The notes: generated by a model not told the origin, from the sequence alone. A stretch of 64,000 bases of DNA from Takakia lepidozioides (GCA_030704615.1 CM060734.1:54746001-54810000); one strand, 5' to 3'; numbered from the stretch's first letter, positions 1 to 64,000 are shown. Made by a program: numbers and translations.

Positions 1-141
1 ACTCACAGACAGTGCTAAGCTGCTAAGCCTTCAGAGAGTGACTTTTGCTTGCTGCATCCTAGCATAAACCTCACACACCCAGTATAGGGGAGCAAGAAAG
101 GGTGGACAGATAGACAGAGGTAATAAGGAGGGAGCACTCAC

Positions 142-3100
142 AGTTTGTGGGTCCCAAATACGGACAACATGACTGTCAGCAGTAACCAAATGTTTGGATG
201 CAGTGCTCACGCTCTCATGCCATTTAATATCTACTATGGGACTTCCATACCTGCCAAAACATTAAATAAAAGTCAAATGAGGTCTCACCGAACCCGTAGG
301 AAGCTTTCACTTTATTCAGGCTACGGGGAAATGAAATTTTGCTCTCATCCACCTTCAAGACCTCTGGCAACTTCCATGCTTTCCAAGGAGCCAACATCCA
401 GAAAGAGCCTAAGCATAACATGGTTCAGATGTTTCACTCTTGGTTTCTTCACTGTCGCTTCCAGTACCATTGCCAGTGTCCTGCTACTTGGGTTTGTTAC
501 CAAAACTGGCCCAGGCCAAGCCAGGTGAATGCCAAAGTTGATATCTTGAATGGCAGAGCCCTAGCATGTTGTAAAACTTGTTTGTGTGAAGAATTTGCTC
601 TTCAAGGAAATCTTGGATCCCACAAGGGAGGCCCTAAGAGTCACTGGGCAATCGGACCGATACCACAAGAATGTAACACAATCCATGTGAACAAGACCCT
701 CAACCAGATAAGCTCCAATTTCACCTGGGACAAGGATAACTCCCAATCAAGTCTCATAAGAAGATGAATAGAGCCCTGTTCATGGGGAAGGGAACAATAA
801 CACAAGACACACCACTTGAATCTAAGAGAAAGGAGCGCACATATGATCCTTGATGCGAAGGGGAGTAGATGACCGCAAATCAAAAAGCAGCACCTGGTAA
901 CCCACAACATTTGAACCACATGTTGGTGTAGTAGTGTCAAAATAAAGAAAAACTCATGACACAGTGCACACGAACAAACCAAAATTGGACATAGTCAGTG
1001 GTCAACATGCTTTTAAGTAGACGAGAATCATCCAATACCACCACTCCCAGACCTGGAAAAGGTATTCCGAAGCAATATTTTCTTTTCTGGCGAAATATCA
1101 CCAGATTTCGACCTGAAAATGGGCCAGCTACTTGTACGAAGGAATTATGGGGGCTAAAACTCGGACAATTCGCCAAAAAGTGCGAGTAGCTGAATAGCAG
1201 GAGCCTGATTTTCTCATTGTGGTCGAGTTAAAACATGCGGCCTGTTATTTAGCTACTTTTCTAACCTTGCCACCTCGTTGTTCTCGCCACATGGGCGCTG
1301 GGTAGAATTCACATGTGGCCCCTCTGGCGATTTTGGAAAAATGAAAAAACAAAAAACGCCGTTCCGAAGACAGGAGAGAATGAGATCTACCTGGCCAGCA
1401 CTTGTTCCAACAGCCAGCAACATTCCTTCACGCTCCTCAAACCGCAAAGAAGTTACCTCCTGCATACCCATGTGGAACAGATCGTAACCTTGAGAGGACC
1501 TCACTTGTGTAAGAAGAATTTGTTCTTTAGATCAAGTTGGTTATAGTGCACCACTGCTAGTTAATGGCTCTGCTGCACAAAACTACATCACATCCATCCC
1601 CTCTATCCCTCTATCCATCTCTATCTACATCTGCTTCTGCTTTTCTGCTTTCCAATACATACCTGATCTGCATTTCCTGTTGGCCCAACAGCATCAATTC
1701 GTCCTACAGCAGCCTTCTGCCTCAAATCAAAACACTCGAGTGCCCCATCGTCTCCGCCACACGCAATCAAACCATGCAGCGGGCTTCCATGACCGTCAAG
1801 AGTCAATGCACCCAAGTTAGATAGCTATGTCTTCATGTTTCAATTCAACCCAGCATACCAAAATCATCGAGGTAACTCACTGCACAAGGCAGTACCATTA
1901 AGGGCATTATAATCTGCTGTAGCCTTATACTTTAGTGCATAATGTACAAGAAACAACTAAAGATAAAGGGCAGACTACACATACCTTCGACAGATAACAT
2001 TGATACCAGGAGATCGTGTGCCAAACGGAGAGAGAAATTGGCCCTGACAATTCACCCAATCCATCCAAGCACGTTCATGCATACCACATTTGAAAGACCC
2101 AATACACAAAGTGCATTGGATGGGCAGATATTCTTTTGATGTCCTCAACTAATGTCTGGTACAGGAAAAGGGTTGAAATACAAGAAAGAACATCCAACTA
2201 TCTTGCAAAAATCATGTGGAATTCCACTTAGACCTGGGGAGAAGAGAGACAACAAACCTGCTCCAAATTGAGTCGGTAAACTTCAGGTGATGAAGCAGCA
2301 ACAAGTAGATCACACGACCAGCGGTCATAAGCCAAGTCCCTCCCCATTCTGTCAATCCCCCATCATCAAATGCTCCTGATGGTCAAAAGAATCACCTTTC
2401 TTGTATATGGCAGATAACCAATCTCCTTGTCTGGAATGGGAGAGTAAAAGACTTTTCCCAACAGGAAAAAAACCCCAAATGTATGGGACATCTAGCTCTC
2501 TGTCTTTCTTTATGTGTCTCTTCTGTCTATACACTGTTGGATCAAAACCTCACCACTGGCTCCAGGAGAGTCCATATAAAGCAGGGTTTATTCCATCTTG
2601 CATCTATGATGGAGGTGAAGAGGACCTTGGAATTCGAGTGCTGAAGTAGCTTCCAAATTTGGCATGCAGGCACACTGAGCGGTCTGCGCACAGAAAGGCC
2701 AGTTTGGAGTAATCATCTCCTAGTACCTGTAATCATATGTCAGCTAGTGTTACTCTCACTCCAGCCCAACAGCTACCTCCCTCCCTCCCTCTCTCCTTCC
2801 GTCATACTGGACTTCAGTCATCAGTCATAAAATACCAAAAAGAAAGAACCGTCTATGGGAACATAGCTTTGCTGAAAGAAAAATACCTGAAAGTCAATAA
2901 TTTCCGAATTTAGGTGTCGCTTAAACTTGAGCGATAACTGGCTCAGCTCATATACACGCACCTGAGGGGGGTAAATGCCTGCATTCATGCATCACCTTCA
3001 ATGATGGACACCATTCAGACCAAATGGAATAATAACATGAAGGAGGAGACAGAAAGGCCATTGGACACCTACGATATAAAACTCGAGGAAGAGACAGAAC

Positions 3101-4112
3101 CAAAGGGTGAGGGTGATACCAGGGTCTGAGTGCATGTCACAAATAGATATTCATACACATGTAACAATGCATGCTCTACACAGTGAGAGAAAACACATGC
3201 AACATGGGAAATGGACACACTCATTAGACTTTGCTTGCCTGCCTTTGCAGCGGGGGAGAGAGACTGGAGACTTGAGTGGGCCACTTTTGTTTTGGTGAGA
3301 GGGAAGAGAAACGTGAATATATACCAGAAGCAATGAGGAACTCGCCATTGGGAGTGGATTTGATACGGGTAGCAGCTGTATCAAATTCCAAGTCTTGAAC
3401 CAGCTCTATCCTCCGGCGATACTCTGCTCCATCAACGCATACCAAAAATTATCAATAACTGGACATTTCTAGACATGGCAAAGACTGATCGACTGGACTT
3501 CATAAGTGATTTCAAGGATTTACAACTAAAACTGCGCCCAGGCAGAGTTGAAGCACATCCATTAGCAGGTGTGACTTCATCGAGGACATTTCTGTGTTTC
3601 ACCCCAACCAGATGGACTGACCCAAAAGCTTCACAATCACCTTCAAGATATTAAACCGGAAACCCCTGGCGGGAAATTGAACATAAGTAAACCGCCACTC
3701 AACTCACATAGATCACAGTCAAAATCCAAACATTAAACCAGAATTGGACGCTCTCAAAAGTACCATCGTGCTTGATTTCGTGTGGGCGAATGTATTCGCT
3801 GGTAGTTGCGGCATCACACTACTTAACATGGACTTGTAAACACCAAATTCGAAAATCAAAGATCCACCAGAGAAGACCGGACAAAACGCTCAATTCAGTT
3901 GAGTGCCCTTACCCACGAGGGAGGAGCGAAGAGGAAAGAGAGAGAAAGAGAGCGAGGGAGAGGGAGAGAGACAGAGGGCATGCACCATCATCTTTGCGGA
4001 GAGCCCGCATTTTGTTGGGAGCGAGCCATGAAGCAAAAGCACGTTGCCCTGACACAGTGTACACCTTCACCCCGTTCATAGAGGTCACCTTCATTCCCCC
4101 CTGCCCCGCCAT
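142..4112 (-). CDS. NOL10: Nucleolar protein 10 (NOL10/Enp2, WD40 40S biogenesis factor); multi-exon, 3' part lies beyond the left edge
   Basis: ATG at 4112. Spliced GT-AG exons approx. 4112-3986 (MAGQGGMKVTSMNGVKVYTVSG), ~3424-3325 (YRRRIELVQDLEFDTAATRIK), ~2978-2888 (IYPPQVRVYELSQLSLKFKRHL), ~2726-2627 (DDYSKLAFLCADRSV), ~2349-2258, 2043-1985, 1783-1663 (HGLIACGGDDGALECFDLR), ~1459-1392, 893-841, 250-142 (YGSPIVDIKWH...VRIWDP). These match the conserved NOL10 N-terminus. Confidence 0.93.
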
Positions 4113-4204
4113 CGCCTCTGTGTGTGTGTGTGTGCAGCTCTCTCTCTCTCATTCAGAATTGCAGACCTCGAAACAGAAATCTTGTGCGTGAATTTTTGGA
4201 GTTC

Positions 4205-4255
4205 CTAAGCCCTAAACCCTAGCTTTGGGCTGATAAAACCCTAAACCTTAGGTTC
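4205..4255. promoter_or_regulatory. Telo-box (AAACCCTA) cluster plus site-II-like TGGGCT upstream of NOL10
   Basis: CCCTAAACCCTAG...TGGGCT...AAAACCCTAAACC about 100-140 bp upstream of the NOL10 ATG. These motifs are typical of plant ribosome-biogenesis promoters. Confidence 0.55.
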
Positions 4256-4826
4256 TCTATGATGTTCCCTGTTCCCTGAGGTTTGTGGTCATCGACATGT
4301 TCACAATTCCATGCGGGGAGCCATTGTCTCTGTCGCGCATGCTGGTGGTGTGAGGGTTTGTGAATGTTGAGAGACGCACGAGTTTGGAGTGATTGCATGC
4401 TTGGTTTGCCTTCAGGCGGCATTGCATATGGCAGAACAAAAGAAGTGAGAGAAGAGGATCATGCAGGCACCACATGAAGCTAGACAAACGATCCAACTCC
4501 GACCGAGAAAATGGCCGAAATCGGTCGCAAAAATCGTGAGAATCTAATTTTTGTTGTTACACGTGAATTAGTTTGCTAATATCTTCGAACTTGAAAAACT
4601 AGGTAACTTGAAGCAGCTGCATTCAGTCCCTACAAAAATTGTCCGTGCATGCATCCACGTAGAGGGATTCGAACTTACATGTTCAAATCTACTGTTAACA
4701 GGATGTCCAGAGTTGGATCGTTCTGATCTAGATATCGCTCAGAGTTGTCTAAATTTGGAGTCATCAACCAAGTTTTGCTGTCGGACAGCCAAAGGAAGGA
4801 CACTAAGATTTGACGTAGGGATCTTG

Positions 4827-7135
4827 TTAGACAGTGGGAGTCAGTGTGTTAGGGTTAACCAGCTGGACTCCACTGGAATCTATCCGTAAGCACGATTGAA
4901 TGTATGGCACAGAAGCTTGAATTGGTTTCTGATCCAAAAGTGAGTCATGGGGGCACTTGTATCCGTGATCGGTATCCTGGTAACAAGCATCAATTGTCTG
5001 CGCACGGACGCAGGGTTCCTTGTCCTTCTGAAACTGAATAAACCAGGGAAGAAGAGCACCATACGCCTGCGATATTGCGCCGTAGGTCGATCTGCCAGTT
5101 ACAAAGAGTGTGTCTGAAAGGCTGAGACAAATCACTTCCACAAGTGCTTGGGTATCCTCCTCCAGTCCCCATCCCTGATTTTTCCTGCCCGTTAATTGTA
5201 CTAGGCCTACTGAGTCCCCCAATGCGGTTGGATTTCGAAGGTAGATGTCGCTCAAGTGGTCATGTAATCCAGTAAACAAGGATGCGATGAAGACCTTGAT
5301 CAGCCGCGGTTTCCTAGCAGGGTTTAAGTCGACGCTGTTGACCTCGCTGGTTATGTTTGGTAGAAATCCCTGCCGTAATGAGCATTTCAATAAATTTGAG
5401 TTTACTATATCATTCAGTGGTTCATATCTTTCATGGGCCTTGAAGTACCGCACCTGGAAGCCCACCTGCAGAAGAGAGTACAGATGATCAGGAAACTGAG
5501 CGTGCACCTCAATTTCTAATCGCACCGTGGGACAACGGACCATGTCCTCAAAGATTATAAGCCTAACTACGGGCTACTACTCGCGGGTTATTTCAATCTA
5601 GTCATCGTTGTGCTGGAGGATGGTGGTCAACCTCGCTATCGAATTCCGAAACATGATCTTCAGTTTGCTAGATCCCACTCGTCAAACAGAATTGGGGTGG
5701 AGATCAAATGGCGCTGAATGTCTTTACGGAGGCTATTCTAAGGAAGTGCAATCGAGTGCGGCTCCGAAGTGCCTCAATATCACGATACAAAAAGTTGATG
5801 AATGATAGCAGATACCTGGCTGTCAGCATGGTCCAGGTAAGCAGCATCTACCCCTCTGATCCGGTCCCAAACGTGGTCCGCTGGCAAAAACACTGACCGC
5901 AGCACGTGTGTTAACGCCCATGTGGGGTCAGGGAACAGCGCGTCTAGCACTGGTCGGAACGTTGGTATCGCAAAAAGCTTTGGTAAGAAGCCGAGGCAAC
6001 CGCTAACGGAGACCCAAGGAACGCGTGAGAGGTATGCCTGCTCCGTGTCACAAAAGAACCTGTTGGCAGCGCTCGTGAACAATTTTCAGCTTAAAACTTG
6101 AAACTGGAGAAGTCAGTTTGATCAATAGTTTAGGACGAGTTCGTAGACTGGAATCTGTGATTAACTCTTTTGATAATTGAAGGCATGCTTAGAGCAAATC
6201 GAAACGATGCTGCAAACGCATCCTGAAAATCACATCTGATGATTCCCTACGACGGTAGTATTCTAGAATTTCGCCATAGTTTTGGTTAGTGATCACGATT
6301 ACCTGCTTACAGGTTGCCAGCCATTGTCTACCCGTGCAGAATATGGAGGTAGCGTTGAATTGCCTGCCCTATCCGCATCCACATCCCTTAAGAACTCATC
6401 TGTTCTATTCCACTCTTTGGAAGAGTGGAGCTGATCGGATAATCTCCATGTTGAACCAGTGAATGGCTCGCACATAATATCGGGAAGAACCTGATCAGTC
6501 TCTACGAGTATCACTCGTTGAGTCAAAATAGCATACAGAACAGCGGCTGAGTGGTAAAGAACCCTGTTGCCCAAGCCTGAAGTGCCACCATGACCGATAA
6601 TAAACTTGCATCCAGTGCTATCATTCCCCGAGTGGAAATACTCTGACAGGCTTCCTGCGGCCTCGATACAAGTCCGGTGGAGAACTTCGTACTCTCGCAC
6701 GACCATCTCCCAGCGAGGGTTGGAAACAACTGATCTACGTCGCCCATACAAGGGAATCAATTCTCTTCTGCTTCTGCAGGGATTTTTTCCCTCCCAATCT
6801 TCTCTCTCCTTTCGGGAGAAACCGATATCAGATTTTCCAACATTATTTCTAACAACATCAGTAGCCTCTCGAATAGCATCAATCAAGGATTGAAACGCAC
6901 GGTTCGTTGATGTTGGTTCTGAGGGCGTCGCCATCACCGTACTCGTAGTAAGCATACTCGGATTGGACACACCCGAAACATATCGAGTCAAGTAGTCTGA
7001 TCGTTCAGAAGGGCCTACGAAGGAAGACATCACCAGACCCAGCACAATGACGCTGATTACTAGTCCAACTTTCACAGCTGGTCGCGTTTTACCGTCACCA
7101 TTCTGCTTATCGATAGCCATGAATGGCCACAGCAT
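4827..7135 (-). CDS. Xyloglucan (galactoside 2-alpha-L-) fucosyltransferase, GT37 family; 3 exons
   Basis: Exons approx. 7135/7120-6303, 6059-~5816, ~5466-4827. N-terminal TM anchor, motifs SGLGNRVL, LTQRVILV, CEPFTGSTW, RFFCD, VGFQVR, SLSDTLFVTGRSTYGAISQAYGAL. The exon 1/2 junction (AG|gtaatc...aacag|G) restores the frame. Start codon is ambiguous. Confidence 0.9.
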
Positions 7136-7790
7136 CCAATGCAATTCCTAGCTGCGCTGCATTGTCCAGCCTCACTTCAGGAAGATAGAAGTATGCGTGT
7201 GGTGTGCTACAGATCAAAGGGAGATCCAAGGAGGGCGATTCATGAAAAGATTGTGCAAGAAAGAGAGAGAGAAAGACATTGGTCTGTGATGGAGGTGAGC
7301 TTGAGACAGGGATGTAGCAATCCCTGCAACACAACACCGATTCTCACATTCCTATGCTGAGGGAAAGATGGCTAAATCATAGCTCGTCATCTCGTAGTGC
7401 ATGCCCCGTGCATTGCGATAGATTCTGTGGAGGCACGATTTAACGAATCTGTCACATTTCATGGTTTGAGTCACGACTCACTTCCAGGATTACTTCATGG
7501 CAGTTGCATAACATTCTTGTGCACGATGGGAGAGGAGACAGGAGCGGCCCAGCCGAACATGGCACACCTCCAGGCACGACCACCTCCCCCACACGACCAA
7601 CTATTACCCAAACCAGTTGGGACTGGCTAAACCTTGGCGATGCTAACTTGGTGTGGCTTCAACGCTTCAACAAGTTATGGCTAAATCTAAATCGAATTGC
7701 ACTGAAATTATTTCTCAGTGAATTACTGAAGGAAAAAGAATGTATATATGTATGTATGTATGGATATGTATATCCATATATATATGACTA

Positions 7791-8140
7791 CCTTACTTAC
7801 CTAGCTTATTAGGCAATAATTAATTCAAACTCAAGTGCCTAATTAAATTTAGAACATTTTTGGAAAATGTGCCTAAAACTTGGAAAATTTTCATGAGAAG
7901 TGCCTAATTGCTCGAAATAATGTTTTTATGTTTTTTGAAAAGAAAATTACCTCAACAATAGGTTTTGAGGGAGGTAAGAAATAATTGTTCATTTTTATCC
8001 AGGATGGACTACAATACATGCCTAATGTTTGGGAAATTACCTAGGTGAGTGCCTAAATAATAAAAACGAATCTGCCTAATAATATTCCATTTTTATAAAT
8101 TATTAGGCGCAGAAGTGCCTAATAAGCTAGGTAAGTACGG
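7791..8140. mobile_element. Tc1/mariner-type MITE (350 bp)
   Basis: 25-bp TIR CC(T/G)TACTTACCTAGCTTATTAGGCA at 7791-7815 and 8116-8140 with 1 mismatch; TA on both flanks; AT-rich non-coding interior. Confidence 0.85.
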
Positions 8141-9035
8141 TATGACCCAGAAGCTAATACTTACAAAATAATCATGCAATTTGAGAGTTTGGGACGTCCA
8201 TCATCTAATAAGCATGAAATCTTGTGAAGTGGTACTCTGGTAGTAATGTCTGTTATTAAATATATATTTTGTCTGAGTCTACTGGAGGTTATAGTCAGCT
8301 GGAGGGTTTGCCCGCCAGTCGCACGAAGGTGGTTGGAGTCAATGCTAGAGGGTTTGCCGAGTCCGCTAGAAGGTCCCAAAGTCCGCTGACATAGAGACTT
8401 CGAAATATTTCAGATACTGGCGGACCCCATGAATGGGTGGTGGGCTTATGGGCAGTACATATTGGCGGGGCCCATAGGCGCATTGAAGACTATATTAGAG
8501 GCATATCCAATGTGTTGTATATCTAGGAGTCACCCAGAAATACTACACATATTATACTAATCATGATGCTTGAATAAATACTATTGATTACTTAGGATTG
8601 ATTTATTCATTATAAAAAAAAATCATATATACATTTATTTTTTGAATTATTTTCAATTGTAACTATAGATAAAGCGCCGTGAAAGACAATATTAATATAT
8701 TGTACAATGTGTACCTTTAGATATTGTACTTGGGAATGTTGGTGAGAGAGTGGTCAGCCAATGAGCTGCTTGAAAATACTCTGAGTTGCAGGGCGTGACA
8801 AGTCTATGTTGGATATTTGATTAAAGTCTTCAATATGTTTCCATTGATTGTGAATGGCTTACTATTTTAGTTAGAACAAATATTTGGTGGGCATCCGAGA
8901 ACCAAACCCAAGGTATCACTTTAGAGATACCCTTGCAGCTTTATAAAAACAATTGGATATCAAATTTCAAAAGAATATACTACTTGGATCAATACCCAAT
9001 GACCCTAGATGATACCGCATAAAAATGGAAGATAA

Positions 9036-9310
9036 TCAATATATGAATCGAGACGTTTGTTTTGTTTTGTTTGTTTTGTAGATTTGAGGTGTCCCAAACC
9101 GCAGGTCCCCACCCTTGGTGCTTGGTACCGTTGGAAAGCCCTCGATGAGGAGGGGTGCACCGACTTGGTCTCATGATTTTTGGACATGCGGTGTGGGAGA
9201 TGTTGAATTTCAAGTATTTTTGGTCGCTGGAAATTCCCAAAAAATAGGAAAGTGGGCATTCCTGGGACAATGGTGGGAGCCTCGATAGGCGATGGCACAA
9301 GCTACCCTAC
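9036..9310 (+). mobile_element. Possible short non-autonomous Helitron-like element
   Basis: Starts A|TC, ends CTAC|T (degenerate CTRR) after a GC-richer segment; no TIR or TSD. Resembles short dispersed moss repeats from memory only. Confidence 0.35.
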
Positions 9311-9429
9311 TATTAATGTAAGAACTTTATGCACAGGTGCAACCTTTGACAGAATGGTACGCCGGTCTCCAACATGTCAAGTCTTCCCACTCTCTCTTGA
9401 GAGTGACATCGAACTAAAGGAGTGTAAAC

Positions 9430-10489
9430 CAGTGTTGAGCGGGTATATGAATTACCCTGATATACCCGGCGGGTATGTCAGGTATATTGATATATGTATA
9501 CCCTGGTGTGGCAACTTTAGGTACCTGGATGTATACCCTTATTTCAGGGTATATTTTTATGATATACCCTTATCCTTATATTTACCCTCCATCAAGATGC
9601 TGAATATACCCTACTTTTCTGAAGGGTATATGTCAAAATGAAGGGTATATCTAATCAGGGTATATAAGGGCCTTTATGTGCCTTCATAGCCTTTATGTGC
9701 TAGGTCTTTTCTCTTTTTGTTGTGTTGTTAGGGAAGCCTTGAGCTATAAGAAAGCTCCAATCACAGCTAAAACAAATGCTACATATATATCATTCTTAAA
9801 ATGTCATATAACCCAAACAATACCTCTTCAAATCTCGCATATATATATAAAAAGAAACCTGACAGCCCACAATTTAGGTCCTTGAGGGGGGGATTTATTT
9901 TTTATTATTATTATTTTCAAAGAAACCTGGGAGCGACAGCCCACAATTCAGGCCCTTGAGGAGGGGGAAAGATTAACCCCCTTTCATTTATGGGCCATGA
10001 GACCTACAGCACGATCAACGCCCAGACATACCATCACGAACAATCCCACACACAGGGCAGGGCAGCGGGTTTGAACCCCAAACCACCAGAGCGACACACA
10101 CTTTGCACTTACCAGCTGCTACCAGCTGATGTGCTTTTTGTTTAATCTCAAACCTCTTCCATCGTGCATTGGAAATTAACACCAAAATATTATGCAATAT
10201 CTTATCAATTTTCTCTCTTACCGTAGATTGGTTTTTCTGTGTTTTGTACATATTGAAGAACACCATATATTCTTTAAAACCATTAAATTTTATATTAATT
10301 GAAATAACTATCCATACCCGGAAACTATTCATACCCTCAGGGTATATTTTGGCATACATGTCCATACCCGGGGGTTATATAGAGATCTGAAAAGTTAATT
10401 TACCCATACCCGGAGGGTAAATGATTTGACAAAAATAATTTACTTATACCCTAAGGGTATATTGAAATCAATATACCCGCACAACACTG
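9430..10489. mobile_element. Non-autonomous hAT DNA transposon (1,060 bp)
   Basis: 19-bp TIR CAGTGTTG(A/T)GCGGGTATAT; 8-bp TSD GTGTAAAC (9422-9429) / GTGTAAGC (10490-10497); dense subterminal GGGTATA/TATACCC motifs at both ends. Confidence 0.85.
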
Positions 10490-10730
10490 GTGTAAGCTCC
10501 AGTCAGGGTTACACTGGGCTACACGACGACATGTGTAACTCCACTCAGGGTTACACAGAATGGAGTATAACTCTAGTCGGTGTAACCCACACTTGGTCTC
10601 GAAATTTGACTGTGTCCAAATGTGGCTAAGTATCAAATGGACTAACTAGAGTTACATGAGAGACCGGGGTTACATAGGGTTACAAATACTAATACCGAGG
10701 TTACACCAAAAGAGTCTCCCATCAAGAATC
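10490..10730. repeat. GGGTTACAC/GTGTAAC-motif repeat, probably an older element interrupted by the hAT; similar motif arrays at ~51920-52010 and ~56295-56535
   Basis: Multiple GGGTTACAC and GTAAC(C/T)C motifs in both orientations. Confidence 0.5.
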
Positions 10731-13084
10731 AAACCCAAAACCTTGTTGATTATAATTCTATTACCTTACTATCACACTACCCACCACAGCGTGAAATCCA
10801 CTTGGATTCTTAAGTATTTAATAGTGAAACAGAGGTAAGAGGGGGTGGGTAGGATTTGACTGGGCCTGCCGGAGGAGCCCATGCTGCTGGAATCCGGAGA
10901 AAGTACCCTCAGATCGCACGTTTTCCATAAGTTCTTACATTATTCCTATTGTCTCCAAACAATGTTTTCGTTGTCAGTACAAAAATTAAAATTTTAGTTT
11001 TTATGTGAGTTGAAGTCATGCAACTCGGATACTACGTGATTGGAGATTCCCCAGCCCCTTGGGCAGTATCTCAAATCATGTAAATCCCAAGTCAGTGCAT
11101 GACTTTACTTAATACATAAAATGTGATACATGTGACCGGCACCTCTGCGCAAATATTACACACATTCATTCTTTAGTCAACATTCATCTTATATTATCGA
11201 TGAGATTTTGTTGCTAACCCTAAATCCGTAATGTTATCCAAGTGGAGCTTATGATGTGATTGGGCTTAGGGCCCATTGACCTGATCCAATATTATTGGGT
11301 AACCCATTATTGAATCTCAAGTCACCGTTTAAGAACTTGGGTGGAGTGTCAAGTTGAAAGAAGCAAGCGAGCGAAGAATGAAAAGCACTAACTATGGCTA
11401 TCATCAGTTTTACGAATTGTTAGGGCAGGGGTCACAGTATCAGGGTTTACTTGACCAATTGAATAGGTAACGGAGCGTGCTGGTTTTTGGATTTTTGCCC
11501 CCAAGAGTTGGCACATCTCGGGTCAATAGAACAGGCCTTTAGTTATGGTGGAGATTAGAGGAGATTAGTCATCTCCAAGAAGTAGGGATGAGTGTGTGTG
11601 GTGGGCTAATGTGATCTCCTCTGTTTTGACAGGCATGGCCAACAAAAGGCTGTTGTTTTAGTGGAGTTGTTTTAGGTGGTATGGACATGAGGATGGTTTG
11701 ATGGATGCTAGCTTAGTACTATCAGAAGTACTAGGCATGTCTGAAGTTAGGAATAGGTATTAGCAGAGAGAATGCTGGATGCCATAAGAGACCCTGAAGG
11801 ACAAAAATTGAGTTCATGGATGACAAAATGCTAAGTTTTGGATGAATAGATGCGCTAATAGTGACTGGAGGCTGGAAGTTCTTTTTCCCATATATATATT
11901 ATAGAACAATATATATTCCGTTGCATTGCAACTTATGGCTGTCTCTGAATTTGAGCTGAGACTCTAGTTGGCTATGTACATCTAAGCACGGATCAACGAT
12001 TATAGCAAGAAATTAGTTCTTTCATGGCACATCTTTTGTTGTTTCATTCGTATCCCTTACTCTTGCCGTAGTCTCAAGATCCAACACATTCAGTCAAAGG
12101 AGCCACCTAAAGATATTATTGCCACACTTGAATCCCTTCACATATAAATAGCTTGCCGAATAAGAGTTGACTCCCACTGATATCATCCGGAAACTATGTA
12201 TTAACCCTTAAGGGCCTGCCATTGGGCAAATTTTATCCCCCAAAATTGTGGCATATGGTTGAGTTAACTGAGGCTACATACCTACCATGTTACATCCAAA
12301 AAAAAGAACCTTACCAAATTCACATTGGCTACCACATACATCAACTCAACAAATGGCGAAAATTTTCACCATAAGACTAGAGAGATATTAATGTTTTAGT
12401 AGAGTTTTTTTTTGTTTTTGGATTTTACAAAGTATGAAATTCGAGCTTTGATCAAGCAAGCTATTTGAATGATGGGTTTTTTCTTACTTGCTTCTGCCTC
12501 CCACATAGAAATGTGATATGGTATCCTAGCCAACTATTGTGAAAATTTCAAGCCAAACTACACTTGTTTTCATTAGGGTCCTTGGTATGTGTTTGAGGGG
12601 GGGTCAAAATAACCTCTATAGCATGGCAATTCAAGGTGAGCCCATTCGAAAAATTGACCCATTGATAATGAGATATTTTACTCAATCCCTTTTGTAAGGG
12701 TGTGGAATGCACTCCAAAACAAATTCTAGATCTAGGGTATAATTTACAAAAATTACCACCCAAGTGAGCCCAACTATGGGCCAATTATGTCTCACCCATG
12801 TTACAAAGTCAAGTCTACATAGCCCCTCTTGCATGCTCCAATTTATGACCCATGCGTTTTCTAAAACATCTATAGGTCTAAGAATTTGGTAAAATCTACT
12901 AGTTTCAATGTGAGAAGGTATGTTGTCAGAATTGTAAATGCAGTTGGAACCATTAAAAATGGTTTACACTAGACATAGGATGGGAGTTGAATGCGCGCGA
13001 AGCTTGCCGGTACAATCCCCGGAGCTAACCAGAGGGCCTGCGGTCAAATCCCCACCCCAGCTTCCCTCGTGTATGCTTCACGAC

Positions 13085-13340
13085 CATCCGAGGGTCCCAC
13101 ACTCCATGTTCCCGCTACTGAGCTCCCTTGCTTGTTCTCCGCTCCCCTGTTATTGTTCGCCATTCCCCTGTTATTGGAACGACAAAGCAATAAAACAGGG
13201 GAGCGGGGAGTAGTAACAAGGGAGCAAGAAGAGCAGGGAGCCATATGTATGTGGGAGCAAGGAGAGCAGGGAGCCGTATGTATGTGGGAACATGGGAGCA
13301 GCGATTGGGAACAAGGGAGCGGAGATCCGCTTGAGGGACT
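13085..13340. repeat. GCTCCC/GGGAGC fold-back repeat (MITE-like)
   Basis: Left half rich in GCTCCC/CCCCTGTT, right half rich in AACAGGGGAGC/GGGAGC; CCGCTCCCCTGTT is matched by its exact reverse complement AACAGGGGAGCGG. Confidence 0.5.
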
Positions 13341-13471
13341 TAGAAATTCTCAAATCCAAACTATTTAGGTTTTAAGCTAGTTGTATTATAGGTAAAAAAA
13401 ATAAAAAAATAATAGGTACTTTCTATAGTCATCACCTACTTCTAATCTTAAGGTCCAAGCTACTTTGAGCC

Positions 13472-13603
13472 TTAAGGTACTTGTAGACCCTTGAAGCAAA
13501 TGCGAAGTCCTTGCCTTGAGGCACGGCCCAATAAAGTTTAAGGTACTTGTAGACCCAAGCGAATGTGAAGTCTTTGCCTTGAGGCATGGCCCAATAAAGT
13601 TTA
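13472..13603. repeat. Tandem duplication, 2 x ~65 bp
   Basis: TAAGGTACTTGTAGACCC...GCCTTGAGGCA(C/T)GGCCCAATAAAGTTT occurs twice head-to-tail. Confidence 0.75.
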
Positions 13604-13857
13604 GAGTGCCCGCAAGGGAAGGGGAAGACGCACTTATTCATGCCAAATCTAGTTGGTGTCCTCTCTCTCTCTACCAAAGTTAGCCCAAATTGTGATACCT
13701 TACTTAACAAAAAAATTAAATTTAGATTGATATAATATTTAAGTACATTTAATTATATTTATTACAGTGGATTCAAAAATATATATGGAAGGAGAGAAAG
13801 GGTTTAGGGTTTAGAAAAAGAAAGAAAAAGAAAGAAAAAGAGAAAAAGGAGAAATAT

Positions 13858-13862
<5 letters not shown>

Positions 13863-13889
<27 letters not shown>
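13863..13889. repeat. (GA)n microsatellite
   Basis: AGAGAG... run seen directly. Confidence 0.9.
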
Positions 13890-15406
13890 ATCGTGGTTAG
13901 GTAGGTGTCGCTGCGTGTTTGGCGTGCGCGAGAGGCACGGCCATGGCGATGGCGGGGCCCGCGATGGCACGCTAAGTAGGGGGCGTGGCTGGGCCTGCTC
14001 TGCTGAGCTTCGTCGTGCTGACGAGAGGAAGCAGGCGAAGCGTAGGCCCGCTAAAACCCGAGCCGCCAGATTGCTGGCTGTTACAAAACGCAGGCGAGCT
14101 TGCATTAATGGCTCCATAAGCAGGGCTGCACTACATATGCAAATCTTCACATGTGACATGTGGCCATCAGCGATTGAGCACCTTTGGTGGCATGGATGCC
14201 TTTATGCTGGTGGAAGGCCCCGAGAGGAGGCAATTCAGGCAAACAAGCCGCCAGGCAGAGCAAATCTCACTGTTGGGTGATCGGGGTTATCAGGGGAGCA
14301 GGGTCAGGAAGGGGGGGTCTTAACTTAGTGTCGTCTTCCACCGTGGGTTGGTTGTGATCCATTCCTCCATAAGTTTTGGAGGAGGTATTATCTGCTGTGG
14401 CAGTGGATCAGACCTGGGAAGTGGGATCAGACGATGCAGGTGAGGTGGAAGTTATCAAAGTCGAGAAAAAAAAACTCCCGGGAGAAGTGCTGGAAAATGC
14501 ATTGCGGAAATGTGGGATGAGGAGATGCACTCTGTAAGGATTGCTGTACCTGTCAAGTGCAGATCCGAAGAGGAAGAGAATTGCCTCGTACCAAAATACT
14601 TCAGCATTATCTGCTCTAGGTTTCCTGGCCTACGGAGAGAAAGAGAAAATTCTCAAGGTTTGTGGGGCTGGAAAGCATCTTTGAGTGTGTGATGGCCGTG
14701 TAAAGAAGTTCGCTTGTTCTAAGCGCATCAGGAAGCCGGGGAGCGCCCGAAATCGCAGGGCTGTTGGTTTCGAGAGAGCTATGTGCGTGGGCTAGGCTGA
14801 CCATCGAGCATGAAGTGAAGACGTCGAAACAAGCAATGGGTTCCAGGTCAGGAGCTGTTCCTTCCGATTGTACTTCATTTGATTTTCTTTCTTTTAGAGA
14901 GTGTTCATTGCAAGGGGAGATCAAGAGCTTCCCTTAGGACTTTTTCTTGGTTGGGATGGTGGATTTGTAACAATCTCAGCACCTATGGCTTATTCTGGAA
15001 GATGACAAGCACTGCTCACTGGTCAACCGGTGTGAGCAGCCAAAAAAGGCATGGAGTATTATATCCAGGCGGAGACTAGATGAACGTCAAGTGAGCATCA
15101 CTCTCTTTGAAGAACATTTTCTTGCGCCACAAGTACACCTGCAGGCTCCGCCTCCTACGGTGGTTCGCCATCATTCCTTTCGAGTCTGAGCCTTGAATAT
15201 TAAAGCATACTTGCTTCAGGTGTACACTTAGCCTGAGCAGACTGTCTGCTGCATGTCTACAATGGACGTGAGTATATGCCTCTTGGCTTTGCATCTATCC
15301 ATAGCCCACTTGAAGTCTGTGATAGCATTCAACCCTTGTCACATCCTGTGTTTCCCATTACTTGTAACCTAATGCAAGATTTCATTTCCTTCATTTCTGT
15401 CGTGCA

Positions 15407-18400
15407 GGACTGTCTTGGAGAGGACAGTGCCAGTTTGGCTGTCGAGTTCCAACATAGAGACCGAGGATCCTGAGAAAGGTCTGCTGGAAGATAGCCAAAC
15501 AGGGAAGTCCAGTATTGGAAGTATAGGGTTGAATGGAGCTGCCAATGGGACAATCAATGTTAATGGTAATATTAATGGTTCACTGGTGCAGGCATCTCCA
15601 GCAACTGTGCACAGCCCTGCTGGTAATTTGCGGAGAGGACATGGCAGTAGGTACTGGCCTGAGCCCTTATTCTCTGTTTGCATCAATCTAATGTATAGCT
15701 GATGGGTCTCCCTTGCTTTTCCTAGTCAACTTAAAGGCCATTTTTTCCGGCAGAACTACATGACCTCACACACACAGGATTTTACATAGATTTGGAGCAA
15801 ATCTCTGAAAATTTAGACAACCCTCATTCTTGAAAATTTGCATGTAATGGATGTTTTTTCGACTTACATCATGGGTTGGCTTGCAGGTCATTCATGGGAA
15901 GTCGAGGGAGCCTGGTTGACGACAATGAATTGGAGGAAGGAGTAGTGGACAGGTCAACAAAAGAGCGGCAGTTTAGGTCACGAAATCAATCGCTAATATC
16001 TGGCTTGTCATATTGCCTTTCTTCCTGCGGAATGATCCTTCTCAACAAACTTGTTTTATCGGGCTACAATCTCTCTGGGGGGATCTCCCTTATGTTTTAC
16101 CAGGTAGCTTTACTGATTTCCGTTTCAGCAAGACTGGCTAGTCAAGATTCTTGGCTAGGATTCATCTTCTGATTTGCATCCAGGTATTGGCACTGAATCT
16201 TTGAGAATGGGGTTTGATCCTTGAGCTGCTGATAACCCTCTGGACCGGGGGTGAGGGAGGGAGAAGCTAGGTGTGCTCAGTGTTAGCTCAGTCCGTTTGA
16301 CTGATTAAGACACCCCTCCTACTTCTGACTTCTGCAATAAGGAAGCCATAAGTTAAGGTCACTGCTAGTTTGTTGGTTTCATGGTTTTACATTACCTGGT
16401 TAAAGCTGAGATGGAGTGGACTACCATGCTTGCGGGAAAAGGGGATCTCCCAAAAATTATGCCATCACTAAATGGCAAGAATGCCCTGTGTATGTATATG
16501 CAGAATTTGATAAGCGTGCTTTTGGTCTACATTTTAAAAGCGGTTGGGGCCATCACTACTGAACCAATAACATGGAAGCTCATCAAAGTGTGGTTTCCTG
16601 TCAATATTCTCTTTGTCGGCATGCTGGTGACTAGCACTTACAGGTACTTTCGTGTACATGTCCTGTGGATTTTTTTCTTGTCCTTCTTCGTCTTCTCCCA
16701 TGACACACTTTGTGTCCGAGCCACTTCTGGGTTTCCTCATACGCTATTTTGCCCACCGGGCATCCTGTGGACTTCAGTAGCTTTTCTCTTTTTCCCTTTC
16801 TTGGTTTCCTCTCTCGTGCCTTCTATTATAAGTTCAGGGGAAGATATTAAGGTTCTTTTAGGGTCTCCTCGGCCTTGGCAGTTATGCCGGCTGGACGCGC
16901 TTAGAACTTACCTGCATGAGGCACTTTGTCTCTGAGCTGCGCTTGGGGTTTAATGTGCTGTTAGGTTCTCTTGGTGTGTTTCCTGTCCTGTTCCTCTCTC
17001 CTTGTCCACCACGTTCTCTGCATCACTTGCTTGAACAATCTCAAGAACAAGACAGGCAGATGGATAACACATTGGGGGAGGTTAGGATCTGCTGAGTTGG
17101 CACATGCAAGCAGTGGACCAGAGCAAACCTGTGTTTGAGGAGATTAGAAAAAGATATTGCTGTCTCTTCAGAGACTGGCAGAGGCATTTGTTTTTGAAGA
17201 TCTGAAAGGTTGGCAGCTTATCTTCACAAGATGCTTGGTCTTTGTGCAGTGATTTAGGCTGGTTTCCTGTTGTTGTTGTCTGGTAGGCATCTTTGACCTA
17301 GAGGCTGTTTGGACCTTTGTGGGCTTTTGGAATGTTTCTCTCACTAACCTTTGAGCCCCTGGGGACGTTTGGGTGACTGGTGCTCTGGTTACGGTGGTGA
17401 GAAGGTTTTCACCTTCTGAACCAAAGGCAGTAACTTTTCGGGATGAAATGACACCATAATTTACGCTTGCTTCTGCAGGAGTCAACCTTAAGTTTTTCTT
17501 TCTCTTCCTCTTCATTTTTCATGAAATATGGGTGCATTTTTTGACCCAATATTTTGGTGGCAAGCAGTTTGAAGCTTATGAATGTGGCCATGGTCACAAT
17601 CCTGAAGAATGTTACCAATTTGATCACCGCTGTGGGGGAGATCTACTTTTTTAACAAGCTGCACAACAATAAAGTCTGGGTCTCCCTCTTTCTGATGGTA
17701 TGTTATTTCTTGACGTTGTTGCAAACATCATTGCCAGCATTTCAGTTGTACAGATTGATGCCTGTTTCTTGTTCTGAAATGGGAAACTGTGATCCTCTGG
17801 ATTGAATTACTATGACAGGAAGGGTTAGCATGTATTTGTTAGGACATGAGCTTCCACTGAAAAACTATTTGTATCACATCTTATGCAGTATTGTAAAATT
17901 ATAACCGACTTGTGTTTGAGCCTGCAGCTGGTATCTGCTATAAGTGGAGGGATCACAGATCTCTCATTTCATGGGCTGGGCTACTTGTGGCAAGTGATCA
18001 ATTGCTTTTGCACTTCAGCCTATTCGGTCAGCTCACTTCCCCCATCCCGTAACTCTCATTTTACTGTTTTCCTGCCACTTCCATGTGTCAGGGTTCTATT
18101 CTGACTACCAGACACAGCAGTGCCTTGCCATCGAAATTGCATAGATTCAAATGGTCAAGTGGTACTTGACTGCAGGCATATGCATAAAATAAGTCACCGT
18201 GCTTAGGTCATTTCAATTTGTGATTGCGTTCCACCTTCATGCCTCAACAGAGGAGTGCAGCCAGCCCAGCCCACTCACCCTCCCGAACATTGCACATCTA
18301 GCTGTCTGTCGACAGCATCAAGCCTAAGCATGAGAGGCAGTGGCCCTACAAGACTGGAAGTTCGTTGCACTGTACTTTCATGGGGCTCTTCATCTTTTAG

Positions 18401-21400
18401 CTTAGTGTAGTATTTGTTAGTGCCCAATGATCTCGTTGGGCTCCCCAGGGACTTCATAAAATTGGTCTACCTGTTTCTCTACCCGTATGTCCTTTTTAAC
18501 TGTTTCTTTCTCACCCCTTTCTTTCATTCTTTGGTTCTCTCCTAATGACTTCATCTCTGTGTCTCCCTAGTAAGCTCCTAAGAGGGACTAAGGGAAAGGG
18601 CGTGCAGTTACGGCTGAGGAAAGTGATGGACCTAGCCAAACAGAAGACAAGTTCTGGCACTCTGAATGAGTTTTCCATGGTCCTGCTCAACAATTTGCTT
18701 TCATTGCCTTTAGGGTTTTGCTTGATGCTGGTCTTCGAGGCAAATGACATATGGACATTGTAAGTTCTCTTTGTGCCGTACGCGTTCCATCCCCAGGAAT
18801 TACCACAGGAATTGTTGGAACTACTTAGGTTCCCTGGATACCTGCTTAAATGTCAACTCCTCACAGTTGGGTTGTAAAATAAAGGGTTCTCATTTTTTTG
18901 AACTGCCATAGGAAATATCTAGGAGAGACCAAGAGTTACCACAGGGAACATGCCTTGCTAACCTAGAAAGGCCTGATTTTATAGGTAGCCCAAACATTTT
19001 TGGGAGAGGGGTTTGCTCATTGCACTGGGGAAGTCCACTTCTCCCCATCCTCCTGTACCTCCCCTGCACCCCACCAAATCTAGAATGTGTAGGATTGATT
19101 CTGCTTGGCTCATTTGAACTTTGGTGCTCCTTTTGTGAGGAAACAGGCCAGCATTGAAGCTTCCGATGTTCTGGATGGTCATCACACTGAGTGGGGTCTT
19201 GGGCCTAGCTATCAGCTTCACATCTATGTGGTTCATGCATCAGACTAGCCCTACCACTCACAGGTAAACATCTCTTCCTCCTCGCAGACTATCATTAACT
19301 GTAGACCTGCTAAGGTGGATCAGCTAGGAGTAGGAACTGGTCCAAGCTGGTTAAAAGCTGGCAATAATATCTATCAGTGGCTATCCTATCTGTTCGTACT
19401 GCCTGAGTTTCAGCTTGTGGTAACGTCCTTGGGGGAGAAACAGAGGGGAGTATAGGGAAGGGAAAAAGGGCTTGGGTAGGGGGGGAAATGTTGGGGTATG
19501 GTGAATTTTACCATGCACATTTTGTGGGTGTCTTAATTAGCAAGGGAGAAGTGGAAAGTGCATAGCAGATGAGAGTCAACTTAATTTTGATCAGGATTTG
19601 TTATTGAAAGTGGGGGTGGGGGTTTTGCAGTTTGGTGGGATCATTGAACAAGATTCCTCTGTCATTGGCGGGCATTTTACTCTTTAAAGTACCGACAAGC
19701 CTCCCAAACATGTTAAGTATATTATTTGGTAAGTCATCCGTTCTGTCTCTCTGTACTCCGTGGAGAGATGGCCTATGGTTCCGCCTCTGGTCTTGTGGGA
19801 TCAAGGGAAAGATGTGGAGAGTTGTCCACAACTTGTATGCTCACACCAAAAGCTGTGTCACTGTTAACGGACAAAAGTCCAACTTCTTTGACATAGACCA
19901 AGGTGTAGCTCAAGGATGTACTCTCTCCCCTCTGCTCTTCAATGTTTTCATCAATCAACTCCTCGAGGATGTGGAAAGTGAGGGATTTGGGTTAAAGGTG
20001 GGTGATACCACCATACCAGCCCTTATGTTTGCGGATGACTTCGCAGGCATAGGGGAGACTCCAACCAATCTCCAGGAGTTGATTGATTGCGCGAAGAGAT
20101 ACTTTGATCTTTGGGGGCTAGAGGCTAATGTCAGCAAATGTGCAGTGGTAGCATTCAACGACAGAGGAGAGAGAGGAAGTGATCTTAAGTGGCAGTGGGG
20201 TAGCCAAGAGATCCCGGTCCTCCCTTCCTACACTTACCTGGGCGTTGAGTTTTCCGGAAAGTTGTTCAAACTGGCAAGGGCAAAGCTCTGGGGCTCACTA
20301 AATTTTTCCACTGCAGAGGGGTCAACTCTGAGGTTAAGAAAACCATGCTTTGTCGCGTTATTAGACCTGCCTTGGAGTACGGATCTGCAATATGGGTTGA
20401 TAACTCCGACCAAGCTAAGTCTCTAGAATCCATTCAAGTGGGGGTGCTTAAGGAGTGTATGTCGGCATGCTCCAAAACAGCCAATGTGGCTGTTCGGGGT
20501 GAGTTTGGCATTCCGTCCTTAAGCTCCCGACGAGATGAATTCAAGGTCAGATGGTGCGGTCAGCTGCAACATATGTCCAACACCAGATATCCTAAGTTAA
20601 TCGACTCTATATCTTGGAAACAGGACCGCCCTGTCAAACAGGCTAAGTCCTGGCAGAAGAGAGTAGAAGAGATTCTCAAGGACCTGGACCTGGAACCGCA
20701 AGTCTTGACCCTGCTGGATAAATCTGACTTAGAGGCTGTAGTGTCCAAATCCATGTCTGTTGCCGTGAGATTGTCTGATGAAAATGAAGTTAGGCAGAAA
20801 ACTTCCCTGAACTTGTTTCCAGTCAGTGACATGGGGGAGGACATCTTGGATGACCTCAAGGGTCTACCCACTCTCGGCACTAGACTGAAATTTAAACTCA
20901 GGGCAGGAAGCCTACCTTTGAACAGCAAACAGAAGCAGAGAGGAAAGGGAGAGTGCAATTGCCCGTTGTGTGGGCAATCTGAAGACAGTACTCATTTTCT
21001 GATACACTGTCCGGGGTTCTCTCACCAAAGAGACGCTCTCTTCAAATCTATCAAGGGAATTGTGCCTGTACCTCTGTTTACCAACTTTGAAAGTCTCGAG
21101 GCTGAGCCAAAAACCCAGGCCCTCCTGAGGCCTAGTTATTGGGCAAATCACACACAGCAGATTGATGCTTGTGTGAAGGGATTTCTAGAGGATATCTGGA
21201 AAACCCGGATTAATTCTATATATGGAGGTAAGTCTTACTACCAACGTCAGCCCCTGTCAGAGGTAGGTTCTGTCCCTTCTGTTTCCGCTCAAACTGGGCG
21301 CGGGGTCAATGGCCACAAGGCTACGGCAAACAACGTCTTATGAGTACAATCTCTGTACTCCGTTTTCTTGGCTTCCTGTTTGTTGCTGCACTTTTTCATG

Positions 21401-21810
21401 CACCTCACAATGTGGTGATTTGCATTGAAGTGTAATACCTTCTCTCTTGTAAACTGATATATTAATATCATGAATATTTTGCTATCATGCTCACCACCAC
21501 ACGAGCGCTCAATCTGCTGTAGCAAAAGTTTTGTGCACAACTCTATGGCAGTTTTGGTCTGAGGCAGAAGGTCAAAATCCCATATGACTGGAGGGTTTGT
21601 ACCGCATATAGACAATTACATCAGAGGTACTTAAATATCTTAGGGCTGCAAGACAGCCCATAAATCTATCTTTCTCTTTCTCCAAGACCTGTGGCTTTTG
21701 TGCTTTGATGTGTGAAGTCCAGGTTGCTTATTCTAAGCTTATTTTTCATGGTGACTTTTTCAGGACTATTTGCAGGAGTAATGTTTGCAAGGGCAAAAAT
21801 GTCGACGTGA
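15407..21810 (+). CDS. Golgi GDP-mannose transporter, GONST1/2-like; start exon unresolved (probably upstream, 14.5-15.4 kb)
   Basis: Exons approx. 15407-15650, 15887-16103 (SGLSYCLSSCGMILLNKLVLS...SLMFYQ), 16504-16643 (WFPVNILFVGML), 17566-17697 (MVTILKNVTN), 17928-18025, 18608-18759 (LNEFSMVLLNNLLSLP), 19147-19263, 19631-19728 (LVGSLNKIP), 21764-21810 (GLFAGVMFARAKMST*). GSLNK is the GDP-sugar transporter motif. Confidence 0.93.
19762..21349 (+). mobile_element. 5'-truncated RTE-X-like LINE in the last intron of the GONST gene
   Basis: RT motifs GVAQGCTLSPLLFNVFI, LMFADD, YTYLGV; C-terminal CPLC...EDSTHFLIHC zinc finger; frame break near 20260; perfect 14-bp TSD TCTCTGTACTCCGT (19748-19761 / 21350-21363). 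Clade assignment is by motif resemblance. Confidence 0.9.
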
Positions 21811-24609
21811 AAGGGATGTTAATCACCATGTGTGCCACCAATTGCAAATTGACCACAGACGCAGGGTAACAGTGTGTTCTTTATCATGTTAAGTGGGCAG
21901 CAGTCCATTGCCCCTTAACAAAAGTCAACTTGGCTACTCTAGAATTCTTTCTGAGTAAGGTCTTCCTTACCGTTTGTCACACTTTTATCCTGCCTACATT
22001 GGTCATCAATTAGCCTAACATGTACAGCCCATTGCCTGCTTTGAGGGTGATCTAACCAACAAGTCTATCTGCCAAGCTATCTTGTGGGGCCATTCCCTTC
22101 TGTTATATGGTGTTAGTCGTACATGAGTGCAATGGTAGTGCAAACGAAGTATGTTTCCTCTATGTCTCTCTCCCACACCCTTCAAAACATTCCCTCTTAA
22201 AAGTCAGTGGCAGTTTAATCACCACCATAGAAGTGTCATGCCAGCTAGAGTGGAAGTGCCCCCATATTGCTCGCACCTGTTTCACTCACAATATTGGCCC
22301 ACAATTAACTTTTGTGTGTTTCTCAACAGTTAGGCTGGTTGTGGTAACCAGGGTTACACAAGTCATATCTGGGTGCAAGTAATCCCCTGTAAGCCACCCT
22401 GTAAGCCACCAATCCCTTCTGATGTTCTGGCTGTGTGACTGATATGGTAATTTTGACGGAAATTCTAGAGAGTTTTTAGTGACCACAGTGTACCCAGAGT
22501 CCCAGGATCTTTAGTAGGTTGGAGAAATTCAGGCTTCGCTCCTGCCTTGCCACTCCTGAAAGTTTCTTCCCTTGCTATTCATAAATGTAGAGTGAAGAAT
22601 TCATTGAAGATCATTTGGGAGATGAAATCTTGGATAATAAGAAACAGGTAAAAGGAGGGTTTTGGTGATAAACCTTCCTTTGGCTTGACATATCTTCCTT
22701 TTCAAGAGTGGATTGAATATTTTGCAAACTGTTGTTAGTGCTGCTGGCTCTTGAATGCCCCTAGCCAGGCAAGTTGGGTATCCTTGGATTATCTTGCATT
22801 CTGCCTTTGTGGACGGGAATGTAAATTATGGTGTCTCTTGACCCTGAAGGGTTACTGCCTTCCACTAGGAAGGTGGATACCTTTGTGACACCAATTGGTG
22901 GATTGAACCCACAACCACTTCCGAGGTGGTATGTGCCCATTAACTCTAGGCTACAACTTGGTTCATTCCCGCAGTTAGGGTTATGCGTCACTAGTAGCGA
23001 CGGCTTATGAGATCAATATTCTTTTTAATTGGAAATATATTTTATTCGTAAAATAATAGGAACAATGTAACTATGTGGAGAAAAATGTATTAGGTGAAGT
23101 CGTGCTACAAGGGCTTTATGCGATTCAAGATTCCATAGCCCCCAGGGAAGAGTTACAGGATTGTAAAGAACTTTCAGCTTTTTCCTTCTAAAGAAGCCGG
23201 TGACTTAAACCTGCGATTCTAGGCTGGCCGGTGAGTTACGCGATCCTATAATCTACCCGCCAGCCCTTGCATTACAGCGTTCCCTCTACGTTCCCTGTGC
23301 ATTCTTCCTTTGTCGGGGATTACCTTACACTTAACTCATGGAAAACTGGAGGCTTAACCCTACACTTAACTCACGAAAACTGCATTGTAGACCGTGTGAA
23401 AAGAAAACTACCAGATTACACGTGAGCCCATTGGGCTCCACGACGGAACATGACAGCGGGATTTTATGCTAATTAAAGCCCACCAAAACTACACTAGCTA
23501 GGTTCTTACTGAGGTCTACAGATATTTGAGGACTACTGCCGAAAGGCTTTCAATTTCCAATGAAGGTAGCTGAAGATAGTCATATTTTCAAGTCTGGAGA
23601 TCTACAAGCTGTCCAAAAAACACAAAAAGATGCTGACTTGGTTTCAAGAGGAGCCATTCGTTCCCCCCTATGAGGATGTAAGTCGCCTTGATGACAGTAT
23701 CCCTCTGATGCATGAGAAGCATGCAGTTGCTGGGATTCAAGTGCTCCTTGGATAACTGGTGTTCTAGAGAATGATTTTCACAACAGTAATGATCTGCTGT
23801 CCATGGCCATGAACCCTCGGTGATAAGACTCATCCAAGTAGGACAAGTATATCGGAGTGTGTACGGGCAATAGCCGCAAGGCGAAGTGGCTCTTAGTTAC
23901 GCCGGCCTCTGCCGGAGTCATCTCCCTCCCTCCCATCTCCCTCCCTCGGAATTTGCAACTGCCAAAGTTCCTCCACAGCCAGCACAATGTAACCTGTCCG
24001 AAGAATACCAGAGGCATGTAGAACACACCCAAAAACACCTCTGATGATGACCAAAAACGAATGAAGTGGAGAGTACCTGAGACATGTTACCATGAATTGC
24101 TCCAGGCTCCCTCAGCAAGCTAGGTCCTGGCGACAAACTTCCTGGGGCCTGATAAACACCGCACATATATTACAACACAAAAGGGTTGCTTTGCAGTCAA
24201 ATTGATTTTCCTGCCACAAGTTCTGCACTTGAGGACAATACCTTCCAGCATGTGACAGTTGATTGCATACCAATGTAGATAAAATCTACCAGAGCAAGAC
24301 ACAGAAATTACATCAAATTAGGGCTTGATCAGAAGATTTACAACCAAAACAGCTAGATCATTCTTCTATCTGTCATTAGATGGGGTTTCTGATGGAAGAC
24401 TGTAACGTTTATATACTGCTAACTGTATTTTGGAGATTCTGGAAGGCCCCCGAACAATGCTGAAGAAAAGCTTTACCAGTTCGCCAGAGAAAGGTAGCAA
24501 GAACTCTGCATGACAGTCAGCACACAGAGTACGGTTCGAAACCGTGGTTCATCTCTTGAGGGAGCTATCTCAAGCCTGGATAGTCTTCAGTTAGAAAATG
24601 TGCAAGTTC

Positions 24610-24875
24610 AGATTGTGTGAGCAACTCATGGCCTTCAACCAAACTGTCTTTTGGCTCTGCTGCAGGAGAACAGACCTTTATCAAAGCCACTTCCAAGTGG
24701 GGTTGTGTTTCTGCATGCCTGTGCCTGTGGGAGGTTGAGGGGGCTGAGAAACAACCCTTTTGATTATGAGAGTGCAAATGTTACCTTCATCCAGTTTCTC
24801 AATTGTGAGAATTTGTTGCCCTCTCTGGCTATGCAATATAGCAACAGTGACAGCTCCCTCGGAGGGGGCATGGAG
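24610..24875 (+). pseudogene. SMG8: SMG8 (NMD factor) gene fragment
   Basis: KPLPSGVVFLHACACGRLRGLRNNPFDYESAN...CENLLPSL resembles the plant SMG8 motif FLHACACGRSR.LR.DPFDFESAN. Isolated, no flanking exons found. Confidence 0.7.
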
Positions 24876-24887
24876 TCTTGTCACTCT

Positions 24888-24966
24888 TTCTCACTTTGCA
24901 TTAGACTGAAATTTTAACTCAGGGTGGGAATCTTGAGGCTGAGCCTAAAGCCCTGGCCCTGTTGGA
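24888..24966 (+). mobile_element. Small internally deleted fragment of the same RTE-X-like LINE
   Basis: TAGACTGAAATTTTAACTCAGGG...GAGGCTGAGCC matches ~20880-20903 joined to ~21097-21130. Confidence 0.6.
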
Positions 24967-26485
24967 GTATAATTGCTGACACCTCTAGAATGTAAGCAAA
25001 TTATAGTAAGGTCTGATGAGCTATCACATTGTCGCTGTAGATAAGATTAATTTCTTGCAACATGTTGTAATGGGCTTGTATGTATGCGCAGTATGTATGT
25101 ATGTATGGGCAGTGAGTTGGAATGGGACTTCTTCTGGTCAGATGTGGGATGGATGTAAGAGTGTTTTTAACCAAACTCACCAGGTCTGTGCTTGCCTCCC
25201 ATCTTACTACTAACTATTGTTCATTTTCAGTCACTGTTGGAAGATCTTTGGCTTTGGTAAGCAGTTGTTGAGTTTGAAAAGTTGAGGGTTTTGGCCAAGA
25301 GTTCACAGCATGGGCTAGCAGGCTTTAGAGAGGACCAGCACAGCATCAACAAGTGGGGAATTTCCATTGACCCTCATTTCGAGGTGGACTGATGGAGATG
25401 AAGACAGAGGGAGCCTTGTCTCTGATCATAGCCACATACTATCGCCCCTTTTCAGTCCCCCTTGGAAGATCTTTGGTTTAAGTGAAGGCTTGCTTAATTG
25501 TCATTTGAGGTGGACTAATGGAGATGAAGACGGAGGAAGCTATACAGCACAGACAAACTCAAACCCTTGATGAGAATGTGACAGAAATCCAGACAAGTTT
25601 GTACACTGATCTGGAGAGTGTGATTGTCTGCGAGCAGGAGCTAAATGTAGCTCAAAGGTCATATGTGACATGGTAATGGAGTGGTCAAAATGACTCATTT
25701 CCATGGTTATCATACTTAATGGTCGCCCTCCAGTCCAGCGAATTTTCATTTGATACAACACCAATACTCATAGTTAAGAATTTGAAGCATAAAGGGACAA
25801 GATCCGAGTTTATTGGTGCATAGGGGGTTATAGCCATATCTCTCTAGCCAGTTTCATCAAAAGGTGGGTAAAGAGTGGGAGGGGGATGAGAGACGAGCAG
25901 GACGTGGCCAAATACAATTGCTCCAGTCTTTACCAGTAGTGGAACTTACCTCTTGCCACCTGGACCAAAGGTGAATGATGGGCACCCCATGCTCCCAGTG
26001 AACCACCACTGCAATTGACAACCTGCACACTGTTCAACCCGTTTTCAACTTCGGTGTATCTATTGAAGGTTATTCTCATCAGTCCATAGACTTGATAGTC
26101 CTTGGCAAACTTTGTAAAATGAGGGTTGAAGTTATGCAAATCGAACTATTGGTCAAAGATTACATATGAGAAATGCCTTGCCTGCCTACAGCCGTCTTTC
26201 ACGCGTCATAAATCTTTTCTATTGTCTCTTGTGGAACAAATAAACAAGACACACTGACTCTGACAGTCCTTCCCATGATATTTTGACATTCATGAACAAG
26301 TCACTATGTAACCTGAAGAGAGAAGTGACAAGTGACCCAGAAAATTTGAGTGATTGAAGTTCAATAGCTATGCAAGAGGAAGAAATAGACAGATGAAGAA
26401 AAGCATGTGATGCTTGGACAGCACACTCAGTTCGATGGAACACTTGTAACCCCTATATGTTAGTACGTAAGAGGGACACCAGCCT

Positions 26486-26630
26486 TGGCACCTCTGTTCA
26501 CCAACTTTCAAATCTTGAGGCTGAGCCTAAAGCCCCAGTCCTGTTGGTGCCTAGTTGTTGGGCAGCTCATACACAGCAGATTGATGCTTGTGTGGCCGGC
26601 TTTCTAGAAGAAAACTGGAAAGCCCAAACT
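26486..26630 (+). mobile_element. Fragment of the same RTE-X-like LINE
   Basis: CCTCTGTTCACCAACTTT...ACACAGCAGATTGATGCTTGTGTG...TTTCTAGA matches ~21070-21210. Confidence 0.75.
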
Positions 26631-27099
26631 ATCCCATTGTAACTAGGATGCGCATTTACAAAAAGTGCTTCAAACAGCTAATTGCAAAGCTTTTGGTCTC
26701 ACAAAATTATCCCACTATAGATGGATTAATACTGGACCATGCTTAGCAACATTGTTTTTTTTAAGAGAACAGGGGATGGGCAAAGGTCAGAGTGACATCT
26801 GGTAGAAGTTTAGCCCTTCAGGGCACAGGAGACCTGTTTGTGGATTTGAGGAAGTAGAATTTTCTATGTTCTTTTTGCAGCTTTGACGGTGTCACCATGG
26901 ACCACTATTCCAGCCTTGACGATGTCAACATGGACCTCTTTGCCCTACCTTTTCGGGCCCATTGTCATGCACAAACAAACGTGATGTGGTCAGGCTGAAC
27001 ACCCCTTCCCGCATCACTTGTTCATAGGTCTCCGAAGCCTCCATCCCGCGCCCGGGCTGTGCATATCTTGCGATCTCTTCACATCCCGTGCCTTCATAG

Positions 27100-27800
27100 C
27101 TCCGACACTGTCCCCACCAGTGTTGGGCGGGTACACAGGTCAGAGCTAGGAATGTACCAGTGTTGTACCGGTGTCAATTGCTAGAGGTGCTGCATCAGCC
27201 AGTCTTCTCTCTAAAGAATCTGAATTACCATTCTTAACCTTCTTCTCCTTTTTGTCTCGGGTCTTAGTTTTTTCTGCTTCCATCCTCTCCCGTAGAGCAA
27301 GCACCTGGTGAGAATACAAACAACTGGTCAGTGAAATCTAACAAACAACCACTCTCTTGGTAAATAAACAACTAACTTAAAAATTCTAATCACATGCAAG
27401 AGCTATGGAACATCGGCCTTACCTCTTCACGCTTCCATTGATAGGCATCTTATCTGTTTCGCTGAAGGGTGTGTAGCAGACCGCGCATGAAGTGGAAGAA
27501 ACTTCTTTCAATGCCCGTGCACTCAGCACATGCCCGCACTTTCGCAAAGCATAAAACTTGAACTCCCATTGAATTCCTGGCCTGTGATCGGACACTGGAA
27601 CTTACTACCAGAGAAATCATACTGAGGATTAACCCCGGGGATTGAACTGAAGTGAATGGTGATCAAATCTTTGAGACCCTTGATGTGCCTTAATTTCTTG
27701 GGCAGCGATTTTGTCAACAGTGCACTTACAACAGCTTCCTTGTTATACAAATTTCCGAGAAAATCAATCACGCGCGGGGGCTTCAAAGGCTCAGACGACA
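27100..27800 (-). pseudogene. RTF2: RTF2 (replication termination factor 2) pseudogene, 5'-truncated, intron retained
   Basis: SSEPLKPP..IDFLGNLYNKEAVVSALL..HIKGLKDL..FQCPITGQEFNG; a 1-nt frameshift near 27564 gives KFYALRKCGHVLSARALKEV..CAVC..PINGS. GT-AG intron ~27422-27305, then a lysine-rich tail with stops. Confidence 0.85.
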
Positions 27801-28964
27801 TACTTGGTGCAATTTGTGGAATAGCCCCAACTGACATGTGAGTTGTGGTGTAAGGCTTGGGATTGTGAACGTACAGACTTTGACTCTGGTGTCAAGCCTG
27901 CATTGCACATTGTTGCCAATCTGACTTCATCTATTCAATATGAGTCTATCTGTTCTCTACATTGTGTGTACGAGTTCAACAACAGCCGCATGTGGCACAT
28001 TCAGGTAGAGGGTTATAGCAGCAGAGCTGGGATAACAGCATCATTTTTTAAAGTGGATGTTAAGCTGGCCTTTCATTCGCACTTATTTCCTGAAAGCATC
28101 TTTTCTTGGCTGTGGATTGACATACGCAGTGAATGTCATGCTACAACCTCGCCCCTGGCTGGGGGAGTATGAGTATGAGGAAAGGAGGATGCCCTCAAAG
28201 GTGCCTCAAAGCTAATGTTGACTGACAGCCGTAAAATACAGATGCCCTTCTTATTGGCATTGCATGTAGTGGGGGAATTCGCAGAAGCTGAGATGTTTAT
28301 AGAAGCCTTTTAGCCTTCGCAAGCTGTGAGAGTGGTGAATGGTTGTGATTTGAAGGAGCTTTGACTATAAGGTGAACAACATGGTAGCAGCCGATTTCCA
28401 CCATCTCTTTGTTAATTCTTGATGTGGAGAAATGCAGCTTGGTTTTGGGGGAAGTATCTATGGAAATGGGCAGAGCCATCAACTTTTGGATAGTGGGTCT
28501 GTTAGTTTTGTTCTGTAATATCTCAGATTTCCATCCAGCTCTCTTTTTGAGAGTGTGCTCCTCGTTGTGCCAATGTCACTCCTCCTATCCTTTGTGACAT
28601 TTTCACTGTGTAATTGAAAGAATGTATAGTGGATTGGCTGACCAGCAGCATCCCTGGTTGGTTGCAGAGATTGTTCTAACCTTCCGTCTCCCAATGGTCT
28701 GATCTTGTAAATAGGACATCATCCTCCCTGGTTTTCCCAGCCCTGCCCTTTTTCCTTCCCTTTCTCTCCATGTCTCTTTTATGTCCACTGTCCAACGGGC
28801 AGTACCACCACGGTCACTTCTCTCACATCTGTGGTCAGGATAGCAGGAGTAATGCTGATGCAACATATACACACACCTATACATGCACAGTGTCATCTGA
28901 TGGTCATTAGTATTGAGTACTGTTACATTTGATGAAACAATGACGCATGTGTTATGGCACTGGT

Positions 28965-29543
28965 GCAGTGGGGAGGGTGTGTTGCAGAAGCTGTGCATAA
29001 CCCAGAGTATGGTCTCAGAGATATGCATGATGGACATATGGCACCCAAGCTGACTGCTCTAGTGATCCTGGACATCAGCTGTTGCATGAACCTAAAGCGA
29101 GGGGCATTAAGAGACATTGCGCGACACTGTCAGTGCCTGAAACGTCTAAATTGCTCAATGCCACTGGGCAGGCGCATGTACCTGAATTTGCCAGAATGCA
29201 GTGGCGATGCCCTGGCTATCGCACACAACGTTCGCCTTACGCACATCAGTACTACATATAATCTGCTTACCGACGAGGCTTGATTGCCATTTTCAAGGAC
29301 TGTCCTAATCTTGAGGTCGTGGATGTGACAGCCTGTGGGCATCTCAGATGCCAAGGGGCCCTAGGTCAGCAGGTGAAGAAATTGCGAGTCAATCACGTAC
29401 CCCATGGACTGGGAGGAAGCACTACAACAGATTGGCGTTTTTATGACTGCGAAATTTACTGGGAAGCTCTGATGGCCCACTTTTGTCCTGCTCCCATTTC
29501 TCCCGGACAGATGTGTTTACAAGTATTGGAGGATGTAAAGTAG
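28965..29543 (+). pseudogene. FBW2/SKIP1-like F-box LRR gene fragment
   Basis: LVILDISCC..IARHCQCLKRLN..DALAIAHN..LIAIFKDCPNLEVVDVTAC, RNI-like LRRs, with a frameshift near 29280. Confidence 0.65.
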
Positions 29544-30141
29544 AGAGCTGTTAGCAGCTACTCTGACGCCATACTATAGCTATATCCGTAGTACACACTT
29601 CAATGCTTTGTACCGTTAACTCTGGCGCTCGGCGGCTTAGCCTGTGTCCATTAGCGCCTCGACAAGTGGTGCTGACTTGGAAATGATGTGGCAGTTGAAT
29701 AAAAGGGCTCTGGAAAATGGAAGCCGGGCGGTATTTTCATGTGTTCATTTCTGTGTACAAGGGTGTGCTGCAGAGATGGCGGAGAGCATGACTGACTGAT
29801 GAACGAATCCTGTGTACTTGTTCTGTGCGTTCGGAGCTTCAGGAGGACCTCTGTCATAGTCCTCTGCTGATAGATCCCATCCTCTCCGCGATATATGCTT
29901 TGCCGAGCTATCATCCCTGATACTTGCGTTATGGTAGAGGAAAGGAAAATCTAACCCCCCATGAGTTTTGTAGCATCACAAAGCACTACAATATATTGGT
30001 GAAATTTATATTGCGAAATTGAGGGACTCATAACATAACAACCGGGACTACATATATGACTCTAGAGCTATGAAACGTATTTTAGTGATTATTTTATCAC
30101 TCTATTGGTCTGGGGCCAATGCCTTCAAATCCGGGAGCGCC

Positions 30142-30457
30142 TAGGGAATTCCAAAAAGGCCTTGATGTGAAATGCAGCGCAATTCACTTGATCAGATGCC
30201 AATTCAATTGAACTAACCCTAATTTGCAATTCAATTGAATTGTAATCTATAATTTTTAACGCAGTTTTGTATATAATATATATAATATATTATCATGTAT
30301 GTGTATATGTATATATATCGTATACACATATACATACGAGAGTATAAGCTGAATATACATGCTGGCCCGTCTATTCCTGCTGCCCGTCCATCCTTTGCTT
30401 GTGGTAAGGCCTAAGTCACGACATGAGTCGCGTAGCCTAAAGGAGAGATATATACTA
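30142..30457 (+). repeat. Left TIR (316 bp)
   Basis: Near-identical reverse complement of 34827-35189 apart from indels. Confidence 0.95.
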
Positions 30458-30473
30458 CACATATATATTAGTA

Positions 30474-30720
30474 GAGGTATCGTCATTAGGTTGTAGCCCT
30501 GTTTGATATATCTACAGAGGTATAGTATTTCATTTTACAAGAAAAGTTGGCCAAATTAATCTATATTTATGCGGAGGTATCGTCATGAGACAGTAGCCCT
30601 GTTTAGTATACCACCAGAGGTATAGCGCCTGACTTACAAAGAAACCTGGTCAAATCAGCCTATATGCAGGTTGAGGTATCGTTATGAGGTAGTTGCCCTG
30701 TTTAGTATACCTACAGAGGG
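30474..30720 (+). repeat. ~100-bp tandem repeat x2.5 just inside the left TIR
   Basis: GAGGTATCGT...GCCCTGTTT...AGAGG recurs at 30474, 30574 and 30673. Confidence 0.75.
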
Positions 30721-31159
30721 ATTGGCAACGTACGCATTCTTATCTCTGTTTTTATCCCAGTCCTCGCTTGTTAGATTTTACAGCTGTTCATCGCGTAGTA
30801 CTTGGCTACATTATTGTCTATTGTTTCTGGTTTACTCAATAAGAAGAGTGGGATAGAAATGTCAAGTGAGTTTTTCATGGTACGTGTTATGGTTGGGTGG
30901 ATAGGAAGAGGCCAAGGAAGAGGCAGCAGCAGAGCTGACACATTTGGTAAGGCAACCGTGTCCATCCTGAGTATGAAGGATGTTGCACCCTCGGAAATAC
31001 AAGATGCTTCAAGTAAGTTCAAAGAGCTTTCTTCTCTTTCTGGTGTGCTGGATATGTATGCGGAGGACAACTAATATCACCTTAGGTACCAAGGGAGAAA
31101 CAAACAACCAAACCCTATTTCATTTCATTTCTCTCTCTCTCTCTTTCTCTCGTGTTTCT

Positions 31160-32468
31160 CCCTGTCCTCTAGGAAGCCTATTGACATTGGGTGGACTTGA
31201 AACAGGAGTACATTAATGTCTCTATCACTAAATGCCGGCCTTCTGACCTCGTGTCCTTGTTTGTTTCAACCTTAAGCGTTTTGCTTCAGGTAAGGTAGTG
31301 CATTGGATTTAGTTGGAAAGCTTGGGGCCTTTCCCTCTTTAGAATATGCCTACACGGGCCATTCCCTGCAACTCCCTGGAGTGTGATCTCTGAATGGTAA
31401 CAAGCGGACTCCTACCGCTTGGGGGCAGCCCCTCCGCCCAAATTGGGCAGTCGTATGCTCTGTCTAGCATACTCGGCACTTGGGCTCGGGTTGGTTCCTG
31501 TGCTTAAACTTATGGCCTGCGAAAACAATCAAAAATTTAGCTCCTATCAACATCAACACTCCTCAGGGTGATCCCTGGGAATTGGTTACTTATGCCAAAT
31601 CTAGGGCTTCATGTGTAGTTTTTGGGGTGAATCCCAGGATGGACGATGTGTCCTTTAAAACTACATGCTCTACCTTAGGCTTGGATTTCATGGTTAATGG
31701 TACCATCTCGAGACTTGATAACAGGGGTACGTTGAAGGTTGCAATGACCAAAAGTGCTTCTAATAGAGTCCCGCATCAATTCAATCTCAAATAAGTTCGT
31801 CCGTGATTTCTTGTTTGACAATTGTGAAATTATCAACAAGGGTTTGAGGTACGAGCATAGTATCTGGCTAAAACTGAATTTGAAGGGCGGCATGAGAACT
31901 CTGCTAGACCTCTTTGTCCGTTGTGTTTACATGCCCACAGAGGGGACCCTGTGTGCTGACGCAGACAAGGCCTCACAAGTTTTGAAGCTGGACTGTGCTT
32001 CGTTCCTTGCCAAAGGTCACGTGGTACTATTGGGGGACTTCAATGCCTGGGTGGGCAAAGGGATCCATCAGGACGATATCATTGGACCTTTTGGTGAGGA
32101 CGAGCTGAAATCTAATGGCAGACGGTTAATTAACTGTCTAGAAGAGCTTCAGCTTTTGACCTTGAATAACAGGACAAGAGGTGTCCAAGTGCAGTGGACT
32201 CGTGAGAAACCCCAAACTGGGGAACGTTCCATTGTGGACTATATCATAATGGACAAAATTTTGTTCCCCCAGTGTGCCGATGTGTTGATCGACAGAACTG
32301 ATATTGGTACCTCTGACCACTTGCTGGTTTGGACTGACATCAAAAGGTATTTTCCCACCACCAAGAGATCTGTGAAACGTTCGATTCGGAAGTGGCGCAT
32401 AGAAAAATTCCACAATAAGGAGGTCAAGGCTGAGTACGTCCAGGCCTTGCAAGAGGTTCTCCCTCAAC
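31160..32468 (+). mobile_element. 5' part of a LINE (ORF1 remnant plus APE endonuclease), 3'-truncated, inside the transposon
   Basis: ORF 31754+: CVYMP, VVLLGDFNAWVG, NGRRL, SIVDYII, TSDHLLV are APE endonuclease motifs. No RT domain follows. Left boundary is approximate. Confidence 0.8.
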
Positions 32469-32485
32469 TAGATCACCAGTCACAC

Positions 32486-32632
32486 CTTCATAGGAGTGGG
32501 CATGTGGCTTGCAAGTGTTGGGCTGCCAATAACAAACCCACTACAACGTTGCACTACAACCATAATCTCATCACTATTGCAGAACTCAGCATTCATGCTC
32601 TCGATTCCCACTCCAGCCTTTCAAATTCCTCA
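32486..32632 (-). pseudogene. Flavodiiron protein (FLV) exon fragment, flavodoxin-like domain
   Basis: Manual translation (not in the ORF track): *GI*KAGVGIESMNAEFCNSDEIMVVVQRCSGFVIGSPTLASHMPTPMK, followed by a GT donor. Resembles FLV GITKAGVAVE...GFIIGSPTLGGH.PT. Confidence 0.75.
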
Positions 32633-33377
32633 ACTTCCATTCAGCATCCCATGAACCCCACATGCAGCCCGAGTGTTATTACAAACACGTTATGTGCTTT
32701 GGTAAATACTGTTGTGGGAATGAGGCAAAGCCCTCAAACCTTGGCCAAATGTTTATGCAAACCTCCTTAAACTGCTTGTGAGCTAAATGGGTTTGATGTG
32801 CATGCCAGGGCTAGCTCCATCTCATTTTTTGGGGGACCCTTTGGGAGACAGATGACTTACTTAGAAGTGCTTCAGCTTCCTCTGATTCACTGGCAAAAGA
32901 AATATGGCTAGCTCTGAAAGAAACAAACAATTTCAAACCTCACAATTGATGAATGGCTTCCCCTGCATTATCATGTACTCCCCTGGCACTAGTATCTGGC
33001 CCCCATGACACAACCCCAGAGAAAACAAAGACATGTTCATTTCGAGAATTATCTCCAATAATCTTGTTTCGATACCCTTACAAAGGTATCATGTTGCAAT
33101 TGGGCTGTGTGTTCGATAGAGAGTTTAATATATCAACTCTTAGACGTTGATACTCTTACAGTGGTATCATGTTTGGTATATGTACATAGCCATATATTGG
33201 CATTATAAGGGCTTGGCAGTATGAAATTGGTTAGTGTCTCAAGGTGCAGATGAAACATGCTAACTTATTTAGATTGTAAGCAACACCCACCAGTCAAACT
33301 CATCCTCAGAAGAGATTGATACACAAAAATTTCTCAGGGTCGTTGGTGCGCAGGCTTTTGTCAAGGGCTTGATATCA

Positions 33378-34165
33378 TCATAAAGGTGTTTCAGAACGTG
33401 TGGCTTCAATGTGTTGTTTTATAAGAGAGTGCTCTACTGCAAAATCAGATCGAATTCGTAAAGGTGCTCCAAACTTGGAAACTGCATCGTGATATCCTTT
33501 TAAAATGGTTTTTTCTTTCTTGTTTCTTGCAACGTTCGCCCATAAAACAAAATGAGAGGCCCCATCAATGCCAGCATGTACTCGAAGACCAAACATAATC
33601 AATTTGTCATAAGTTGCACCACGAATTGCATACATGTTTTAGTTTGCCTACAATTTTGTGCGATATGTAATACAAGAAAACGTCTTGCATGTGCATCTTC
33701 AAAGAACATTAAGATGCATGAGATAAAATACTTACAGTCAATGTGCCATAGAGCCATAGGCATTGTCACATTATACTGAGTCCTCTGAATTGCCTGTGCC
33801 CTTCTCCTACGCTCATAATGGTAGGGTGAGATGATTTTCAAAGCTTCCCCCACCTTCCTTCGAGGAATCCGCCAATTTGACCTCCTTAAGGCAGATTGCA
33901 CTGTTCTCATTCCCCAATTTGACCCATTCTCTTCAATAGGAAGTAACTCTTGAATCTTTTCACACAAGCGTTGGACACTCAATTCATGATGAACTTTGAA
34001 AGGAGACCCTTGGACTTCTGATAGCAATCTTCTCAATGGTCGTACATCATCAAAAGAAAGGGCAGTGGCGATTGATTTCATTGTGGCACCCTCATTCAAC
34101 ATTGCTTCCACATAAAGTACTAAATCATCCACTACTTTGTCACCATCCAAATGGTTGTTTTCCAT
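33378..34165 (-). pseudogene. IS3EU-like DDE (integrase-core) transposase, 2 exons, truncated before the catalytic Glu
   Basis: Exon 34165-33736: HTH-like N-terminus, WGMRTVQSALRR...RRKVGEALKIISP...RRR...YNVTMPMALWHID. Intron 33735-33614 (GTAAGT...AA). Exon 33613-33378: YDKLIMFGLRVHAGIDGASHFVLW...NK...FGAPLRIRSD. The NQRIERLW-type segment is missing. Confidence 0.82.
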
Positions 34166-34826
34166 GCTCACATTATCTGTCTTATCTCTGCATAATAGCC
34201 CCAGTGCCAATGCCTTCGACCTTGCCCTTGTTGTAATTGTTTGCTGTTAATTCTGTAGTCACTGCATCCACTCACACACTCCCCATAGGACTTACGTCAC
34301 TAAAGTTCACATAGGCTATCAAGTAGATGAACCAAATGTACTTTGAAACAACAACTACTCTATGCTAAAATGTATTAGCAAACCACAGTACACAGTGTGG
34401 GCAGGTTGAAGACAAACCATGTGATCAAGCTCTTTCTTTCAGTGTGTGTGTTGAGGAGCGTTTGGTAACCCACTCTACTACCCCTAAAGTTCTCTCCTCA
34501 AAACTCATGAGTCACCTGCACGTACACAAAAACTACAGCTTTAGCTAAAATGATACCTTTATCAATGATTGGGGGAACTCATGCCAATATGGGAATGTGC
34601 TTACTCATGGGCAGATCTTGTCATTTGGTGATCCAAGAAGGCTTCCATCATACATAGCGCCACCACCGCTCCACCACCGCTCAACCCTAAACTTGTTGTT
34701 GCATTCTTCTCTCGTTACTTCTCGTCCTCCAACTGATTTGATCCTTTCACTTTTAAGGCACCTCTGCCCTAAAAACCCTTCATCACTTCATTTCTCTCTC
34801 CCTTTCCCTCGCTCTCGCTCTCTCTC

Positions 34827-35189
34827 TAGTATATATCTCTCCTTTAGACTACGCGACTCATGTCGTGACTTAGGCCTTACCACAAGCAAAGGATGGACGG
34901 GTAGCAGGAATAGACGGGCCAGCATGTATATTCAGCTTATACTCTCGTATGTATATGTGTATATGATACATATACGTATACGTATATATGATAATATATT
35001 ATATATATTATATACAAAACTGCGTTAAAAATTATAGATTACAATTCAATTGAATTGTAGTCAGCAATTCAATTGAATCGCCAGTTGGCAATTCGATTGA
35101 ATTGCAAATTAGGGTTAGTTCAATTGAATTGGCATCTGATCAAGTGAATTGCGCTGCATTTCACATCAAGGCCTTTTTGGAATTCCCTA
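34827..35189 (-). repeat. Right TIR (363 bp)
   Basis: Reverse complement of the left TIR with extra AATTCAATTGAATT-type palindromic units. Confidence 0.95.
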
Positions 35190-35479
35190 AGCGCCCTCCA
35201 CTCAGGGCATTACACTATACATATGGTGCCATAGGATCCTTTTGAGCAATCAGCAGATATAAACATTGTACTCTGGACCGAAGCAAGAAAGCACCAGGGT
35301 AGACAAGGCTGATATTGGTATATCTTCCACATAGGTCAATGCTAGAACATGCAACAGCCCTGGCAAGAGGCCTATAAAGATTCTCCACACTGTTGGGACC
35401 GCATCGTTGAGAGGGAGGGAAAGCTGATGATGACGCAAGGATGGAGTGTGGGTCCAGAATCATCTGAGAGGGCCAGATT

Positions 35480-36420
35480 TCAAGCACAAAAGGGGCAAAG
35501 AGGTCCATGGTGACATCATCACTGTGGGAATCGTACTAGATGTCATTCTGAACAATACCCTGGTGGACATGTATGCCAAATGCGGCAGCATCGAGGATGC
35601 AAAGGGAGTGTTCCACAATATGGCCGGACGAAACATGGTGTTTTGGAATGCGATGATCGCAGGATATGCCCAGCATGTGTGTGGAATGGAGGCCTTGGGG
35701 ATGTGTGAACAAATGATGCTGGCCGGATAGGGTCACGTTCGTTTGCGTTTGCAATGCATGTGCGAGCCTGGCAGCCCTGGAAAGGGGCAAACAGTAGGTC
35801 CATGGTGACATCATCAAAGCGGGAATCGTACCAGATATCATTCTGAACACTACCCTGGTGGACAGGTATGCCAAACGCGGCAGCATCGAGAAAGCAAAGG
35901 GAGTTTTCGACAGTATGGCCGAACGAAACATGGTGTTTTGGAATGCAATGATCGCAGGATATGTCCAGAATGGTCATCACAGGGAGGCCCTGCAACTATT
36001 TGAAGGAATTCAAAAGGGAGGTTTGAAATCACCTTCATATCTACTCTCTCTGCATGTAGCCATGCCCGACTACTGGATGAAGGAAAACGCTACTTTGATT
36101 CTTTGAGTGAGAATCTTGGTGTCACTCTGACAGTGCAACACTTTGGTTGCATGGTGGATCTTTTGGGACGGGCTGGGCAATTGGATGAGGCAGAGGACCT
36201 CATCAATAAAGTGCCAATCAAACCAGATGTGGGTTTGGATGGCCTCACTTGGTGCATGCAGAATCCATGGCAATGTGGAGATGGCTGAATGTGCAACCAC
36301 ATCTATTCTCAAGTGGGATGAACAGGATTCTACAACTTGTGTTGCTATCAAACATCTATTCTGCAGCTGGCAGGTGGGATGAAATGCAAAGGTGAGAGAA
36401 ATGATGAAGCAGTATGATTG
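35480..36420 (+). pseudogene. Degenerate PLS-class PPR(-E) gene
   Basis: TLVDMYAKCGSIEDAKGVF..WNAMIAGY occurs twice; HFGCMVDLLGRAGQLDEAEDLI, LGACRIHGNVEMAE; multiple frameshifts and stops; no DYW domain. Confidence 0.9.
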
Positions 36421-36849
36421 TTCTCTGCTGTGCCAATGCTTGAAAGTATTTGCTAGATGCTTAGCCGAGGACAGTGAGATATTCCCCTCCCTCACTGATA
36501 CAAAAGACGAGAAGTGACCTTTGGGGTCAAAGGGCCAATTTCAAAAACATGTATGTACTTGACACTCTGGTGTCTTCATGTAGGCAGCCCGTTCACATTC
36601 TGCGGCAGCACTGCAGCAACAGTGCCAGCGGGCGCTTGTTACCAGCCAGTTGGTTGGAAGCCAGGGTGCCACGCTCCATCCATGAGACGACTCCAGTAGT
36701 GGTGGAGAAGCATGAGCATCATTACTTCAAGTGCGATCTAGATGTCTGCATTGCTACAGTGGCCTTCTACCTAGCACAGATGTGTCCAGCTGGGTGTGGT
36801 TGCTCTGCAGTCACACAGCAGTGTGAGAAGCTAAGCATAGGGAGAGCAA

Positions 36850-38345
36850 GAGAGAGCAAGACCAAATAGCCGTTGGCATAACCAACCACAGACGATTTCC
36901 AACAGTTACCGTGCACTTCATTGCCGATTCCACATCTGGCAAATGCAACTCCTTGATGCGAGTGCCCTCTCAATGCACTGGACAAGTAGCCCGTTACTTA
37001 ACCCACCCCAAACTGCTCCATCAGTTGCTGCCACAAGGGCCTCAAATCGCCTACTCTCCTCTTAGACTTGTCCCACTCTATCCGCTGCACAACAGACAGC
37101 TTCAGCTGCCCCCATAACAGCATTCTTAGAACGTTGCAGCCAGCCTGCAGGGCTCTTGTCCTTTTTTGACACTTTTGCGTATCCAGCTCGGCCATCTTCC
37201 TGCAAAAGAAGTTTGGTCCCCTGTGAAAACTGTTGGCTTCCAGAACTGGGGTCTGAAAGCACAATTGCGCCAAACACCTTCATGACCTCCCTTGTCCTTG
37301 CATCCCTGTAATACAAGGTATGGAAATGGCATAGGAGATGACCACGTCCGTAAATTGCCTTATAAGAGGGGGATGATCTATATAGACGGACAAACCATCC
37401 TCCTTAGAAAGGGAGAGCGAGATGCAACTCACTCCCAGTCATGCTTTGATCAAGATGACCTAACATGAACGACGCTGCCTAGGTTAGTGATAAGCTCTGA
37501 GTGGGTTGACAGTAAATCAGAACAAGAGTATACCCAGATAGACAGGGATTTGAGGAGGTATACCATAATGTAATGTGATAAAGCCCCTCAGCCCAAATGC
37601 GTCCAGCTGAATGCTCAACCACCAGAATCCATACTTCAGTGTGAGATGAGCCAGTCACTGGCCCCCTCAGAGCACAGATGATCTAGCCATAAAGGCAGCT
37701 GTTGTATGGTCCCCTTCTGGCCCACTTAAAAGGCCACATGATACAGCTTCCCACGGCCATGCCTTCACTGAACCACTTTCTGAATCCTGTCCATAATTCA
37801 CCTGGAACCAAAAATGTGTGATAAGCTTTGAAAGATAAAAATGAAAAGAGACTCACCACACCTCCCAGGTTACAGTCATATAGGATAGTCAAACAGATAG
37901 TTCAAAGCTTCCAGACCCACCACAGGAAGTGACAGCAATTGCAGTCACAGGGGTCCGATGCCCCTGCCAAGAAAGAGTTGCATAGTTGGCATCCTGCTTT
38001 CCAGGATCGCCAGCCCCAACCTGCATTCACTAAGCCCTCAACTTGCCCACTCCATACAGTCTGGTTGGCAGTATGCACCGCCAAGCACAAAGTAGGCGAC
38101 CCATGAACAGCACGGAAACGGTAAGCAGCAGCATCTTCATCTCCAATCACATTGCTCGTGCTGCACTGTCCTGTCACACTCCCAATATCCCATACCCGAA
38201 TCCCAACTTCAGAGGCCATCCACAAGGAGGTCTCTGTGCAAATAATTGTTCCTGTTGCCTCACTTGTCTGAGGTTCCCTCAAAAGATGGGGTCGAAGCTC
38301 CAGAGACATTGGGTGGCATGGGTGAACCATGCCTCTGTAGGATGC
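36850..38345 (-). pseudogene. Type II inositol polyphosphate 5-phosphatase (FRA3/5PTase12-13-like) WD40-region pseudogene
   Basis: HPCHPMSLELRPHLLREPQ, GDEDAA, SPTLCLAV..NQTVWSG, DARTREVMKVF, KKDKSPAGWLQRSKNAVMGAAEAV, VGYANG; frameshifts and stops; no catalytic domain seen. Confidence 0.8.
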
Positions 38346-39800
38346 TCTGTACACTCCCCTTCCTCCCCCGGATGCAAGATAATCATCAGAAGATCTTCTT
38401 CGTCAGACAACTGTTCGGAATCTGTGTTGATCACAGTCTTTGAAGGTCCCTGCTTATGGCTTGTCTGGCTGGATCGGATGCATGATGTTGCCTTTGCAAG
38501 GTCACTAATTGTGTAAGCCAATGTAGCCCTCAGCCAATCCAATTCTGCTCAAGGCTCACCATGCATCAAATTCAGAGATGTAGCAAACTTGGAAGATGGC
38601 ATATTCTTTTCAGCTTGCAGCCTCTGGATACAGTACATTGCTCCGCCCGAGTATGAGCATTGTTCATTTCTTTGTGATACTATGCATCTAGTATCAAACT
38701 GCAGTCTCTACACACTGGTGATCCCAATGGATAATCTCTATTCTGTAAAAAAAAAGTTGCTCCCAAAAGATACCTAGAAGCTAGTAAATGAATGGAACCC
38801 CATTCAGATAAGGGCATTGTATTACTACACACTGAACTCCAGAGATCGAAGCTCCATAAATGGGTGACAGAGGCTGAGACAAATGGTCTATTATATGCCC
38901 CCAGATGGTGTTCAAAGAATCCGTCGAGTGAAGTAAAATTTAAAGAATCGAGAGGGATATCTCTACCACGCCAAGTGTCCAGATGTATCAGTAAACCAGG
39001 AAACGCAAGGCTTCCCAGTCGAAACATCAAATCTCATATATTTTGCGACACCTTGGAATTGGACGAGAAATCGATCTCCCTGAGAAAGTTCTCCACAACG
39101 ATCGAAACACCTTGACATAGTAGACAAAGATGACAATGCTTCTCCAGTAACCAGCTTCAGAGACAAAACTTCACTCAAAGAATGTACCAAGTTTCCAGGT
39201 AGATGAGAACAGGGCAGGAAAGTCCATATCAAGCGAACATTGCCAATATCAAAGTCAATATCAAAGCAAAGAGCAGCAGAACCCCAGAAAATGACAAGGC
39301 TACTAAAATTTGACGCAAGGCTCACAGCCTTCACAGCCCAGGAGTTTCCACAGACCGAAGAAGAAATGAAGTATAGAGATCAATCAAGAACACAACAACA
39401 AGGACATGATGCAGACTGAGATCCAATCATGAGCACCGGGTAATACCCGGCCATGGAAACCACCTACCTTTTAGTGTACTGGCCCACCCCTGCCCTTATG
39501 GAAGACTGCCTTCATCTGGATATATCTGTTTGTACAAAACTAACGAAATATACCTCATTTTTTTTCCCCCTAAGTCTGGACTCAAAAAACCTCCCTGTAC
39601 TCACACATTAGGCTCACACATTAGGTGATCGGTCAAACCCCTTTTATAACTCGGTTGCCTGTAATACTGGTTGACATCCAATATACACAGATTTGGCTTT
39701 GACCCACATTGGTATACAAGGCCCTTATCAGTCCAGATAGCAAGGGTGCCTCTAATCCTAAACAAGGGCCAATGGTATGCAAACACCAGAATTCCTTATC

Positions 39801-41950
39801 TCAGCGTCTGATCACCGCAGTTCCTCTCCAACCAGCAGGTTGATCTCTGTCACAGTACCTTCTGACAGCTTTAAGTGATCGTGCACCTCCTGCTCCTGGT
39901 AGACTTTCTTCGAGGAAGTCAATTGGAATTCTCATCACAGCCTGCTGAACAATAGGCTCTTCATGTTTAGCTTTCTTCGTGGCTTGGAAAGCTTTGTGAT
40001 GTGAACTGAAGTTTTCTGGTGTCGTGCATAACACAAATAGAGGAAGGCTTGAGCTCAAGACATTAGGAACACATGTTTTACAAACACATTTCCTTGCCGC
40101 TTTAGTAAATCGCCCTCCATCCTCCAATGCTTTTAAGACCTTTGATAGCCCCTCTTTGTTGATGGAATGACTCTTCCCGGAAGCCATCTTGAAGAACAGG
40201 TACGGGCTGCTCAATGAATCAATTGACATTTGATTTGATGCCCTAGGTATGCAGTATGCTGTTAGGTCATCCTTGGCTTTTGAACAAGCATCTTCGTTGC
40301 TCTTAAACACCTGAAGCTCTGCCTGGGGAAGAGTCACCCTAAATTCTGCACCCCTATCCATAAATGTACACGTAAAAGTGCCCCCAATGGAGAGGATCAT
40401 ATGTGATAACGTCTCGAACCAATAGTCACGTAGGGCAACTATCTCAACGTCCACTGTTGTGCTCAATATGAGAGATACTACCTCAAGAATATCCTCAAGG
40501 TGCAACTTGAGGGCAAACTGATTAGCAACCCACTTTGACGCAAAGCAGAGCATTTTGCTTCTAAAGCGCCTTAGAGATTTTTTCTGAGGACTCAGTGCAT
40601 GTGCTTCGGATTGCACAGTAGTCTCATCCACGCGCCAATGGAAAAGTGAGTCACTGTCGCATGGGGAAAGTGTCCAATTGCAGATGTACAATCATAGTTT
40701 TTATTCCTTCTGCCTTCTCAGCAACAATCATGTTCCGTACTTTCAGCATCCAAGATGCTAGCCTTATTCCTGAGCTGGAATCTTTCAACACAGATCTTGC
40801 CACACCTCCAGCTACAGAAAACCACTCTTCCACTGTATCATTGGTGACGTTTCTGTCAAAATCATGAATACCCCTTCTGCAGCTCTCCATCTCATCCAAG
40901 CTAAACAAAGGAGTGTGCAGATAAAGGTAATTGGAAGATTTTCTTCTAACCCACATTGCTTTTGTTGGGCTCGCAAACACTTGCGCTTCTAATATGGAAG
41001 ATGGGCTGTTTGGTGGCCCATCATCAATAATATAAAGAACTTTAGCGCCATTGCTGGGTAGGTGGTCTAAGATTTCAAATGAGTCCAACTTCCGAACACC
41101 AGTTGACACCTCTAACTTAAAAAAGCTGAGACCTTCTCTCTGTTTTCAACCGTCGTACCCGCTATCAACTCTTGAGCTATCACAAAGGCGCATAGGTGAG
41201 ATTTTCCAATCCCCGGTGTACCCGTAAACACAACTGTGTTCAACTTTTTGTTCAACTCAAAATATTGTTTTTTAGCCTCTAAGAGCTCAAAATAACATTG
41301 TCTCAAGTATAATTGATTGGAAAATGTGTTACCCTGTCCGAGCCAGACGACTCCATCTGGCAGGTAATCACTGAGCCAGGTTGGGCCTCCTTAACTCTCT
41401 CTTGCATACCTGTGTCTCGTAAGCAAACCACAAATCTTGACATCGGATGGTCTTCATGGAGCCGTGTTCCACTCTCGGGTCCTGTAAGAACTGGACATGG
41501 TACCTTATGGAATAAGCCCTAACAAGCTGAAGCTTTGAAAACAAACTGAATTGATCAACTCCAATAAGGTTACATGAGACGTTCGGTGATTGAATACATC
41601 ATTGTCAAAACAGATACAGGAAAGAGATTGTACAAATCTAAACCATGTAAAGAAGGTGAGAGAGAATAACACACATGTTGGCAGAGGATCATAGCGCGGG
41701 GTCATCCTGAAATGGTATCCGTCAGCTTCAAGTGGCGATTCTCCAACCACGTTCAAATTTTGCCAGGCAAAGTGGCTTTTCTCCAATTAAAACCACGTGC
41801 AAATTTTGGGCAGGTTGTAAACAGCCGGTAATTCCCCAAACGTTTTCGGAGGCTTCAAGAACTTCGCATGCAAAGGCCGGAACTACGAATTGGATTGAAG
41901 GAGGTGTTCCTGGGGGCAGTCCACGCCCCTGAAAATGCACACGAATCATG
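39801..41950 (-). pseudogene. Crinkler/RHS-type (CR) P-loop NTPase + REase gene, frameshifted
   Basis: LRQCY...VVFTGTPGIGKS (Walker A), LYIIDD (Walker B), FASP, PLFSLDEM, WFSVAGGVARSVL, FASKWV, YWFETLSH, YCIPRASNQMSIDS..LFFKM (CR-REase-like). Frameshifts near 41110 and 40690. Confidence 0.78.
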
Positions 41951-42252
41951 GAACTGGAACAGCAAGAGCACGGAGAGGGGTGTTGAAAAACGTAGATAGA
42001 ACAATAAATGAGGATTGTATACGTAGAAGCTCTCCACCCAACCATAGAAGTAAACAACCTTACAAATGATCTGTTACTACACCCCGAGCTTCTTATATAG
42101 TACTAGCTAGGCTAAAAGCAATCACTAAAGACTTGCTTTTTAGACCTACTTTTTACTATATATATGTTAAGTAGTCCCATAATGGACTAGCTTTAACTTT
42201 AAGGCAAAGCCTCTCTAGTAGAAGTTATTTTTAATGTCTCTTACTTTATCTA

Positions 42253-42723
42253 CCGTCCTGGACAACCGTTTAGTCATTTTTGCGCCTAATAATAAATTGA
42301 ATCAATCAGCAATTAGGCATGTTTTTGAAAACCATTTCTCACATTAGGCATCTTCATGCTGTAATTAGAATTAGGCACATGAGAACAGAAAACATTTATT
42401 TTCTTAAGAATAAAATTACAAAATAGACACCCAATGCCCATGGGCCCTTCCAGGCTCCGGCTACCTTTCATTTCCTTTGAAACCGTAATATGATGACATT
42501 GTGGAGTCCATGCAAGGGCCTTTCGAAGTTACATGGAGCTCTCGCAAATAGATTGCGATTTGTAGGAAGTTATTTCCGCACGCATATATTTGTATTGATT
42601 TTTGTTCAATGAAATTTTGATCTTATTACAAACAACATGAGAAGAGGCTTGCAAAAATTCACAGAATTGGTTAGGCACTTTCATTTTGAATTAATTATCA
42701 ACTAAACGGTTGTCCAGGGACGA
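42253..42723. mobile_element. Tc1/mariner-type MITE related to 7791-8140
   Basis: TIR CCGTCC(C)TGGACAACCGTTTAGT, TA flanks; subterminal TTATTAGGCGCA and ATAATTAATTCAAA..AAGTGCCTAA shared with the 7.8-kb MITE in opposite orientation. Confidence 0.8.
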
Positions 42724-45170
42724 TATGTGGTACTTGTAGATAGAGTTATATGTATATTGTAGGTAGGCACTTGTAGAGTAATGTAGTTAGTGTAGCTATA
42801 TGTAGTGTAGTGTAGTTATATGTGATAGAGTTATACAATATCCCATATATCTACAATGTAGATTTGTTGAATATGGAGGTGTTTTCCAACAAGGGGAACC
42901 TGAAAATATTGCAGTACAGAAATGGACGAGTGGCCTCTTCACGGTTTCGAGAATGAGCCTGTGAGGCGACCACCTCCGAGTGCTTGCTTCAAAATATCGA
43001 GCACGACACTCTTTCGCATAGGAAGCTTCCATTTGGCGTCAAGGTACCATCCTTGCCTATAACCGTTACGTACTTGCATCTCCGCCATCAACGAAGCCGC
43101 TGAAAGATCAATTCAGCCAACGGGGCATCGGCTGAAAAACTTTCACATGCAACGGCCTCCAAAACCTTAAAATTAGGGCTTACTTTCAGTAGGCGACATC
43201 ACTACTGGCAAGCGTTGGTATGGTATAGGATTGTGACCGACAGAGTGTCGTCCAAGTTGTATTCCACGACCATCTGCTTCGGGAGACCAGTGGGAGCACT
43301 TGTGTGCACACTTGGCTTAGCCCTTCTCTCCAGCACCCTGCCATGTTATACTCAATCCATCAGTCTTGCACAGAATTGCATGAAAGCGAAGGTGTCGGTT
43401 TTGCAATAGCCTCATTTCCCTCCTCTTGTTCTCTCATTCTTTTTTCGTAGAATGGTTGAATGCGAGCAGGTACTTCGTTGGATGTTGAGCAAAATTGATC
43501 AGGATTTGATGCAATCTGAGCTGCGCAACAAAATTTGTGGTTAAAAGGTAACCGGAGGATTACCTGGTTGGCTAGGGAGGTAAGGGTCCGAATTTCACAA
43601 GGAATCTACATGTGTCGTGTTGCGGGTCTAATGAATTGGAGTACGAACTCTCCCCAAACTTCCATGATAAACACGCCATGTGTGCACTTAGGCCATCGAA
43701 AGAAGGTCGACATGGTGGCAAGAGTGCTTGAATGTTACAGAGGCCCTTCAGTGTAGGTAGAAGGCTTCCGATGAGAATAAAAGAATCCGAGTTCAGAGTA
43801 AAAGGAGCTGTCAGTTTGAAATGCAAGAATCTCAAACGAGATGTGGGACGTGTCCCAACAAGATGCTGTCAACACTGAGCTTGGATTTCTTGGTATCCCC
43901 CACCCTGCAGCAGTCCGATCTCTGTTGGACTGGCAAACATAATATCCACACGAAAGATCTGCACAGTACGGGAATTTTATGGAGAAGTTGCATCATTCGT
44001 TGGTGAACTAAACACGCTCCAGTTGTGCATTGACTAATTAGAGGGCTATGAGGATTGTACTGACGCCCCAAGTGTATTGCTAAATTCACAGAGTCGGAGA
44101 CATTGCGCTTCGGCTTCATGACAATTGCAAGTTTGAAATTCGGTAATTAACAAGTAACCTTGTTGCAGCTTGCAATTTCGCTAGAACCTTCTCTTCTTGC
44201 CAATTGCCAATTCTTCGGAATGGAACGTCATAGCCATTCAGACTGGTACTGTACGACATAAAAATATTTTATGACAATTTGTCACAGCTTTGTACTTACT
44301 CTGTACTTACTTACGTACTATGTAACCTACAGTCACTTCGCCTACTGCTACCTTTCACTTGAAAAAGTTCCATTCGCTGCAACCACGCCTTCAATGGCTT
44401 CACACATACTCAGATGAAGAAGATGCTCAAAATTCTCCTCTAGTACCTGTCCTATTTCTCCTCAAAAGCATATGATGAGTTCGCATGGAAAAAATAGTCC
44501 AGAATAGTTAAATTTCTACATTCGGAGATGGCCAATTCTCTTCTGTGAGAAACGAATCGAACAAGCAACATATCAGCAGTCAACAATGGATTCTTGTACT
44601 TCATGTGAGTCTGAGAAAGGAACCTCGTGAAGATTGTGAGGCATGCATTGCCGGACCTGTAGTATCAGGTTCGGATACGGGCCGAACCCAGGTTTGCCAC
44701 ACAGGATCGGAATCCCCGAACCTGATCTGACAACCTAACCCGTGCCACGTGTTAGCGAACCAGTACGCCAGCGCTAAACCGGACCTCGGTATAAACTAGT
44801 CTAGTAGGGGTTTGGTAAACCTGAGCTGGGGTGCGTGGGGTTCTGGTTTCAGTGTGCAGTGCAGGCACGGGGGCAGCCATGGATTGAAGCTGCATCCGCA
44901 TTCATGGCTTGTTGTGATTGTCGCCCACAACACCCAAGATTCGTATGAGCACAGCACAGCTTCATCATCTCTCGATCACAAGGACAAATTTGTTTTGCGT
45001 GCATCTATCTGGATTTTTCGTGATCGCTCTGTGATTCGGCTCCTCTAAATCCTGTCTCTATTGGCATTGAGTACCTACCAATCCCAGGAGAATAGGGCTA
45101 GTTTTCCAGTTTTGTTTTTCTGGTTCCTTCCTGGTTTCCTTGGTGGGGTAGCTTTGAGTAATCCTTACCC

Positions 45171-48100
45171 ATGGCAATGATAACGTCTTCTGTCTATGTC
45201 CCGTCTTCAGCTGGACGTAACTCTGTAAGTCTGGTCTCTGTGGCACCCGGACACCAACGGGTGAACTTGGTAGCATCTTTGGTCGGAATTCCTTCAAGAG
45301 TATGGGTTTCCTGTGGGAAGTCTAGGAGAATTGCGGCTGCAGGGTCTCCCTTTGCCAGGAACGTGGGTCCATGGCAAGATTTTGCGGGGCTTAGGCCCGA
45401 ACGATTGGGTCGAAAGATAGAGATAGCAAAGGTGGATAAGCGAGGAAGACAAGCTTTGCGTGCGACGCCGTGCGCCGAAGTCCGAGATGGGAAGGTAAGT
45501 GTTCAGGGCTGTAGGAATGCGGAACGCATATTCTCCACTTTCCTCGGTAATTCAGGGGCTGTACCTACAACTGACGATTTGGCAATTCTTGAAATCCAGC
45601 TGGCTCAAACTCCGTCTTACAAACATCTTAGTATTTCCTCCTGTCTTCTTGCTGTGAGGAGAACCTCATGTGATGGTTGTTGTTGGAGCTGGTTTGTTAT
45701 GCTTCTTTACGGAAAGACCTCACCTATTTTTCCTTTGTTAAATTGGAGACTTTCCAGACCAGAATTCCCACTTGCACAGATTCCACTTATTTGCCCCGGG
45801 CACAGGGCATAATTGCAGGATTACTGACAGGTCTCTGAAATCCAAGATCGGTTTGTACGACAGGTAAAATCCTGGCACTTGAACGTTCCAGGCTTTTCGA
45901 CCCTGTTCTCCGGCTATGCCCTGGGGACAGGCACCTCAAATCCTGGAAAGTTCTCCAGCCAGGACTTCACCTCTTACAAAAAGATTTTGCATTTTGCTGT
46001 TTCACACTGGAGAACTTGGCTTTTCCCAGGATATCATTGTCTTGGTTTTGGGGGCTGCCAATTCAAGCCTCTTTGCCTCTGTGCATCGACCACAGTTCCA
46101 TTTCTTCAGGGGCATGCCAGAGATCCACTTGTTCGTTTCAGCCTGCATCCCGCATTTTGTATGGTTGCAGAGGAATTTCGCGTATTCTTTGTCTAGAGGG
46201 CTTTGCACGGACCTCCAGGGAGAGTATGGGTCTGCTCTCTGAATTATCTGTGGGATTGCCCTGCTATAGAAGTTGATGAGTTAAGTATGGAGGTTGTGTG
46301 ACACATAGCCTCTGCCGAACAAGGAATTTAAGTGCTACCAGATGTTTTCGCCACAAATGTTCTGGCTCAGTAATAAAGACATTCTTGGATCTGGACAACA
46401 TGGGCTGTTCATGTGCAGATAAATCAAGCAGATTTCACAGAGATGGCATGGCAGGCTATAGTAGCCTCTCCGGATGTTGCCAAGGAAAGCAAACAACAAA
46501 TTGTGGAGACAGAGCATTTGATGAAGGCATTGTTAGAGCAACGAAATGGGCTGGCTCGCCGAATATTTGCCAAGGCAGGAGTTGATAACACCTCTCTGCT
46601 TGAAGCTACAGATCGATATATTCAGCGTCAGCCGAAGGTTGTGGTATAATCCATGGATCCTACTTAGCCAGCAGAAATTTGCATAACTTGTTTGCTGACA
46701 GTGGATCCTTTCTTGCTAACTGTAAATTGCTGTCTGCATGTTCTGAAGAGATCCTCATACAGGCAGTTGGGACAGTATATTCAGGATCTCTACGTGACAC
46801 ATAGACCTATGGTTCTTGAAGAGTTCTTATTTGATCTTGCAAGACACAAGAATTGGAAGCATTACCAGTTCACTTGATTGAATGTGTTGTATCTTGTGTG
46901 ATTGGTGCAGATGTGAAAATTGATGGAAACAAACAAGACCATTTCACCTGATCAGAGGTATGTCATGTGCAGGTTATGGGTGACACAAGTGGTTCAGTGC
47001 TGGGTCGTGATCTGGAGGCTTTGGTAGGGAGGGCAAGAGGGCATAAGAAGGAGTATGGTGATTCATTCATCTCTGTGGAACATTTGGTGCTTGGATTTGT
47101 CCAAGACAAACGATTTGGACAACAGCTTTTCAAGGACTTCCCGTTGTCAGCCAAGAGCTTGAATTCTGTCATCCAAGCCATGCGAGGCTCCCAGAAGGTC
47201 ACTGATCAAGGTACTTCTGCCAAAGTCATTTGTAATCGAATGTGAGGTATCAACCCTCCTAAGCTGGTTGTGCAGCCCTGAAATTGGAAACTCAGCTTGA
47301 GATTGTTGGAGCCCCCATGCAAAGAGGATAACCATCCAGCTACACTGAATCCAAAGGCATTATTGATAGTATACTAGAAAGTGTCATGTTCATAACAGCT
47401 CTGAAATTTTCTCTCCAGTATACAACTCACATTGAGTGGGTGAGTGACAAAGAAAGAGAGATCTCATAACACAGAGAAAAATCAGAGAAGGATAAAGATC
47501 CATGATGTTCACAGGTGCCCCGAAGCGCCCATGGAAGCTGGTCTGAGCTTGGCTAATATTTGTGGGTGGTATCTCAAAGTTTTTGCATGAGGGCCTTGGG
47601 TGTTAACACAGTCCTATGGCTGATCTGAGGTGGACTCAGATCCAGAGGGCAAGTATGAAGCATTGGAGAAGTATGGCAAGGATTTGACAGAGATGGCACG
47701 GCAAGGAAAACTAGATCCTGTGATTGGCCGCGATGATGAAATCCGACGTTGTATTCAAATTCTGTCTCGTAGAACAAAAAACAATCCAGTGCTTATTGGA
47801 GAACCTGGTGTGGGAAAAACTGCCATCTCTGAAGGGTGAGTGAGTCAGTGGTTGGGTAAGTGGGATAGCCTTGTCATAGGTATTGCATGAAGAAGCTTTG
47901 TCTCAATTATGTGTGTTGTGTTGTTTGTAGAAAAACGTGAGCAGAGGAGAGGGTTCTCTAGCAGGGGTGCATTTCCGTCCTTTTCAGCCGGGGGGAGGGG
48001 TGACAGGAGGAGACCCATCCTAGTGTCATCTGTGGGCCTTGTGGCCACAAACACCTCTGCACACGGTATGAGTTTGGGAGTGAGATAGCCCAGTGAGACA

Positions 48101-51100
48101 CGCAACTTTATCCGATTGTCAACCAAGGTCATATGGCATGTGATAATATCTTTCTGTTTCTGGACGAGGACGTTGAGTACTGTCTATCAAAATCTATGAG
48201 ATAACCAATGTTGGATGACCAATTGTCTAGGATTTTATTGTGGAGTACTAGCTTCAGCTAAAAATTTACTCTGTATGGGCAGGCTAGCGCAACGCATTGT
48301 GCAAGGAGATGTTCCCCAAGCTCTCATGAACCGCAAGGTTTCAGAATTCGTCCTTCACAGAACATTTTGTCAATCATCTCATCTGATGATACTATCTCTT
48401 TTGCTTGTCAGACATAGCTGCGTTGGCTTGCTTGCTGTTGTCTTCTTTACTACAGATATCCTCACCACAGATTCTAGGATATTATTTTGTCTTTGAGAGG
48501 GCGAGAATGTATCCATATGACATTGTTTGCCATAGCCTTGTGGCAATTGACCCCACGCCCAGTTTGAGCGGAAGACGAAGGAACGGAAACTACCTTTGTC
48601 AGGGGCTGACGCTGGTAGTATGACTTACCTTGCAATAGACAATTGATCCGAGTTTTCCAGATATCCTCTAGAAATCCCTTCACACAAACATCAATCTGCT
48701 GTGATTGATTTGCCCAACAACTAGAACCCAAAAGGGCCTGGGCTTTGGCTCAGCCTCGAGATGTTCAAAGTTGGTAAACAGAGGTACTGGTACAATTCCC
48801 TTGATGGAATTGAAGAGGGTGAGTACCCAGGACAATGAATCAGAAAGTGGATATTGTCTTCAGGTCACCCACACAATGGGCCATTTGCAATCCCCCTTTC
48901 CTCTCTCATCAGTCTAGTGCCAAGAGGGGGTAAACCCTTGAGGTCCATGTCACGGACTGGAAACAAGTACAGGGGAGTTTTCTGCCTAGCTTCGTTTTCA
49001 TCAAGCAATTTCCTGGCAACAGACATGGCTTTGGACAATACAGCCTCTAAGTCAGATTTATCCAGCAGGGTCAAGACTTGCGGACTTAGATTCAGATCCT
49101 TTGAAAATTTCTTCTACCCTCTTCCGCCAGGATTTCGCCTGTTTGACAGGGCACTCCTGCTTCCAAGATATGGAGTCGATTAACTTAGGGTATCGGATAT
49201 TAGTCATATGTTGCAGCTGACCCCACCATCTGACCTTGAATTCATCTCGTCGGGAGCTTTACGGAGGAATGGCAAACTCACTCCAAACAGCCACATTAGC
49301 TGTTTTGGAGCATGCTTACATGCACCCCTTGAGCACCCCCACTTCGATGGATTCTGGACACTTGGCCTGGTTGAAGTTATCAACCCACACTGCAGATGCG
49401 TACTCCAAGGTAGGCTAATAATGCGGCAAAGCATAGTTTTTTTTACATCAGAGTTGATCCCTCTGCAGTGGAAAAATTTAGTGAGACCCAACGCTTTGCG
49501 CTTGCCTATGCGCCTCCCAATTACAGTTGGAGGAATACTCAATGCTAAGGTATTTGTAGGAAGAGAGGACAGGAATCTCTTGGCTCCCCGCTTCCACTTG
49601 AGTTCGCCTCCTCCCTCCCCACGGCGTGAGAGGGAGAGAGAGAGATTCTGGAAGATCTGCAAATGGCACTTACACAGGATATGTATTATTTGCAGTTGAT
49701 CTCATTGGACATGGGAGCCTTAATAGCTGGGGCCAAGTTTCGGGGAGAGTTTGAGGATCGCTTGAAGGCAGTGCTCAAGGAAGTGACTGATTCGGATGGT
49801 CAAATAGTTTTGTTTATTGATGAGATCCACACTGTCGTTGGTGCTGGTATGCAGTTCTATCTCTTCCTCTCTCACAGCTGTACAATCTTGTCCGTGCATC
49901 TTGGCTTATACTCCCAAGTGACTGTCAGTATGTGTTTGATAATTATCTGAAGTGGTGTCAGGAAATTGTTGACTTTCCCCTCTAGACAAGGTTGAATTTT
50001 CTTGGTCTTGATGCTCATTCTTGTGATGGTGGCAGGTGCTACAAATGGGGCCATGGATGCTGGAAACCTACTGAAACCCATGTTAGGGCGTGGAGAACTT
50101 CGGTGCATTGGGGCAACTACACTCGATGAATATCGCAAGTACATAGAGAAGGATCCTGCCTTAGAACGGCGCTTCCAACAGGTGTATGTAGACCAACCAA
50201 CAGTTGAGGATACTGTATCCATTCTTAGGGGGCTTCGCGAGCGGTATGAACTGCATCATGGGGTTCGTATCTCAGATAGCGCGTTGGTGGAGGCTGCCTT
50301 GCTATCTGACCGGTACATCAGCGATCGGTTTCTTCCTGACAAGGGTATGGTCTCTCTATCTCACAAACACAGACAATCACACGTTGGGTTCATTGAAGAT
50401 CTTCTGACAATACATCTGGGGTTCTGCAGCCATTGACTTAGTAGATGAAGCTGCCGCAAAGTTGAAGATGGAGATTACCTCAAAACCAACCGCACTTGAT
50501 GAGATCGATCGATCAGTGCTCAAGCTAGAGATGGAGAGGCTATCGTTGGGGAATGACACAGACAAGGCATCTCGTGACCGCCTGGGTCGGCTTGTAACAG
50601 AGTTGGAGTGGTTGAAGACACGCCAGAAAGAGCTAACTGATCAATGGGAACATGAGAAGTCTGTTATGACTCGCATTCAATCTATCAAAGAGGAGGTACT
50701 AGCAAGTTGGAAATAATTGTGCTCCTGTTTCTGCACAAAATGTAAGAGGAGAAATGACGAAATCTTATGCACTTTTTGAATTGTGTGCAGGTGGATCGAG
50801 TGAATCTGGAGATTCAACAAGCAGAGCGTGACTACGACTTGAGCCGTGCCGCTGAGCTTAAGTATGGGAGTCTCATGACCCTGCAGCGGCAATTGGAAGC
50901 TGCTGAGCAGGCTTTGGATGAATACCAGAGCACTGGCAAGTCTATGCTCAGGGAAGAAGTTACCGGAAACGATATAGCAGAAATTGTGAGCAAATGGACT
51001 GGTATTCCCATCTCAAAACTGCAGCAATCGGAGAAAGACAAACTCTTACATTTGGATGATGAACTTCACAAGCGTGTTGTCGGCCAAGACCCAGCAGTGA

Positions 51101-52454
51101 AATCCATTGCCGAAGCAATTCAACGGTCAAGGGCAGGGCTCTCTGATCCAAATCGTCCGATTGCTAGCTTCATGTTTATGGGTCCAACAGGTGTTGGCAA
51201 GACAGAACTAGCTAAGGCCCTTGCTTCATTCCTTTTCAACACAGAGGAGGCCTTGGTAAGAATAGATATGAGTGAATATATGGAGAAACATGCCGTTTCT
51301 CGTCTTATTGGGGCCCCCCCTGGGTATGTAGGATATGAAGAGGGTGGTCAATTGACAGAAGCAATCCGTAGAAGGCCCTATGCTGTTATCCTCTTTGACG
51401 AGATTGAAAAAGCTCATTCGGATGTTTTTAATATCTTCCTCCAGATACTGGACGATGGACGGGTAACAGATTCAAAAGGCCGGAAAGTGAGTTTCACCAA
51501 CACAATAATTATTATGACCTCAAATGTGGGGTCTCAATACATACTGGGTAGTGCTGAATCCACCTCCGGTAGTAGCAAGGATGTGATATACGAGGCTATG
51601 AGAGCGCGGGTCATGGAGGCAGCACGAATGACTTTCCGACCAGAATTCATCAATCGAGTTGATGAATACATTGTATTCCAGCCTCTTGACCGAGATCAAA
51701 TCAGCAGGATAGTCAAGCTACAGGTATACTTCTACCCCCTCAACAAGTTTGTCTGTAAAGCTGGGTGTGAGATTTTCTCACTACGAATAAGCCTCTGGTA
51801 TCAGTTCTTCGTATGCGATTCTCATAATATCATGATTTGCTTTAGTTCCCGACATTTCAATGAGATTTTCCACTGTAACAGCATTTAGGCATGAGAAATG
51901 ACATCCAAGTATTGAGCACAAAGTGGGTTATACTACCTGGGTTACTCCACACGGGTTGCACTTCATGGGGAGACACAAAAAGGGTTAGAGTGCATGGGGT
52001 TACACAAAGACAAAAATCAGTGCGTTAAATGAGCCATTCAGTTTTTATGCAATGAAGCCTGTTTATTGTTGTGTGCTGGTGTAGCTGATTATGAATATGT
52101 TGGTGGGCCTACTATGTTCAGTTGGATCGTGTACAGAAGAGACTGAAGGATCGGAAGATCTCTCTCAAAGTCACTGAAAGTGCAGTTCAACTATTAGGGA
52201 GCATGGGTTATGATCCAAACTATGGAGCACGACCTGTAAAGCGAGTCATTCAACAAAGCGTAGAAAATGAGCTCGCACGTGGGATATTGAAAGGAGATTA
52301 CCAGGAAGAAGATACAGTTGTTGTGGACACTGATCTCACTGCTACTGCTGGCGGTAGTCTTCCACAGCAAAAGTTGATCTTTAAGAAACTACAAATGCTG
52401 GATTCTTCTGCCCAGCAGCCTGATGCTGATCCATATGCATATGCACAGAATTGA
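45171..52454 (+). CDS. CLPB3: Organellar (probably chloroplast) ClpB/Hsp100 disaggregase; 10 exons
   Basis: Exons approx. 45171-45494 (transit-peptide-like), 46419-46637, 46973-47210, 47640-47835 (GEPGVGKT), 48283-48337, 49696-49846, 50036-50344, 50430-50695, 50791-51723 ([19 protein letters not shown]), 52122-52454 ([10 protein letters not shown]). GT-AG junctions are in frame. Confidence 0.95.
48507..49626 (-). mobile_element. 5'-truncated, decayed RTE-X-like LINE in ClpB intron 5 (antisense)
   Basis: Colinear with 20160-21349 ([41 protein letters not shown]); 13-bp TSD TGAGAGGG(C/A)GAGA at 48494-48506 / 49627-49639. Confidence 0.9.
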
Positions 52455-53363
52455 TAGATGTATTTGACAATTCAAGCTTGGTTGGCAGAATGAAGATTTG
52501 ATTTTTACTACTCCCTTATGAACTGGATACATTGACTGCAGATTCCGAATGGGATGTTGATACTGTAATTTCGCAGGCCCAGTGTTAATAGAGGAAATCT
52601 TGAAAGTATTGAACAGGTGAAAGCAGATCATTTCCCTTGCCCCCAGAGAATTGCTAGAGATGTTAGGTGAATTAAAGTACTGACAGATCAATCTAGGTAC
52701 ACTGCAGTAAAGATTGAATAAACTGTGAATACTGCTTTTGCATGTATGGCTTGAGGGCGTGACAATTGATTACCACATCATGCCGGAAATGGCTTTTGGA
52801 TTCCATCTGCCAAGTTTGCAGTTGGATCATCTGCACAATGTTCCAGGTCTAGTGAATGTGTCTAGGTGGTGGTAGGACAGGGGGATTTGAGTCACATTAC
52901 ACCAAACGGTCGCATGCTGAATTTTCCTATCACCAAGTAGTTACAGGGTAAGCCGCTCATTTTTGTGCAGATCCATCGGATGCACAAGTTTGTGCTTAAC
53001 CGCACGGAAGCCCAAGAGCCACACAAGATGAGCATATTGTGCAAAAATTGACATTAAAGATCAGGAAACGAGCAATGTGATGCTCACAAATCGAATGTAG
53101 AAATTCCAATCTAGCAGCTGGAAAAGACGAGTGCCTAGACCCACATCACATGTGCATACAAATCTCACAGCACTACAACTAGGCAGAATCCCTCTTCTGC
53201 GACAACTGTGGCGGACAAATGCATCAAGACGAGAACCTGAACTGCAACACAAGCAACACAGTTGACTATAGGGAGCCAGACCCAGGGTGATTAATTGTAT
53301 TCTACTGTATTGTTGTGTTGGTGGCAATTATCCAGAACGCGAGGAGAGGAAGGAAAGGAGGAG

Positions 53364-53929
53364 ATGGCGATGGCGCTCTCTCTGCTGCAGGCCCTTGCCC
53401 CTGCCTTCTCGCATCTGTCGCTCTCGTCATCTGCTTCTTCGGCGATCTCCCTATGGAGACCTGGGTGCGGGCCATTTTCTGGTACGTGAATCCATGTAGA
53501 ATGTTTTTCTTGCACAAACTGCGGTCACAGCTCGGCCTTTGGAATGTGAGAGTGAGGGTTGAATGTGGGAACTAACGTCGTGCAGGACGTAGAGTGGGGT
53601 TGAAGTCCGGGAAAGCAGTGTGTCAAGGAGGAGATTACGGTGGACAGGTGAGAGCCAGTGCATATGGTACGTCCTTGACGTCGAAGGCTACAGAGGAGAG
53701 GAATTTGGCGGCCAAAGCTGCTGCAGATGCCCCAGAGTCAGAGACGGAGATCGTGGCGGAGGCTACCACCCCAGCCATAGCTTCTCTAGATCTGAAGTCA
53801 GAATCAGAGCTGTTGAAGAAGAAAGCTAAGAGGTTGGAGCTTCGAAGGAAGAGGTTGGTGCGCAAGCGCAAGCTAAGGAAGAAAGGCCAATGGCCTCCTT
53901 CCAAAATGGCCAAAACCAAGAATGTGTAG
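53364..53929 (+). CDS. PSRP5: Plastid-specific 50S ribosomal protein 5 (cL37)
   Basis: Exon 53364-53481 (Ser-rich transit peptide) plus 53586-53929, in frame; C-terminus KRLVRKRKLRKKGQWPPSKMAKTKNV is diagnostic. Confidence 0.92.
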
Positions 53930-54593
53930 GTCAGCGGATTTGTGATAATTTTGTTAAATTGAAGTGCTCTGATGTAAGAGAAGTTTGACTGCGTGGATCT
54001 GTAACATTTCAACTATTGGTACGTTCACAGACTGTCTTGCAAACCCTAACTCTATGGGGGTGCTTTGGGAAGAGAGAGAGTAGCCCTTATGGGGTTGGTC
54101 AATGACGAGATGCAAATGCACAGAGAGTGAGGTGAGAGGATATATATTGGCACACCAGCATACACTACCAGGGTGAAAAGGATTTGCAAGTTTCCAAAAA
54201 CCCAAAGAAGCCCACAGAAGCCCAAAGAGAGTAAGGAGACAGAAAGAGAAGAGAGAAGAAATTTCTGACAGGGAGGCGCAGAGTGGAATGAATCTGCAAA
54301 GAACAAATCAATCCAAGAAGTGCACGGAGACCGAGAACTAAGCATTTCAGGTCCTTGTAACTGAAGGCCTCTCTGCCAATGAGCACTTTGAGAAATGCTC
54401 CTGAAGAGGAAAGAAACCAGAAGAAAGAGGAAGGGAAATAATCACATCCCGGGGAGGGCAAGATGGCGCAAGGGAGGGACACAAGAAGAGAAAAAATGCA
54501 ACTTTAAGTATGTCCACATGATGCCACAAGGGTCGATTAGACAAGTAGAACAACAAGGCACCATTTCAAACACCAAACGTTGTTCCAAACCAA

Positions 54594-56395
54594 GAGTTTG
54601 AGGATTGGTTGAAGGCAGTGCTCAAGGAAGTGACTGATTCTGATGGTCAAATGGTTTTGTTTATTGATGAGATCCACACTGTCGTTGGTGCTGGTATGCA
54701 GTTCTATCTCTTCCTCTCTCACAGCTGTACAATCTTGTGTCCGTGCATCTTGGCTTTCACTCCCAAAGTGACTGTCCGTATGTGTTTGATAATTATCTGA
54801 AGTGGGGTCAGGAAATTGGAACAAGACAATAGAAGCACAGACAATGCAGGTAAGCCACCATAAGCACATGCTTTCGGGGAGAGTTTGAGGATCAGTTGAA
54901 GGCAGTGCTCAAGGAAGTGACTGATTTATTGATGAGATCCACACTGTCATTGGTGCTGGTATGCAGTTCTATCTCTTCCTCTCTCACAGCTGTACAATAT
55001 TGTATCCGTACATCTTGGTTATACTCGCAAAGTGACTGTCAGTATGTGTTTGATAATTATCTGAAATGGTGTCAGGAAATTGGAAGTACATAGAGAAGGA
55101 TCCTGCCTTAGAACGGCGCTTCCAACAGGTGTATGTAGACCAACCAACAGTAGAGGACACTGTCTCCTCTTAGGGGGCTTCGCGAGCGGTATCAACTGCA
55201 TCATGGGGTTCGTATCTCAGATAGCGCGTTGGTGGAGGCTGCCTTGCTATCTGACCACTACATCAGCGACCAGTTTCTTCCTGACAAGGGTATGGTGTCT
55301 CTATCTCATGAAGATCTTCTGACAATACATCTGGCCATTGACTTAGTAGATGAAGCGGCCTTAGTGAGATATGAAGACTGCTTTTCTTCATGATAAGGAA
55401 TGTAGATAACAGCAAGTTGGAACTAATTGTGCTGCTGTTTCTGCACGAAATGTAAGAGGAAATGACGAAATCTTATGCACTTTTTGAGTTGTGTGCAGGT
55501 GGATCGAGTGAATCTGGAGATTCAACAAGCAGAGCGTGACTACGACTTGAACTGTGCCGCTGAGCTTAAGTATGGGAGTCTCATGACCCTGCAGCGGCAA
55601 TTGGAAGCTGCTGAGCAGGCTTTGGATGAATACCAGAGCACTGGCAAGTCTATGCTCAGAGAAGAAGTTACCGGAAGCGATAAAGCAGAAATTGTGAGCA
55701 AATGGACTGGTATTTCCATCTCAAAACTGCAGCAATCGGAGAAAGACAAACTCTTACATTTGAATGATGAACTTCACAAGTGTGTTTACAGTGTGGATTC
55801 TGAAGCAGGGCTTTTTGACCATGGCAAAAATAATGGAGTCCCTAAGATTGTTGTTATGATGCTTGAGGATGCGTCGTTTGGGGACTCAATTAAGCCCCCC
55901 ATCTTGATGGTTGTAGCAAAGAGGTGATATACGAGGCTATGTGAGCGCGGGTTATGTGAGCGCGGGTCATGGAGGCAGCACGAATGACTTTCGGGTTGAT
56001 GAATACATTGTATTCCAGCCTCTTGACCGCGATCAAATCAGCAGGATAGTCAACCTACAGGTACACTTCTACCCCCTCACCAAGTTTGTCTGGAAAGCTG
56101 GGTGTGAGATTTTCTCACTAGGAATAAGCCTCTGGTATCAGTTCTTTGTAATTCTCATAATATCATGATTCCTTTAGTTCCTGAGATTTCAATCAGATTT
56201 TCCATTGTAACAGTATTTAGGCATGAGATTGTACTCATAAGACGTTGTTTGCCGTAGTATTTAGGCATGAGAAATGACATCCAAGTTTGAGCACAAAGTG
56301 GGTTATACCACCTGGGTTACTCCACACGGGTTACCCAGGTCACTTCATGGGGTGATACAAGAAGGGTTAGAGTGCATGCGGTTACACATAGACAA
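54594..56395 (+). pseudogene. Scrambled partial tandem duplicate of the ClpB gene (exon and intron pieces)
   Basis: Near-identical patches of ClpB exon 6 plus intron (twice), exon 7, exon 8 start, intron 8, two pieces of exon 9, and intron 9, with deletions and frameshifts. Confidence 0.92.
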
Positions 56396-57069
56396 AGAGG
56401 GTTACACTAAACGAGAGGGGTGACAGTGAAAGGAGTAATACTAACAGAAATACGGGGGGCACTATAGAGCCAAGGTCTCTCGTGTAACTCGGAGAGTGTA
56501 ACCCCTCGTCATCATCCTGGTTACTCTAACTTACCCAGTATTGTTACTTTTGATTCATCTGGGCTGGGATATTCTTTTGGAAGGAAATGTAGCTGGTGAA
56601 ACCAATCTTGTAATACTTGTGTCTGCATTGCTTCCGTTCTCTCCCGCTTTTTGCATTGTATACACCCCTCTCCCCAAGTTGTCACATAGGCCTCTAGACC
56701 TTTGGATGTAAAAAAATGTATTCTTCTTTCTCGCTTTGGCCTTTCCATGGTTGTGAGTTCAGCGCACCTGGTGTACCAGTTTCGTGGTGGGAAAAAAATC
56801 TGGAATTGCTGCAGTCATCTTTTCTCCAAGCAATGCTTGGTGCCAGAGGCACAACTCCATCTCACATCCTATGTGCAGAGTTTGCATGCGTGCCACTTCA
56901 AACCAAGGCCTCTTCCGGCTTACAATCTTTCTTAAAAGGTTACAATCAAGGGGCTCATGCCACGTCACCTGGATAATCTGCCGTAGAGCACTCGAGGCTC
57001 CCGCCGCTCACTGGCTCTTCGGCAGATTATCCCAGGTAACGTGGCTCCCAATGGACGTTCTCTAATACA

Positions 57070-58520
57070 TTTAATGATTGCGAATTGACCAACTGAGAAC
57101 TTGCATGGATGATATCCATGCCAACGTTTCGCACAGAGAGTTGGGATTTCTGCGCGGAACTCCCATTTCTGAGTCTCCGAGACAGATGAAAAAGTGTATC
57201 CCGCTGTTCGAACAAGATCCTATGGAGCTGCGAGGACAACGGTATGTTGTACACTTCATGGCGTATACTGTTGCAATGCACAACATTCTAACAGCCGCTG
57301 CCATACACAAAATCCAGATAATTATAGTCTTCCACACTTACAATTCGATTTAATGATTGCGAACTGAACAACTTTCAACTTCAATGGATGACATCCATGC
57401 TAACGAATTCGTACTCGCAGTTCGTAATTTCGCGCGAGGCTGCCATTTCTGAGTTTCCAGAACGGATGAAAACATTGACTCTGACCAACTAATTCTGACC
57501 AACTAAGAGCTTGCATGGATGATATCTATGCCAGCGTTTTGCACAGACTATTCGCAATTCCGCACGGAACTGCCATTTGTGAGTCTCCAGAACGGATGGA
57601 AAACTGACTCGTTCCGCACGGAATTGGATGTAATTCTGCACGGAGCTAATGTGGTTCGTAATTCTGCACAGAACAGCCATTTCTTGGTTTTGCAAAGGAT
57701 TGAACAACCCGCAAATGAAACCCCCACATTCGAGCCACATTAGCTCACGAGACAACTTCCCGGTAGGATGTTTTGTGCACTGTTGTCTAAGGGGGATGAT
57801 AATTCCGTGCAGAACTGCGAGTCTCAAGCAGCACCCACAAACAGAATTGGATGTAATTAGACTGGTTTGGGAGTCCAAATGCATGTGGCTGTTCGATGGA
57901 CGTTTTAAATTCGGCGCGGAACTGTGCGTTGCCGTTTCGAAAACCTAGTAATCTACCTCCTCTCTCACTCTCTGAAGCTGTGATCGTCAACGAAATATAC
58001 GACGAAATATGCCACAATTTTCCGTCTGGTTCTAATATCCACAGTATATTCCCGTATATTTTGAGTATATTCCTAATTATTCGATCGAATATATCATATA
58101 TATGCCGTTTTCGACAATGTCTGTTTGGGCTGTCTGTGGTTTATTTCTGTGGGTGGTCGACAGTTCTGCACGGAACTGTCTTCTACTTCATCTCTATGTC
58201 ACGCCATATTATTTGTTGAGTTTTTTAATTCCGCGCGGAATCGCGAAATTGCTGTGATTTTGATGGAAACCTGTGTCCCTCACCAATAAGTCATTATGCA
58301 GCAAGGCGACAGTTCTATACGGAACTGCCATATGCTGCACCTTGAAATCACGCGACATTTTCTGTTATGGATGCAATTCCGCGCGGAATTGCGAAATTGG
58401 TGTAAGTCTGCTGTCACACTCTTTAATATTGTCGCGGATAATTTTGTGTCATTATCCCCGTAGTAAATGAAATGTCGTCAGCTTATAAACTTGCGATTCC
58501 GCGCGGAAGTGGTTTCATGT
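57070..58520. repeat. Degenerate ~130-bp repeat array with recurrent palindrome TTCCGC(G/A)CGGAA; probable transposon remnant
   Basis: Units begin near 57071, 57350 and 57490 (...TGGATGATATCCATGCC...CCATTTCTGAGT...); TTCCGCGCGGAA at ~58229, 58377 and 58497. Confidence 0.6.
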
Positions 58521-59934
58521 GATGGCGGAATTCACCAGTTGCTATTTCATAAATTCCCCCGACCAAGAAGTCTCTCTGTGGGAGGATGACAGTTCAACAC
58601 CTTTTTGTCATGCCATATTATGTGTTGAGGATGTCATTTCTTCCCGATTGCGTTAGGCTCGAAATTCATCGTTAAATTTTGTGGTAAAATTGTGGCGTAA
58701 ATTTCTGTTTTAGTTTCTGTGTAAAAAGAATGACCGACCGCGTGAAATTCGCCCCCACCAATGATAAAGCAAATGCGGATAGGGATCCATGTGGATCGGT
58801 CATCCGTGTGCGGCGTCCTGTGACAGTACTTTACCGTTGGGAGTTACTGCATGCTGGACACGTTTTGCACACGTGTCCATATACAGTTGTTTGTCCTTGG
58901 ATGAAGCGTATCATCTATTTGGGAGGGTGGATGACGTCGGAAGGGTTTGAGATTGCCCCGGCACCGCCCACTCGTTCTCCCTTCTTTGCTTCATGGGTCT
59001 CGTCACGAGATCTCAGCGCAATCGCAATGAGGGCGATTCTCCTCCTCGTGGAATGGGCGGAGGTTTTCCTTGGCGGCAGGGTAGGTTTTCCGCGTTGAGT
59101 CTTCGTCGGAGGAGGATGAGGAGGTCATGAAGGAGGGAGGGCAGAGAAGAGAACGGCCGCTGATATTCCGTTGACAGAGAGCATGAAGGATGAGGCGGAG
59201 AAGGCACTAAAGGAGTTCGCACAGAACCACACCTTCTCCTCTTTCAGGCACCTCCGATGAGGGCAGCTATCGTGTGAGCAGAACCCGTGAGCAGAATCCC
59301 TTAAGCGCGAGCAGATTAGTGAAGCGGAGCCTAGAATCGAGGGAAAAAGTGGGCTTATTGCCGTGGGCACAAACTCAAACTCCACTGCATGGACGCAATC
59401 TCCTCTCCATCGGACCAAAGACAAACAGCCACGAATGTGCGATAAAAAACCGACGGATGAATATATCTGTGATGAACATAAAAAGGAATGGATGAACGTT
59501 GGATGAACATTGGATGAGTGTAGGATGAAAAAGTGCCTAGATGAGTGAACCATGGATGACTGCAACAACATGTATCCTTACCGATCAGCATGTGCGTAAG
59601 CATTGTCCGATTTCGTGAAGACTCTCGAACAGAACGACCAAGTGAACAGTAGACAGGTATGATCAGTCCATCATCTGACCTTTTGGGCGATTTAAAACCT
59701 TTGTGTATAAGCTGTAGCAGGCTATCCCTCCCATTCTAGTTTGTCCCCCAGGTGAGAATTGAGAACCTAAGTTCGCCCACATCCACCGGGGTCTTAGGAA
59801 GTTGGGGACACCCTGAAGAGGAGCATTGCGAAAGGCTAGGACATTTTTATATAATGGAAGAGATGTTCAGAAGATTTTCCCTTTCAAGAGCAGGCATCGC
59901 CTTATATTCTAGACTCGAGCTACAGTCGTGAGCT

Positions 59935-61042
59935 TGTTGGCATATCAAGATCAGCCTTAAATATTTCTTTCTGCGCCGCATTCTCCCAGCATCACTTCCC
60001 CGAATTGCTTCTTTTGATCACTCACATATATGATCATGAATGCAGACGTCTGTGGTGCTCCTGGCTGTGAGGTTCCTGATCTCAGTTGCTGTGATCGGTA
60101 TGTTCCTCATGAGCCCTATCACTGATTATCAAAGCTGGAGTGCCTGGCATGGACACCTGCTTACATGCAATTACCACACGATGAATCAAGCCCACACTTT
60201 AGACAATCTTGCAGGCAACCTGGTCAAAAAAAGACATCACAACTTATGTAATGTACACAGAGAGAAGATTCCGGCCGTAGCGAGTGTTAAGAAGAGCTGC
60301 TCAAATTTATCTGCAATTTAATCTTAATAAGAGTACCTTAATAGAATCCAACAGTATGTTGACGATGAGATACTGCTTGTCTACACTTGTCATGGCTTAG
60401 GAGAACTCCAAACAGCAGCACAGCAAATGAAGTTCTCATTTTCGAAAGAACTTCAAACACGAAACGGGAAGTTTTCCCGTTCCTCGAATTCGGTGGAGAA
60501 TTCGCTGTCTCCTTCCCTCCCTCATGCTTTAATTGTAGTTCTGCCTTTCCCGTTTCCCGAAGTCGCTGTTTCCTTCCCTCTTCTTCCTGCTTTAAGTCTC
60601 CCTCAAATCTTTCCTGCCCTCCAGATCAGCCACAGTCAGCTGATATTGTCAAGATGGCTGGTTGATCTTGCTCTTCAAGCCGTCAAGATGCAGCTCCGTG
60701 CAGCTGATGAAGGAGCGAGAGCAACCAGTCGATTACGCATTGGTAGCAGTGAAAATGTTGAGAAACGACGGCTCACTTCATAAAACCAAATATTTACTGA
60801 CTAGTTAGACATATCACAGGTTTTCTCGCAGCAGACTTCTCAGCTATCTCTCACGCCGGGCCTTTCTCCACGCCTCTCTTGTCTATGGCTATGGAGAAGA
60901 TCTCTCCCATACATATAGTTCCAGCACTCTCATGAGTCGTCTCTTGGCCTCCTCCAAGGCGTCTTCGTACTTCTATGAGTTAGACTGTTCCCATTCACTC
61001 ACTGAAGGGTCATTGAGATATTAAATGTTGAATATCTCAACA
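59935..61042. mobile_element. Possible solo LTR
   Basis: Bounded by TGTTG...CAACA; the minus-strand end reads TGTTGAGATATT. No TSD, PBS or PPT found. Confidence 0.3.
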
Positions 61043-63129
61043 AAAAAAACTGGATGTGGAATCAAGGGAGACCTCAAATGGGGTGAGGAAGCTGTGAAGA
61101 ATTCCTGCAACAGACGTGAGAGTGAGACCCGCGCTTCTTTATTAATCCCCTGCCTTCTCTAAAGACTCTAAAGAGCAATGCTACCTATCTGTTTGGTGGG
61201 ATCACCCGGATAAGGCTCGGGAAAGCTATTGGAATGATGCATAAGTAGAATCGTTCGGACGTGACCTCCAAGGCGACCCTCCCGTGTTCATATTTAAGCC
61301 CATGACTATGCTCCAGAATTTTTATTGATAAGGAAGAGGAGAGGGAACACGCCAAAACACATAGAGTGACTTTTGTCAGCAGAAGAGCTAGAGAATACCA
61401 TCATGACATACTGCGGGAGAAATGGAGAATCCAAGGAAGAGTGCTTCAAAGATATTTCTGCAAATTTAATGCGCCAGTAGTGATGCTGGAATTGGTGTCG
61501 TGGAGCCTTGGGAGGGCGTGACAATGAACTCAATCATGGGCAACATTTTCCTATAGCAAGGGAGAGATGCAGTCAAGTCAAGTTTTTACACATTCACTTT
61601 ACCATAACCCTGCATAATGGATTGGCGACAGACAAACGTATTCTCTCTCCAGTTCATGTGTAGGGGAAGACCCCACAAGCAAAACTGAGGGGGGTGAAAG
61701 AAACCCTCCCTTGGGGGCTTCCCAAATCCATTCCTATGGGTTCAGACTTCTGACAATATCAATCGGCCACTTTGCGAGGCCCATGGATTGACTGTTGAAG
61801 AACAAGGAAAGGGAGAGGCTAGTGTCGACAGTCTCTGGAGGCCCTATCGTCAGGCATTACAGAGAATGTCACACAGTTTGCATGTCTTTTTCAAGGTCAA
61901 CTGGTTTCAGCCATCGAGAGGCGTTGTCAGGTTTGTCCCATTTTGTTCTTTCATAGCACCCATTCATGATGCAGGTTAACCATGAATCTGAACGTTCAAG
62001 TGCAGTTTACAATGGGTTCAATTCCATAGTTCAATTGTAGGTGGATTACTTGGCATGTTGATTATATGGGCTTGTCCTATTGGTGTTTGTTTATGTCGTA
62101 AGAAGGTGAGTTTACTAGCCTCTCACATTGATATACATAAGGTGATATTGAAAGCAATGCTTGTGTCTCTTTGGGTACTGCCTGACAGACACTGATTCTT
62201 GAGTCTGAGTTTGTTGCGATGAGAAAAGCTTAAAGTTTGAATCTCAAGAACAAGATCTCGTATCCGCGTAATTGTCTTTTTTTTTTATGAGGGCTGTTGG
62301 GTGTGATAATTCTACAGCAGATCACAATAATCTAAGGCAGTCTGTAGAAGAAACAGATGTTTGGGCTGTTTTGAAAATCGTCCAAAGACCACTGGAGCAT
62401 AACCAAATGCCAGGCTAGCGAACGTTGGCTTCATCTCTCTGGAATCCCGAGTACAATCCCTGTAATATTCCTCAAACAATTCTCCCCTGCCTTTATTCTG
62501 GCCACCCAATGACCCTAGTCACTCTCTCTTCTGACACCTCGTTATTCTGATGCTCTCCCCCTCTGTGTATTGGGTGTTCTGTCTGTGTTGGTGTTCTTGA
62601 GAGGTTTTGGCACCTGGGTTCTGACCGTATTTCGAGGAAGCTGGTTTCTCATTTCTGCAGGGTCCATCTCCTTAATGCAGTAGCTGTGGCCATGAGTGCC
62701 GAGGAGCTATCATCTTCCCCTCCTGAGGCAGCAATCCGAAATGAGCGTAAGCTCCGCCGTTAAAGGAGAAGATCTGAGCCTGGAGCTGCGCCAGCCGATG
62801 AGAGGTTCGTTTCTGATACATGAGCTCTGCCAGCAGATGAGAAGCTTGCTTTTGAGCCCAAAGCTTTCCCAGTCGATGAGCACTCTGATTTCTTCCACTA
62901 TCGCCAAAGTCAGTCAGAATCCCCCTCGTACCTCATGACCTGCTCCAGTCAAGTGCAATTTCCCACCTACGCTGGGGAGAACCCACTATCAATTCCTGTG
63001 GATATGCCACAGGAAATGCCTCAACAGTACATCATGGTCAATATTCTCAGGAAATGGTGGATGAACTTAGTAGCTACACACGTCAATGAATGAAGCAAGA
63101 CACTCGAACCTTTCCAGACAAACATTGTT

Positions 63130-64000
63130 TCACCAGTAATCCCCACAAGAACAAACCCCATCTTCAAAGTGGTGGAAGCGGTTAGCGTCCCGTACAACAA
63201 TTGCTCGGCCAACAATCTTCGAGATGAGCTTGGTGGAAGTGTGGCAGTCACCACACACACGAAGATTCTTGATGAGACGGAGAGGCGTCCAATGGGCTGT
63301 GCTGATCAGCCCAAAACCAATGGCCAGCTTCTCACTGTGGTGGCAAAGAGAAAATTCCTTTTGTTCCTCCCCCACATCATGCAATACAAAGCGCGTGTCA
63401 GGCGCGTACCCTGCCTCCTTCATCTGCCCAGACAATCTTCTCAGCTCAGCATGGATTTCCTTAATTTTGGGATGCAATTTGTCATCTACCACAAAGGTGT
63501 GCACCCTGTTGCCAACCTCAATGCAGCAGTGACCTTGCTCCTTTCTAACCCCTCTGACCTTCATCATTTTTCTCACCTTTGCACTATCGTCCCACCTGCC
63601 AGCTGCGGCATAGATGTTTGATAGCAACACATAAGTCGCAGCATCCTGTTCATCCCACTTGAGAATAGATGTTGCCGCACGTTCAGCCATCTCCACATTG
63701 CCATGGATTCTGCAGGCACCAAGCAAAGCCTTCCACACCACAACATCTGGTTTGATTGGCATTATATTAATGAGGTCCTCTGCCTCATCCAATTGCCCCG
63801 CACGCCCAAGAAGGTCCACCATACAGCCAAAGTGCTTTGCTGTCGGCGTGACACCATGATCTTGACTCAGGGAGTCAAAGTAGCGTCTTCCTTCATCCAG
63901 TAGGCCAGCATGGCTGCATGCAAAGAGAATACATATAAAGGTGACACTGTCCGGCTTCAAACCTTCCTTTTGCATTCCTTCAAATAGTTGCAGGGCCTCC
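63130..64000 (-). CDS. PLS-class PPR protein with E and DYW cytidine-deaminase domains (organellar C-to-U editing factor); 5' part beyond the right edge
   Basis: ACSHAGLLDEG, HFGCMVDLLGRAG, YVLLSNIYAAAGRW, HHSEKLAI (HxE), KNLRVCGDCH (CxxC), terminal CSCGDYW*. Confidence 0.96.
   Translation of the reverse strand, partial: EALQLFEGMQKEGLKPDSVTFICILFACSHAGLLDEGRRYFDSLSQDHGVTPTAKHFGCMVDLLGRAGQLDEAEDLINIMPIKPDVVVWKALLGACRIHGNVEMAERAATSILKWDEQDAATYVLLSNIYAAAGRWDDSAKVRKMMKVRGVRKEQGHCCIEVGNRVHTFVVDDKLHPKIKEIHAELRRLSGQMKEAGYAPDTRFVLHDVGEEQKEFSLCHHSEKLAIGFGLISTAHWTPLRLIKNLRVCGDCHTSTKLISKIVGRAIVVRDANRFHHFEDGVCSCGDYW

What the first reader, a model, noticed from the sequence alone, without database searches (positions are those of the whole stretch)
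30142..35189. Fully bounded IS3EU-like DNA transposon in a land-plant genome
Seen: 316/363-bp TIRs, ends TAG...CTA, a perfect 6-bp TSD AGCGCC on both sides, and an internal transposase with WHID...HAGIDG...P.RIRSD motifs. Knowledge: that motif set belongs to the eukaryotic IS3-related (IS3EU) integrase-core family. As I recall, IS3EU has 6-bp TSDs and TA-starting termini and is described mainly from animals and fungi; it is not among the standard plant superfamilies (hAT, CACTA, Mutator, PIF, mariner, Helitron). Inference: an overlooked plant branch of this superfamily, ancient or horizontally acquired. The perfect TSD and near-identical TIRs imply recent mobility and an autonomous partner elsewhere in the genome.
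Basis: partly seen in the sequence, partly recalled or inferred. Interest (0 to 1): 0.9.

Follow-up and report, generated by a model that had tools for sequence, protein, structure and literature searches.

The report
Broken GingerRoot transposon in a moss
This is a real but dead 5-kb copy of a GingerRoot (IS3EU) jumping gene, a kind already described in mosses and clubmosses in 2019, so it is not an overlooked plant branch.

Summary
In detail: a 5,048-bp element (30142-35189) with TA...TA ends, 316/363-bp TIRs (308/316 identical plus a 47-nt indel), the 6-bp TSD AGCGCC on both sides, and a spliced integrase-core (PF24764) transposase. The family assignment is right, but the novelty claim fails. 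GingerRoot (PMC6839031) is this element type in lycophytes and mosses, with a 6-bp TSD and TA...TA ends, and it forms one lineage with IS3EU (PMC10045372, 99% bootstrap). Exon 2 falls in a land-plant-like clade (100/99) with a protein about 77% identical, by eye, to Selaginella Sl-GR-005. The host is probably the moss Takakia (inferred). This copy is non-autonomous: the part holding the catalytic Glu is missing, the exon-2 splice acceptor reads AA, and a LINE endonuclease fragment sits inside. The scan has already noted many larger GingerRoot copies in this genome, several with a HECT ligase gene. I found HECT genes beside relatives in moss-like contigs, a green alga and a fish, but no confirmed remnant in this copy. 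One mild extra: the alga Coccomyxa shares the same intron. Low interest.

The parts
30136..30141 (.). Left target-site duplication, 6 bp (AGCGCC)
30142..30457 (+). Left terminal inverted repeat, 316 bp, begins TA
30474..30719 (+). Subterminal tandem array, 2.5 copies of a 99-bp unit (76% matches)
30720..31753 (.). Unassigned interior. A CT-rich leader near 31100 and an ORF at 31480-31794 may be the 5' part of the LINE fragment (by eye only)
   Evidence: no Pfam hit, no Rfam hit, no hit in related loci
31754..32470 (+). Nested non-LTR retrotransposon fragment: apurinic endonuclease domain (Pfam match about 31916-32329), no reverse transcriptase after it; right edge approximate
   Evidence: PF14529 E 2.2e-7, above cut-off
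32471..33384 (.). Unassigned interior. A by-eye resemblance to a HECT C-lobe at about 32700-32950 (+) was tested and not confirmed
33385..33613 (-). Transposase exon 2 (YDKL, HAGIDG, RIRSD with the second catalytic Asp), cut off before the HNQ-RIE motif that holds the catalytic Glu; lower edge approximate
   Evidence: PF24764 E 7.5e-12
33614..33735 (-). 122-nt phase-1 intron just after the first catalytic Asp; GT donor intact, acceptor reads AA instead of AG
   Evidence: same intron site in related loci and in Coccomyxa
33736..34165 (-). Transposase exon 1, 143 codons from the likely ATG, helix-turn-helix-like N-terminal region ending in PMALWHID (first catalytic Asp)
   Evidence: 45-48% identical to L001, L002, L004; 33% to Coccomyxa P0024; HTH-type clusters in the Atlas
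34827..35189 (-). Right terminal inverted repeat, 363 bp including a 47-nt extra block, ends TA
35190..35195 (.). Right target-site duplication, 6 bp (AGCGCC)

Best explanation
A non-autonomous, internally deleted copy of an IS3EU/GingerRoot DNA transposon in a moss genome, probably Takakia lepidozioides. Shown: intact TIRs, a 6-bp TSD, a transposase gene with its first two catalytic Asp residues but no catalytic Glu, a dead splice acceptor, and a nested LINE endonuclease fragment. Inferred from DDE-transposase biology: an intact family member makes a transposase whose N-terminal helix-turn-helix region binds the TIRs, and whose integrase-like core cuts at the TA ends and joins them to target DNA with a 6-nt stagger, which repair turns into the 6-bp TSD. 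This copy inserted that way about 300 bp upstream of a decayed PPR gene. It either decayed afterwards or moved already deleted, using transposase in trans. With its ends intact it could still be moved in trans. Simple cut-and-paste is the likeliest route (about 0.7); an IS3-style circle intermediate is not excluded, and I found no paper testing it for this superfamily.
For: Ends and TSD match GingerRoot (72/77 TA...TA, mostly 6-bp and GC-rich TSDs, 3.9-12.9 kb) and IS3EU. Exon 2 is 30/67 (45%) identical, counted by eye without gaps, to the Sl-GR-005 DDE query printed in PMC6839031. The exon junction reproduces the PM.LWH.DSYDKL stretch of SL_GR-020. P0020 is 66/86 (77%) identical by eye to Sl-GR-005 and groups with exon 2 at 100/99. 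The catalytic-Glu region of three relatives has no match inside the element (best E 0.12). Host: best named PPR hits are Sphagnum at only 58-62%; about 5,083 windows and same-piece distances over 54 Mb fit Takakia, 325 Mb with N50 83 Mb.
Against: The TIRs (316/363 bp) are longer than the 100-150 bp reported for Selaginella GingerRoots. Repbase and GingerRoot reference sequences could not be put in the tree, so the link rests on a proxy and by-eye counts. The tree uses 95 columns and rows chosen by motif, and an AU test does not reject placing exon 2 with the animal/fungal group (p 0.23). No second copy of the TIR is in this window and no empty site was seen.
Confidence: 0.92

Rival explanations
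1. A separate plant branch of IS3EU, distinct from GingerRoot and recently acquired from animals or fungi.
For: Long TIRs; only 45% identity to the Selaginella query over the core; the AU test cannot reject grouping with animal/fungal rows.
Against: Top hits are land-plant-like, 45-64% identical. The exon sits in a 100/99 clade with the Selaginella-like P0020. The intron site is shared with moss-like loci and with Coccomyxa but absent at that site in the fish element. GingerRoot DDE matches were already found in 18 Bryopsida species.
Confidence: 0.05
2. This copy is itself autonomous or still makes an active transposase, by a non-canonical GT-AA intron or a distant third exon.
For: Exon 1 (143 codons) and exon 2 (75 codons) have no in-frame stops. 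An AA acceptor recurs in 10 of 21 distinct related copies.
Against: No sequence for the catalytic Glu anywhere between the TIRs. Two stops follow exon 2. No in-frame alternative AG without stops. Eight of the 10 AA copies elsewhere carry stops in exon 2, which points to decay.
Confidence: 0.02
3. A host-gene-carrying ('Pack') GingerRoot, with the unassigned interior made of captured gene fragments, as in 22 of 77 Selaginella elements.
For: About 1.9 kb of interior is unassigned; in Selaginella, capture often goes with loss of the DDE region.
Against: No Pfam, Rfam, in-window or related-locus match for these stretches. They may simply be the element's own spacer or a decayed second gene. This reading is compatible with the best explanation, not an alternative family.
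Confidence: 0.15

Closest known systems
GingerRoot (Cerbin et al. 2019, PMC6839031; Selaginella lepidophylla, other lycophytes, mosses, aquatic animals)
   Same: 6-bp GC-rich TSD, TA...TA ends, size within 3.9-12.9 kb, integrase-like DDE core without an HHCC motif, about 45% core identity to Sl-GR-005 by eye, seed-free plant host.
   Different: TIRs 316/363 bp against 100-150 bp. The probable host, Takakia, lies outside Bryopsida, the only moss class in the paper's table. This copy is broken and carries a LINE fragment.
IS3EU (Repbase superfamily; joined with GingerRoot in PMC10045372)
   Same: TA..TA termini, 6-bp TSD, WH.D..DKL, H..IDG and P.R.RSD motifs, first catalytic Asp 100-300 residues from the start (here residue 143).
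   Different: Animal/fungal members mostly read RSDxGxEN where the plant clade reads RSDxAxEH. The rust-fungal TET+ IS3EU ends TAYGG..CCRTA differ from TAGGG..CCCTA. This copy has no confirmed second gene.
Bacterial IS3/IS481, IS481EU, Ginger1/2 and LTR integrases
   Same: Related integrase-type DDE core (weak PF00665 hit, E 0.024; weak integrase structure hit, E 1.1).
   Different: Those end TG...CA (IS3, IS481, Ginger, most LTR elements) or make 4/15/25-bp TSDs (IS481EU). No LTRs, RT, gag or HHCC here.

Membership tests
IS3EU/GingerRoot | 6-bp target-site duplication | tested here: met
   AGCGCC on both sides, exactly 6 bp
IS3EU/GingerRoot | TA...TA termini on terminal inverted repeats | tested here: met
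   TAGGG...CCCTA, outer 85 bp identical
IS3EU/GingerRoot | Integrase-related DDE transposase of the PF24764 type | tested here: met
   PF24764 45.8 bits against cut-off 26; motifs match SL_GR-005/020 and IS3EU rows in PMC10045372
IS3EU/GingerRoot | Groups with GingerRoot transposases in a tree | tested here: inconclusive
   100/99 clade with proxy P0020 (77% to Sl-GR-005 by eye), but 95 columns, no reference sequences in the tree, AU p 0.23 for the alternative
IS3EU/GingerRoot | No HHCC motif upstream of the core; first Asp 100-300 residues from the N-terminus | tested here: met
   Exon 1 has 143 codons and no Cys pair; HTH-type look-alikes; no zinc-finger Pfam hit
GingerRoot as described in S. 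lepidophylla | TIRs of 100-150 bp (descriptive for that species; not used to define the lineage in PMC10045372) | tested here: not met
   316/363 bp
Autonomous IS3EU/GingerRoot element | Complete D-D-E triad in a spliceable gene | tested here: not met
   Glu region absent; acceptor AA
IS3EU/GingerRoot | Dispersed multi-copy family, paired TIRs with different 6-bp TSDs | not testable with these tools
   No genome-wide search here; no second copy in the window; unchecked scan notes list copies of 5-19 kb elsewhere
LTR retrotransposon integrase / Ginger1 / Ginger2 | TG...CA termini; LTRs, or HHCC/GPY motifs | tested here: not met
   TA...TA inverted repeats, no long direct repeats bounding the element

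The most novel reading that the evidence does not exclude
Plant GingerRoots are one old green-lineage branch of IS3EU, shared with trebouxiophyte algae: Coccomyxa has the same phase-1 intron just after the first catalytic Asp and lies next to the land-plant clade in the tree. A HECT ubiquitin-ligase-like second gene may be an ancestral part of the superfamily, since it neighbours the transposase in moss-like contigs, the alga and a fish. Neither point is in the papers I could read. This 5-kb copy would be a still-mobilisable derivative that has lost that gene. The HECT point rests on other loci, not on this copy, and the scan has already reported it from better copies.
Probability: 0.4. Interest if true: 0.4.

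Novelty: new member of a known kind. Interest (0 to 1): 0.15.

Why it matters
On its own it adds one more host (probably Takakia, sister to the other mosses) and a long-TIR family to a superfamily known in seed-free plants since 2019. It also shows that plant annotations missing 'IS3EU' should look under 'GingerRoot'. If the green-algal link holds, plant GingerRoots would be older than land plants and lost in seed plants, which bears on the question PMC6839031 left open about their origin. Intact copies elsewhere in this genome are the better material for that and for the HECT question.

Tried and rejected
Later queries stopped at 34824 or used the outer 79 bp of the left TIR; one local script compared the two arms and printed only positions; two pattern scans ran over the whole window with patterns from other places. 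(2) The spliced transposase was searched exon by exon by reference; the joined step was left out. (3) Published GingerRoot and IS3EU sequences have no reference here and were not typed in; comparisons with them are by-eye counts. (4) A suspected HECT C-lobe remnant at about 32700-32950 failed Pfam, the Atlas, pairwise BLASTP and a small custom HMM (best -0.7 bits, shuffled null up to 3.3): rejected as unproven. (5) TIR+TSD scans of related loci found no convincing bounded element; most are short or decayed. (6) No Rfam hit inside. (7) No paper found on a HECT gene in these elements (the one hit was irrelevant), or on IS3EU or Ginger in mosses beyond the two key papers.

Full report
Observation. 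The left flank ends in AGCGCC (30136-30141), the element runs from TAGGG at 30142 to CCCTA at 35189, and AGCGCC follows. The duplication is exactly 6 bp, with a chance of about 2.6e-4. The left TIR is 316 bp and the right 363 bp. The outer 85 bp are identical, the inner 231 bp differ at 8 sites, all transitions, and the right arm has a 47-nt extra block. No other copy of the TIR or transposase lies in the window.

Anatomy. The transposase is on the minus strand. Exon 1 runs from a likely ATG at 34165 to 33736 and ends in PMALWHID, the first catalytic Asp. It is 45-48% identical to relatives in L001, L002 and L004 and looks like helix-turn-helix clusters in the Atlas. A 122-nt phase-1 intron follows. 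Exon 2 (33613 to about 33385) hits PF24764 at E 7.5e-12. The copy is dead for two reasons. First, relatives continue with HNQ-RIE..W, which holds the catalytic Glu, and nothing between the TIRs matches that part (best E 0.12). Second, the acceptor reads AA where intact relatives read AG, with no usable alternative. A non-LTR endonuclease fragment without its reverse transcriptase sits at about 31754-32470 (PF14529). A 99-bp tandem array lies inside the left TIR. About 1.9 kb of interior is unassigned. The element lies about 300 bp upstream of a decayed PPR gene.

What it is. The literature search turned up the decisive fact. GingerRoot (PMC6839031) was described in 2019 from Selaginella lepidophylla with a 6-bp, GC-rich TSD, TA...TA ends in 72 of 77 copies, sizes of 3.9-12.9 kb and an integrase-like transposase; its DDE was also found in 18 Bryopsida and 3 lycophyte species. 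PMC10045372 showed that IS3EU and GingerRoot are one lineage (bootstrap 99%). By eye, exon 2 is 30/67 identical without gaps to the Sl-GR-005 query printed in that paper, and the exon junction matches the SL_GR-020 row. P0020, a hit of my search, is 66/86 identical by eye to Sl-GR-005, so it serves as a proxy. In a 36-row tree, exon 2 and P0020 fall in one land-plant-like clade (100/99). That clade sits among algal-like rows that include Coccomyxa P0024, apart from the animal/fungal-like rows (100/99; names). The limits are real: 95 columns, rows picked by motif, most hosts unnamed, and an AU test that does not reject the alternative placement (p 0.23). A 149-row quick tree gave the same split at lower support. 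A metagenome scan gave 42 more loci at 40-65% identity; from memory these JGI sets are peat-moss samples, which I did not verify.

Host. The tools code the organism. A PPR-DYW gene in the window has Sphagnum as best named hit at only 58-62%. The scan index lists about 5,083 windows and same-piece distances above 54 Mb. That fits Takakia lepidozioides (325 Mb, N50 83 Mb), whereas the other mosses visible in that table excerpt have N50 of 30 Mb or less. This is an inference. Takakia lies outside Bryopsida, so it would be a small range extension within mosses.

How it works. Shown: intact ends, a TSD and a crippled gene. Inferred from DDE transposases in general: an intact transposase binds the TIRs through its N-terminal region, cuts at the TA ends and inserts with a 6-nt stagger. 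Cut-and-paste is the likeliest route (about 0.7); a circle intermediate as in bacterial IS3 is not excluded. This copy needs transposase in trans. Unchecked scan notes list copies of 11-19 kb in the same genome, one called intact. Age is open: the two exons have no stops and the TSD is perfect, but TIR identity is no clock and the copy has several lesions. Four runs of one sample hold 61-63% of the stretch's words and a plant metagenome from another study holds 46%. The spliced model was searched exon by exon and the joined step left out.

Beyond the finding. A HECT-domain gene lies within about 6 kb of the transposase in moss-like contigs L001/L004, in Coccomyxa and in the fish Oryzias, though not in the Ptychodera locus. 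I saw this before reading that earlier follow-ups report it from larger copies in this genome. A by-eye HECT remnant in this copy failed every test. The Coccomyxa gene has its intron at the same base after WHID, while the fish gene has none there. That favours an old green-lineage history over recent transfer from animals or fungi, although PMC6839031 found no copies in charophytes.

Verdict. A real, cleanly bounded, non-autonomous IS3EU/GingerRoot element in a moss. It is a new member of a known kind, already met many times by this scan in better-preserved form. Interest 0.15.

Noticed in passing
L001:16020-16777, L004:7868-8476, L048:3901-7561, L049:15480-23585, L014 near 4180: HECT-domain genes neighbour IS3EU/GingerRoot transposases in moss-like contigs, the green alga Coccomyxa and the fish Oryzias, in different orientations. 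In L050 a close HECT homolog lies beside DUF7869 genes instead.
   Followed up: partly
L048:10662-10823 and window 33614-33735: The phase-1 intron right after the first catalytic Asp is at the same base in Coccomyxa and in land-plant-like copies, and absent there in the fish element.
   Followed up: partly
window 33614-33615; L006, L008, L009, L012, L014-L018, L021, L022, L024, L029-L031: The exon-2 splice acceptor reads AA instead of AG in this copy and in 10 of 21 distinct related copies, mostly ones that also carry stops. Possibly methylation-driven G-to-A decay of a CAG site, or shared descent.
   Followed up: partly
window 30505-30529, 30706-30722, 33071-33095, 33149-33173: A short, partly palindromic motif (GATAC-N10-GTATC-like) occurs in the left subterminal 99-bp repeats and twice near the broken 3' end of the transposase. 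The pattern was drawn from these sites, so its chance figures are inflated.
   Followed up: partly
window 19632-21353, 24929-24978, 26510-26625, 48503-49506, 56225-56266: Several fragments of one non-LTR retrotransposon family; reverse transcriptase at 19632-20426 (PF00078).
   Followed up: no
window 49746-52033 and 54593-56415: Tandem duplication of a ClpB/HSP100-like gene region about 4.4-4.9 kb apart, 81-98% identical; the second copy looks truncated.
   Followed up: no
window 35488-36406 (+), 63130-63975 (-), 26856-26945: Decayed PPR gene about 300 bp right of the element, related to a PPR-DYW gene at the window's end.
   Followed up: partly
window 39801-41109 (-): Two ORFs (296 and 152 aa) with no Pfam hit; by eye they recall Crinkler/RHS-type P-loop proteins. 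Left as found, not tested further.
   Followed up: no
window 6299-7144 (-) and 16381-16935 (+): Xyloglucan fucosyltransferase exon (PF03254) and, by eye, a nucleotide-sugar transporter exon.
   Followed up: no
window 57069-57606: Degenerate repeats of 58-111 nt spaced about 130 and 280 bp apart; unexplained.
   Followed up: no
L001:8142-18923 and L004:1-10900: Two contigs of one ENA sample share more than 10 kb at about 95% identity around transposase and HECT gene and diverge at one point, i.e. a multi-copy element of that size; its other end was not within the fetched DNA.
   Followed up: partly
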